A stretch of DNA of 64,000 bases from the NCBI GenBank assembly GCA_051294905.1, contig CM119371.1:14386001-14450000 (forward strand). Direction: 5' to 3'. A model generated the notes under the pieces. The model was given only the letters and a program-made list of their open reading frames with translations. It had not been told where the DNA came from and did not search any database. This stretch comes from Botryllus schlosseri. Taxonomy: Eukaryota. The position numbers and the translations under genes were made by a program. This document shows, piece after piece, positions 1 through 64,000 of this stretch (positions within the stretch are counted from its first letter, which is position 1; each line of letters begins with the position of its first letter).

Positions 1-112
1 AAAAGGTTCACAGTGCAGAACCTACCAAGGTTCTGTTGTGAACACGAACCTCTAAATTTCCGAGGTTCACACACAGAACACGAACGTGAACCTCACGTTC
101 ACACCATCCCTA
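1..112 (+). mobile_element. Right end of TAGGGATGGTGTGAAC-family hAT MITE
   Basis: Near-identical to 15712-15823 (...cacgttcacaccatcccta). Confidence 0.85.
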
Positions 113-879
113 GTAACAGATAACGCCCCTTGATTGAAAACTCGGGACACCTCGACTAACCATCGGCCGTAACCTTTCCATCTTGATGAGTCGTGATTAG
201 CAGTATTCAATCACACGATTAGCAATATTCCGGATCAGCTAACTTTATTATCTCCGCCTGAGATGCGTCCCGATTAGCAGTTTTTAATTACATGATTAGC
301 ATTCTCCCGGATCAGCTGACTTTATTATCTACGCCCTTGGATTTTCGGAATCAGTTTGACAGTCACATTCGATTGATATCAGTTGTAATAAATTCTAAGC
401 TACTTATACAAGGAATTGCGTTATCCTTTGTGGAGGCTTGGCCCGTCTGCCTCTTACCTCTCGTCTTCATTTTCGAACAATAAATATCAGTTTTTACATA
501 GAAAATGTGGCGCACATGAGGAATCCCATGCAGTGAGTTCGAATTAGTGCTACCATGACGTCACGAATTTCCAATTGTGACGTAACAGTTGATTGGCATG
601 TATGGCTCTTTGAGAGTTGAGATGGAAAAAATAGGGCCAATATGGCTCTTCGGGCAAAAAAGGTTCCCGACCACTGTGACATATTGAATCCAAAACACCA
701 TTCTGAAGAAATACGGATAGCAGCCTCGGCAATTTGGTCCCGGTACAGCATAGGAGATTTTGGCCTTGAGGCTGGAGACTGTCACACGACACATACGGCT
801 TACGGTGTATAGTGTCTATATGTCTGCTGCAAAATCGCCTTTGGAAAATATATTACCGAATAAATACGTGATTTAAAGC

Positions 880-1870
880 CGAAAACTTGGTACACTGTTA
901 CATGAAATCATCGAGAAGTAGCCTCATGACCGTTTTCGGTATGGTACACTGTCAAAATTAATACGAACAGACCAACACCGAATTTTGCGTAAAATTTACT
1001 GAGGAATAGGCTGATCAAGCGATCAGCTGTTAGCCGCCATCGAAAACGAAACAGCTATCGCGCTTGACAGGGGTTGTAATTGTAAGCAAATGGCCTGAAG
1101 GCCACAATTGCACGGTGAAAATGACATTGAAGAATATAAAATAAAACTAAATATTTGAATGCAAACCGAGGATGTTAGTAAACCGTTTCGTGATATCATC
1201 ATCTCATCAACTATCTCAGCATGGAACACAGTTAGCGTTAACACAGATACACCGGCTTTTGCGTGAAATCCGCAATGAGTTACGTAGCCTAAGTGTCAGA
1301 TCAGCGCACATCTCTACCATACTCGACCTTGATAACGAAATTGCTGCCCGAATCATTGAGTACAAACCTTGAGACTTGGCACAGCGTTCGATACTAAAAT
1401 CAAGACATACCATGCAAAAGCTCATGACGGATCTAGCTAAGGAGCATCGTTAAAATCAATGGCGACCAATACTGGCTTTGCGTAAAATATGTTGGCGATA
1501 AATGACGAGTCAGTTCTCACTCGACTTAGGAAACGAAATTACCACTAACATAGTTCAGTGACAAACTCGAAACTTGGTACAGCGTTCGATACTAACATTA
1601 AGACTCACCGTACCAAATGTCATGACCGATCTCGGTATGGAACATCGTCAAAATCAATGGACACCAATACCGGCTTTTGAGTAAAATCTGTTTGCGATAC
1701 ATGACGGATCAGCACACACTCAACTTCGGAAACGGAATTACTACCCCAAACTTTGAGTAGAAACCCTGAAACTTAGGACAGTGTTAAATACCACCATCAC
1801 GACATGACATACCAAGTTTCAAGAATTATCATGGAGTGAAACACCATCAAAATTGACCTATACCAGCAAA
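880..1870. repeat. Degenerate ~198-bp tandem repeat, probably internal to a non-autonomous DNA element
   Basis: Units begin acttgg(c/t)acagcgttcgatacta at ~1374, ~1572 and ~1771, with a weaker copy at ~885. Confidence 0.65.
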
Positions 1871-2339
1871 GATCGACTCAACGCATATGACAGTAACCTA
1901 GTTCAGATATAGATACGATTGTTACATCACACCTTAAGGGCAACTAGGCTATGTTGCCCCGGTTGCTCGGTAATTTTATGAATAGGAGAGAGTATATCAC
2001 CGTTTCTTTATTGTGCGCGGCTTTGAGAGAATAGACAGTGAAAGCTTGTTATGAGCGCTACCGGGCATGCCCCGGCTAGGCATTCGCAAAGCGAAAACAC
2101 GGAAGTGAATTCGATTTTCGCAGAGACTTCGCTATATATGGGCATTTACAAGCGAAAGGACAAGAAGAATAAGATTTTCGCTGTGATTTCGGTGCGTCTA
2201 TAAATGGAAAAGAATTGTTATTGAACCGAATTTTAGGTGGGGCAATGCCCCAGTTGCCCTATAGGACGAGCCGCCACTGGTTAAAAATGCTAATGTATTG
2301 TGTTTTAGTATTTCAAACTAATTACAAAAATACCAAATG

Positions 2340-2560
2340 AAAATAATAATATGCGTTTCAAGGACATACCCCACTTTATTTTCATATATCTCGATCATAT
2401 TGTTTACCAGAAGTTTATATTCATCGTTTCGTTTATTTCCAAGAATATTTTTAACTACATCTCGAAATGCCTTGAATGCTCCTGCTTCTCTCGCAGACAT
2501 TTTATTGTCAGGTGCTTTGAAAAGATTGCCAATATCCCCGCATAAGCAAAGAGAACCTGC
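2340..2560 (-). mobile_element. Chapaev3-like (CMC) transposase remnant
   Basis: REAGAFKAFRDVVKNILGNKRNDEYKLLVNNMIEIYEN resembles the E..AW.SFK.VV.NFLGN.K..NY..LV..M...Y motif of Chapaev3 transposases (recalled, not searched). Confidence 0.6.
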
Positions 2561-3094
2561 CACAGAAAAGTATCGTGAAAATCGTCCATGCCTTAGTCTC
2601 GACGAAGGACATCTACACGATGAATGCATGAAATGCCCAGTTTTTATCTTTCTCTTCAATTTTCATGCCAAAGTACAGTTAATAAGTATAAAAAAAACTT
2701 ACTTCTATCTATATTTTGTACTTAACTTGTTTCAAACTGATATACAGACCACAGATATACCAAAGACAGCTAGCAGGCAGATTACATTTGTAATGATGAG
2801 ATTATACTCACTAGATCCACAATCAGTGCATTAACAGAACAAAACGAAAAGGAATTTGAGATTGCTTGATGTAGCCAATACTGACTAACTGAGACTGAAA
2901 ATATGATTGTTACTAACAACCAACTATTATGAATTGAATGTTGGATCTATGTGACGTCACAGTAGAGAGGAAATTCAATAAAGGAGCTTGAATAACGTGG
3001 CGGGGAAGTTTAAAAAGCGTAAAATGACATTTCTAAACGACACTTGACCCAAAAAATACGGGAAACATATTTTATCACGGAACATGGTATAGGA

Positions 3095-4311
3095 CAGTGG
3101 TTCTCAACCATTTTGTCTTCGCGGACCCATTTTGTACCGTGACGGGCCCCGCGGACCCCCTCAAGTTTTAGTTCAAATTTAGCTGAATTATCGTGCAACC
3201 GTCATCTGTCTTGTGCGAATATCAATTATAGGATAGTGATAAACAGCAACAAAATGACCGTTCTTAAAAACAATGTCATACTGTTTGTAGAAATATGGAT
3301 AGACTTTTATTATTTCGAAGGGACTTCTGCAGCTGTATTTCTTGTTTCTTGAAATATGTGGTCGTGTCTTGAAAATTCACGCTTTCGATTTGATATGAAC
3401 AGGTGCCGAAAATCCATTTTCACAAAGGGAGCTGGCGGCGAATGTAATATTAACGCCTCACGCTTCCGACGACACCTTTGAGCGATAAGTGCACACTGAG
3501 TGGAGTTTTATGGAATAATGTCTCAAAAGTAGTTATTCACACAAGCGAAAACGACAATGCCGGACTGTTATATGAAGTTAACATGTATAATAATATATTA
3601 TTTACACAAAAAATGTAATTCAAATATTAGTGCATGGTCGCGATGCTGTATCATTTCTGACTCAAAAGGTCCCCGGAATCTAGAGGATCCTGAATCGTGA
3701 TTAAATAAGAATACAACAAATTCAAAAGTCCGCGTTTACAGTTTAATATCTTGTATTCTTCACAACGCATACACACGGCTAACGCCAGATTACGATTTGG
3801 GCAAATGGAGCATAGAAATGAGTGAACTTGTACCGTCGTTACCGCCACTGTTTTAGCAGCGGTTCATATGTGTATTCAACTACAATCTCTATAATTCAAC
3901 CAGCAAATCATCATCGCCAATTCCATTGCTCGCGAATAATGGTGTTGCTATTTGCTAGAATAGAGCCCCTATGATCCGAGATACAATTGTAATATGCTAT
4001 TATCTATATATGCTTGATAACAAGGTGTTCAAGTGAAAAGTAATGCCCGCGGCCCGCGAGCATTTGGAATTTTTGAATCCGGCCCGCGACGTCATTTGAG
4101 TTTGACAACCCTGGTTTACACAGTAGCATATTTAATCTCATGCGGTCATTCTATTGATGTGCTTACTGAAGCATTAGCAGTTTGAAGCGAAACTGCTTCG
4201 TGATTTCCCTAATTAAAAAAAATTACTAATTCGTTCACAATCATTTTGCAAATTAAGAGGTCTCGCGGATCCCCTGAAAATGCTTCGCGGACCCCCGGTT
4301 GAGAACCACTG
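3095..4311. mobile_element. hAT (Charlie/Buster-type) non-autonomous element with nested small MITE fragment (~4021-4113)
   Basis: TIR CAGTGGTTCTCAACC / GGTTGAGAACCACTG; 8-bp TSD GTATAGGA (3087-3094, 4312-4319). Confidence 0.9.
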
Positions 4312-4837
4312 GTATAGGAGGTATCAAAAAATCGGCTCATCTAATTTTTTGTTACATGGTGTTATTACACCATAAAAATATTTGATTCGAAGATGTTCTG
4401 CAAAGTTTCACAGTTGCTCCATGCCCAGGGGAAATTGTAACAAGGCCATTAATAGACCACAAATATTTACAAAAATAAGTCGGAATACAGAAACATCAAT
4501 ATTGGATACATGTAATATTGTAAAAACCAAGGAAAGAGAATTTGAAACGCTTATGGGCTACGCAACGTCAATGTTACGAAAATCTGAATGCAGGATAATA
4601 GCAGAATACATTCTTCGTGGCCAAGGTTTATATTCCTAGAACCCAAATATTCTAGAGAGTAAAATATTGACTCACATGTCGCGAATCCAGTATTTTCGAA
4701 ATTACTCCTAGACTTCGGGCATCAGCTAAGCCCAGTGCGGAGGGTGAGGAGTAATAGCTGACTCACGTGCATTAAAAATATCGAGGATATTGTTTGATCC
4801 TACTAGCGGCCAAGTCGGCTGTTAAATCAGTCCCGTA

Positions 4838-5127
4838 TTAGAATTGTATCCGGTTACCAGCGCCGGGGTTTCTCGCCTTCATTACCATCCCGGAAAGTTC
4901 GGAAATGCGGGTGCGATTTTCAGGATTTGGCCTTGATTTCTTTAGGCTACTGGCGACGCGCTCTACAGTACTACAAATCATGTTAGAGTACAGAAACGGG
5001 TTTAGGGCGCTGTTGATCGGGAGAAATATAATCGCTGATATCTGATACATTAAAGGCTGTATTCGGTAGCCTGCCAGCGACACCATGGTGGTCATGCACA
5101 TCGGTACCCAGCACAGGAAGTCGGTGA
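4838..5127 (-). CDS. LDLa-GPCR last exon, part after the hAT insertion (TM6-TM7-C-tail-stop)
   Basis: (V)TDFLCWVPMCMTTMVSLAG...SAIIFLPINSALNPFLYS...RIQF*; in frame with the 5' part once the element and one TSD copy are removed. Confidence 0.9.
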
Positions 5128-8100
5128 CTATAAGCCAGTGATGAGCGGAGTCTGCTTTTCGAGACTCCGAGTCCCTCCGACAACTTTGGTCTCTGAGGCA
5201 AAGTCCCTCCGACTCCGGGGATCTCAATCCCAGACTCCGAGATAATCCGAAGAATCTTGTCCAGTCCCCGAAATATATTCAGACCATTGTCGAAGAATCC
5301 CAATCGATGTTTTCGATAGCCTGTCTGATATTCATACCAGTTTTTTTAGTATCCGTGAATTGCCGAACAGTCGCAACATTACTTCTGAGAGTCAAGTTCT
5401 CTCCAACAAAATGGACAGTCAAGCTAATAGAACTGCGACCCTTTAGATCGGTCCACATATCTGTGGTGATGCCAGCCAGCCCATAACACTTGATAGCAAC
5501 TCTTAGTTCCTCTGACAGCTTCTTCTTCAAAGATGAAGCCTCCTCATCGAACTTACGTTTCACCGAAAAATCTGGATGGCAAAACGTCTTCTGCACAACA
5601 CCACGGCAAACCGGCACTTCTTCGGTATTCTCCAGAATCTCCACCCGGCGATCAGTGTTCCCCATGATCAACTTCTCCTTTGATTACTCGCTTACTTGCA
5701 TTTCAACTGCGATCAATTCTTCTTACAAGCTTCGATATGTCTTCGAAGATGCGACGTACCACTTGTCAACTTGTGATGCTTTAGCTGAACATTGCAATTT
5801 TGACATCTCGCAAACCCAGTATACTGGCCGTTATTATCATGCAGCATCAGAGTTAAATCCTTCCACACGTCACTCTTTTTCTGCGTCTTAGTGAGTAACC
5901 CACTTGACGTCGACGGTGCTTCAGCCATTATATTAAAACGACGAAGGAAGACCAGTCAGTTCGAACTAACTACCACAAACACCACTGAAATTGACGATCA
6001 CATCACAGGTTTCAGTAAATTAAGTTCCGCATCGCCATGAAACAGTTGATGGAACTGCACTGCACTAAACATACATGATGCATCACTGACGCACCGATCG
6101 ACGCTCCTTGAAGTTGACTAAATGACTAGTGACTTCCAATTTTGAAGCTGATACATGATATCTGGAATTTGGAGTCTGAGACAGACCAGCAGCAGAAACT
6201 TGATTGCGGTGCTGATTTTTCATATCACATCAAAGTCATTTCTCAACCAAACCAAACATTACATGACGAAAATTCAGAAGAGTTCTGGATGACTGACTAC
6301 GTCAATCAATATTGAAGGAAGCGTAGTTGAGTTGATGCGAGCAGAGCAAAGCAGACGGTTGTAGTTATTTAGTGTGGCTGTTCAGAAATTCGGAATATTC
6401 TGTTTTTACAGGGTAAGATCAGCTTACCTTAGTGATTTATGTATTGTTGAAATCTTTAAAGCGGGCTTAGATGCTGGTATGCCTCTGTGAGCGGATCTTA
6501 CTACCGAAAATTTGTCGCAATGTCATTAAATCATGTAACACATTGCATAAGTTATTATTGTTTCCATCCAGATACTTGCTTGTTGTATGTATATTTCTCA
6601 CAGATATAAAGGTAATATTGATGTAACACTTATTATCGATATCTCTCACTGCAAATTGCAAGTACGATGAAAGTTGCGAAAAGTTATCACAAAAGTGGTA
6701 TCGGATATTATCTTGTTTCAACTGATACCAACGTTGGGAATACATTTTCACAAAATGGACCTATTACTATATTGAATGTCATCAGGATAATGGGATATAT
6801 TCCGTTATGATCATCAACTTGCTGGAAGAATCAGGGTAGCCAAAGGCTGTACCATAGGGAAGCCCCGCTGTATGTTGCTGATTGTAAATGTTTCGCACAA
6901 TTACTGGGGTAGCATGAAAATTAGTCACGAAACAAATACGCAAGGAGGAATATGATGTGACTATAGAAGACTGCAATGACAGCAACGTGGAAGATTCTGG
7001 AGATCTTATCTCATAATATGGTGACATTCAGCAGTGGATTCAAAGACTGCATCTCATTGCAGGGAAAAATGATGCGCTGCGAACGATATTGGGTGTCTTC
7101 AAGTTTGTGAACTACAGACACTGCTCAGCGGAAATGCCTTGCTAGATCACTAGGTTACTCTCCAGTCCCCAATTGCAGTGCAGATGGCTGATTTTTATGC
7201 ACTTGTCATTAATTTTTGCATGTTACCGGTCATATTACAACTTTACAAGGTGTCAACTGTCTGTGTTTTGGTTTGTAATCAATAGTGTCTTCTGGTCAAA
7301 TCTATCGAAAGATATCGGGGGCAAAACTAACAATACTCCATAAAACTCCGGAAAAATATCTGTTGTAAACTCCGACTCCACTCCGGGTATCACAAAATTG
7401 GCAAAACTCCGCTCCGACTCCACTCCGACTCCGCTCCGGTGCTCATCACTGCTATAAGCCGGCTTATGCGGCGCCATAATATGCGGTCTTTTCGGGAGCG
7501 AGATTCGTTGGAGTTTGAAGCTGGGCTTCTGTTGCGACCTGAACGGAATGGATTGGGCTGTATGGGTTTAGTGTACAGGGTTGTAATGACTCGAGTCATG
7601 ACTCGACTCGAGTCATGATTTTCTGGTGACTCGATTTGACTCGAGTCATTTTCACAAAGTAAGGAAATGACTCGACTCGACTCGATTTGATCTGTGTATT
7701 AACGCAACTTGGACTCGAGTCATTGACTCGAGAGTCAGACGACCAACACCGACATTTCATTATAATTTCAAAGAATAGTATAGTAAACACACTGTTGGGA
7801 TTTCGTCTATTGGTATTGATACTTGAAAATCAGAAACTGCTAAACGATCAGAAACTGCTAAAACTGAGGAAAATTAGTTATAATGAATGCGAATCATTCG
7901 ATATCCCGGAACAGAGTTATAAATTTAACAAGATTTAACAAGACTTTAGTTGGAAACTGTGCAGTCAACACAATGTCTTGGACTTGGTGGTGAATTGAAA
8001 ATGACTCGACTTGACTCGAGTCAAAACTATAAAAGTGAGATTGACTTCTGACTCAGAGCCTTGTTACTTGGTTACAACCCTGTTAGTGTCAAACTCTGTT

Positions 8101-11100
8101 CACAGATTAGCACTTCGGAAATAAACATCAACCCCAAAACTAACCTTGACTGCGAAATCCACCCTAAGCGTAACCCAAGAGGTGGTCAGTGACGAAGTAC
8201 CTTTATTTTATCGGAGCACTCTAGTAGAGTTAGCCTACTTGCACCGCATGCTGCTTTAAGTTTAGACTACTTTTACTTCTAATGGGCTATCTCCAGTTTA
8301 AGTATATTAAGCTAAACTTACTCTGCTGCGTTCATGGAAATCGCTTGTTCTACCTACCTTGTTCTACTTGCACTCATGATATGCATATGCGCAGATCGTG
8401 TGTATGTATATCATGAGTCGGTGTATATGCGGCAAAATATCAGCAAGGACAAAAATAAACTACATCCTTTCCTTCGAATTTTACTTGATTGACAACGTTG
8501 ACTAACCATAAATTTTACCCACGGGCTCAAGTGTCGCCGACTGAAATGGCACTTGGTATTGTGTCGCAAGCTCATATGTCCTCAGATCTATGTTAACTAA
8601 TTACATCTATGCCCGTGGTCGACTTCAGAATTCCTACCTAAGTGTTGAAGGTTTATCTGGGCTCCTCCTCGCCATATAATCCGTGTAAGCGGTGTCTTAT
8701 AAAAGCATAGAAGTGGACCGTGTTACAAGTCGGCAGCTACCGAATAAAAATGAATAAAATTGGCCCGGTGTTAATGACCATAGTAGTCGACAAACACCAT
8801 GAATACCACAAACAACAACATCTATGTATGCTGGAAAAGTGAATAGGATTTTTGTTTGGATTCATAAAAAGAAACGGGGTTTTATATTTGAATTCGAGGT
8901 CTGTCGGAACCAGAGGTGGTCGGTAACGGAGTGCTTCTACTTTTTCCGAGTTCTCACGTAGGTGTTGCTTACACTGCTTAGTCACATTTGAATTACTCTT
9001 ATCAGTGAAATTGCATAGTACCAAGAAAAACGACCCTTTACCAAGGGAGACTGAATATATTTTCTACCAATTCTCCCGATTTGCAGTGTCCTAAGTCATT
9101 TTGCGTAAGTCGCAAAGTAGCATATTTTGCAATTCCGAAAGTAGGCCCTTCAGTAAATATGATTTCGGAATTACTTATTGGATACTCTGCAAAGCATTTA
9201 TTTTCTACTTATTCTTTAAGTAGTTTCGACAGGTCTTTGGCCTGACCCGGCCGGGAATCGAACCTACGACCTACAGATCAAGAAGCCGGACGCATCACCA
9301 TTACGCTAATCAGCTCTTACCTAAGTAGTTTTCAAAAGTAGATTTGATCGAGGTTTCCCGTACTATAAAGCGGAAGTGCAAGTAGTCTAAAACATAACCG
9401 CACTTAAGTATGAAGTACAAAAAGTAAAAATACACATCATGAACAACACAATGGAAGTAGGCTTCTTCGTTACGGACCACATCTTGTTAAAATAACTGCG
9501 GATTGCAATTTCGACTTACCTCTGGTCCGCCTGACATTGAATATGTATATCGCCGTATACGCGAACAGGATGTATATAAAAGCTACAAAGTCGAACAGCA
9601 CAACAACAGCGGTATACTCCCAGTTGCTATCCACCACTTTAGGAAATAACCTGCAATGTTCAATTCCGTTATATTATCGGTGATCAAATTAGTCAACGTT
9701 GGTACTTGACTACAAGTAGAAATAGCACGTTCAAACTATACTTAAGTGAATAGTTTCAAAAAATATTTGGTTGAAGGTTCTCATTGTTTTAGCACATCGG
9801 TGGTAGTACTTTTAAAATTACGAGATGAACCTTCGCCACTAACGCGTATGAACTAAAGACACTGCAAATAATTGCACTTTTTAAATATATTACGTTATGT
9901 CATTCGTGTTTTGGGTAAAAATAATCGCCCTACTGATGACACTACCAATAATCAATAATCAGGATCTTCGAAATATATTTTGAGATGATAATAAAGGGAC
10001 AGTTTCTCGTGGCTCTTATGCAGAGGTGGTCAGTAACGAAGTACTTCTACTTTTTCGAAGTACTCAAGTAGTTTTCCTCTACTTCTGGTACTTACTCAAG
10101 TAGATGTGATTTTTGCTACTTCTACTTCTACTTCATAATATTTTGTGATCTACTTACTTACTTTTCGCTATTTTCAGTTTGTCAAGTAGAAGTAATTCAA
10201 TCTTCAAATCAGGAAGATAGCCTGAGGAATTTCGGGGCTGTTTTCACGAAGTATACCAACATTTGTTTCCATATAAGATGAGTAAAGCCCAGAATTTTCG
10301 TTGCACTTCGCGCGCAGTGGATACGGCGTTGCCAGTATGATTTCACGAAAGTATCGATGAATATAATTTAGGTAGCGGGTTGGTGTGATTCCGTTCACAC
10401 AGGGATATCTAGAACTAGATATCTAGATATCCTTGAGTTCACACCACATTGTCGCCCTTCGCCCATATGAAATAATTCGTCGCAGTATAGCTCATCATAA
10501 CGTTTGAAAGTGATATTTCGCAATCTAGCACTCACTTGTCATATCGTATAATCTAGCATGTCCATGGCACTTCCTAACCTGGAAAAGTCGACTCTGACAT
10601 ATTTTGTTAGTTTTAGAGCTGTTTCAGCATACCACCTTTGAAACTTTCTGGACTAAAGGCATGAAAAACGTGTTCCACTTTTAGAACTAGTATTTCTGTT
10701 TCATTTTCAATTCCCAGTATCATATAATTTTTTTGAGTTATAATTAATGTCAGTTCTTTTGTATGGATAACATACATGTTGAAGTATAAAATCAAGTGTA
10801 GTAATGCCTTTAATTTCCTGAAATAAAGCTACACAATATGGCAATTTTACGGTCCACTATATTTTTTATTAACGTTACTATAATCGCGCAAAGTGTTTAC
10901 ACCGTATCCTATACAACTTCTCCGTATTGCTCTTCGACTAAACTTCGGACCTTATAATATGGGAAATGGCGCCATACCATGCTATTTTCTAAAACGTGCT
11001 GTTCGAGAAAACAGGATAAGTGTCGCATTTCCATCCTATCATGTTCATCCCATGATGTGGACGAATGCTGATGCTATCGAAAATTGGATACCTGCTGGTA

Positions 11101-14100
11101 TGCATCAAATGTGAATCTAGCTCGTCATCTTTCGCATAGCTCAATTTGCAACCTTTATACAATCCATGTGAACAAATTTGGATCGTTTTCACAATTACTT
11201 ACTTACTTGAGTACTTTTAAAGTCAGTCAATTCTACTTCTACTTCAAGTAGTTTTAGGTGGCTTATGGAAGAAGTACTTCTACTCGTACTTGAGTAGATT
11301 TTTTCGTCTCTACTTCTACTTCTACTTGAGTAGCTTTCTTGACTACTTTGACCACCTCTGCTCTTATGACAATATTACCGGTAAAAACGATGCAAACACA
11401 TGAAAAACTACTCTATACTTTTCAAAATCATACTGGTAAACAGAAAGTAGTTTAACCTGCAAACTGTTGAAGTAGAAGTAGAATTACCGTAATGACACTC
11501 GAGTAAGCGATGCAAGAAAGCAAGGCCTACTGGAGTAGTCAGAAGAATTAGAAGCACTTCGCTATCCTGACCACTAGGGTGGAGTGAAAAATTAAAATTT
11601 TTGAATTTCAAAAAAGTGTCTTGATATGTGGTGCCAAATAGCAAATAAATAAATTCTGTCATAATTTTGGGTTCGTACGCCTTCTAGTGGTCGTGCACTT
11701 TCACCGAACGAGCCGAAAATAACCAATTTCGCCATATCTTGATAACCGCTTACACTACAAAGCTGGTTTTGGCTTAAAAGATGCAGAAGCAATATGTTTC
11801 TATCTCACTTCCGCAGAACTTACTCTAAGAAATGAACAGAAAAAAAGTTACAAGCAATTTACTGATTTTATAGGTAAAATTAAGCACTGAAGCAGTGGGT
11901 GGGATGTCCAAAGCGTGTAGTGATTGATCTTATGACTGAGCAACATACCCCATCAATTACAACTACTTTTCGAAACTTGCTCAAACAAATGAACCCCCCT
12001 CCACCCACCTCCCTGGGACATCAATAGTGACTTCTAAAACTGTACCTAAAACGGCGTTCATCGGTAGTGCGGCCTCGCGATTTCGATAACTCAAAAACAG
12101 TGACTGTAAAGAAATTTTTTTACCAACATGCTGTTGTAGGGTTTGTATCACATGCATCACGAAGTTCCTGATTGAAAGCACAAAAAAGAGATCCACATTC
12201 AAAACACAAATATCAATTTTATATTGGAAACAAAATATTTGCGAAACTTCAGTTTTTGTCTGATGAGGCCATCTCTACTTTTGAATCCTAAAACATGGGC
12301 AGATGCTTCAGTCACCACTGTCACATGTCTTTCCGCTGCCTGGTTGTGGCCAGAATAACTGAGCTATATTGGTGATGATCTTGGGTTTTCCAGCTCGAGA
12401 TCTGACAGGGTCATGATTGCAGGCGGCTGTTCAATATATCTGATGTTTAAGTTGACAATTTGGAAGATGTAGCCTCGATATTCATAATTGGAATTCGGAA
12501 GAATCTGATGCTGGTGTCAATGTTGCTCTTTTCAGGTTTGGTTTCATTTATATATCCACTTAAGTCGTCAATTGGAACCAGATCTGCAATATTTAGAGGC
12601 TGGGCCGATCGTTCATGCAAGATTGTTGACTCTCACATGCCAAATTTACAAGGTACTATGTGGGAGAGGGACAGGTTTATCATCGAGAAATCTAACTGTC
12701 TTGCTGAATTCAGCATGGAAGTCTATTTTATGTCATGGTTTGTGATAAAAATGCACAATTCCATTGTTGATGACGCAAAAAATTTCTACAATATAGTTTC
12801 CTGTGTTACAAAGCTGCCTGATACATGAATTCGTTCTCTTGCACTATCTATGCTACAAAGAAATGCTTATTTTGATCACCCAGAAAATGTTTAGCTGAGA
12901 ATGCTTGGTGACGAGGAGAAAAGCGTCCGAAGACTTGTAGTTAACAAGATTACAGCTATGCTAGATCAACCACACCGTACTAAATACAAATTTACGACTT
13001 TAAAGAAGGATATATAAATGAAACCAAACCTAAAAACAGCAACATTGACACCAGCATCAGAATTTTCCTAATTCCAATTATCAACATCGAGGCTACATCT
13101 TTCCACTAAATTTTCAACTTAAGCTTCAAGATATTGCACAGATCTCGAGCTGTAAAACCTAAGATCATCACCATTACGGCTATCATCCTTGCCACAACGA
13201 GGCAGTGGACATACATGTGACACTGGTCACTGAAGCATCTGTCCATGTTTTAGGATTCAAACGTAGAGATGGCCTCATCAGACAAAAACTGAAGTCTCAA
13301 AATCATATGAAATATTTCAATACTAAACATGATATTAATGTTTGTGCAGCCTGTACAAATTTTTTCTGTTTCCAATACAGAATTGATGCTTGTGTTTTGA
13401 ATGCGGAATTCCAATTTTAGTGTTTTCAATCAGGAGCCTTATGATACATGTGATACAAACCCTACAACAGCATGTTAGTAAGAAATCTCTTGGCGGTCAC
13501 TGTTTTAAACTTATCACTATATCGCGAGGTCGCACTACCGATGAACGCCGTTGTAAATGCAGTTTTAGCAGTCACTATTCGATGCCCGAGCCCTATTTAT
13601 ACTCGGAGGTGGCTTCATTCGTTTGAGGAGGTTTTGAAAAGTAGTTTTAATTGATGCTCAGTCATAAGATCAATCAATACACGCTTTTCACATCCTACCC
13701 ACTGCTTCAGTGCCTAATTTTACCTATAAAATCAGTAATTTGCTTGTAACCTTTTTTTCTGTTCATTTTTAAGAGTAAGTTCTATGGAAGTGAGATAGAA
13801 ACATGTTGCTTCTGCATCTTTTAAGCCCAAAACCAGCTTTCTAGTGTAAGCGGTTATCAAGATATGACGAAATTGGCTATTTTCGGCTCGTTCGGTGAAA
13901 GTGCACGACCACTAGAGGGTGTACGAACCCAAAATTAGGACAGAATTTATTTATTTGCTATTTGGCACCACATATCTAGACCGTTTTTTGAAATTCAAAA
14001 ATTTTGATTTTTCACTACACCCTACTGACCACCTGTGGTTGTCAAACGTAGCTTCATCATACCTTGGCAAGCAAACGCTGTCCGCAGAATAGTAGCCGTA

Positions 14101-17100
14101 CCACTTGTTGACCAAGTCCGCTTCACCGCGTTTACCGCACACGTCCGAAAACAACTCGCAAAATTTGGCCACCAAATTTGGCCATCCGAACCCGCCAAAG
14201 CTGACAGTCGTTTTTTTAGCAGTGTTCCAAGCCTCGTAAACAAAGCTTCCAAACTCATCCTTCTCGATGATGAAGGAAGTAAAATGGCTGAGCTTCGACA
14301 CAGGCTGGATTGCAAAAGCCATACTGTGGTCCCGTAGCGGGAATAAAGCGACGAAGAGTGGCGACAACCAGCACAGCAGCAGCACTCCGGCAACGACGTA
14401 TCTGACTTTGACCCTTTGGGACTTGAATGGGCTTCGTATGCCAAAGAAGCGGTATGATGCCATCATAACCATGATCATAACTGCGGCTTGGCTTGACAGC
14501 ATCGCAAGCGCGCCTATTCCAGAACATAGCGAATTAGACCTCCACTCTTGCCACTTAGCGCAGTAAATGCCTTTGTACTGAAAGTATAGTAGTAATTCGT
14601 TATTGTCCGGTTTCGGTCAAAGTCTCGGGAATTTGTACCCGATTGATGAACCCCATTATGCGAAGGAGGTTTCCACGAATGGATCATGTGGAGCAAGTCA
14701 ACTTACCGCATGGTTCGAAGGCCGCGATATAGGCGATGAATTACCTAAAGGGTGACGAAGCCCCGAAGGATCCGCCGCGAATTATGGGTTAAGCTTTGCC
14801 CATGCTTTTGCAGAACCAAATCGAATGAGGCATGCTTAGGACTAGGGATGGTGTGAACCTATGAAAGGTTCAGGTTCGTGTGAACGCGAACCTTTTTGAA
14901 AGGTTCAATGTGAACGCGAACGTGAACCTCATGACGTCACGTGACTTCTTAATGCTTATTCCAACCCCAAATTTCGGTGAAATGATAGCCTACATTAGCG
15001 ACGACTCGACCAAATCATAACATGATGCTGAAGTACATATTGACGTTTTAAACGTCGCCAAATGTATCAACTAGGGCATTCAAATGATATAATAATCCCA
15101 GAAGATCACTATCTTCCGTCGCTTGCCAACAATTTCGATGAGAACTTACCAGGGAATATATAAACTTACGCCTTAACGGTCTAGTGAAAACCGGACAATG
15201 TATTCGGCCTCTGAGTATTGATACGCTGATATTGAGCAGAGGGAAAACGGGTTTCTATACTTGCTACCGATATTAGCCCATTCACAAGTTATTCAGCGGT
15301 AGCCAACACCCCGATCGCACGGATTTGGTTTTTATGATACAATAAACATATGATATCAAGATTAACACCCTGCTAGATTTTTACATCAGACAACGATATC
15401 AATTTCATTGATTGGTTGAATAGGCATCATTCGCTGACTAGGCCTACATGTAGTATATTTCGCTCTTGATATTGCGTGATTGCGGGTTAAGCTCACATCA
15501 GAGAGTCGCTAAATATTCACAAACGGAAAGCTGGATATTTCGAGCAAACTTTTCTAACAACAACGTTAAAATTCTTCAGACTGTCAAGGTGCATGCTCGT
15601 TTAGTGTTGATTTTTTAATGCTGCCAGCGCCATGCAAAGAGTGGCCCTCAGTTGAAATGCAATAAATTTCAACCAAAGATGTTATAATGAAGTGAAAATT
15701 GTAATATATGAAAAAGGCTCACAGTGCAGAACCTACCAAGGTTCGTTTGTGAACGTGAACCTCTAAATTTCTGAGGCTCACACACAGAACGTGAACGTGA
15801 ACCTCACGTTCACACCATCCCTACTTGGGACTATGGCAGGAGTCGGCAAACCCTGGCACGCGTGCCAATTGTGGCACGCGAGATGATTTTTCATGGCACG
15901 TCAAATGAATTGACACACACAACATGTTATAATCATGTTTTGTGACAAAAAGACAAACAGAAATGTTCAAAATGGAAAAAGTTCGACGGTGACCAAAATT
16001 ATTTCGTAAATCAATATAAAGTAGAGTTTTTAGAGGCAGAATATATTTATCTTGGAAAATGTTCTCAGCGCTTCGCGCGATTTAATGGGACCGGCTTAAA
16101 TTTCAATGTGTATACCCAAAAACTACATCGAAAAAATACAAAATATGCTTAATATACAGCAATGACTTAAACGTATTAGCAATTATGAGAGAACGGCATG
16201 CTAATGTTGTATGCGAATGTGGGGATGCTTCATTCTATGGGGTCCGCTCTCTGTGCAGCCTGTGGGAGCGCGACTATTAGGCACCGGCACTTCGGCGCTG
16301 GGTATTTCTGAGCTAAGGAGACACCAACATATATAACGTTTCGGAAAACTTGCGACTCCGACTGCCGCATGTAGGCCGACACGTTCGATATTGATATGTC
16401 CAGGGCGTCGAAATGACCTGGGTCGAATATTCCTGTACCCGCAGCCCGAGTCGCACGGTGCAAATGAGACGCACAGATAAAAATAATGAGCCCAGCGACG
16501 AAATGCAACATGCGCGTTCGTCTCACGAAATGAGATTTTATTCAATAGTGTCGTTCGATACGTGTAAGTGATTCCAATAAATTTTGAACAGCGACAATCT
16601 TTACCGCGATCTTTAGAGCTTTATAGACAAACCTATGAGTCAAACCTACTTATGATACAGGGTTGGGTACATTTTTTATGATCAAGCCATATACCGTCGT
16701 ATCAACATTGATGCGCGTGTCGCTATTGGCTATGGAACCAAACACAGAAACTACGAAAGCAAACGCAGTAGATAGCCCTTGGGTGGCGCGATTAAAGTAT
16801 TTTTGCAATAAATTAAGCAAATAATATGTGCATTAACTGATAGATGTTGTGCGGTAGCGACAATGATTTATACTTTTCACGACTCATACTTTAAGAACCA
16901 CTGGCGTAACTGATGCCGTTGCCAGCTTCATTGCTTGAAACGATAAATAAAACAAAACTAAAAATGTTTGGCAGGCCAGTTGGGAATATTTTCGAAATTG
17001 ACATATTTCGGCACGCTGCCCACGAAAGATTGCCGGCCCCTTATATATATATCGACTTTCAATTAAATAAAAGGGCAAAAGAAAACAGGAAACAAAAGAA

Positions 17101-20100
17101 CATCAAGATAATCAGTTTTCGGCCCTTGTTAAGCGCCTCCAACGTGGGCGGTCGTGGGCGTCTTCGAGCGATAGCCCGCGTTGCGCTAGCTCGGTCTCTA
17201 TTGTCGAGCGCCATGTGGTTCTATTCCAGCCACCTCTGCGCCATGGCTCCTGAACTATGGCATTCGCTTGGTCTGTTAGGAGGGCCTGTGACCGAATTAG
17301 TACAGCACTGTGGACTGCGCTAGGCATTTATAAGCAATACACCTTTGAAATAGAAGTAACGCCTTTTTTGCACAATTACAAGTATAAGTAGCGATTACCA
17401 AGACATGCGAAAACTCATATCTAATGTTGTACAAGTTTTATGGTCTAAGTTTCCATTTAATTAACTACCGCAGTAACCGATGGTAAGCTAGTTTCCAAAC
17501 CTGACCGCGATATCTGTGGTTTAACATCAACACTCCTTGCCTACCTGTTAGTCACCCAAGCCAGAACTATACAGGGAAACGCAATGTCAGGTTAATTTTC
17601 GTACATGCATGGTTTGGCAAATATTACGTACAATAAACGATTGCTTTGGTGCGAGCGCTATTCAGATTTATGCCCTTCGCGACCCATGTTTTGAGAACTA
17701 CTGTATATGCTCCATTTCTATAATATACTATGGTCATGGTCAATGTGGATGTTCAGCAAGTACGGCACATTTTGCCATGCTGCTATATCTCAAAACGCGG
17801 AGCTAATCAACAGATTTTAGGATGATATTCGGCACAGCAACCCCCAAATTAGTCAACATTGGCCTCATCCGTTTCAGAAGAAAATGGGCTGTTGATCAGT
17901 GTACGAGCACGAGTGAGTTGAGATAAACTTCGATGGGTATAAAGATGTGATTGATACGTAAAATCAGCAACTAAGTGCTTCTCAGTTGTACTCACTTCGA
18001 TAGCTTTGATTCCCAGTGTCAAAAGATAAATTCCCATGAGGAAATCGGCTATCGCCAGATTTAGAACCAGGATTTTGTTGCAAATACCGACCCTCGGCCG
18101 GTTTGTTGTTATCGTGCCGCGCCGGTGATCGATGCGCAGTTCTATTGAGCATGCACGTATCACAATCGTATTGCCCAGAATCGCCATCAACGCTAACACC
18201 CATGTGCCGACGAGGAAGAATGAATTCTTCATCATGTTTTGACCTGTTTAATAAACATGGTACAAATGTAAATATCAAGCATTTCAGAAAAGAGCTGACA
18301 TCTCTTCATGATAATTCAAAGTATGTAATAAGGAAAATGACCTGGAATTATTATCAGATGTGGTCTGTAACTAATTACTACTATACTACCTTTTCGGAGT
18401 TTTCAAGTTTGTTTTGCCTACTCGAACTTCGTACTCAAGTGGTTATGTTTTCACCCTACTCCTAATTTTACTTTACTGCTTTCTGAGCAATTAGGATTTT
18501 TGATTTTCGGATTTGGCATTTGTGAAGCAGACAGTGATTTTTTAGACACGACCCCTTTATGATAGTGAAAATTTTCGCGCCGCTCTCATCGTCATATCAC
18601 AAAATGTAACCGGAATGTTAGCAATCCCAATGGGTAGTTTGATGGCACGGACGGTCATGACTAGGCAAGTGTTTGTTGCACTAAATCGCGAGAAAGTTGC
18701 GCTTAATTTTAACAAAAGTTGCATTTATAATTATTTTAAATCATCAGGGTATGAGGTACTCATAAGGTTTCGTTGTATTACCTAACAGTTTAAGATTTGC
18801 ATGGTGTCTGCTTGCTCCGTTTCTTTCTTCGCTATGCAATCGACCATACATACATTTTATGTTCGTTAGGTTTGAAACCTACATGAAAGCATTTCGCTAT
18901 CAGCTGCAGAGCAGTTAAGTTTGGCACTTCCCCATTTCCTGGGCCTGGCGAGACGGCAAGAAAATGACGCAAAGGTCATCGAACTTGCCCCAACGGATTG
19001 CAACAAAACTCAGTATTAGCGATTTTAACAAAATGAATAGCCTGAAAAGGTGACTCAGTGATAATCGAATTTTCGGCGGTCTCGACTGGCGTCCACCAAA
19101 TGGGGAAGGAGCTCAAATTTAAACGACTGTGAACCAATCAAGCGATCTATTTACAATGTAAATTTTACATACATATAGTTCAGGAACTTTGGTGCTTGGC
19201 TGGGGTTGTTGAACTTCTAGATTGCACGCCATTGCGTCATAGATAGATATTATTGGGATACAACTAATCAATCAAATAGACAGTGACGTGCGGTCCAATG
19301 AGGCAGGTCAGGCAGTGCCTCACCTGTCGTCTGGGTGAGTAAGTGAAAATCGTGAAAACGCTCGATGAGTCGATGATTTATTGATGTTTTACATCGATGT
19401 TCTTAAATAACTAAATTTGACCATTTTTATCACCCAACATCATCAAATCTGCATAATTATTATTCAAAAACACAGCGCCAAACGTAAGGTGAGGCACAGG
19501 TGAGGCACGGGCGGGTCGTGCCTCACCTACGACTATGCAATTCATCATAAATAGCTCGGTATTAATACCAACTGGTATCAATCATAGGCTATCTTCACAC
19601 TGATTCCGAAAATCCAAATATTAACAGTGTCAGACCACCAGAACCCCCTCAAAATCGCCAATGAAGATGACATTCGGCTTTATTACAGACAATGCCATCG
19701 TAAAGAAACAATGGCCAGGTGAGGCACAAACGAATCTGCCTCATGCACTATTCGCTAACAATTGGACAATCGAAGCGCAGTGAAACGCGCTATCGGTTCC
19801 GGAATCCAACAGTCTTGTAACTAGGAATTATATAGTAGCGACGGCAAATACGCAATGCGGAGCCAATACATTGCTTTACTCATGTAGCTGTTATATATTT
19901 TCCATCCATAGCTACGTTAAATTGTGGTATGTGATAGCTCCTTGCATAAGCTACATTGTCGTTGTTTGTGTCCTTTATTCTGTGTTCGACTGCATATAAC
20001 CCCTATTTGTGGTATGTGATAGCTATGCTTACATAGCCTGCGTTGTCGTTGTTTGGTCAGTGGTGCCACTCCTAGTGTATTTTAACTTGGCCTAGTACAT

Positions 20101-23100
20101 TTTCCATCGAAATTCGGCAAATCTAGTGTTTTTTTACACCTTTGTTGCCTTTAAAAATGAGCGAGAGTGTAATAATTTCTTCGAAAAATTGAATTGTCTC
20201 CATCCATCTCTACAATTTACCGTGGAAAAGGAAACTGATGCTGCCCTTCCCTTTTTAGACGTCTTAGTAGAGAGATCAGGACAAACGTTTTTAACGTCGG
20301 TGTACAGAAAACCTACTTTCACTGGTCATTATATTCGTTAGGATTCATTCTGCCCGAAGCGGCGTAAATTAAACCTCATTTCATCTCTCGTTAATCGCGC
20401 CTTGCGCCTCTGCTCACCGGAAAAACTGTCACGCGAATTGGATGATATCCACTTGATTCTCTCCAAAAATGGTATCCGGACCACATATTAAAATGCTCCA
20501 TCTCTAGGGTATTGAAAAAGTCGGATACAGCTCCAAAGTATGGCCCAGAAAAATGCCCGGCATTTTTACACCTACATTGGCTAGGTAACGTGTAGGGCCA
20601 TTATTATATGACCTTAAAAAATCAATTATATGACTTTATTTTTTGGAAAATATGACTTTATATGACTTTATGTTAAAATCGTGTATTTTTACATGTAACC
20701 AACTCATGGAACTGACAAGTAAAACATACACAACATAACAGTTGCAGAGAATGCTTGTTGCAGAGCTGAGGAGCGGATCGTTCTTGCTTCAATCCATTTC
20801 TTATGCTTGAGTGTTGCAAGATGCTGTTCAACAAAAAAACGTTTCTCATGCTTCACAATGCAACTGCATACCTGACAGGACACTTTCTCTGTAGGGGAGA
20901 TTTTGAAGTCCCTAAAATTCATTTACAATAGCTTTGACTTTCGTTACATTAGATTCTCTATCTTTTGGCATGCTGAACCAGATATTCTTTCTGTGTCTAA
21001 GTCTCTTATGAATAAACTTGAATGGAACTTGTTAAATTCTTCAGTTTGCTACTAGTTGTAATGTATTTCTACATAAGTATTAAGTAGACCAAGACTGAGC
21101 TTTTTAGCTTGCCTGCCCACTGACTGAACTTCAAATGACGTCCCACTTCAGTGCACAGAAGTAAAATGAATTTTGTAGCAACATGATGCAATATCTGACC
21201 ACATAACGCAATGTGTGACCTCATAGGTCTGTGGCTGTAATGTTATGTAGGCTAACCTTATAGTTTGCCTTACTTACTTAGTGCTTAATGGCTTCACAGC
21301 TTAAATTGGCACTTATGATTTAAAGTATACATCAATATGACTTTATAACTCAAATATGACCTAACCAGGAAAATATGACTTTATATGACTTTATAACTTT
21401 CTTAATATACCCCATAGGGATGCGGTTTTTACGTTAAAATTGATTGCACGACTTACTTATGCATATAAAAAAAATATGACTTTAATGACTTTAAATGGCC
21501 CTAGTAACGTGTCTAGCCGATTTGAAAAGCTTATTAAATCGGCTGTTCACCGTTGCTATTACAGCGTTAACACGCATGTAGTGTACACGACGAAACCCTT
21601 GTTACCCAACTCTCGAAAAGATGTACTTCCTGCCTTTGATGCAAGTAATGTTGTATACCAATACAAGTGCCACTGTGATAGTAGGTATGTAGGACGTATA
21701 TCTCAAAGATTGTTTGAGCGTATTAAGCAGCATATCCCAAAATTGATTCGGTCAAAAACATGCGCAAATGATCGCACGGAGCTCGCACGTCAGTGCAAAT
21801 TGGCTGCAAAAACAGACTGCTATGATGATTACCAAGCATATGCTTCGTCAATCGGTCAGCATCTGAGCGAAAACCTTGCCTGTGCACAGCACTATGATGA
21901 CAATATGTTCACTGTCATTGCGCGTGGTAGGTCTGTGTTTCATTTAAAAGTGTTGGAGTCTACTATTATTCAGTTGAGCAAACCTATTTTATGCAGACAG
22001 AAAGATTTCCTCTATAACCTACAAATTTCTCATTAGTGCGTGTTGTTCCGTGCGTGTAATTGTTTATTTACAAATTGTGCTGCTACTATAGTACCGTATG
22101 TCCGTATACTTCGTAGTTTGTTATTGTTGCCATTGATACAATGCGAATTTCATGGTCTGTAATTTTGATTGTTGCGTCATACTTTGCCTTTTTGGTTTTG
22201 CTTTTAAATCTGTTAAATCCCTTCAGTGTGCCGATAACTCTTGAAAAGAGGCACCCGAAAAGTCTTCGAGTTTAATAAATATACTGCTACAATGGATGTT
22301 GTATTGAAAGCTATATTCAAGTTCTGTACCACGAACCAGCTATTTATGTTTTTTTACTGAAAAAATTTGTAATTGAGGATGCTATTTTCATGTGCCTCGA
22401 ATAATTTATACCGGTACTTGAAGAGATAGTAATTACTATCTGTCTAAACTTGCCCATTTAGCACAAATAGCGACCAGTCCTACATATATTGTAAAATATG
22501 GAATTGCAACGGCTATTAGTGTGCACAGAAAATGCTCACTATGCGCGCTGCTATTGTTGCGTGCGTACGTGTTTGTGTGTGTGCTTGTATGTTGGGGGGG
22601 GGGCGTGCCTCACCAGCCATGAACCTCACCGCACGTCACTGCAAATAGAGAACCATACTGGAAATAGTCTTATAGCATGTTTTTGAAATCGCTCATTTAA
22701 TTTTGCGCGATATTGTCAAGTTGCTGTAAAAAGAAGCACGACAAAAATGCAAAAGTTGCAACATAAAATCCCTTCAAACACATAACATCATACTACATAA
22801 ATTGTGAGTATTTAGGTAGCTTCCGGAAGCTGTAAAAAAGTTGCGAAAGTTGCAAAAACTTGATCTAATTGTGACTGTTGATGAGAGAATTATCTAATAT
22901 GAAATTAGGACTATACATTAGGGTTGTGAAAGAAACCGTCGTGGCCTGCATGTCTGTTTTGACTGAGGGAAAGCACAGAACACGCGCAGAATTATTGCAA
23001 AGGCGCTTATGCAAGTGGCGAACGAATGTCTTGTTTCAGTAGGGATGCATCATTATTGAATACAAATATAAAGCTTAGCAATGACACTACATTGTCTGAT

Positions 23101-26100
23101 CTTATTAGGTTCCAGTCGTGGCATATAATTAAAGTCTAGAATGCCCTAAGAATTGGCTGAATCAGCCGTTTATGCTGGGGACCTACAGCAAACTGAATTC
23201 ACTCGTAAGTGAGCACTGTCAAAGTCGTCAATAATGCCGCACAAAGATGGTATGAACATTAAAAAAACAGTTTGCTTGTATAGCTTAGCCTTAGAGAATC
23301 GCAGGCATGACAGAGGTGAAACGGCGAATGATTGTGCAGTTTTAGATTTAAATATATATCCGAGAAATACCTAGTTATGGTTGCAATTACGTCAGTGCTC
23401 CTACTTTTCTGGGCGTAAGTAAAGTATATTAGTAATCGCAAACTGGTACAGCACACCATGCGTGAGATGGATGCCGCACAAAATCTTATCTGCTCAGATG
23501 TTATATGGGCCGACCAGATAGCTTATATAATGGAACCCCGAAGAACTGTAACTATCGCACTGCTTCAATGCATTTTAAGCTCGTTCAGTATCTATGTCTG
23601 GCTTGATTCCAGCATTTGTAGTGTTCCAGCCGGTAATGATTCAAGATTCATTCAGGACATGCTGAGATATACCAGCAAACTATCTGTTTGCTGTTCATAC
23701 CAGCATAGTCTATGCTTACCTTTACACCTCTTACTATGGCATCATTGACGACTTTGACAGCACTTACGAGTGAATATATTTTGCTGTACGAGTTCAATAA
23801 GTCCGCAGCATAAACGGCTGATTCAGTCAATCTTTAGAGCAGAGGTCTCAAACTCAAATGTGCTCGCGGGCCATTTTTCCAGTTTTGACGGCGCCGCGGG
23901 CCGGAGAATTTATAGGGGTATTCTATGTCTTTCCAAGTAGGCCTTATTTGGTGGGAATGAATTGTCCCATTGAAAGTGAGCCAATCCAGCAGACTGGCAG
24001 CAATCACACATCGTCAGAATGTGATTTACTCTTGTATCAATTTACACCTGGCACGAAAAGAATCATCACATTTATACCTATTTGAATAGAATTGTTGTTG
24101 TACTTGATATACATTAATTATAAAATATAGACACCATATGGGTGGACAAATGTCTGATGCCATCATAAAAGCTATCGGATTATAATTTTGCAGCTACTAT
24201 GAATATTTTGAATTTAACAGATTGATAAAACAGAGTGATCTGATATCAAAACATTTTTAGGTTGAGCATTGTAATTCCAATCCAGGATTCGGGTATACTT
24301 CTGATAAGCATATGACGGCATTCCGAATCACTCCGAGTCCACTCGAGTCATTTTCATTTTGCCATCGAGTTAGCCCGAGTCTGAGTAATTCTAAGAAAGC
24401 TCGCGTCCGAGTACAACTCACAAATTTCAGTCACGAATCGTCTAAGGGTCAGGTTTTGTCATCATGAATTGGAAATGTGACGAAATAGTGAATCTTCCAC
24501 TGCATGGTAGCGTTTGCATCTGATTTGATAGTGAAATTTGATGAATACTTTCAGGCTTTCGGAGCAATTTAAGAGGGAATTTTCGCTTTATAACCTGAAA
24601 ATATATATATGTGACACTTATATATTGTCAAAATAATAAAAATCTAAAAATGTCGTCGCGGGCCGCACAAAATGCTCTGGCGGGCCGCGTGTTTGAGACC
24701 TCTGCTTTAGAGCATTCAAGACTTCAGTTATATAGCACGACAGGAGCCTAATAAGATCAGACGAAGTAGTGTCATTGTTAAGCTTTATATTTGTATTCAA
24801 TGATGATGCATCCAGGGTCTACGATACCTTCTGACACAAGAAATTCGTTCGCCGCTTGCATAAGAGCCTTTGCAATATTTCTCAGCGCGTTCTGTGCTTT
24901 CGATTACCAGTGAACTCGGAACTTGGTGAACTCGGCCCTCGGGAAATTTTGTATTCAAGTGTAATAACAACTATTAATATGAATTGATAAACTAGTAATA
25001 TTATTATCGAGTGATTTGTCGATGTTGTACGGGGGTCAGGGCATGCGTAGATTACGCTGTCACAGCGTGATTAGATCACAGATCGCGTAACCGCGGAAAA
25101 TAACGATACCCTCATCACTTGGTGAATTCGCCTTTGGAAGAATTGGCACTTGAACATTTTCGCATTAGAAATGCATTTACTATGAATGAACATTCTCAAT
25201 TAGGAGATCTCGTAGATTGGTAGATCTCGTAATCTTGGGATCCTTCAACCCTATTATAGGCATACCCTAACTCACCCTAAACCTAATATCCTCACATCCA
25301 ACTTTAATAGACCCTCTCCAAACTATAATCTTTGGATACCCATACCCTAACTCCATCTTTGACCCTAACCCACCTCCAATCCTGATATCCCCCTCCCTCA
25401 ACCCTTATACCCCTCCCTTAATCTTGGGACACCCTAACCGTAACTTTAATCCTAACCCATCTCAATCCCTAATACCCCCTCCCCAACCCTAATATCCCCC
25501 TCCTTCAACCCTAGTACCTCTCCCCTAATCTCGGGATACCATAACCCACATTCCCCCCTAATACCCCCCTCCCAAACCCTAATATACCCCTCCCCAACCT
25601 TGATTTCCGTATCTCCAAAGGCAATAAATAATTTGTTTTGACCTGATCATGGAAAACATTTGTGGATGAGGAACACTGTCGTGATGGTAAAACGAAGAAG
25701 CGCCGCTTGATCTTCCAAAGCTCCGATCTCACATTACTCGCATACAACGCCAAGATCCATCTTCTCAAAACTCACACGCCCGTCACACACGCCATCAAAT
25801 TACCAATGCCAAGCAGACCGCGCGTGGCCGATACATGAGCGTTGCGTTATTTCCCGCGGCTACGCAATCCGTGATCTCTAATCACGCCGTTATTAGTTTA
25901 ATATTTCATATTAATAGCTGTTATTACACTTTATTACAAAATTTCCCGAAGGGCCGAATTCACCGAGGGCCGAGTTCACCAAGCGCCGAATTCACCAAGA
26001 GCCGAGTTGACCAAGTGCCGAGTTCACCGCCAACCGGTCAAAACAGACATGTGGGCTACTGCGGTTCCTTCACAATAAGCTAATCATGCTTCAAGTTTAT

Positions 26101-29100
26101 GTGAAGCAGCTTTTGTTTGTTCATCATCACGTATTTAGTAACTCAACATGCCCTGAATTGTGTGGCGAGATAGCGCAGTGGTATAATCCGCGGCTGCAAC
26201 ACCAATGGGTGCGGGTTCGAGTCCGACCGACTTCCGAATTCCGATACCTAAGTGTTGGGGGTTTACCTAGGCTCCTCCTCGCCACCTCATCCGCGCCAGC
26301 GGTGTCTTACAAAAGCCTAGAGGTGGGCCGTGCTATAAGTCGGCAGTTACGGAAAATAAGAAGAATATCGGCCTGGTGTAAATGACCATAGTAGTCGACA
26401 AACACCATGAATACCGCAAAACAAACAAACAAATGCCCTGAATTAATCCTAAATAATTATCTGCCAACCAAACTACAATCACCGCCGTTAGCAGAAGCAG
26501 ACTCCTTAACAGCTAATCAGCAAGCCACCACTGTCGTGGTCATTGAAGCATAGACGATTACCAATCGAGAGTCGTTATTTCGTGATTACTAGTCTTGTTG
26601 CCGTTCTATGGGCGCTGGCAAGCCCACTTGTTGGTAGCTACTTTCAAACGCCTTGCGACAAATCTTAACGCATTCCTGTGAGCTTATTCCAGGCTCATTG
26701 CTGTTTTTTTATCAATAATCTATAGAATGAGACATAGATACCCATCATTTTTGAGATTTTTCAAATTTTGGACAGCCGTAGCTGTAGCTGCAGCTGTAGC
26801 TGTAGCAATAACTATGAATTGGAGTTGAATCGCGCACAGCGCGAAACAAATTTCAATTGACTGCAGCTTTGCGCCCGTCTTGAAATGCTTGCACGCCCCT
26901 CTAGTTTGAGAACCACTGATTTAGACATCTATAAAACACTACTGAGAGTTTCATAGGTTACTTAAAAACCTACTTGAGTAGTCTGAAAAAGTAGATTATA
27001 GAATAACTTGGTTTCTCATCCCATTCGTGATCAATTTGTTACGTCCTGCACTCACCGCCGGAGAAACTGTCCACGCTGTAATCACACTCGTCCTTGCCGA
27101 ATTCGCAATCCAACATTCCGTCTCCGAATTTCTCCGGAGGCAACCTGGGCGGCTTACGGTCGTAGCAGTAACGCCTGTCGGGACAATCGACTTCGTCAGC
27201 GTCGTTATCGCAGTTTAGCACCATATTACACCTACAGATAAAGTGTTACATCCACGTTGAAGTATAGCGCCTTTCAATAGTAAGCGTGTGGGCAACCGCT
27301 GACTTTTTCTGAAGGCGACAAAAATGTGAGTTGATTGCTGATTTGGTTAGTAACGGAGTACGTATACTTTTCCAGCGTACTACAGAAGGATTGTACTACT
27401 TGCACAACTTGCTCAGGTGGTAATGTGTTTAAACTATACTTCCATTTCTACCTGAACAGTTTTCAGGTAAAACCACTTACTAATAGGATTTTGAACAGTA
27501 GAAAGCTTTGGCATGAGTTTGCAGCACGATCGCCAGATAATTGTCAAACGAATCCCATCAAATAGTTCCTGTATCACAGTAAATGAAAATATTTTCGAAT
27601 ATTGTACCTATTTGCCGTGTAGTTGGTAATTTTGCGTTCAACGGGCAGATACATTTTGTAATTTTGAAGTTCTGCTTAACTGGTGAATGTATATGTAAGT
27701 TGTATACACCGTACAATCAAATGTACTCTTTGCAAGTACTTACTAGGGTAGTGGTTCTCAACAGCCGATATGCCAGATATTTTAGAATTTTATACATCAA
27801 TTTCAAAATGCAACTTGTTGATAAAACAAATAAATCATCAAGTTTCAAACTGATTCAGACCTTCGCCAGTTTCTTAATTGATAGTATCGTGAGGTAACAT
27901 CATGTCCGTTAATTAACATGTTCGATTTTACTTGAAGTTCATGCCGTCTCCGATGACGAAAAACGAAATGCGAGCGACAACTTGGAGATGACTCATCTTG
28001 GATCTCTTTATCCATCATATTATCGTCAGTTAAAGGTGAGTATAGGGCTATAGGCCTACGCCCCACAGATGCAACAACAATGGATTCTTCGGCGATTGGA
28101 CATTTATACTACAAGGGCACCATTATTATATTCAAGTTGTTATTGATTTGTTTCAACATTCGAACTCTGATTTAATTTGACTTCGGCAATGACATGAGCA
28201 ATAACTCATACTTACAAGTATGTCCGATACCCGGATTAGGCTACAATGCTCAAATGCTCTGATATCTATCTCATATCAATCTTTGTTACATTCTAAAATA
28301 TTCGACCTATAGTTGTGGCATGCCATATGTCCGCCAGATGCAAAATCATAACGTGACAGCTTTTATACGATGTCATGATGCGTTTGTCCTCTCGCATGGT
28401 ATCTATAAATAAATATTGCGACAAATTATGCCAAATACAACAATATGAATTTTCAAATATTTAAAAATGTTACGTTTTCGTGGCAAGCGTACCTATTACA
28501 AAAGTAAATCACATTTTTCACCATGTGTATGGACTGCCAGTCTGCAAGGTCCTGTCCAATAAGGCTTACTTGGAAATACATATAATACCCGGCCGGAGGC
28601 GTCATCAAAACCTAGGAAATTGGCCCGCGAGCGCATTTGAGTTTGAGACCCCTGCTTTACATTTTGGGCTGATTTCAATTTTTGAAGGCCCGCCGGTCCG
28701 CCAAATCTTTTTTGAATGGTTGAGAACTACAGATCTAGAGTACTTTTCCGACCCTTCCATTTAAAGAGGTTATGAGATGTCTTGAAAATCGCAACTTCTA
28801 CTTGTAATTGAGTATAACTAAAGCAACGTCGTTATTACGTAACTCAACACTAAATTTAGCCCTCCGTAAGCTACCAATATCAGTGACTATCAGTGGCGTT
28901 GTAAAGTCGAAAGCATGTATCAGGAACTCGCCTCTCGAGCTTATCATACGTGGAGTTATAGGAATCGTTTCCGCACGCTATCCTATCGCATCCGACCTCG
29001 TCTGTGGCATTAATACAATCCACCAAACCATCGCATATGTAGAATTTGTTGGATTCGTCGTCTATCTTCGCGCGTGCTGCTTCGTCGATGGGCATGCAGT

Positions 29101-32100
29101 TATGTGTGCCAAGCAAAATATGTCTACAGAATTCCGGCGTGTCTTCACATTCCGCCCCGCATTCATCATCCAAATACATGCCACATCTTGGACGTTTATC
29201 GCATTTAGTCACTTCGATGTCGTTCAATCCGTTTGGAGAACACGTAAAAAGGCTTTGTCGTTCAGAAGTTGTGTTTATACATTTCGGACAGTCTTTCAAA
29301 ACAAGGCCATTGATATCTGTGAATTTGGACTTGGCAAGGCAACTGTATCCAACCGTACCGTTACCCCAAGAAATTTGATTACTGTTGCAGTTGCGTTGGC
29401 TCTCGCAAAAGGCGACGGTCTCATTATATTTGTGACGACACAGGCATTCGTCGCTCAAATCCAGACAGTCCACTATGCCGTCACATACCTGGTTGACGTT
29501 GATGATCAGCCCGTCTAAGCACTGGAAGCATTTCTCGATGTCTAGCGCGCCGCTATGCTTAAAACATATGTCGCGTTGATCGGGACAAGTGGAATAGACA
29601 GTCAAAGTCGGATCATTAGCATGACGCCATCGGTCAATCAGTTCACGTGGCAGCGTGCATCGCTGTCCGTTTACTTCTGGTGTTTTGTAGAACGTTTGTA
29701 ACGGACACTTGAACCCTACTTGTTGCCTAGGCTCGTCTTCGCCACCGGCACACGAGCGGGCACCGTCGCAGAAATCGGAGAAATCTTTATCGCGGTTTTC
29801 ATGCTCTCTGCACTTGCCACCGATGTACACGTTCGTGTTGTCGCATTTCATAACGCTCTGGAACCTGACGTCCGGCGAACAGTTGAATTCGTCGTCGTTC
29901 AGGTCGATAACGCAATCGCAGGGCTGAACGAATCATAAGGCGTTGAATGAAGTAAATATGCATCAGTAAAAAAATGTAGGCTCATAGACTCATCAGAAAA
30001 AATAGAAACTCGAATTGAATGAGAAATATTCTACTGTCCTTTTTATATTTATTACATGTTACACGTTATTTAGTTTCAGTTTATGCATGATGAAGTCTCG
30101 GTAAAACCACCTACTTGATTTTGAGAGTTGGGTATCTCATGTTTTTATATGTACTTTTATTATACTGTCAGGAGTCGCTAAATTGTACTTTGGAATTCAA
30201 TTAACTATTGTTATTTATATACAATCTTCGCTCAACATCAAGGCTATTTAAGCTGCACACTGCTCGGAAGGCAGCGACTAAGAAAATGTGCTTTGTACCA
30301 TTGCATATACATTTCCGTGCAGTAGTTCTCGAATTGGGGGCGTGAAAGCTTCAGAGGGAGGCGATTTTTTTCGCGCTCCGCGTGATTTACCACTAGCTTA
30401 TAGTTGTTGCTCTGTGTATTGTCAGACTTTGATATTTCAGAATTCACTCATCAACAGATAGTTAAAATGTATCATGTTTAACATTGTTTCGAATCATGAC
30501 GGCAAATAGATATTTTTTTAATTAACCGTCACTTTCTCATCACCTAATATCCACACATTTACTGAGCAGCATTTATTAACAATAAAATTTGGAAACAAAA
30601 TTAAAATACACAGGAGAATATAGCTAAAAATTTCACTCGGCCCGCCAACGTAGTTTTTACTTCTCATCAGAAAAAATAGAAACTCGAATTGAATGAGAAA
30701 TTTGCTACTGTCCTTTTTATATATACTACATGTTACACGTTATTTAGTTGCAGTTTATGCATGATGAAGTCTCGGTAAAACCACCAACTTGATTTTGAGA
30801 GTTGGGTATCTCTTTTTTTTATATGTACTCTTATTATACTGTAAGGAGTCGCTAAATCGTACTTTCGAATTCAATTAACTATTGTTTTCTTGGATTTCAC
30901 ATGAAACCGATCTAAGCGAGTAGTATGGGCAACTTTTAAACATACATAACATTTTCGGTATCGTGACGTAAAGCAATTCTGAAGCAGATCCTGAAATCTC
31001 CACACTACGTCACAATTCTGCTACCCAAGTTCAAGACTTGTATGCTATCATCAGTTTGCGAACCCATGAAATGTCCTGGTTCGTGTGAACGCGGATGGGG
31101 ACCTATGACGTCACGTGACGTCATATTGCTAATTCAAAACTTTCTATATATTAATGTACAATGTACCTTGTAGATGATACCTAGAACATACTGGATTTTC
31201 AACGTCACATAATGTATCAACTGGAACAATAAAATGCTATATATTTCCAAAAAATCGCTTTGCCAATAATTTCGACGAGGAATCGGCTAGACCGGACAGA
31301 TGTGTTTTTAAGAGTTGAACACCGGTTTACTTGCGCCACATATTATCCAAAAAACAAGTTATACAGTAGCCAACACCAACAACCCGATCGGACGGATTTG
31401 GTTTTTATGATGCAATAAGGATATCAAATAAAGATAGATTCCGCACGCCTGATGATTTTTTACATGAGACATCGATGAATTCTTCTTATCAATTTCGTTG
31501 ATGTAAATAACTGATTGGATGACTAAGCACAATTCACTTAATTCCTGCATGCAGTGTGTATCGTTCTTGCTGTTGTGGCGGGCAAAGCTCACAGAGTCGC
31601 TCAAGATTCACAAACAGAAAGCTGAATATTCCGAGCAAACTTTCGAGCATATAATTTTTAAAATTGGCAAAGGTCGATGCCCGTTTCGTGCTGAATTTCT
31701 TTCCATGCTGCCAGCGCCATGCGGAGAGTGGTCGGAAGTTGAAATGCAATGAATTTCAACCAAAGACGTTGTATTGACTTGAAAAATTGTATTACATGAA
31801 AGTCATATATGTTGCGATCATAGTCAAAGGCGCAGTCGGGAACGTTATGTGTCTTTGCCATCACCTATCTTTGTGGAAATGGATTTTCGGCACTCGTTCA
31901 TATCAAATCGACAGCACAGATTTTCAAGACAGGGCCGTGTATTTCAAGAAAGGCAGCTACGGAATTCGCTTTGAAATAAGACAGGTGGCGGAGAGCTAAA
32001 TTTGAATTAAAACTGTGTGGGTGTGTGCATGTGTGTGTGTGTGTGTGTGTGGCGGGCGGGTTGCGCGGGTCCGTGACTGTTCAACGGGCGTCCACGAAGA

Positions 32101-33236
32101 GAAAAGTTTGAGAACCACTGATGTAGTGCAAAGCTACACAAGTTGGGAGAAATGAGATATATGCGAATTCGTGATCAAACCGCAGCATTGAGACAGGGTG
32201 TAGTGAAATAGATTACTTCGAAAACATACCAAATATGATCTAATCGTGATGTAGAACAGGCATTGGATTCTTTGGGGATCGCATAAAAGGTACGAATTTA
32301 GCATTCCACGTCATTCATACATACTTTTGTGACGTCATCATGAGTGATACTCGAATACTCGACTATAGGATAATATTATAGAATGCAAACATGGAACGGC
32401 AACGACCGATTTTGCAGCTTCGTTTCACTTCGCTGAGGCTGGAGTCCTGGAGAGGTGGAAGCAAATCATGCGTTACGCGAAAAAACTTTCAGTTAGATGT
32501 ATCATGTGCAACGGTAGCACATAGCAAATACATATTTTGGCGATTTTGGTGTCAAATCCCTTCTATTCTCTGAATTTGGCATGGGTCAAACGTACCTGAC
32601 CATAAGATAAATCGCAATATAATTAGGATTATTGCCGTTGGTTGAGACTAAGAAGTCTCAGCATTCATTTTCCTCCGGGTACTTCGCGCCCCCCTTCACA
32701 TGCTTTCTCGACCCCCCACCCCCACCCCCAGTTTGAGAACCACTAACTTGGTAACTCAAGTTTGCCCAGTCCAGGAGGTATATCTACTGCTAGCCAAGTG
32801 CCCTATATATATTAGATGAGATGCAACAAATGGATACAATTTATAATGCGATCCGAGTACACATACCGTGTGTTGGATTATGCAGTTCAATAGACGAAAT
32901 ATTGAGCAATAAAATATGTCTAGAAAATAGCATCCGGTACTTCACCTTATCAAATCGCGCGTAATAGTAAGATGACGTTGTTTCTTCATAATCGTATTCA
33001 TTCGCACTTCCATCATCGGGGAACCAATCGTCGGTTGCGGTGTTATAATTCGAGTCATAATAGTGTTCCGGTAAATATGCAGCTGGGTTGTTTTCATCTC
33101 GTTCTCCTGAACTTTGCTCGCACACACACCAGGCAGTCAGATCTGTAGTAATGACCAGGTGAGTCCAAATTTTTATGCGGCTTCCATGTGCTAGAAACCA
33201 ACTGCAGCGACCTTCATCCTCACAGCAGGACTTCAC
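4838..33236 (-). CDS. Multi-exon LDLa-repeat rhodopsin-class GPCR (RXFP/GRL101-like 7TM, no LRR region); last exon interrupted by a hAT insertion, so possibly a disrupted allele or pseudogene
   Basis: Exons 32946-~33236, 28932-29923, 27056-27231, 17996-18243, 14063-14577, 9520-9650 and 7452-7538 + 4838-5127 join with compatible phases (0,2,1,0,2,1). Motifs: LDLa D-C-x-x-x-x-D-E-x-x-C repeats, TM1 LGN, TM2 NLAIADFLMGIYL, ECL2 VCLP, TM6 TDFLCWVP, TM7 NSALNPFLY. Confidence 0.88.
5136..7451 (-). mobile_element. Internally deleted hAT (Ac/Hermes-like) transposon inserted in the GPCR last exon
   Basis: TIR CAGTGATGAGC; TSD CTATAAGC (5128-5135, 7452-7459); GGAGTC subterminal repeats; BED finger (5713-5928, SDVW..C..C..GTSHLRRH) and catalytic-domain start ITTDMWTD...SLTVHF (5279-5671). 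Confidence 0.93.
7452..7538 (-). CDS. LDLa-GPCR last exon, part before the hAT insertion (ICL3 and start of TM6)
   Basis: gttcag|GT CGC AAC ... RNRSPASNSNESRSRKDRILWRRISRLI, then the transposon TIR. Confidence 0.85.
7576..8082. mobile_element. hAT MITE with GACTCGAGTC repeats
   Basis: TIR CAGGGTTGTAA / TTACAACCCTG; TSD TTAGTGTA / TTAGTGTC. Confidence 0.85.
8520..8820 (+). mobile_element. SINE copy (same family as 26160-26432), diverged head
   Basis: Body cctaagtgtt...ggctcctcctcgcc...gaccatagtagtcgacaaacaccatgaatacc plus (CAA)n tail aligns to the 26160 copy. Confidence 0.8.
9020..9316 (-). mobile_element. tRNA-derived SINE (second family)
   Basis: On the minus strand: A box TAGCGTAATGG, B box GGTTCGATTCC, then GGCCGGGTCAGGCCAAAGAC and a CCCTTGGTAAAGG core-like motif. 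Confidence 0.65.
9520..9650 (-). CDS. LDLa-GPCR exon TM5 (absent from the ORF track)
   Basis: ttgcag|G LFPKVVDSNWEYTAVVVLFDFVAFIYILFAYTAIYIFNVRRTR G|gtaagt; 131 nt, phase 2 to 1. Confidence 0.9.
10021..11360. mobile_element. hAT MITE with TACTTC subterminal repeats
   Basis: TIR CAGAGGTGGTCA / TGACCACCTCTG; TSD CTCTTATG (10013-10020, 11361-11368). Degenerate relatives at ~8178-9485 and ~11440-14037. Confidence 0.9.
11575..14024. mobile_element. Foldback hATm-like element with ~1-kb inverted arms containing transposase C-terminal sequence
   Basis: TIR TAGGGTG; TSD CTGACCAC (11567-11574, 14025-14032); arms ~11575-12572 and ~12989-14024. Plus strand decodes SWFVIK...AKNFY, NAYFDHPEN and PCHNEAV..HVTLVTEAS..V.G...RDGLIR. 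Confidence 0.88.
14063..14577 (-). CDS. LDLa-GPCR exon ECL1-TM3-TM4-ECL2
   Basis: tttcag|YKGIYCAKWQEWRSNSLCSGIGALAMLSSQ...SYRFFGIRSPF...GYYSADSVCLP AG|gtatga; 515 nt. Confidence 0.92.
14843..15823 (+). mobile_element. TAGGGATGGTGTGAAC-family hAT MITE, full copy
   Basis: TIRs at both ends; TSD CTTAGGAC / CTTGGGAC; GTGAAC subterminal repeats. Confidence 0.9.
15837..17041. mobile_element. Degenerate hAT-Charlie MITE
   Basis: Left end CAGGAGTCGGCAAAC...GGCACGCGTGCC; right end ...GGCACGC...ATTGCCGGCCCCT. TSD not clear. Confidence 0.55.
17075..17322 (-). mobile_element. 3' fragment of RTE-like LINE
   Basis: RRGGWNRTTWRSTIETEL...LEDAHDRPRWRRL* resembles the RTE ORF2 C-terminal motifs R.RGRP..TW and A.DR..WR. 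Confidence 0.6.
17996..18243 (-). CDS. LDLa-GPCR exon TM1-TM2
   Basis: aaacag|GT CAA AAC ATG ... WVLALMAILGNTIVI ... LNLAIADFLMGIYLLTLGIKAIE|gtgagt; 248 nt. Confidence 0.92.
20593..21503 (-). mobile_element. CGGBP1-like hAT deletion derivative inserted in the Penelope ORF
   Basis: TIR TAGGGCCATT / AATGGCCCTA; TSD GTAACGTG (20585-20592, 21504-21511); zinc finger KVSCQVCSCIVKHEKRFFVEQHLATLKH; ATGACTT subterminal repeats. Confidence 0.88.
22236..22272 (+). ncRNA. Candidate minimal type I hammerhead ribozyme (U3-A8 variant) in the Penelope 3' region
   Basis: aactc-TTGAAAA-g.aggcacc.c-GAAA-agtct-TC-gagtt: stem I aactc/gagtt, core with a C3U/G8A compensatory change, minimal stems II and III, AATAAA directly downstream. 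Confidence 0.6.
23840..24704. mobile_element. hAT-Charlie MITE
   Basis: TIR CAGAGGTCTCAAAC / GTTTGAGACCTCTG; TSD CTTTAGAG. Related copies at ~28200-28654 (reverse) and from 59000. Confidence 0.9.
24902..26035. mobile_element. Non-autonomous TIR element with ~200-bp inverted arms and a telomere-like (CCCTAA-rich) core
   Basis: GTGAACTCGG / CCGAGTTCAC repeats at the ends; arms 24940-25110 vs 25840-25950 are inverted; degenerate CCCTAA tract ~25245-25600. Confidence 0.75.
26160..26432 (+). mobile_element. Full-length tRNA-derived SINE
   Basis: A box TAGCGCAGTGG, B box GGTTCGAGTCC, (CAAA)n tail, 12-bp TSD ATGCCCTGAATT (26148-26159, 26433-26444). Other copies at 8520-8820, ~47210-47345 (minus) and ~50636-50712. 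Confidence 0.9.
27056..27231 (-). CDS. LDLa-GPCR exon (last LDLa modules and linker)
   Basis: ctgtag|G TGT AAT ... CNMVLNCDNDADEVDC...GDGMLDCEFGKDECDYSVDSFSG G|gtgagt; 176 nt, phase 2 to 1. Confidence 0.9.
28932..29923 (-). CDS. LDLa-GPCR large Cys-rich exon (several LDLa modules)
   Basis: Acceptor ttcag|CCC TGC; 992 nt open, with FCDGARSCAGGEDE, VCDGIVDCLDLSDEC and ICDGLVDCINATDEVGC; ends at AG|gcgagt (GC donor, phase 2). Confidence 0.88.
29990..30886. repeat. Local direct duplication of ~225 bp (29990-30213 and 30664-30886)
   Basis: ctcatcagaaaaaatagaaactcgaattg...caattaactattgtt occurs twice with few differences. Confidence 0.9.
31060..31868 (+). mobile_element. Old degenerate copy of the TAGGGATGG MITE family
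   Basis: Internal blocks (atgacgtcacgtgac, ggatttggtttttatgat, atgctgccagcgccatgc) are colinear with 14843-15823. Confidence 0.7.
32946..33236 (-). CDS. LDLa-GPCR putative N-terminal exon (acidic, Tyr-rich); 5' boundary and start codon unresolved
   Basis: Open frame ...EHYYDSNYNTATDDWFPDDGSANEYDYEETTSSYYYARFDK ends at AAG|gtgaag (phase 0), matching the phase-0 acceptor at 29923. No in-frame ATG is seen. Confidence 0.55.
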
Positions 33237-33275
33237 CCGTCATAAGCAGGTGGTATTTTTCTAATCGTGCTATAG

Positions 33276-34727
33276 CAGTGGTTCCCAACCTTTTTGTCTT
33301 CATTCCCCACTTCGGATTTTTTCCGAACCTTCATTCCCCACCAGGACCGTAACAGCACGTTGTCAGTCCCGCCCAAAAACGTAGGTCTTAGGCCCCCAGA
33401 ACCCCCTCAACCCCGCTGAGCCTGTACGCATTTCCCAGCAATTTATCAGCTACTTTGGGTCTAATGTTTAGTGCGTGGCCCTTATATCGACTAAACGTGC
33501 GAAGCGCGAAAATTTTTTATAATTCGTGTTTGAATCGGCCAATATGATCGGGAAATGCATGTATTTTACTATCAATTTTTTATCCCCTCTGCTCACGTAA
33601 TCAGATTTACCGGTAGAGTGAGGTGTGTTGGAAAAGGTAGGTCCCCTAAATAAGAATTGGACATCTTCGGGCAGATCCGTTGGTATATTGATTTCGTTAC
33701 ATTATGCTATTTCGTGACCTCCTATATCTGCTATGTCAAAAGATATGGAAATCGCCAAAGCTAAAGGGCACACACGATTTCACATTGGTATTGCTTTACT
33801 GGCAAATAACTTTTTCCTGCGGGATGGCATTTGTCCTGTGGGGTTCAGATCACCAGGACAGGGACATTCGACGCCAGCCATGTAGCCAATTAAACATATA
33901 TGTATATTGTATATATATCGAAGTTCTGGGTCACCACAAGGGCATTCCTTGCCGGCCTTCTCGGCCAAGGTCTTCTCGCTACTGATCGTTCTGGCACACT
34001 TCTCGGAGTTGCATGTTTCATATCCTATAACTTCATATGCCTTGGTGCGTCATGGCGCAGTTATAGCCGATGCCGAAGTTTCCATTTCTATAAATTGTAC
34101 GTATTTTCGTGGGAAAGGGTACCTAATAATCAGATATTCCGCAATATTGAATCGCGCACACAGCGCGATTTTTTTTAAAGGGGCATAACTTTAACAAAAA
34201 TACTTTAATTTATGTGTATTCACGATATAATTTTGGGCCCCCTCGAGCTCGCGTCCCCCCAATTGGGGGATTTGAGGTGCGGCAGTTACGGTTCTGTTCC
34301 CCACTACCCAGCACTTTTGTCATCACAGAGCAGCTATTTGCTGGTTTGACTACACAATACACACAACCCCACCAGTACGCATGACAATCGCCTATAACTG
34401 CAACATAAAACGTACTGTGAACCGATACGAGTAAAGCTAAAAAATTTCGCGAAAGCGTTATTTCACGTCAAACAAGTCGTGCTGGATGCGTTTGTGACGC
34501 CATTATTGGCCATCCAGCGTTAAAAATGAGGTTTTGTGAACAACACACGCAATAGAATTTTCGATCCATACATTCAACAGCAGTTAACTGGTAACGGTAA
34601 TTGCGCATGTGTCTCCGTGAATAAGTAGACTGTTCTGTATATAGTTTTGAACAAATGCGTCTATTCCCCACCAGAAACCATTGAATTCCCCACCAGTGGG
34701 GAATTCCCCACCGTTTGGGAACCACTG
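33276..34727. mobile_element. hAT-Charlie MITE immediately upstream of the LDLa-GPCR N-terminal exon
   Basis: TIR CAGTGGTTCCCAA / TTGGGAACCACTG; TSD TGCTATAG (33268-33275, 34728-34735). Confidence 0.9.
33342..34296. mobile_element. hAT MITE nested in the previous MITE
   Basis: TIR CAGGACCGTAAC / GTTACGGTTCTG; TSD TTCCCCAC (33334-33341, 34297-34304). Confidence 0.85.
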
Positions 34728-35289
34728 TGCTATAGGGATCGGGTGAAGTAACACGAGTAGGCAAGGTCTACCGGTCTGGGCCCGTCCAATTGTCATAACA
34801 CGAATAGCAAGCAGCGTTCAATTTTCGTCTGGAGGACGCCAATAATATAGCCTTCATTGCAATATATATAGACTTAACGATCCCATATATAGTGGTCATT
34901 AGAAGTATATAACGTACCGCAACAAATTTCCTCCACTGGTAGTTTTCGACAGAGTTACATCAGAAGTAAAGACCTATAATAACAGCGGTTAACCACCCTC
35001 GACGTAATAAGGTCAAGTATCCATAATCGCGAAAGGTATATAACCGCATTTACTGACGTTCGCGCCTGATGAGAGTCAGTCGTAAAGCTTTGAGAGGAAT
35101 AAATTGTACAATATGAACATGTTGGTTGCTCTGACATCAATATATATACGTTATACAAATTTCATAATAACAATGTTTAGTCGGGATTGTGACGGGTAAG
35201 TTGATGCGTTCATTTACTGTGAATGGTTGAAATCTTGGAAGCCCAGTAAGATTTCCAAAGTCAATATGCAGCATTATATACCATGGCAG

Positions 35290-36249
35290 TAGGGATGGTG
35301 TGAACGTGATGTTCACGTTCGCGTTCTGTGTCTGAACGTGGGGTTCACGTGCACAAACGAACCTAGGTAGGTTCTGCACTGTGAACCTTTTTAAAATTAA
35401 ACAAATTTCACTACACTATAACATCTTTGGTTGAAATTTATTGCATTACAACTGCGGGCCACTCTGTGCATAGCGCTGGCAGCATTAAAATCAACACTAA
35501 ATCGAGCACGTACCTTGACAATCTCAAAGATTTTACTTGTTTTGTTACAAAATTTCGCTCGAAATATCCAGCTTTCCGTTTGCTAATATTTAGTGATTCT
35601 CTGATGTGAGCTTGACCCGCAATCACACAACATCAAGAGCGAAATACACTACAAGTAGGATATGTAGTCAGCGAATAATGCTTATTCAACCAATTAATGG
35701 AATTGATATCGCTGTCTGATGTAAAAAATCATGTTTATTGTATCATAAACTCCAAATCCGTGCGATTGGGATGTTGGCTACTGCTGCACAACTTGTTAAT
35801 GGGGTAATATCGGTAGCAAGTGTAGAAACCCGTTTAACTGTCTGCTCAATATAAACGTAGCAATACTCACACGCCGAATGCCTTGTCCAGTCTGGCCTAG
35901 ACGGTTACGGCGTAAGCTTATATTCCCTTGCTAGTCCTCTTCGAAATTGTTGGCAAAGCGACGGAAGATATTGGTTAAATGGGATTATTATATCATTTGA
36001 TTGCCCCAATTGATACATTTCTGACGACGTTTAAAACGTCCTGTGGCATTATGTGGCCCGAGTCGTCGCTAGGTATCGTGTACAATCTGTACATCAAAAT
36101 AGGCTATCACTTCACTGAAACGTATGGCTGGAATTAGCGATATGACGTCACGTGACGTCATCAGGTTCACGTTCGGGTTCACACAGAACCTTTCAAAAAG
36201 ATTCGCGTTCACACGAACCTGAACCTTTCAGAGGTTCACACCATCCCTT
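35290..36249 (-). mobile_element. TAGGGATGGTGTGAAC-family hAT MITE, reverse copy
   Basis: TIRs; TSD CATGGCAG (35282-35289, 36250-36257); reverse complement of 14843-15823. Confidence 0.9.
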
Positions 36250-36684
36250 CATGGCAGCAGTATGTCATTAAGTGTGGTATATCGATATTACTGTTTGTGT
36301 TGGATTGTTCGATTATTATTTAGTCTAGGATTCGCAAAGTATCCTATCCGAAACTCATTCCTACCGAAACGGAGTGATTATATAATATGAGGTGGTAATT
36401 CTAGATTTTAGTCTGACTGACGGTGTTCAAATCCGCAATGTAAGAGTATCATAACGGTGTACCTGCAGCTGGAATTTGCGGTTCAATAGTAACATGTGGT
36501 ATCAATACAATTTTATTGACATTAAATTTGAGCAGACCTTATTGTGATTGTGGCATCACATTGATACCATGTCATAAAAGTAGCCCAATCTTACTTAAAG
36601 AAGGCTTTGTCAGTATCAAATGCCTATTTTCCGTTATAAATTAGGCTACGTAGTTTCGTGGATGTTTTAGGCGTAGGCTAGTTA

Positions 36685-39600
36685 CACTCTAAATTCGAAT
36701 GCGTGCAGAGGAACGTAAAATTACACGCCAAATCCGTTTTTTTTTCAACTACCACACAACGTGCTGGAGCCGATGTGTGCCTGGCTATCCTGTGTTTAGT
36801 GGTGGTGTGTTCATGCTGACTTGCGCAGAGCTCGAAATTAATACCAGCCATCCATGAATTTTTATTGCAACGAAAGATGAATACAGAACATTCATTTGCA
36901 GACGAAAATGTGTGAATTTGTAGCTTGCACAATTGAAAAATTTAAGCTTTTCCAAATAGAAATAAGAACTACAGCTACAAAGTTGTCATAAATTAGATTC
37001 TAATTAGAGCAAAGAAACGTTTCACTAATTGGTGTAGAATTAGAATTATAGCAACACAGTTGTTTTCCCAAATTAGATTCTAATTAGAGAAAAGACGCAT
37101 TTCACAAATTGGTGTAGCAATAGAATTATAGCGACACAGTTGCAACCACAAATCACATTTGAATCAGAGCAAAGAAACAATTACAATCCTAGCGACACGG
37201 TTGTTTTCACAAATTAGTTTCTAATTAGAGCAAAGAAACATTTCACAAATTGGTATGGAATTCAAATTATAGCGACACAGTTGCAACCACAAATTACATT
37301 TGAATCAAAGCAAAGAAACATTTCAAAAATTGGGATAGAATTAGAATCATAGCGACATAGTTTTCATCACAAATTAGATTCTAATTGTAGCAAAAAAGAT
37401 TTCAAAAATTGGAGTAGAATTACAATCATAGCAACACAGTTGTTTTCACAAATTAGATTCAAATTAGAGCAAAGAAACATTTCACAAATTGGGGTAGAAT
37501 TACAATCATAGCAACAGTTGTTTTCATAAATTAGATTCTAATTAGTGCAAAAAACATTTCCCAAATTGGAGTATAATTAAAGTCATAGCGACACAGTTGT
37601 TATCACAAATTAGATTCCAATTAGTGCAAAAAACATTTCATAAATTGGAGTAGAGTTAGAATCATAGCGACACAATTGTTATCACAAATTAGATTCTAAT
37701 TAGAGCAAAACACATTTCAAAAATAGGAGTAGAATTACAATCATAGCAACACAGTTGTTTTCACAAATTAGACTCTAATTAACGCTAAAATATTTCCCAA
37801 ATTGGAGTAGAATTAGAATCATGGCGACACAGTTGTTATCACAAATTAGAATCTAATTAGAGCAAAAAAACATTTCAAAAATTGGAGTAGAATTAGAATT
37901 ATGGTAACACAAGTTGTTTTCACAAATTAGATTCTAATTAGATCAAAAAAACATTTCCCAAATTGGAGTAGAATTATAATTACGGTATAGCGACACAGTT
38001 GTTATCACAAATTAGATTCGCATCAGAGCAAAGTAACATTTGAAAAATTGAAGTAGAATCAGAATAATTACTGCATTTTTTTTCTGAATTACACTAGAAT
38101 CCAATTAGAGGTAGTTTTTATTTCAAATTAGAGTAGAATTAGAAATATAGCTATACGGTAGTTGTTTTCTAAATTAGATTCGATTGAGAGCAAAGAAACA
38201 TTCCACAAATTAGCGTAGCATCAGAATTTATGCCTACACAGCTTTTTCTAAATTAGAGTTGAAATAGATTTGTAGCTTTTTTTCGAAATTAGAGTGGGAT
38301 CAGAGTTATAGTAACAGTTTTTTTCAAATTATAGAGTAGAATTAGAACTATAGCTACACTGTTTTTTCCAAATTAGAGTACAATTAGAATTATAGGTTCA
38401 GTTGTTTTCACAAATTAGATTCGAATGAGAGAGACGAAGCATATCACGAATTAAAGTAGAATTATAATTATAGCTAGTTTTTTTTCAAAATTAGAGCATC
38501 ATCAGAATTTTAGCTACACATTATTTTTCACTCTAATTAGACAACTAGACTAGTACTAGAATTGTATAGTTGTCCAAGTCAGCAAACGAAATCAAAATCA
38601 TTACTGGGATTTCTGAAATCTGCTCATAAAACAGAGAAGCTTGTTTGATTGAAACCTAAATTTTTGTCTTCAATCAGGACATACTGTAAAATTGAGAGTA
38701 TCTGGAAAACTTTTGGATATGTGGGGTCACAAACATAATAGAGAAGATCCAGCACCATCTCAAATGGTGTCGCTTTATTGTGAGACGATCCCTTTATGCG
38801 GAAGCCATTCGCCACGATCCATGACTGCAGGTCACCATTTTCATGGTGCGCTAGTACGAGATGTCGAGGACTCAGCTTTGTGGCCGTTAATTGGACTGAA
38901 TGGGCCTGGAATTGAAAGAAATATGTTAAGTAAAATTATATTGCCAATAATCCATGTGTGAATTGAAAGCACAAGATTTAGATTATGTAGAAATGCCATT
39001 ATGGGACTTCTGCAAAATGAATATTGAATAAAAATAGAGCTGAATAGGTCAATATAGGTTTTTGTCAATATGGTTTAACAAGCTTAACTCATGGAAACAA
39101 GTGATAGCAAATTCTGTCGTCACGATATGCTGTCTAGTCGTTGACATGTATGGGTTTTTTCCACATAATCATAAGTTTACTAACCTTTAATGATCCATTC
39201 AGATTTGATCAGTATACCATCATACAGGTTCCTTTTGGAACGACACAAGCATTATGTTCACATTCACTGATTCTACGCACTATATCCATGGTAGCCATCC
39301 TCATGGTCTCGAAGTCAGGAAACCAAAAATTACATTAGCAGCAGAAATGATTTTCCATGGTTTGGGAAAAAAACGAATTTGCACCAGCTCATTTTAACTT
39401 AGATTTAGCCTTATCAAAATGAATGATGTAATTGAAAAGCATTTAATAAACATTTGATTTTGGAGGCCTTTTTCAGTTCGAGTGTTTGTTGCACCGTCAT
39501 AACGTAAACAGCGTCAATCAAAACATAGGCCTACCATATTTTCAGCACCCAAAAACAATTGTGCCACATTTTGGCGGCACACATCTGAGCTCAACAGACC

Positions 39601-42158
39601 CTGAATTAGAACACATGTTTGTGGCGCAACTTGGAAATTAACAGACCCCCGAATTAGAACCAACTCAACATGCGCGTATGTTAAGCCATAAACTTTTCAA
39701 ACTAGCTGTACTTTTGTGACGGTCTGTTAAGTTCGAACTTGCGCCAGATAGTGGCATGCAAAACGTCCAAGGGGTTACGGAAGACACCGAACAATGTTTG
39801 CCGAAAAATCAGGACAAGAGTCGAAATGAGTACAAATCTGACAAATCAGGACGTTATGGTACTTCTATGTTCATTGTTCACACAGTTCCAGGTTGAGCAA
39901 GCAGCAAATCCTCACCTGATGAAGGGTTATCGCCCTCAAATCCTGTTGTGATTCTCTTTTCAGTTACTGCATTTCGTAACTCGATCAGGAGTATAACCGC
40001 AGCGGGTTCTTTTCCCTACAAATAAATATAATAATAATTATAAATAATGTAGAAGATTTGGTTGAAGGACATTCCACTTATTGCATTCCGGTTGATATGA
40101 AGGCAAGAGTTCTGACACAACAATATTTAATATATAAAATTGCAACAAAAATAAACAGGATTATCCCAATTAATAAATTCATTCTAGAATAGTTAAATAA
40201 TACTAACCTCTTCATCTGTCTCTAGCTCTACTCCAAGTATTTCGTCATGAGTAGTAAGTATTTCGCTTCGACACTCCTCGGAACGAACATTTGAAACCCC
40301 GCTCTGATCTATTACAAAGGCAAAGTGTTACTATAAAAGCAGCTATGTAGTGAGCTAAGCATGCACATTGCACACACACTTCTATGTGTTATATAGAGGG
40401 AACTTGATATGAATATAATAAGATTTATTTCACTGGATATTATTAACAATAATTATTATAATAGGTTCATGAATGAAATGTCATGTTTTCAACCAATGAA
40501 AATGTCATGTAATTGGAAAAACAAGTGAGTCAACTGCAAAGCAAGATCTAAACTTGGTCAAGAATTCTAGTTGTAAACCCATATTGCATCAAGTTAGAGG
40601 ATTAACTGACATTCTGAAACTCAGTTTCGATGCTACTGCAAGTTGATCTAAAAGGCAATCTACCAATATTTCTCACACTGCTGCTTGCTGTAAGAAAACT
40701 CTTGACAACATACCGGTAATCATAACATATCGCATGTTGATATTCTTGAACGAATTACCTTCAATTATTAAAGCAATGTGTTCTCTCGTAATGCCGTACG
40801 CAATCAACATCTTCTTCATTCCTTCCGCTATGATGAGATTAGCGACACGTTCACCCACATCCACAAAGTCACTGTACTGCGACCTGTCACTCAATTTAAA
40901 TTTGAATCTTTGACCCTGACTGAGTTCCCGCCGTTACCGAGAGATGTGAAGCGTGAATGAGAGAGAGAGAGAGAGAGAGAGGGGTAGCAATAGAGAAATA
41001 TAGAGATGTTTATTCAGTCAACAGTCAAAAGCAGAATTCACTGATAATAGCCAGGTAACACGAACGATTACTAAACAACGTACTTCAAAATTACATGGTA
41101 ATGACAATGATTGATTGATTGATTGATTTCTTCATTGCTATACTGCTGATATATCAATGATCAATAATGGGGAAACTCAATATAATGGAAGTCATAGTCA
41201 AGTCAGACAATCATGTGGTTGTAATAATGATATATATAATTGGGTTGAAATGATCGATTTTTTCTGCCAGTTTGGTAGGTAAATAAAATGAGAAGAGAAA
41301 CGTTCACAAAACCTAGTAAATGCAAGAAAGCGACACACTAAAATAATGGAGCGACATTGATGAAACAGCAGTCCACTTCATGGCTCCTGAGCAATGTGCC
41401 CTTTTAGGTACGCATGTGGGCAATTGATTTGAGCTGACACGGTCTCTGCCCACATAAATTATAAGTTGCGCACAAAAAATCCGAAGAGATGACTTTTTTT
41501 AGTGGTTAGGCCTACGCACTGTTGTCCAAGGGACCGCGCAGTGAATAGGTGAGCGCTAGCTGCAGACTCGTCAAAATTAGAGGGAACATTGCTTCTGAGC
41601 TATATGTAAACGGGGCTAAAAGCACGCATTACTTACACGAGAGTCGTTATTACCGTTAAACATCCATTATAGAAATGCTGCATCATTTGAGAACCTATAT
41701 CTTGCAGCTTAATTCCTCCCCTGCAAATAACCCAGCGGGAGCAAACGGACCCCAGGGTCATTGGGTTTACCGATGACGTCATGATCGGCACACGAGTGTA
41801 CCGTACCTTACCCTGGATGATCTGGTCATTTACCAGTGACATTACGATTACATTTCAGCAGCGTTTCCAGCGTCGACCTCACAATCCCTCTCAATCTTAC
41901 TGATCTCACAACTCGTGCGGCGACTTACCGGACTATTAAAATGTATACGTAAACTCTTTCATAGTGATCAAAGCCGGTGACAGATGATAAGATGAGAGCA
42001 GAAGCACATATTTCGTAACTTTATCTGATGAAGTGTGGACTTGCACATATTATGACACCACTTCGGCGAAAGATTTGGGTCGACTTTATGTGTTTGTTCC
42101 ATATTGCATCTTTGAATGTACAATTTTGTGTCTAAATCGATGCTTTCGATTTAGAGTG
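36685..42158 (-). mobile_element. EnSpm/CACTA-like element carrying a satellite array and remnants of a spliced accessory gene
   Basis: Ends CACTCTAAAT / ATTTAGAGTG flanked by TA on both sides; phase-compatible minus exons ~40759-40915, 40208-40308 and 39916-40015; LLYYVCDPTYPKVFQILSILQYVL at ~38660-38750. Confidence 0.6.
36960..38560. repeat. ~79-80-bp tandem repeat (satellite), about 20 units including a decaying tail
   Basis: caaattagattctaattagagcaaa...caaattggagtagaattagaatcatagcgacacagttgtt recurs at ~36990, 37070, 37210, 37370, 37450, 37527, 37605, 37685, 37764, 37842, 37923 and 38008. Confidence 0.93.
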
Positions 42159-43168
42159 TACTTCCGCTCCAAATAACTTTAACTTTGTAGGCAATTGTTA
42201 TCACTGAGCGGTATTAACAGTGATTTCGCGTATAAGAAATTTTCGTGAACGGCGGTGGGTCAAATAATCATCGCTCCTTACATGACCATTTTCTTTGTAC
42301 TCGCTCAGAGCTGGGAAAGTCACCTGACGCGAGATAACACGCCTCAAGCAATTGTAAAACAACAAATAGTCGGTTAAAAACTATGTGCGCATTGTACGAA
42401 TCTAAGGTAAAAATTATTCTCGATCATAATAATTAATCAGTGCTCGATTTGCTAGGATGTTATGATGAAGCCACAATACGCGAACATTCACCAGAGATAT
42501 ATACTTACAAATCAAGAACCCTGTCAACAGAGCAGATCCATTCATATTTACTAGATCTGTCGTGGATGGAATCAATTGTAATATCGGTTTTTACTACGAT
42601 GTCGACACTGCAACAGAAAACGCCAAATATAATGTTAGATTGGACCGTCTGGATATGTAACCTATATCAGACCACATATGAGTAACATTGTTCAGATACT
42701 ATATCATGAAAGTTCACATTACCAAAATAGACAGACAGAGACAACATGTCCAATTGTCCAAAAACTCCTCATTCCAAATCCGGACCAGACCCATGTCCGC
42801 GGAAGCCGTAGACATGATATGGCAAAACATTGCTCGCAAAACCGCCACACATTTATAAATATATATACCAGTTTAATATCTAGATTTATTACCGTTTTTA
42901 GTATAGCCAACTATCAGCCTGCGTTCGCTTAACAGTGCAGATTTTATTAAATGTGAGCCAGTTAGTTATAGTCGGTCAACAGTGCACTGAGCATTACGCG
43001 CATGATGTCATCAAGAACGATTTTCCATACTATTTTTGTTCACGAGTGCAGATTAAACGCACGACAATTATGGTAATCAAACCTTCGTCTTTGATCGGTT
43101 CACAGATCTGTGACCCATGCTCAAAGGTAATATTAATCATGAAACTTCTTTCCAATATACTACGGGGG

Positions 43169-43482
43169 CAGTGGTTCTCAAACTATTTTAGACACGACCC
43201 CCTTTTTAATAGTGAAATATTTCGCGCCCCCTTCTCGTGATATTACGAAATATCGAAGAGAGAAATCAGATTGCTAGCAATCCCAACGGATAGTTTGATG
43301 GCATTGAAAGTTATTGCTATTGAGGAGAGAATTTTCAAATATGAAACTCGGACAATAGACAATAGACAATAGAAGAACCATGAGCTGGAGGAATATCGCG
43401 CGAAGCGCGAAATAGCTTCTGTTAACAGCGGCTTCGCGCCCTCCTTCAGATGCTTTCGCGTACCCCATTTTGAGAATCACTG
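43169..43482. mobile_element. Short hAT-Charlie MITE
   Basis: CAGTGGTTCTCAAA / TTTGAGAATCACTG; degenerate TSD CTACGGGG / CTGTAGGG; related sequence at ~18531-18650. Confidence 0.7.
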
Positions 43483-44686
43483 CTGTAGGGAATGGTCTTC
43501 GTCATAATTGAAATATTTTCTAAACTTTTCATCAAAGCATCATTGCTAAATCCTTTTTATCACGTCACAAATCTCAATCGCATAACGCTGAAGCTGCATT
43601 TTTGGAAAATTCAAATGCAATTTGCCAATCTGTTAAATACTATATAGAAATGTACCCGTAAATGATGTAGCGTATATAGCCTAACTTATATATATAGAAT
43701 CGTTATGAATTTGCGACCGAATAAATACATGGCTACTGCTAATTAATAAATTGAATTTTAGAGGTAAATTCCCTTCAATGAGTTATCGCCATCATTGTCA
43801 CATTGTCCTCGTCAACGCGTGTTCGTATCGGACTGTTGTCGGCCTAGGTTTGCTCATCATCGAATCGCATGTCGTCGCATAATGGTGTATTTCAGAAGGT
43901 CTCCTGCTTTATGAGAGGGGACTATGCAAATGTAAACACGAATACGTGACATTGCATCAATGTGAGACACTTGATGGAAGCAGCGAAGGATTCTCTTGAT
44001 AGTTAGCGTCGTGATGTCCGTTGTCGTGTAATCACCCAGCTTGGCCTTACCGAACCATTTCAAGAATGATTAATACGAAGAGTATTAATAATACGCGCTC
44101 GTGCACCATATGTAAGAGTCACGATTGTGTTTAGAAAAATCGCGTGTTAACCAATCGGATCGTAACTATAGGGCTGGGTGAAATCTAGTAGATGAGTGAT
44201 TCGATTCTGAATCACGTATTACGCTTCGAGTCGAGTATTCGAGTATCACTCATTATGACGTCACAGCTGAATGCACCATGTCAAAGTTTAAGTATGTATA
44301 CCTTTAATGCCACCACAAAGAACATAAAGTCCGTTATCCGTCCCTTTGGTATTTTTTCGACCTTACCGATTTCATTGCACTTCTTGGCAATGTTGTGGGA
44401 TGATCATGGCTTCGTAAATGTGCTATTTCCACTAACGCTCATATCTTTGTCAAGTTAATACTGTTCAATGTTCATGCTATCATAACAATATGTTTCGCAC
44501 AAGCGCCCTTCGCGTCATACAAGGAAACTTGCAATATTCATAAGGACATTAAGCGATTCGGTATTAGACTCTATTTTGTTATACCATCATTACACAAATA
44601 AGTATTTCTCAGTGGTTCTCAGTCTTTTTGACCTCGCAGCACCCTATGAACGGGAAAAATACTTCGCGGCACCCTAGCACGTCGAG

Positions 44687-46783
44687 TGTTTGCGATTGCG
44701 CATGTTATTTGTTGTTCTCTATTTGATGACGATTTTAAAGGCATCAGTTTCCAATGCAACTGTCCAATGCAACTAATCGTCTGATTTTAATTCTGATTAT
44801 TTGATTACTGTTCTACTCGCCTTTTCGCTTGCCTATTTATTTTCCTCGTTGCTGTTGCATCATGCTCCATTCCATCGAGCAACGGACGAGCGAGCACTAT
44901 TGCAAATCACTCGATTGTATTAGCATCTCAGTATTGTCAAAGTAAATCCGAAGTTCACATTGTTTATCATTCGATTTGGGCTGCCTGATTCTGTTCGAAC
45001 ACAAACGCAAGGTTAGCGAGTCTAAGAGCAGATTCAGCTGAGCAGACAGGATTCGACGAATACTATACCGGCACTCATTGACATCGGAGTGTCGCGCCGA
45101 AACAATTCGCAATACAGGGTTGTCTGGAATCAATCCGCTATACCATCCCGTCTACATTCGGGACTCTGCTGCCCATGATGGATTGATCGCCTCTGCTTCG
45201 CATCGAATCTGCTACATCTTATGTCGTTGCATTCAGTTGAATGATGCCGGTTGTCCTTGAACGGAACGGACGATTGCCCATTGCCACAATCCACGTTAAC
45301 TGTTGCAAGTATGAAGACCAGTTTCATTCAGTTTATCTAGTTTTCGTCTTTCGGCGTTTGCCGAGCAATCACTTCGATTGACTGCCGTATTCCAGATCTT
45401 TGCATAGACGCATGTTTGGAGACGCCTCAACGATTGCGACGATGGGTTCAAGTTGGTGCCGGACGCCTCTGTACCATTGAAGGTGGTTTGTTCGCGTCAC
45501 TATAGTAGAGTTGCCGGACGCATCCGTACGATTGAATGTGATTTATTCTCGTCACTATAGATTTGCTGAACGCCTCTATGCTCTCGCCAGCAGGGTTGCT
45601 GAACGCTGCTTTACCATTTTAAAGTGATTTATTGAACGTCTGTAGGATCGGAGGTTGTAGCTTCTAATACGAAAGATATTTGCCATTTAACTTTGCCCCT
45701 TGTGTATTGCATGATAACTCGACAGTTCGGAACACTTTTACAGCTACTGGAAGCCTCACTAACATTTGAAAGTGATTTATTCTCATCACTAGTAGAGTTG
45801 CTGGACGCCTCTGTACGATTAAATGTAATTTATTCTTATCACTAGTATAGATTTGCTGAACGCCTCTCTGCCATTTTAATGTGATTTGTTCTCTCCAGTA
45901 GGGTTGCTGAACGCTACTTTGTCATTTTAGAGTGAATTTCCGAGCGTCCGTGGGATCTAATACGATGGACATTTTGTCATTTAGTCGGTACGCCGTTAGA
46001 CCAAAATTAGTTGATCTCTGACCGAGTCTCTTTCTCCGACCGAGTCGCTTATCTTGATGGCTTCAATAGGCTGATCCATCGAACTGTTCTGTTTCGAAAT
46101 TGACTGGACGTGACATGCAGACTATTCAACATTCTTTCTCTTTTCACTCTGAACTCCAAGTTTCTCGGAAGAACACGACTAGTCGACCATTATCAGGAGT
46201 GTTCGATTCCGAATTCATGAGGTGTTCGATTCCGAATTCATGATGTCAAAGATTAGATTGATGTATGCTTACCGGGTATTAACTTGCCCATTTACTACAT
46301 TGATGCAATTCTGTTGACTGGGTTCAGTCAAATGGGGAGGTGCTTGCAATTGCGCATGTTATTTGTTGTTCTCTATTTGATGACGTTTTTATAGGTATAA
46401 GTTTCCAATGCAACTGTCCTTCATTCCTGTTTCGCTTGTCTAATCATTCCAATCGTCCTATTTCAAGTCATGATTATTTGATTACTGTTCTACTTGCCTA
46501 TATATTTTCCTCGTTGCTGTTGCAGCATGCTCCATTCCATCGTGCAACGGACGAGCGAGCACTATTGCAAATCACTCGCTTGTATTGGCATCTTAGCATT
46601 CTCAAATCAAATCCGAAGTTCAGATTGTTTATCATTCGATTTGGGTTGCTTGATTCTGTTCGAATGCAAGACTGATACGCAAGGTCAGCGAGTCCCCAAG
46701 CAGATTCAGCTTCCTGTTCAGCAGACAGGATTCGACGCCTGCTAAACCCGGCACTCGTTGATATCGGAGTATCGCGTCGAAAC
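44687..46783. repeat. Direct repeat of ~420 bp (44687-45103, 46342-46783) flanking a degenerate ~55-bp tandem array (45415-45950)
   Basis: gcgcatgttatttgttgttctctatttgatgacg...cgagcgagcactattgcaaatcactcg...gcagacaggattcgacg is shared by both copies; inner units read ggacgcctctgtac...tgatttattctc. Confidence 0.85.
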
Positions 46784-49198
46784 ATCGAGTGCCCGCAGTG
46801 GCGAGATAACATAATAACACGTTATACAGTTGCAATACCAACGCGTTGCGGCTCCGTGTCCGACCGAGGTCGACTCAAGAATCCCTTCCTAAGTGTCCCG
46901 AGGTTCTGAAGGCGGTGACAAGAAAAAAATGGACATGCACCTTCGCCCAGACCTCAACATCACGACCCAATTAGCCGACTGGGTGACCTTTTGTTGTGAT
47001 ATCACCTTGGATGCCACTTCCTTGTTTATAATAGAACAACCTTGGCGCATGTCGCCCAACCAGGTTATTTGCGCCATGATAACGAATGCTGGGTATGCTT
47101 TTCGGACGACTTCCAGTCATGAATCCATTCATCATTTACCTCGCTCTCTAGCATGCGTCCACGCAAATGTCTTTTGCTGCCGATTTTCGAAGGTCGACTT
47201 CACTTGATCAGTCTTAGCTTTTCGTACGACACTGCATACGCAGTAAGGTCAGTGATGAGGAGCCCAGATAAACCTTCATCACACAGAAACTTGGCAGAGG
47301 CGTGACTCGAACCAACAACCATCCTGCGCCACTCGCTTCCCATTAAACGCTCCTATATGTGGGTGAGTGAGATGATAGTGTAGTATGTGACATTTGAGGC
47401 CCCGGTTTGATTCTTGTCAGCAGCATGTTGCGAAGCGTCAGAGATATATCTGAGATTCTACTCGCGTACTTTGCTGAGCTTACGCCGGACTTGCAACAAA
47501 GGCCCAGATATAGACCCTACCAAGGACGGATTCGTGGAAGAAAATGAAAAGAACGATGAAGTCAAAAACAAAAAAGATCATGACCGAAAATCGTTACATC
47601 GGGAATTCATATCGCATTGTACATTATGTGTACTGCGCGGCTACTAAAAATTGAACCGATGAATGTGCCTTACTAAGAATTTGGATTCCCTAATATCTGC
47701 TACATTTCGAACTTGTTTACCTCATTCTCTCGCGGCACGCCTGAGAAGTCAATTTGGCGCACTATAGTGTGGCAAGGCACACCAGTTGAGAACACGTGTA
47801 TTAGCTTATATTGACATGGGTGCCGATTGCATGGACTTAACGATGTTAAGGATCACATTGTGGGCATGCCATGCACTCGTCTGTACAGTACACAGTTATA
47901 GCTTCCCCTGACATTATAGTGAATCCCACTGTGGTGGTCCAACACTGCGACCAAGACATGTAGGATAAGGAGAGCCTTGCAAGCCACAAATATGATCACT
48001 GGTTAGTGGTTATATAACACTTGGGCTACTGAAAGTACCATTTAGTGCTAGTCAATTATGCCTCTATGCAGACAACAACAAACAAAACAGCAAAAAACAG
48101 TATGTTATCTACCGGTTATTGCTGCTCCATATTACGAGATATCATTTCTTTCTATTGAATCTTCCTTTTACGTGTAATTTTATTTTTAAATAAATGGGAA
48201 TCCCACAGAAATAATAAAAAACGAACAGTGCCATGAATCTGCTGCGTCGAATACATAACTCATTCCACGTTCTAACAAGTTATTTGATGTTTCGTTCAGA
48301 ACAGCTATCTAGAATGCATAGCAATGCAATCTGGATAAGGAGAATGGTTTTTGAATTGTTGTATTAGGACGTGGCGAATATACGTGTTCTGGTAACCTCT
48401 ACTGTTATTTACGCAGCGTCATATACGATGCATGCAACTTTGCGGTGTTACAAGTCATCACATTATTCTCCGCTAGAAATATGTGTCTACTGAGCATTTA
48501 TTTTAAGCCCCGTCTGGTCGGATGGTCGCGTATTAATAGATATAGTTGAACCAACTGCAATGGTATACCCTATATGCTAATATTCAGAGTAACCTGAAGA
48601 CAGCAATCATATTATACAGCGCATGCACGATTCAATATATAGAATCCGAAGTGGCCTATTGAACTTAGCACCGTTGACGCGAATAACTATAGAAATAATT
48701 GATATTTAGTGTTGTATTTTGATATTCATGGTTTTCGACAGCATTCATCTTTTTACACCAGGTCGACATTCGTTATTACGATTCTGCTGACTTGTAGCAA
48801 GGCTCACTTCCAGGCTACTGTAAGACACCTAAAGTATAATAATTCCTATACCAAAACGCCTTATTTTATCACAACAAGCACATATCAGACCTTGAAAACG
48901 CATCACGAACTACGTGATATGAATTGCTTAAACGACATAATCCGGAATTCCAGTCATTTGCCACAATTTCCGTTATGCATAGAATAATGACATGTTCACA
49001 GCTTGCATATAAACCGATGTGCATTCCAAATCTGATTGAGAGAGATTGATCCGATTTTGCGAAGGTACCAATACATACATGAAGAGAATTCGAGGGGCAA
49101 GTTAAGACTCATTTTCATCGCTAGACGCTTTATGTTATCCTTAACTTCTTCTTCATCCAGAGTGCAATTGTGGATGTATCTTATTTACATGCTTTAGG

Positions 49199-49892
49199 TC
49201 AGGTCTCACCAACACGCTACCCGCGAGTCATATTTTGTGGCCCGTGATATCATGTGAGATGTCGAAAAGGCGCTTAGTAAAGCATTTTGACATGATGAAC
49301 TTAACATCAGTATCAAAATATTGTTGTTGTTCAAAATAAGGTATTCTTCGGAGCCAGCCATCACTATGCCTCACTATATAGCTGTACGGCTTCGACAATG
49401 GAAATAGCGTTTCACGGTGGAAGAAATAACTAATGTGCATGGGCATCTGGGCATATTGCCTTGACGTGCAATGGCCCAGACACTGCCAACTCATATGAGC
49501 CTGGGGCTTCCCAGCAAAATCAAGCTTAACGATAAGATAGTTTTACAGAAAGTGATGTGTCTAGCTAACACCAACATCGATCCTTCAATCGCTGAAAAGT
49601 GTTGAAAAGTACCGTGCCCAGCTCTTACTTCAAATAGAATTAAAGTAATGATCAAGATATTTTGTTGTACTTTAATTCTATTTGTATTTCTTAAATAAAA
49701 TAGGTTTTCTTTTATGGTAACTATATGCCCGTCGCCCATATTAAAGAGCACAGCGTTGTACGGATGAAACGTTTTAAAGCGCGGTTTTTAGACTGTGCGG
49801 TCCATTTTATCTCGATATTGAATTCATGCGGTACGCGGCCGCAACCAAAGTTGAAAAGTGGCCCGTGACCCGTTTTGAGTTGGTGACCCCTG
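49199..49892. mobile_element. hAT-Charlie MITE
   Basis: CAGGTCTCACCAAC / GTTGGTGACCCCTG; TSD-like CTTTAGGT / CTCTAGGC. Confidence 0.65.
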
Positions 49893-51087
49893 CTCTAGGC
49901 CAAAGTGATATTACGTGTTAAATACTACTCCAAGTCGTTTCGACGCGCTCCTGTCATTTCAATATATCGAAATCTTGTGTGTTTGATCTGATGAAAATTT
50001 CCGCAATGCTTAATTGATTGTAGCTTTGGTAAATGCCTTGCGGGGAAATGATTTTGAATCATTTGAAAATCAGGCAAATGCTACGGGATGACTCTTCAAG
50101 ATTGGCCAACTTTGAGAAAGTCCTTGTTTATACAAACGATTTACCATTGATTGCTTGGTTTCGTTTTTATCAATCCTCTTTTCCATTCGGTTGGTCTTCT
50201 AATTTTTCAAGATACAATGCTTTATTGCTATATGTTGTTTCGTTCCAACGTGTTTGTAATTCTACTGCGATTTGATCATGGGGATCTGTAGCCAATGAGG
50301 CATATTGGATGATTTTAAAAGCAGTATGGAGTGTCCGTTAGGTATTTCGACGAAATCCAGCGGAATGCAATTCGATAAACTGATGATTTATCTGTCTTTA
50401 TTAGAGTGGTCATTTGGTCTAGCACTGGTCGTCCAACCCAATTTCGTCGGGGGCCATATCAGCTAATTTTTGCTACCTACAGCAGATCAGTCTTACACGG
50501 GGTGGGTTATATAAACCTTGAAAAAATATAACTACAACATATTGGTTGGTTATACACATCGATCGGAGTATTCTAGACACGATAACTACATTAGTCAATT
50601 TGTTTGGAGACACCGAGGCACGGTTTCAGAAATCTTACCTGAGTTTCGGAGGTTTAGCTAGGCTCCTCCTCACCATACGATCCGCGTAAGCGATGACTTA
50701 CAAAAGTCTAGCAAGAAAAGGGTGATGTCGGTCAACCAGTGTCTTTGGAGGATTCGTAAACCCTGTCAGACACTATATTGCCGTAAATATAGTATTCGAA
50801 ACCGTGTGATCGACCAGTGGGTTTAAAACTTCGAAGATAGAAAAACATTTACCGTTAGACCTATTCTTAATGGGTTGAGATTATAGCATCCGCGAATATG
50901 GTGCTGGTACAATAGTATTACAGTGATTTTGACAATGCATTTATTTCAATGGATGGAAATTCGGCATCCTGGTTTCTAACCGGAAGTAACGTAGAAATGC
51001 ACCAACAAGTATCTACTTCAAATGCTCATAGTAGTGCACAGATACGTCGCGAAACAATAGAATCAGCCTAATCTATAAGTCGATGCC

Positions 51088-51130
51088 ATGATTTCGCTAT
51101 ACGTTTGTGGAGCATTTATCACTATTTTTG
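51088..51130 (+). CDS. Class C GPCR putative first coding exon (signal peptide)
   Basis: ATG ATT TCG ... MISLYVCGAFITIF G|gtaagt (phase 1); joins in frame to the second AG of cagctag at 52554. Confidence 0.55.
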
Positions 51131-54100
51131 GTAAGTAAATATATCTATTATTTCGAGATCATACGGATAACTTATAGTGATATGATATCTGAATTCATTT
51201 AACCACCTTTCGATATCGATCCGAAGGCGATATATACGTAAGCATAGATTCGGTAATGATTTATACTCGTGTTTTATGATACAGATAACCTGTACTGTAC
51301 ACTTATTATGTGTAGTTGAATGTAGGCTACGTACGGTGATGATAAACGCGCGGTAACTATGCCCTTATGTAGGGTTGCACATTTAAAACAAAGGGATTTA
51401 ATTTTTTTTGTAAAATTATACCTTATATGTGTAAATACTTTCCCAAAAACATGTTGTATGAGCCTACGGAAAATTACCACCCGATATAGCCGAGGCATAC
51501 GATATGGGATGGTTGGAACCCTCAAAATAGTCGGTTTAACAGCGATATTACGTACATATTTTGTCAAAAGATCTACATTTACCCTATATTTCAATTGTCA
51601 ACCCATTATGACGTCATCATTGAATGTTTGTGACGTACTGGCTTTAAAAAATAGTTTTAAACATGTTTGTTTTAAATTGATTTTTGTTTTAAATGCAACC
51701 CTAGCCCCATGGGTGCTGTGCTGCATTTTACTAATGAACGCTTGACGGCGAGCGTCCAGTATCTGTTTAACGTCATTGTACCGCTGATATTGAGGCATTG
51801 TAAAAATTTGGATATCTAAATACCGCTCAATTTTATATGTATATATATATATATAATTTATATATATTCATTTCAGTGAGAATATGACACAGCAAATACC
51901 TTACCAATAAACTCTGACTCAAAGTATGTTCGTGTTGGTGTTGGCTTTGATGCACTCAAAATAAAACTGGAAAATTGGAATGTTTGTCTATCATTGAGTG
52001 TATTTGGACGGTAATATGTACGCTTAGCGTCAATTAAGATGAACCCGCTGATGAATCACATCACCTCATCATGTGAAAGCATTTCCACACAGGACGTACC
52101 GGCGGAGATGACGCGCAATCAACTGGGACGAGTAACGTGAGTAATATTCTACTGCATAAATTTTGTCATACGATGCGGGATTTCTGAAAAGCAGGCGGGT
52201 AATCAGATAGGACACAGCGACAATATTCGATTATACGCTGGTGTTGACGAGTAACGGGTTAGCAACAAAACTATCGAAACAATAACTTTCGTCGATAATT
52301 GTCTACTATTTACAATGGGCACATCACGTTGATACTCAAAACCTCGACTCTCATGACTCGACTCGAATTATCTAATTTCATGTGGAGGGAGATTCCGCTG
52401 CGCCACTGGAATGGACTAGCAAATGAATATGTGAAAAGTATTCAATTCAGTTTCCAACGGAGGTTCTCTTAATTAGCAAGAGCCATTAGAACGTTACGTA
52501 ACTATCTGACCATACCCTGCCAACCATCCACGGGGTAATTATTCTTACAGCTAGTTATCACACGTCGGGATGCAGACTATAAAGTGCAATATCGACCAGG
52601 CGATATTCTTATTGCTGGCATGGTGCCGGTACAAAAGTATAGCGAAAGCGAGAACTGCATCATCATTCGAGAGAGCGGGATACAAGCTGTTGAAACGATG
52701 AATATGATCATCGATCAGGTATGAGTTTCAATCTCACTGCAAACTCAATCTGAGTAATTCGACTGTTTCAAAATTAAAGACACCACGAGATATGAGGTAG
52801 TTGTGGTGCTTTAGTCTAGGGGTGTGTGACCTGTTGGTGCAGGGAATATAAGGCACCGTGATTTCGGCTCATAAATAGTCTTTACCGTGTGGAATGAACA
52901 TGGCTGAAGATACATTTATATACCCTGAACTTTCGAAGTCGTCGTCTCCATCAGCCCTACCGGGGAATTTGATCACGTGAGCTGAAAGAGGATAGCAAAT
53001 TAACAGTAATGAATCCAAATCAAAATATCACCAATAGAATTGCTTCAAATAATGTTCAAGCGTCGCGCGACTAGAAAACATGCACATAGTAAGTCGATAG
53101 AAATAATTAGATAGACAAGTCTGGCACCTGATGTTGTGCGTGAATCGTGTAATACCGGAAATGTGTGTAGGTTTGTGAATCGTGTGAAAAGAGTACATTA
53201 ATCAAATTACACGAATAAGGTGGACATTGGGCGATACCAACAGAAGTAGGATTGAATAACCTACGGTAGCCCAAGACTGACGTATTTGTTGGGATGTGAA
53301 AAACTGGTGTTTGGGTCTTAACCGGGACGCTAACAAATTGAATTATTCGGTTTGATGACCGGAAGAGCTAGGAAATCATATGTGAAAAATTATGTGTTGG
53401 TAAGCCTTGTCGGTTCAGATCATGTACTAATCGCAAAGATTCATCGAGAATTTTTTCTGTCCGTTTCTTGCGAACTTGTAGGATTTACATAACCTTGCAA
53501 GTGAACCAGGGAGAACCTACCAAATCGGGTAAATCTAGTATTCTATCAATTATTCAAAAGTATAATAATTCAATCAATGGTCGCAAGGACGTAAATGACC
53601 AACTCAACATACTAAAAATCTCAGAAATAATGACAAATGTCAGCAATGGTTCCATTATGAATCTAAACTACATGGTGTTGTCTAAGACCAGTTTAAATCC
53701 TATTTGCGACTATCGGATAATAAACACTACTGACACTAATGTGAAGAAGATCAGGCCTGTGTTCGGCAAATCTCATGACCATGGAGACAAATATGTATGG
53801 CGGTTTGGTTGACGTCTCTGCACAGAGAGACCGCCTGATATTAGGCTGATCTATCTTATAGGTTCGACCGATCACAATGAAATGTAGCCTATGCACCTAG
53901 ATAATGTCCATAAATGAACTGCCTGGACCAGAATGGTAGTAAAATTCTATAAGCAGAAGAAGACTTCAGAATCATTCGAAAATACGATACGTTCTTCCAA
54001 TATAAGTAGATACGATAATGATCGCATGTCCTCGCGTGTCAGGTTAATTCTGATGATAAGATCCTGCCTGTAATCAAGCTGGGAAGCATTATAATCGGTA

Positions 54101-57100
54101 CTTGTAACTCGGATACTGAATCTGTAAGACGGGTAAGAATGAATATTTTTGCAACTGGGTTTCTATCATTGGTATATATCAAGTGTGGCCAACTTCCACC
54201 TAATTGCGATCGACTGAAAACTTTTTCATGTAGCCGGCTTACTTTTATATTGCGTGTTAATTAGTTTATGTCTCCATTTAATACAGCCCATGAGTGGAAA
54301 TTTACTAAATATGAATAATTTACTAAAGTGAATATTAAGAGCTCGAAAAGAATTAGTTAGCCATTTCCGTCTTTTGCCGCTTGACGAATCAGGGGGAGGT
54401 GATTAAGTCATTATGTATTGACTAGTCTTCCATAATCAGGCAGTGTGCCAAGTCTCTTCAAGTTAATGACCACACTATTCGACTAAACTGAAACGTAGCA
54501 ACCTGTTGGCTACACCTGATATATCGGCTGCATACCCTATTGGATTATGATATATGATATATGCAGGGTTGCCATACCGTCCTTATTTCTAATATTTGTC
54601 CTTATTTTGAAAGGTCATGACTTAAAAAACTCAACTGTCCTTATTTTTAAGAAATGTCCTTATTTTCGACTTGCGTCCTTCTTTTGTCTTATTTTCAACA
54701 ACTACAGAACTTCGATCGTTTTCCTCCGGAATCTGTGTTGCATAATATTCTAAAATTTGGCTTTTGAGTTGTGGTTTTATGACATAAATGAAAATAGCTG
54801 CCGTTATGTACATACCACATGATTTGACTTCTAAGTGGTGAGATAGCTAGGGCGGCAGTGAGTGGTGGCAGTTTCGGCTGTACCAAGTCATCGCAGCTGA
54901 CCTCATTTTAGCAGTAAACAGCAGTACAAAGTTTCTTCTGTTTAGTCTGCGGGGAAGGCAGTATTTATTGTGTAGTGAAAAAGGTAGCAGTGTAGTCGAT
55001 ACTTGGGTTAAAAAGTAGTCAAGCTATAAATGATTGATAAATTTATCTCAATTATATTGCGCATATAGTTTTAACTATTAATAAGGCTAAATCTGATTAG
55101 TTAAAATGAGCAAGCGTAAAAACGTTATTCGTAACGATTACGAGAGAGAATTCAAAAGTATCAAACGAAGCTTGGAGAGCAAGTGTTTTTCACATTGCAA
55201 TATCTGTAATTGTGACATTAACCTGGGGGGCCATAGCGAAGACCGCTATTTCAACTCACACAGAGTATGCACAAAAACGCTTTTTAATGCTAATCTAATT
55301 TTTCGACTGTCCTTATTTTTTGGTCCATGTCGATGGCAACCCTGGATATATGCATGAACTTGTCAGTACATGTGTGCATTGTGCAATGTGCACGAACTGA
55401 CTGGCATAAGACTGGCATAATGATTAAACTGAATCAGACGTACGAAGGCATTAGCATGAGCGCTGGTACGTATGGTTGCTTTCGTGCCGTTACAGTTAAT
55501 TTCCAATATCATGCCGCACCTGTCAGACGAAGATGCTCGGTGTTCTAATCTACAAACCGACGCGCCGTCGCGCCCACTGGTGGCAGTAAAGGGTTAATTC
55601 TTATAGTGGTATTCGTGCCCTACATCCATGGTATGAATGGTGGCAATTACATATCCCCCCCCCCCCCTTGCACACATAGTCGAAATAAACGGTCTTTTTA
55701 TAGCTCTACCCATACTCATGTTCCATAGATGTCATCATGCTCTGCAGTATTTTCAGCATAATTGCAGATATATCACTACCAGGGCTCAGATTAGCCTACA
55801 CATCGGCCATCTCATTGCCCATTTTTTCAATTTCATGATAGAAAATGGTGTCTACCCGAATTATCTGAAAACTGCCAGAGTTGTCCCGGTTTACAAAGCC
55901 GGAGATAGAACTAATGTCACCAACTACCGACCTATATCTGTCCCACCGTGTATTGGAATTGTGTTCGAAAAATTGCTCCTCTTCCGTCTATCTTCGTTCC
56001 TCGCAAAGATGTCCATCATTTCTCCACAAAAATTCGGCTTCCGCAAAAAACATCAAACCTCGCATGCCCTGCTAACAGTGGCTGAACGAACAGTACTATG
56101 ACATCTTGGAGAAACGAAGTGTGGGATGTAGCATTTTTCTTGATCTAAAAAAAGCGTTTGACTGCGTCGATCACAGTATTCTCCTTTCGAAATTAGCGCG
56201 CTACGAGTTCCGGGGTTCACAACTAGAGCTCATGAAAAGCTACCTGACTGGGAGATATCAAATGGTTTCGATATCCAACACTTTGTCCTCCCCTCACCTT
56301 GTTACCTGTGGTGTTCCGCAAGGCTCTGTTCTAGGACCTGTCCTTTTTACTTTATATGTCAATGATATCTTTGAAACCTCATCATTGAATACCACACTCT
56401 TCGCTGACGATACTCACCTCCTATCTCACGTAGCCTACCTACTACCGCAAGCTTGAATGCCGTCACCCGTGATCAAATGCCCAAAGTGCATGAGTGGACG
56501 TCCCATAATAGCCTTCGGGTTAACGCTGCGAAATCCCAATTATTGGTCGTGATAACCGTTGACATCGCTGCTGCGAAATCCCAATTATTGGTCGTGATAA
56601 CCGTTGACATCGCTGGCCAACCAATTTCCAACACTAAAAATGCCAAATACCTTGGTGTTTTACTGGATTCGGACATGTCCTGGAAGAGTCACATACAATC
56701 ACTCAAACGATAACTATCGAAGGTATGTGGTCTATTTCGCCGCCTTAGCTACACTCTGCCAGTCAGCGTGCTGTTGATACTCTTCAACACTCTATTCCTA
56801 TCAAAGTTACAATACGGAATTTTTTGTTGGGGTGCTGCCTGCAAGAATACAATTGACCCACTGCAAAAACTTCAACATCAGATCATCCGTATCATTGCCA
56901 AAGCCCCACGGGGGCCTGGATGTGCAACTGATAAATCGCTTCTCAAAAGATTTGGTGTTCTAAACTTAGAAGATATGAGGAAGCTAGAAATTGCCAAGTT
57001 TGTGTATCAGTTCCATTGCGGTCAATGTCCCTCAAATTTCAACGACTATACTTCACCTCGGAGACAAAAGCGCACAAGTACAGCACACGCGCGTCAACGA

Positions 57101-58774
57101 AGAACAACTACCATATGATCAGGACTGAATACAAGAAAACGCATTGCTCTATCAAATATGCCGGACCCCAATTGTGGAACAGCATATCGCCGGCTATCCG
57201 ACAGTCGTCGAGCATGTCCGCATTCAAGTCGAAATACGAGCAATTTCTTCTAAATCAATTCTAGCCAGTCTCCAGGAGTACCGGACCACGACCTAACATC
57301 AACCTCGCCCTCCGCCACATGCCACCTCATTTTGTCGCTTGCGTCTTATATTCTTTGCATTACTTTTCATTCAGTGTGCATGCCTCTTATTTACTTCGCC
57401 CAGACTAAGGTGGGTGTCTGATATTATTGGCTACTCCAAGTTGTTTCGACACCTTCATATCTTTTCATTGTATCGCAGTCTTGTGATGTTTGAAACGATG
57501 AAAATATTAATAAACCTGATTGAGAGGATAAGGTAATTTAATATTTTAAAATCCTAATCATCTGTGCGATGCAGGATTGCAATCTGAAATCTGAATCCAA
57601 ATACAAATCCAGAAATAATTTCGTGTCAACTCCAAATAGGAATATGGCTGAAGCTCACTGTGAAATGAAATGTAGTCAATTGACTTGTCTCAATTTTAAA
57701 GTTGCCTTGCTGGCTCAGTGCTCGTGGTCCGCACATTGATTGGGTTGGAAATTTACGCCTGGGTGCACCTCCTGCGGCTACTCTAAACATTTACCCAAAA
57801 CCGGGCCCGGACTGGAACCGGTTTTCGCAACCAGATTATAAGAAATTAAAGAACAATGATTTCAGGAGTCAGCGGTGGTGCGTCAAGCTCCGTGTCTATT
57901 CAGGTGGCGAATATTCTACAGGCGTATTCAGTTCCACAGGTAGGCTAAGCAACACCCGATAATATGGTGATACCAATACTCGAAATGATTTTAAAATTCC
58001 AATTCCGGGCTTTTGACATTCCAACTGTCTGGATGAAGCTTGTTTATTTACTTAAAATGGAAGACAACATAGTCACTAACAAAATATTGCTGGCTAAAGC
58101 AACTATAGCTACCCTGCATACATACATGCAGTTACGATTTCCAGTGATTCTAGCTGTGCGTATTATGCCCTATTATAGGTATTGGTTTTGTTTTCCAAAT
58201 GAGTTAACGTATAGCTCGTGGAAACATAATTGCGAGTGGTCATGCGTTACATGGTGTGATATAAGATCTGATACTCTCTCGTAGGAAATGTACTCCAAGT
58301 GAAAAAAGCTTTTCGCATTTCCCATGAGCTACACAGACCTCGCTAAATATCGCCAACATAGCAGATTTACGTCAGGCATGTTGTACAGGATGGATTTCTG
58401 GTGAGCGATACAAATTCACTTTGTCAATAGTTTTGACCCAACACTGCAATGTTCCTGTGGGATTTGGTTCTTTCTCCACTTCACAGGGAGGATAACGACA
58501 ACATATACTAATCTTCATATTGTACATATTGTAGATGCATATTCTATGATTGGTCACTACGGACGAAACTGTCTTGGAATTGATTGCAGTTAATCTAGTC
58601 ACGTCTATTATTCGCTTACGGCCAATAATGCTTAACAATACTCGCAAATCATACCTGTAAAACAAAGACATGAGTCATTGATTTCAGAATAGTTATTGGT
58701 CAAGTAGTTCAGAACTCAGCAACAAAGACCGGTTCAAGTCTTTCTTCAGAGTTGTGCCCCCGGATGGCAAGCAG
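51088..58774 (+). CDS. Class C GPCR (metabotropic glutamate receptor-like), 5' exons encoding signal peptide and N-terminal Venus flytrap domain; continues beyond the window
   Basis: Ordered exons encode PGDILIAGMVPV..C..IRESGIQAVETMNMIIDQ | VNSDDKILPVIKLGSIIIGTC | GVSGGASSSVSIQVANILQAYSVPQ | NSYWSSSSELSNKDRFKSFFRVVPPDGKQ. These match the mGluR/CaSR VFT blocks GDI..GGLFPV, GIQ..EAM..ID.IN...LP...LG..I.DTC, GVIG..SSSVS..VANLL..F.IPQISY.STS..LSDK..Y..F.RVVP.D..Q. Confidence 0.85.
52551..52718 (+). CDS. Class C GPCR VFT exon (start 52551 or 52555)
   Basis: ttcttacag|ctag|...ITRRDADYKVQYRPGDILIAGMVPVQKYSESENCIIIRESGIQAVETMNMIIDQ|gtatga. Confidence 0.87.
54043..54132 (+). CDS. Class C GPCR VFT exon
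   Basis: tgtcag|VNSDDKILPVIKLGSIIIGTCNSDTESVRR|gtaaga; 90 nt, phase 0-0. Confidence 0.87.
54564..55344 (+). mobile_element. hAT (Blackjack-like) deletion derivative in a class C GPCR intron
   Basis: TIR CAGGGTTGCCAT / ATGGCAACCCTG; TSD GATATATG; GTCCTTATT repeats; transposase N-terminus MSKRK...FSHCNICNCDINL at 55106. Confidence 0.88.
55411..55465 (+). CDS. Class C GPCR candidate linker exon (tentative)
   Basis: aag|TGIMIKLNQTYEGISMSA G|gtacgt supplies the phase 0 to 1 bridge needed between the flanking exons. The acceptor is weak, with an alternative start at 55438. Confidence 0.4.
55790..57522 (+). mobile_element. 5'-truncated L2/CR1-group LINE (reverse transcriptase pseudogene)
   Basis: KTARVVPVYKAG...NYRPIS, FLDLKKAFDCVDH.ILL.KL, GVPQGSVLGP.LF.LYVND, FADDT, KYLGV.LD..MSWK.HI, GPQLWN; several frameshifts, a 45-bp tandem duplication at ~56525-56614 and AATAAA at ~57509. 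Confidence 0.93.
57866..57939 (+). CDS. Class C GPCR VFT exon (ligand-binding Ser loop)
   Basis: tttcag|GA GTC ... (G)VSGGASSSVSIQVANILQAYSVPQ|gtaggc; 74 nt. Confidence 0.87.
58688..58774 (+). CDS. Class C GPCR VFT exon
   Basis: tttcag|NSYWSSSSELSNKDRFKSFFRVVPPDGKQ|gtgaaa; 87 nt, phase 0-0. Confidence 0.9.
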
Positions 58775-58999
58775 GTGAAAGTTGGATGCTATATTGAGAT
58801 CGCAATTATGTAAACTAAGTGTGCATTGTTTGGGGGGGTGGGTATTACCCCCCGTGAACATAGAGCAATGTTGTGACAGTAATTCGTGCGAAGCGCGAAG
58901 AACACTTTCAAAGTTGAACAACTCTATCAGGATACACCCAATTTCATGTTGATTTAATGTCGTCTGTATATACCATTGTTCTACTATTACCGTCTAGAC

Positions 59000-60122
59000 C
59001 AGAGGTCTCAAACTTAAATGTGCTCGCGGGCCAATTTCCTAGTTTTTGATGACGCTGCGGGCCGCAGCATCAATCAATAGGTATATTCAATGTATAATTT
59101 CCAAGTAGGCCTTATTTGCAGATAGGCATATCACAAAAATCGTGGAAATGTAATTTACTATTGTAATATTCACGCCTAACACGGAAAAAAATCCCAATTT
59201 CATATATTTGAATAAAACTGTTTTTGTGCCGGGCATAATTTCTTTAATTAATGAGCTATAGACATCATACGAGAGGATGCATCATGACCAGGGCTTTGGA
59301 GCAGCCGTAAATTTACATTGCTCCTGCTCCGGCTCCGGAGCTTTCTTCTATCATACATTACCTCCGGCTCCAGCTCCGGAGCCGCATTATTACCACTGCT
59401 CCGGCTCCAGCTCCGGCTCCGGCTCTGAAAACTATCGAAGGTGTCTGTCTATATGATGGGTGGATAACCCGCGAGAAGGTTTTGAGTAACCCGCGAGCTA
59501 ATTTCCCATTATATTATCGAAATTCTGTTCATCGAAATTGAATTGCTCAGATTGTGAACTTGCAAGGCCAACCAAAAATATGATTAGTCTAGCCGCGACT
59601 CTCGGGATGTTGATGACTGAAATATCAGTTCCGACGTATTGGCAGATCCAGGGTCCAGTCACATTTTTAGTAAATCGTCGTACATTACAATAAACTAGAA
59701 AAGTAGTAAACTTTATCTTCACGCTTCGCGTGTTTAATTGTCACACAATTTCTTGCTTTGTAGCCTAGCCACACCTGAAAATGAAAAAACGCCTGATTTA
59801 TACGATTGAGTCTAACTATATTCGCAATTACAAGAGATAGTTTTTTCGCGTTCGCGCTCGCAGAAAGATCGTCGACGATGAAATGTAGGCACAAAATGAT
59901 TGTCGTATATTAGCGGAAATCTTCGATATCGATATGCCCAGATGCCGAATAGTCCGGCCCTTGCAAACTGAGCCCAGCGGGCGGTATACAGTGGAGCAGC
60001 AATATACCCAAGTAATAATAATATTAACTTTGAAAATTTTACGCGCCTGGCGCGGCTAGTGGGCAGCGCACTCGTTCGTCAATTTCATGTGGCCCTTCCG
60101 CCAAAAAGGTTGGCAACCCCTG
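59000..60122. mobile_element. Composite hAT MITE remnants (Charlie-type ends; GGCTCC-repeat hAT fragment at ~59289-59425)
   Basis: Left end matches the 23840 family; right end ...GGTTGGCAACCCCTG; flanks GTCTAGAC / GTCTAAAT. Confidence 0.55.
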
Positions 60123-60326
60123 GTCTAAATATATTACTAATTTACCCGTAGATTAGTTATCAATTGTAGATTCTAGTTTCTGTCAGCCGTCAGTAACATC
60201 CGATGCAGCAACGAAGACATAGGTGCCGCCTTGCCGGCTTGTGACGTCATATTGAAAACTTGTCAAATGTCGATAACATCATAGTTGCACAAGAACGCGC
60301 TTTACTCGGTGGCATTGCTGTGTACA

Positions 60327-62200
60327 CACTCTTAGCGAAAAGAGTGGTTATACACACCCCAAAAGGTGGTACACGAAAACAGAACTTACGTAACCCTGCC
60401 GGTGTGAATGACCAGAATCCACCCCATTCCTTGCGGTGTATATCGGATATCTCACCCTAGCCATTAGAATTGATTGGGGCGGAATTTCAATATATACACC
60501 CCACTTGAAATCCTGCATCTTCTTCCAAATGGCACGCTATTGCAAATAAACTTTCTTGATTGCATATATTCGATATCAATTGAACCATAATAACATAAAA
60601 TGGAAACATATTTCGTGAAATAACAAAAACAGAGATCCCAGCGACGGAGAAAAAAATTCAGTGAAAATACTGCTCGAAGAACATTGCCCATGTAGGTTTC
60701 CGAAAAACACTCTTGTACGGTGAAGGCTGAGTCACTATCTTCAGCAAGAACTTGTGGCATCATCCTGAAATCAAAATGCATATTCACAACCCAAATAACA
60801 GGCACATATGCTAACATGCATAAGTTAATGAAAGACCACAAAAATAGAAGCCATTACAAAGTATATATATTTTCACAAAGTACTTACAAAAAATCAGATG
60901 TTACACTTGCTAAGGAATTGCAGCACAGACTGTGGTCCGATAGGGTGAACTTACCGTTATAGGAAACATGTTCACACACGATCACTGTATGTGTGGGCAA
61001 TTAGGCATCGACAAGATGTTAATTGATGGATAGTTTTCATGCAAACCGCATGTAACAGGCAGACTTGGACAACTAGAAAACGTTCCCTTTTTCCAAATTG
61101 GATTGGAATTATATTACAACTACAAGTTTTTTTTCGAATTAGAGTAGAATTAAAATTTGAGCTACACAGTTGGAAATTAGATTAAAATTATCATTCTACC
61201 TAACAGTTTTTTTCAAATTAGATTAGAATTAGAATTACTGAAATCGCCAGAAGTTGAATCCAACTCCGTTATCATCAAATCATAGTTCATCTTATGAGCA
61301 TGAGAATAGCAAATTTCTACTGTACAGTAGGGGTGTTCAAAAATGACTTTTTCTTTCAAATCGTACTGGCTACTTGATAAAATTGCTAGGTTACCTAATT
61401 GAAGCCTGCACACCAAATTTGGTTTGATTCCAACCAGTAGCCGCATTGCTACAGGAGAAGAAAGTTTTTTATTTATTATATGAAAATGAACGAAAAAAGA
61501 TTTAAAATTTTCTGTTCACCCCATTAAATTGTTAGGTTGTCTATAGCAACAATGCTCAACCGATTTGGCTCAATTCCAACCAGTGGAAGCGGAGTTATTG
61601 CTGTCACAAAATTTTGGATTTGAATAAAATAGTATTTACGGTGAACGATTCTTTAATCATTTATGACTGTTGTGCCCACCGTAAATACTATTTTATTCTA
61701 ATCCAAATTTTTCGAAATCAATAACTCCGCTTCGGCTGGTTTGATTTGAGGCAAATTTGGTGGGCATCGTTTCTATAGACAACCTTACAATTTCATGGGT
61801 GAACAGAAAATTTTGAATTTTTTTACTAATTTTTAAATAATAAATAAAATACCTTTCTTCTCCTGTAGCAATGCGGCTACTGGTTGGAATTGAACCAAAT
61901 TTGGTGTTTAGGCTTCAATTCCGTAATCCAACAATTTTACCAAGTAGCCAGAAGAATTTGAGAATAAAGATTCATTTTTAACACCCCTACTGTACAGCAA
62001 GCTTGGCTTGTTTCGCACTATACAGTTCTCCTGTAGCATTTCCAGGAAAACCAGACATTAGATTAGACTTAAAATTAGACCATAGAAAGATTTCATACAT
62101 TCGATTAGAATTGGAATTAGAGCATAGAAACATTTCAAAAATTAGAATAGCTTCAATTAGGATAATTAGACAACTAGAATATCTAGCAACATCGCCTAAA
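60327..62200. mobile_element. Possible second EnSpm-like element (left end plus satellite-related repeats); extent unresolved
   Basis: CACTCTTAG at 60327; aaattagagtagaatta-type units at 61070-61240 and 62050-62190 resemble the 36960-38560 array, including taattagacaactaga. Confidence 0.4.
61328..61989. mobile_element. Near-perfect palindromic (foldback) hAT-type MITE
   Basis: TAGGGGTGTT / AACACCCCTA; TSD CTGTACAG; arms pair along the whole length, centre ~61660. Confidence 0.92.
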
Positions 62201-62543
62201 TCAGAAATAACTGAATATATTTTTGAAGATTCTTGCTGTTAGCAGTGTCATGTGCCATTACTAATTTTATATTAGTCGCAAAGATTCATATCGCAATTTT
62301 CAAGGTAGAATCCTCTGAAAATCTGCGTACCATACTTAACTATTTTTCCAACATTTCGTATTCTACTTCCACTTGGCGTAGCTTTGACTTGTATTGGGAA
62401 CTGTTGCATCTACTTGTAATCGAGTATAAATTGAAGTTGGTATTTCTACATCGACTTGAGTAGCAACGCTGGTAACTTTGACCATCTCTGCTTTGGTTTA
62501 CCTCATAGATGCGACTAGGAAAGTTGACATCAGGTGTCATTAC

Positions 62544-63442
62544 TAGGGCAATTTTTTTTGACATGTCAAAAAAAGTCAAAATTATGTCAAAATTGTAGCG
62601 TTAGGTCAAAATTTGTCAAAATTGTTTACAAAATTTGTCAAAATTGTTTACAAAGTCAAACATTTTTTGACCTCTGCATTTCGTTTGTATCGTAGATTTT
62701 GCGCTGTCGGTGAACTTATCATTTGATATTTTACAGGTTGTAGCCTACTTTATAGGCCTACCGTTGTAAACGGACAATCGCCTGCTCATTGTGAATCATA
62801 AAGGGTCAAATGAAACAAATATGGACATGGTTTTATGGTCAACGTACCACAATATCCTAGCTGAAGCAAGAATGCTTGGACATTGCATGGTTCTTATATC
62901 AAGAAGCGCAAGCTTACAAATTGTGATATAGACAACATTGTCAGAATGAAGCAACACGGTTTGTCACCAGCAGTGTGCACACAACTTGAGTGTTGTCAGC
63001 CAACAAATGCTGCTGTTGAACGTTCTTTCTCCGTTCTTGGCAAGCTACGTAGTAAGGACAGACACTTTCTACCCGAGAATGTAGGAAAGGATCTTTCGTT
63101 GTACTACAACAAATTTTAATTATTTCCACCAGAATACGTAATGTAACTACTGGAATTCTTCATAGGGCCAGATTTCGTTAAAATACTAGTTTTTCATGTA
63201 AAAATCTGTCAGTTTTTGAGCCAAAAACGTTTTTTCAGGCCAATCTACTTTGTAAGGACAGACAGTTCCAACCAGAAATAAAGATAAGTAGCACAATTTT
63301 AACATTATATGCGAAAACACCTAATTTGCATACGTGAGGTCAAAATTTGGTCAAATTTCAGTTTTTTTAAGTCAAAAAAGGTCAAAATTTAGATTTTTTA
63401 GGTCAAAATCTTCCATGTTTTAGGTCAAAAAAAATTGCCCTA
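62544..63442 (+). mobile_element. hAT deletion derivative with transposase C-terminal dimerisation motif
   Basis: TIR TAGGGCAATTTTTTTTGAC; TSD GTCATTAC; QPTNAAVERSFSVLGKLRSKDRHFLPENV...YYN at 62883-63119; GTCAAAA repeats. Confidence 0.9.
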
Positions 63443-63745
63443 GTCATTACCAAAGTTGTCATACCTGCTGGCTTGATAACGAGTCTTTCAGTTGTCGCAG
63501 CATACTCCTAAACTCGGTTAGTTCCAGTGATATAATCTTGCTCTTGGAGCATGCAGTCTTTAAGCAGCATCCTAAAATTTAAAAAATAATCAGAGAAAGA
63601 GATGCATGGACTTGATTTAAATTTGACTACTTGGTATTAATCCAAAACACGAAACGTTTTCTAGTTGGGCAATATTGACTTTCAGAATGGATTCAAAGCG
63701 ACCGCAGATACAGGTCTGATTAGGAAACCTTGACTTGCCTTAGCC

Positions 63746-64000
63746 CAGTGGTTCCCAACCTTTTTCGACCCATCGCCCCCTTTTCAAGGTCAACACAGAT
63801 CATCGCCCCCAAAATTTTGTGTACCGAAAATTGGGCATACAAACTGTAATCACCGGCGGGTTGACTAAAAAAAAGGTCAAATTTTCGGCTCGATGTCTAA
63901 TTTGACACACTTTTGTAACTAAATTTCCGTGGGTTGACTAAAAAAAAAAGGTCAGCCGTTTTGACGCGTCATCGCCCCCCTATCGCCCCTTCCTATTTTC
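63746..64000. mobile_element. hAT-Charlie MITE left part (cut by window end)
   Basis: CAGTGGTTCCCAACC followed by ATCGCCCCC repeats. Confidence 0.75.

Follow-up and report, generated by a model that had tools for sequence, protein, structure and literature searches.

The window, a stretch of 64,000 nucleotides from Botryllus schlosseri, carries on its minus strand the exons of a receptor gene whose last coding exon is interrupted by a 2,316-bp transposable element (Table 1). By its architecture and similarity, the interrupted gene appears to be an LDL-A/7TM receptor of the ascidian LDLRR-GPCR type. The best homologue among 198 matches was Styela clava LOC120337813 (XP_039261637), with 51% identity over the TM3-4 exon, and this protein matched each of the seven downstream coding segments, among them the stretch from 7538 to the insertion. 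The exon at 27231-27056 and the TM1 exon matched adjoining residues of LOC120337813 (to about 504 and from 504, respectively), a Pfam scan of 12 ORFs gave no LRR match, and the top PDB match for both TM exons tested was RXFP1 (7TMW, E 3e-5). In the available text of Kamesh et al. 2008 (PMC2396169), the ascidian LDLRR-GPCRs are described as an expanded orphan family, with which, as with LOC120337813, the gene shares LDL-A repeats joined directly to a relaxin-receptor-like 7TM domain without LRRs. It differs from them in that the window copy is broken in TM6 and has no recognisable start codon.

With the element and one TSD copy removed, RRISRLI joins VTDFLCW in frame and the exons from 29923 to 4838 form an open frame of 812 residues, including the GC-AG donor at 28932 (GAG/GCGAGT), which is in phase with the next exon. 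The preliminary description had placed a 2,316-bp hAT with an identical TSD between these two peptides and had read the downstream exons as otherwise open, and both statements held. A word-index protein search with the TM3-4 ORF and the TM6-7 piece gave no match, and no allelic protein of the same species was found in it. An exact search of metagenome contigs with the TSD and downstream flank returned 0 hits, while a protein scan of metagenome contigs returned 24 loci with at most 47% identity, none of them from the receptor locus.

Table 1. Features of the interrupted receptor gene and of the inserted element, in window coordinates and in the order of the host gene
Feature	Position	Strand	Remarks
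Candidate 5' exon	32946..33239	-	Open frame, phase-0 donor; 5'-most recognisable exon
Large LDL-A repeat exon	28932..29923	-	Pfam Ldl_recept_a 25.1 bits (cut-off 24.1); GC-AG donor
Last LDL-A-like ectodomain exon	27056..27231	-	Spliced straight to TM1, no LRR
TM1-TM2 exon	17996..18243	-	
TM3-TM4-ECL2 exon	14063..14577	-	
TM5 exon	9520..9650	-	Phase-1 donor at 9520, GAG/GTAAGT
Separate hAT-type MITE, 507 bp	7576..8082	.	TSD 7/8; end ~37 bp before native acceptor 7538
Last GPCR exon, first part: ICL3 and cytoplasmic half of TM6	7452..7538	-	tblastn with Styela clava homologue, E 3e-4; native acceptor 7538 intact
TSD, upstream copy (8 bp)	7452..7459	-	
Non-autonomous hAT element, 2,316 bp	5136..7451	-	Host-gene orientation; TSD, TIR, transposase remnants
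Left TIR, 11 bp	7441..7451	-	Followed by GGAGT-type subterminal repeats 7369-7439 (repeat family D4)
Premature stop on read-through from 7538	7390..7392	-	
BED zinc-finger ORF remnant, 71 aa	5716..5928	-	Stop at end; Pfam zf-BED 17.4 bits, E 0.0047
Transposase remnant, 134 codons	5282..5683	-	Matches Hermes residues 145-229; phmmer against PDB, E 0.006-0.007
Right TIR, 11 bp	5136..5146	-	Subterminal repeats 5162-5261 (repeat family D3)
TSD, downstream copy	5128..5135	-	Last two bases are the in-phase AG before 5127
Last GPCR exon, second part: remaining TM6, TM7, C-tail, stop	4838..5127	-	

The element is flanked by two copies of the 8-bp TSD GCTTATAG (7459-7452 and 5135-5128, minus strand) that match at 8/8 positions, and its 11-bp TIRs are perfect, a structure that far exceeds chance. 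A complete transposase ORF (about 600 aa, the criterion for an autonomous hAT) is absent, and the element instead carries a 71-codon and a 134-codon remnant, each with stops. The BED remnant scores under the Pfam zf-BED cut-off of 20.6 bits, and the top four PDB matches of the transposase remnant by phmmer were all Hermes. No catalytic core was found in the element beyond about Hermes residue 230, and because this rest of the core is absent the element is classed as non-autonomous. The 8-bp TSD, the short TIRs with subterminal repeats and the hAT-type transposase sequence, although present only as remnants, place the element in the hAT superfamily. A word-index protein search with the transposase remnant gave no match. 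The remnant ORF and the receptor TM6-TM7 (5683-4841, minus strand) share a frame, with a single TGA at 5281-5279 between them.

The element family is present in very many copies: in sequencing run X2, the summed contig depth was about 10,000-22,000 over the element interior versus 10-33 in the flanks, figures that are not convertible to a copy number. Four contigs of run X6 tile the element from 5198 to 7184 with 18 differing letters in 2,067 (~0.9%). Because the deleted form is tiled in this way, it is the structure of the family as a whole, and the copy at 5136-7451 lies ~1% off the dominant family sequence. A contig of run X5 joins 5273 to 7112, and depth in this run is several-fold higher at the ends of the element than in its middle, which suggests shorter MITE-like derivatives of the family. 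Among the RNA reads of the family in run X23, 9 of 36 stop at 5931, a position that lies 3 bases ahead of the BED-finger ATG and may mark a transcript start or a trans-splice site of family copies elsewhere.

In run X2, which may be the source sample of the window, flank pieces identical to the window were found at a depth of 8-12 together with a second letter set at similar depth. Run X5 shows this second set at full depth. Two flank contigs of this run depart from the window at 19/202 and 24/201 positions. Since the copy lies ~1% from its family while the flank haplotypes differ several-fold more, the simplest reading is that the insertion postdates the haplotypes and is limited to a single lineage. 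From these divergence figures the insertion is probably young and haplotype-specific, and the recent origin proposed beforehand is supported by the intact TSD and TIRs, the distance of about 0.9% from the family and the far greater divergence of the flank haplotypes. Haplome-specific hAT insertions are common in another ascidian, Ciona savignyi (872/4,111, in the available text of PMC1868934). It is highly improbable that the element is instead a product of faulty assembly, or that it has reached fixation in the species and is not polymorphic. Such readings would accommodate the contig pieces, of which 0 among the 24 listed bridge either element junction, and the joints, among which the empty site was not found in the 15 listed of 369, all 15 from repeats. 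However, perfect TSDs and TIRs in an exactly rejoining frame are not a product of mis-assembly, and fixation is hard to reconcile with a copy so close to its family between flank haplotypes that are ~10% apart in the two X5 contigs.

In the raw RNA run X23, of which about 6% was read (1,934 million letters), depth was zero on the TM5 exon and on 4762-5123, and the run is therefore uninformative on junctions. Contig run X6 had a depth of 3.6-5.4 in two exon-containing bins, with no junction among those listed, and the lack of an RNA run among the 24 matches listed for the large LDL-A exon has no bearing on expression. Four of these 24 runs were mapped to positions 4400-9800.

We then evaluated the splice sites around the insertion, with strengths expressed as simple consensus counts and not as scores of a trained splice model. 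With 11/16 pyrimidines, the native acceptor at 7538 has the highest value among the six acceptors of the gene (6-11), and read-through from it adds 20 residues before the stop at 7392-7390, just as the preliminary description had it for normal splicing. That description had also pointed to two AGs in phase with the TM5 exon. The phase-1 end of this exon and the phases of 5151 and 5127 were confirmed, but the count of two was incomplete, as 5190, 5154 and 5070 had been overlooked, and the in-phase AGs reachable from donor 9520 are thus 5 of the 292 AGs between 9500 and 5050. On the minus strand of the window, 47% of 29,700 positions offer one or more in-phase AGs with an open frame and 21% offer two or more, so that their presence is not beyond chance. 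Individually, acceptor 5151 is weak, with 7/16 pyrimidines and two AGs just upstream, and 5190 is a GAG lying two bases behind an out-of-phase CAG. Acceptor 5127 has 11/16 pyrimidines (9/16 for the same AG in the host context) and no AG upstream, and for these reasons some use of it is plausible.

Removal of the element as an intron was rejected for want of a usable donor before the stop: the best donor among 98 in-frame combinations fits 3/7 consensus positions, in comparison with 5-6/7 for the six real donors. Five donor-like sites (5-6/7) lie in the element downstream of the stop, of which 6428 and 5557 reach 6/7, and AATAAA is absent from the element. Splicing from donor 5557 to the AG of 5151 or 5127 would keep the phase.

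The predicted products were compared with 74 homologues, obtained from 150 listed proteins by leaving out 73 without the TM6 and TM7 motifs and 3 that were not anchorable. The span from Y5.58 to D6.44 is 32-89 residues (median 37) in 74/74 of these. The empty allele has 44, and the 5190, 5154, 5151 and 5127 forms have 36, 24, 23 and 15, respectively. Judged by class A helix geometry, a span of 15 residues is too short to accommodate the TM5 end together with a turn and the initial half of TM6, and 23 residues would be at the geometric limit. Chemokine receptors have a span of roughly 29-30, and the 23 of the 5151 form is shorter than this as well. Position 6.33 is M/L/I/F in 73/74 homologues, 6.36 is R/K in 70/74 and 6.37 is I/V/F/M in 74/74. 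The empty allele has L, R and I at these positions, whereas the 5151 form has R, A and H, and 6.36 and 6.37 are likewise A and H in the 5190 form. Of 151 two-step splice paths through cryptic exons, not one brought back both 6.36 and 6.37. The 5151 and 5127 forms are predicted from the sequence to lose the cytoplasmic half of TM6 and not just ICL3. The read-through tail is not hydrophobic, with a best 19-residue mean of 0.49 versus 1.54 for TM6.

Taken together, these results are best explained by a simple loss-of-function insertion allele, in which a high-copy, non-autonomous hAT family has recently placed a copy in the last coding exon on one haplotype, and we place the probability of this reading at roughly two in three. 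The element anatomy, the broken frame and the early stop are direct observations, and the knockout that had been listed among the possible outcomes is supported. Donor 9520 would still join acceptor 7538, and translation would end 60 bases into the element, leaving TM6 incomplete and TM7 absent. A downstream exon junction and a very long 3' UTR are classical NMD triggers, and the mRNA is probably degraded by NMD because there are either strong donors downstream of the stop or, when unspliced, a 3' UTR exceeding 2.5 kb. A five-helix protein that survived would probably be retained without activity. If the TSD AG (5127) were used now and then, the TM5-TM6 stretch of the product would be too short for seven helices, and the insertion allele is probably carried beside intact alleles. 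A loss-of-function insertion here is a fresh instance of a well-known type of event.

Of the readings that would leave a product with some activity, a stable read-through mRNA encoding a five-helix receptor, which could act as a decoy or dominant negative through its intact LDL-A ectodomain, is improbable. It would be helped by the position of the stop in what was the last exon and by an unspliced transcript having no downstream junction, but the donor-like sites downstream of the stop and the non-hydrophobic new tail speak against it, as do the TM1-5 fragments of the M2 receptor, which alone did not bind ligand according to the available text of PMC11093360. In that same portion of the source, TM1-5 and TM6-7 can reassemble when the M2 receptor is cut in ICL3, a situation resembling the present one in that a stop lies between TM5 and TM7 with the coding sequence for the tail still downstream. 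The M2 cut leaves TM6 whole, whereas here it lies inside TM6 and no ATG precedes the tail in the last open frame of the element, and reassembly is unlikely because the cut falls within TM6. We consider it very improbable that the element end serves as a new 3' splice site, through a branch site and pyrimidine tract on the TIR side with the TSD AG or through an AG within the end, for a seven-helix receptor with a transposon-encoded cytoplasmic half of TM6, or that a TM1-5 piece reassembles with a TM6-7 piece made from element-driven transcripts through donor 5557; if true, either would represent a segregating, transposon-rewired GPCR allele in the making.

The receptor with a shortened ICL3 and altered coupling that the preliminary description had envisaged, produced by rescue splicing to an AG at the element end, fared poorly in this comparison, and we regard a working seven-helix receptor of this kind as very doubtful. 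Four in-phase AGs (5190, 5154, 5151 and 5127) would permit it, the pyrimidine tract of 5127 is fair and supplied by the element end, the span of the 5190 form is normal at 36, and TSD-derived 3' AGs are known in introners (in the available text of PMC11282704). Nevertheless, the intact acceptor at 7538 would have to be skipped and in-phase AGs are expected by chance. The 5127 span is too short for two helix ends, the spans of 5151 and 5154 fall under those of all 74 homologues, half of TM6 would be lost with 5127 or 5151, and the 5190 GAG stands behind an out-of-phase CAG and leaves A and H in place. Were it true, a DNA transposon would be rewriting the G-protein face of a GPCR.

Comparison with known insertions agrees in part with each of two systems. 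Introners, in the portion of PMC11282704 that is available, use a donor that the element supplies, and their AG may come from the TSD. A 3' AG from the TSD and element end is present here (5127), but there is no 5' donor at the element end and no precise in-frame removal. With non-autonomous hAT elements, which are Ds-like deletion derivatives, and with Hermes, whose transposase is the nearest solved relative, the element shares the 8-bp TSD, the short TIRs, the subterminal repeats, a BED-finger remnant and the piece matching Hermes residues 145-229. Its exon insertion giving a mutant allele parallels the Ds alleles of maize. When Ds is spliced out of an allele, the donors used lie close to the end of the element, whereas no such donor was found here. 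The splicing material in the available text of PMC2921059 concerns the introns of Ac itself, and our search found no direct literature source for a minimal ICL3 length, for 5-TM variants or for Ds splicing from host mRNA.

The 5' end of the gene bears on whether the allele was intact before the insertion. The candidate 5' exon at 33239-32946 contains no in-frame ATG, a point that the preliminary description had not raised, and a BLASTP comparison of it with the Styela clava homologue was not significant. An upstream search yielded one Met-containing phase-1 exon with a donor of at least 6/7, which encodes a charged peptide not resembling a signal peptide, and no convincing signal-peptide exon was found upstream of 33239. 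The missing ATG may reflect an overlooked short exon or a second lesion in the allele. Within the candidate exon, a partly hydrophobic stretch follows an ATA at 33176, and AGs resembling phase-1 acceptors are found at 33190 and 33142; a 1,452-bp element with an identical TSD (33276-34727) ends ~37 bp upstream of it. It is unlikely, yet deserves consideration, that the allele was already dead through a lost start codon or a broken first exon, with the element as a passenger in a decaying copy. The missing ATG and the single unconvincing Met exon would fit such a history, as would the coding differences to other haplotypes (at least seven listed), of which 4/7 are non-synonymous, including 4/5 in the TM5 exon. 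These seven sites are, however, too few to judge selection, the 812 downstream codons are open with intact splice sites, and the AGs at 33190 and 33142 would suit an overlooked short upstream exon.

If the allele is indeed a simple loss-of-function insertion, it adds an ordinary case of transposon insertion to an ascidian genome that is rich in repeats and highly polymorphic. It could be of practical use as a natural probable null for an orphan LDLRR-GPCR, and gene annotation on the insertion haplotype will be mis-modelled. The window contains 12 elements with TIRs and 8-bp TSDs, the 2,316-bp element included, of which 10 have identical TSDs. Because there are 12 such elements, an insertion into an exon is about an even chance: with a coding length of 2,733 bases for the receptor gene, the probability that at least one of them falls in the coding sequence is ~0.5.

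The 11 further elements, nine with identical TSDs, are located at 3095-4311, 7576-8082, 10021-11360, 14843-15823, 19281-22641, 20593-21503 (nested within the preceding one), 23840-24704, 33276-34727, 54564-55344, 61328-61989 and 62544-63442. The TSDs of the TIR elements in the window show a preference for T at position 2 and A at position 7. A frameshifted LINE-like reverse transcriptase remnant (Pfam RVT_1, E 2e-4) was found on the plus strand at 55637-57115; near 56540-56620 it contains a tandem duplication. A long degenerate tandem array of AT-rich units occupies about 36960-38560. Finally, an inverted pair of repeat copies was noticed by eye at about 11700-12000 and 13600-13920, in the intron between the TM3-4 and TM5 exons.

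What the first reader, a model, noticed from the sequence alone, without database searches (positions are those of the whole stretch)
51088..58774. Hidden mGluR-like gene in micro-exons, with a ligand pocket that lacks the glutamate-selecting Arg
Seen in sequence: none of the four well-supported VFT exons (74-168 nt) appears in frame in the ORF track. Established: mGlu1 uses Ser165/Thr188 for the alpha-amino-acid group and Arg78 (YGIQRVEAM) for glutamate's distal carboxylate. Here the Ser loop is kept (GGASSSVS), the ISYxSTS block reads NSYWSSS, Arg78 aligns to Ala (SGIQAVETM), and DTC reads GTC. Inference: an orphan amino-acid or chemosensory class C receptor tuned to something other than glutamate, comparable to insect mXR.
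Basis: partly seen in the sequence, partly recalled or inferred. Interest (0 to 1): 0.7.

Follow-up and report, generated by a model that had tools for sequence, protein, structure and literature searches.

The report
Truncated copy of sea-squirt receptor gene
These small exons are only the front quarter of a sea-squirt glutamate-receptor-like gene, likely a dead partial duplicate of the intact gene next door, and the missing glutamate-holding arginine is shared by the whole family and already described.

Summary
The exons and motifs are real (7 exons, 51088-58774), but the gene stops there. No later Venus-flytrap, cysteine-rich or 7TM exon lies in the 31 kb before the next copy. Window 43619-58998 is a partial tandem duplicate of an intact 21-exon neighbour, B, 38 kb downstream. 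This copy has lost one base at a splice donor just before the Ser-loop exon, which shifts the frame. Its own changes are 13 replacement against 4 silent (ratio 1.0; B 0.20). 'GTC' and the N of 'NSYW' are such private changes; B has DTC and VSYW. Arg78 loss is family-wide (0 of 16 ascidian-clade proteins keep it) and was published for Styela with the same DmXR comparison (PMC9138782). The scan noted it before on paralog D (e1-9855214). Side result: three IQ-TREE trees and AU tests place the ascidian receptors with mGluR class IV, the mXR/mangetout lineage. One simpler tree disagreed. Three vertebrate class I-III queries found no other mGluR locus in this genome. Verdict: likely pseudogene of a known family.

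The parts
43619..58998 (+). Duplicated block: collinear copy of the upstream region and first seven exons of neighbour gene B (G000:C1:14465605-14484569); ends 224 nt into the intron after the last exon
   Evidence: collinear blastn pieces at 75-92% identity; 13.3% mismatch over 8137 non-exonic columns; break shown
51088..51130 (+). Exon 1, ATG and short hydrophobic leader (signal peptide inferred), donor GTAAGT
52093..52136 (+).
52551..52718 (+). Exon 2 (168 nt): GDILIAG...SGIQAVETM; Ala at the Arg78 position; one codon longer than in B
54043..54132 (+). Exon 3 (90 nt): GTC where B, C, D, E, F have DTC; also a private Gly-to-Val change
55496..55585 (+).
55791..57531 (+). Intron stretch not shared with B, holding a broken LINE reverse-transcriptase frame (limits approximate)
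   Evidence: gap between collinear pieces; RVT_1 E=2.8e-5 at 56079-56309
57866..57939 (+). Exon 4 (74 nt): Ser loop GGASSSVS (Ser164/165 equivalent)
58688..58774 (+). Exon 5 (87 nt), last exon of this copy: NSYWSSS...VVPPD; Trp at the Ser186 position and Ser at Thr188 (both as in B), Asn private to this copy
   Evidence: ANF_receptor E=7e-5

Best explanation
The window holds only the first seven exons of a class C receptor gene, a partial tandem copy of the intact neighbour 38 kb downstream, and it is likely a decaying pseudogene that makes no receptor. Shown: the copied block ends inside intron 5; nothing like exon 6 to the 7TM follows before gene B starts; one base is lost at the exon 3b donor. 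Computed: the homologous donor or skipping of exon 3b gives a stop after 199 or 169 residues; the cryptic donor gives a 213-residue fragment, under half of a Venus flytrap. Inferred: the copy arose by unequal crossing-over in a birth-and-death cluster (partial from the start, or cut later) and has drifted since. The intact paralogs (B, D, E, F on C1; H, I, J on C5) are likely class IV mGluRs. By established class C mechanism they would bind an amino-acid backbone through Ser165, Thr/Ser188, Asp208, Tyr236 and Asp318, close the flytrap and signal through the cysteine-rich domain and 7TM. With Ala/Leu/Met at 78 and Trp at 186 the side-chain subsite is predicted to prefer something other than glutamate; no ligand was tested.
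For: Pfam 7tm_3 (22 matches of 42 candidates) and NCD3G (5 of 30) have none between this copy and B. Twelve downstream exons of B give no match better than E=0.10 in the 30.8 kb gap, while the same queries recover matching exons in C, D, E, F. B's exon 8 has 6 genome matches of 10 candidates, none a second near-identical copy. B models as 21 exons, 846 codons, no stop, all AG/GT. Donor score 10.6 bits in B, 1.2 here (146 of 147 family donors score higher). Polarised changes: this copy 13 replacement/4 silent (ratio 1.0), B 4/6 (0.20, p=0.014 against neutral). Other dead pieces in the cluster: C frameshifted in exon 12, relic exons at C1:14096606, 14120739, 14147267. Class IV: SH-aLRT 100 in three IQ-TREE trees; AU rejects grouping with class I, II or III (p 0.0001-0.0004) and a place outside I-IV (p 0.0001).
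Against: No stop codon lies inside any of the seven exons, and all other splice sites are canonical. The cryptic donor (4.2 bits; 9 of 147 real donors score no higher) would keep the frame, and the copy's last exon would then join B's exon 6 in frame to 849 codons. The lineage contrast is not significant (Fisher p=0.10; 8 changes could not be polarised). Exons differ from B less than introns do (4.9% of replacement sites, 9.4% of silent sites, 13.3% non-exonic), so the copy was probably constrained for part of its history. The 130-sequence FastTree rooted on a CaSR-like protein put the ascidian clade near the base, not in class IV. B and C have Arg, and H, Styela P0002 and Ciona have Lys, at the Lys409 position, so the distal pocket is not free of basic residues in all members.
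Confidence: 0.8

Rival explanations
1. Alternative 5' cassette: the copy keeps its own promoter, uses the cryptic donor, and splices from its last exon over about 40 kb to exon 6 of B, giving a full receptor with a swapped front half of the ligand domain.
For: The upstream region was copied too; exons are open; phases match, and the joined frame is open for 849 codons if the cryptic donor is used.
Against: Needs a weak donor and skipping of B's own seven exons. The swapped half carries Gly for a near-invariant Asp (126 of 133) and Asn where 132 of 133 are aliphatic. Replacement/silent ratio 1.0.
Confidence: 0.06
2. Assembly artefact: the block is the second haplotype of B's 5' end placed in tandem, so it is an allele and not a paralog.
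For: It is a single extra, partial copy close to B; ascidians are very polymorphic (recalled, not tested); the E/F pair differs by a similar amount (9.6% silent, 10.1% non-exonic).
Against: No N gap in 580 kb around it; 13% non-exonic mismatch plus kilobase insertions; unrelated neighbouring units occur in four or more diverged tandem copies, as expected for a real duplication-prone region; a frameshifted allele would still be a null.
Confidence: 0.08
3. One reading: this locus is itself a complete orphan receptor with a retuned pocket (GTC, NSYW, Ala78).
For: Class C exons with Ala at 78 are real.
Against: No downstream exons; donor lesion; GTC and NSYW private.
Confidence: 0.02
4. The copy makes a short secreted fragment (about 213 residues) or a regulatory RNA that modulates B.
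For: Leader and open exons remain; read-through into intron 5 stops after 213 codons with the cryptic donor.
Against: The fragment is under half of a flytrap domain and is unlikely to fold (inference); no sign of constraint on the copy's lineage.
Confidence: 0.04

Closest known systems
Styela clava Sc-GRM3/4/7a/7b (Zhang, Dong and Yang 2022, PMC9138782; RefSeq 'mGluR4-like/7-like/3-like', P0002-P0005, P0007, P0009) and Ciona/Clavelina GRMs (P0008/P0310, P0010)
   Same: Best database relatives; one ascidian clade with the paralogs (SH-aLRT 100); tandem arrangement; backbone residues kept, Arg78 lost. The paper already proposes low glutamate affinity or another amino-acid-like ligand and names DmXR.
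   Different: This genome has 7 open copies, 1 frameshifted and 1 truncated, against 4 reported in Styela; B-F form a clade of their own. The window copy lacks the second half of the flytrap, the CRD and the 7TM. By my alignment some members keep Lys or Arg at 409, whereas the paper says both distal residues are lost (its Figure S1 was not seen).
mGluR class IV, including insect mXR/DmXR (mangetout) (Ramos-Vicente et al. 2018, PMC6307864; Mitri et al. 2009, PMC2695807)
   Same: Groups with mangetout, hemichordate and amphioxus class IV-type proteins; non-basic residue at 78 and Trp/Phe at 186 shared.
   Different: Long ascidian stem; Lys409 not uniformly replaced; the Ser-Asp pair at 292-293 and Arg323 of mangetout are not kept, so canavanine binding cannot be assumed. 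No Ciona mGluR name turned up in the eLife mGluR supplement files.
Vertebrate mGlu1-8 (classes I-III)
   Same: Same domain layout in the intact paralogs; Styela P0002 matches mGlu8/4/7 structures at E 1e-157 to 1e-162.
   Different: Arg78 absent, bulky residue at 186; AU tests reject grouping with class I, II or III.

Membership tests
Functional class C GPCR (window copy) | Complete Venus flytrap domain | tested here: not met
   Only about 200 codons; exon 6 onward absent
Functional class C GPCR (window copy) | Cysteine-rich domain and 7TM downstream | tested here: not met
   No NCD3G or 7tm_3 match between C1:14444775 and 14475600
Functional class C GPCR (window copy) | Continuous reading frame with normal splice sites | tested here: not met
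   One base lost at the exon 3b donor; only a weak cryptic donor keeps the frame
Functional class C GPCR (intact neighbour B) | Leader, flytrap, CRD and 7TM in one open frame | tested here: met
   21 exons, 846 codons to the end of the last 7TM exon modelled, no stop; C-terminal tail not modelled
mGluR classes I-III (glutamate-sensing) | Arg78 | tested here: not met
   0 of 16 ascidian-clade rows; 3 of 3 vertebrate controls have it
mGluR classes I-III (glutamate-sensing) | Groups with class I, II or III in a tree | tested here: not met
   AU p=0.0004, 0.0001, 0.0002
mGluR class IV (mXR/mangetout) | Clade with mangetout and invertebrate class IV proteins | tested here: met
   SH-aLRT 100; outside placement rejected p=0.0001; sister versus nested not resolved (p=0.19). 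FastTree on 130 rows disagreed. Rows for searches were chosen.
mGluR class IV (mXR/mangetout) | Arg78 replaced by a non-basic residue | tested here: met
   Ala, Leu, Met, Ser or Thr in 16 of 16
mGluR class IV (mXR/mangetout) | Lys409 replaced by a non-polar or acidic residue (PMC6307864) | tested here: inconclusive
   Non-basic or His in 10 of 16; Lys in 4 (H, Styela P0002, Ciona, P0001), Arg in 2 (B, C). The window copy does not reach this position.
mGluR class IV (mXR/mangetout) | Backbone-binding residues kept (Ser165, Thr188, Asp208, Tyr236, Asp318) | tested here: met
   16 of 16, with Ser for Thr188 in B, C, E, F; numbering other than 78 and 409 is recalled and was located by motif in salmon mGlu1
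mGluR class IV (mXR/mangetout) | Not activated by glutamate | not testable with these tools
   Needs a cell assay; shown only for DmXR (PMC2695807)
CaSR / GPRC6A / T1R group | Closer to CaSR-like proteins than to mGluRs | tested here: not met
   mGlu structures score about 540 bits against about 290 for CaSR; the genome's CaSR-like gene is a separate locus on C12

The most novel reading that the evidence does not exclude
Ascidians are the mirror image of vertebrates: every ascidian 'mGluR' is class IV (the mXR lineage that vertebrates lost), classes I-III are gone, and this species runs the family as a fast-turnover tandem array of amino-acid chemosensors, of which the window copy is a dead by-product. 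Ciona 'mGluRs' in epidermal sensory neurons would then sense something other than synaptic glutamate.
Probability: 0.55. Interest if true: 0.5.

Novelty: new member of a known kind. Interest (0 to 1): 0.25.

Why it matters
The flagged locus matters little: it is likely a truncated duplicate, and anyone screening ligands should use neighbour B or paralogs D-J. The side result matters more. Ascidian GRMs are named after vertebrate mGlu3/4/7 and are treated as glutamate receptors in Ciona circuit work (PMC11419600, passages). If they are all class IV, the closest relatives of vertebrates lack canonical metabotropic glutamate signalling, and the natural ligand of class IV becomes testable on a chordate panel with varied pockets (Lys, Arg, Leu, Thr, Ile, Ser at 409).

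Tried and rejected
RNA: no RNA holder listed for the stretch. Four runs laid on 50500-64000 gave reads mainly on repeats; the bins that hold exons 1, 1b, 2, 4 and most of exon 3 had no raw-read depth, and no listed joint matched an exon junction (3-6% of each raw run read). Four other runs laid on B exons 4-6 gave 1 read in one run and none in three contig sets. The intact neighbour is as silent as the copy, so this says nothing about either. Exon 2 alone found nothing in the protein database or PDB. A de novo list of candidate exons between exons 3 and 4 was not decisive; paralog comparison found the exon. DNA-level paralog comparison was swamped by repeats. A single-sequence fold of Styela P0002 was unusable (pLDDT 38.8), so no structural check of the pocket was made. 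The automatic spliced models skipped or mis-cut short exons and were corrected by hand; models C-J run from exon 2 to the last 7TM exon only. The column labelled S165 was one off (it is 164); corrected. Rows dropped before trees: 130 of 148 used (fragments and near-duplicates left out); 50, 26 and 28 hand-picked rows, long branches left out.
Full report
Observation. The signal is well above chance: a Styela relative scores 59 and 41 bits on two exons against at most 27 bits in 10 shuffled windows, and a profile of nine exon-2 copies aligns GIQAVETM to GIQRVEAM of mGlu5, placing Ala at Arg78.

Context. The window is G000:C1:14386001-14450000. Exon 2 has 8 matches of 9 candidates in the genome, and a ninth copy appears on C5. 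I call them F, E, A (the window), B, C, D on C1 and H, I, J on C5. The nearest database proteins are Styela, Clavelina and Ciona 'mGluR-like' proteins, so the animal is inferred to be an ascidian. Hand-corrected models give open frames for B, D, E, F, H, I, J (816-846 codons, no stops); C has a two-base frameshift in exon 12 in this assembly. Relic exons lie at C1:14096606, 14120739 (with a stop) and 14147267.

The window copy is truncated. Pfam 7tm_3 and NCD3G match the other copies but nothing between A and B. Twelve downstream exons of B find nothing better than E=0.10 in the 30.8 kb after A's last exon, and B's exon 8 has no second near-identical copy among 6 genome matches. Window 43619-58998 is collinear with C1:14465605-14484569, the upstream region and first seven exons of B; similarity ends 224 nt into intron 5, about 90 nt before B's exon 6, where a repeat begins. 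There is no N gap in the region.

The copy is decaying. Exon 3b is 91 nt in B, C, D, E and F; here one base is lost at the donor. A donor matrix from 147 family donors scores B's site 10.6 bits, the damaged site 1.2, and an in-frame cryptic site 7 nt on 4.2. The damaged site or exon skipping puts the Ser loop and NSYW out of frame, with stops after 199 or 169 residues; the cryptic site gives 213 residues. With C (and D-F where needed) as outgroup, A carries 13 replacement and 4 silent changes (ratio 1.0), B 4 and 6 (0.20, p=0.014 against neutral); the contrast itself is not significant (Fisher p=0.10) and 8 changes were not polarised. GTC and the Asn of NSYW are among A's private changes; those columns hold Asp in 126 of 133 and an aliphatic residue in 132 of 133 aligned relatives. 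Against a simple story: no exon holds a stop, and exons have diverged less than introns (4.9% replacement, 9.4% silent, 13.3% non-exonic), so A was probably constrained for a time. An in-frame splice to B's exon 6 is arithmetically possible but has no support. RNA data were uninformative (see Tried and rejected).

The pocket of the intact family. In one search, 16 of 16 ascidian-clade proteins keep Ser165, Thr/Ser188, Asp208, Tyr236 and Asp318, none keeps Arg78, and all have Trp or Phe at 186, as do mangetout and the hemichordate and amphioxus class IV-type proteins. Position 409 varies: Lys in 4, Arg in B and C, other residues in 10. Numbers 78 and 409 come from PMC6307864; the rest are recalled and were located by motif in salmon mGlu1. 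Mechanism by established class C knowledge: backbone binding closes the flytrap and signals through CRD and 7TM. A non-glutamate preference is inferred; members with Lys or Arg at 409 may keep weak glutamate responses. No usable structure was obtained.

Family placement. Non-ascidian best hits of Styela P0002 are largely insect proteins, several named mangetout or receptor B, with amphioxus and hemichordate proteins. A FastTree of 130 rows put the long-stemmed ascidian clade near the base. IQ-TREE on hand-picked subsets placed it with class IV at SH-aLRT 100: 50 rows LG+C20, 26 rows LG+G4, 28 rows LG+C20 with a CaSR-like root. AU tests reject grouping with class III, II or I (p 0.0002, 0.0001, 0.0004) and a place outside I-IV (p 0.0001); nested versus sister to class IV is open (p 0.19). 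Class labels are mine, from source names, motifs. Salmon mGlu1, eel mGlu4 and platyfish mGlu2 as queries matched only the C1/C5 clusters and the C12 CaSR-like gene (12, 18 and 15 matches; 40-51 candidates scored). These searches give lower bounds, so loss of classes I-III in this genome is likely, not proven.

What is known. Zhang, Dong and Yang 2022 (PMC9138782; parts 1-4 of 7 read, covering abstract to conclusions; figures and supplements not seen) report four tandem Styela GRMs in an ascidian clade, loss of the two gamma-carboxyl residues, the DmXR comparison, and expression in the anterior larval trunk and peripheral adult tissues. Ramos-Vicente et al. 2018 (PMC6307864; passages and a supplement search) define class IV by loss of Arg78 and Lys409 in all bilaterian phyla studied except vertebrates; no Ciona name appeared in its mGluR files. 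Mitri et al. 2009 (PMC2695807; passages) show canavanine activates DmXR. Kamesh et al. 2008 (PMC2396169; passages) count three Ciona GRMs. PMC11419600 (passages) names them by vertebrate orthology and finds one in epidermal sensory neurons; that gene was not tested here. Five searches found no paper assigning ascidian GRMs to class IV; most subscription journals are not in the library. An earlier scan note on paralog D (e1-9855214) reached the same family-level reading.

Verdict. Interest 0.25, carried mostly by the class IV placement.

Noticed in passing
G000:C1:14540018-14540163 (paralog C, exon 12): Two extra bases against B shift the frame; C is likely a second dead copy, or an assembly error.
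   Followed up: partly
G000:C1:14096606, 14120739, 14147267: Isolated relic exons of the same family, one with a stop, upstream of paralog F.
   Followed up: no
G000:C12:2204114-2224693, minus strand: A separate class C gene whose exons look CaSR-like by motif; the only other 7tm_3 locus found.
   Followed up: partly
window 28883-29932 and 13954-14616, minus strand: Open frames with LDLa repeats and a rhodopsin-type 7TM piece, likely parts of an LDLa-GPCR gene; a close copy of the LDLa frame lies near C1:14250859.
   Followed up: no
G000:C1 near 14306762, 14331261, 14354953 and 14465314, minus strand: Four diverged tandem copies of a unit with a predicted secreted Cys-rich protein followed by a single-exon class A GPCR-like frame; one copy sits between the window copy and B.
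   Followed up: no
window 21389-22033, plus strand: 215-codon open frame without a Pfam match; resembles a retroelement endonuclease by eye (recalled).
   Followed up: no
G000:C1:14172221-14191048 and 14215766-14236876 (paralogs F and E): A young complete tandem pair, replacement/silent ratio 0.34, about as diverged as the window copy and B.
   Followed up: partly
proteins P0126-P0129 and similar: Unnamed 2000-3900 aa proteins with 4-12 matching stretches, apparently many flytrap domains in one chain or fused gene models.
   Followed up: no
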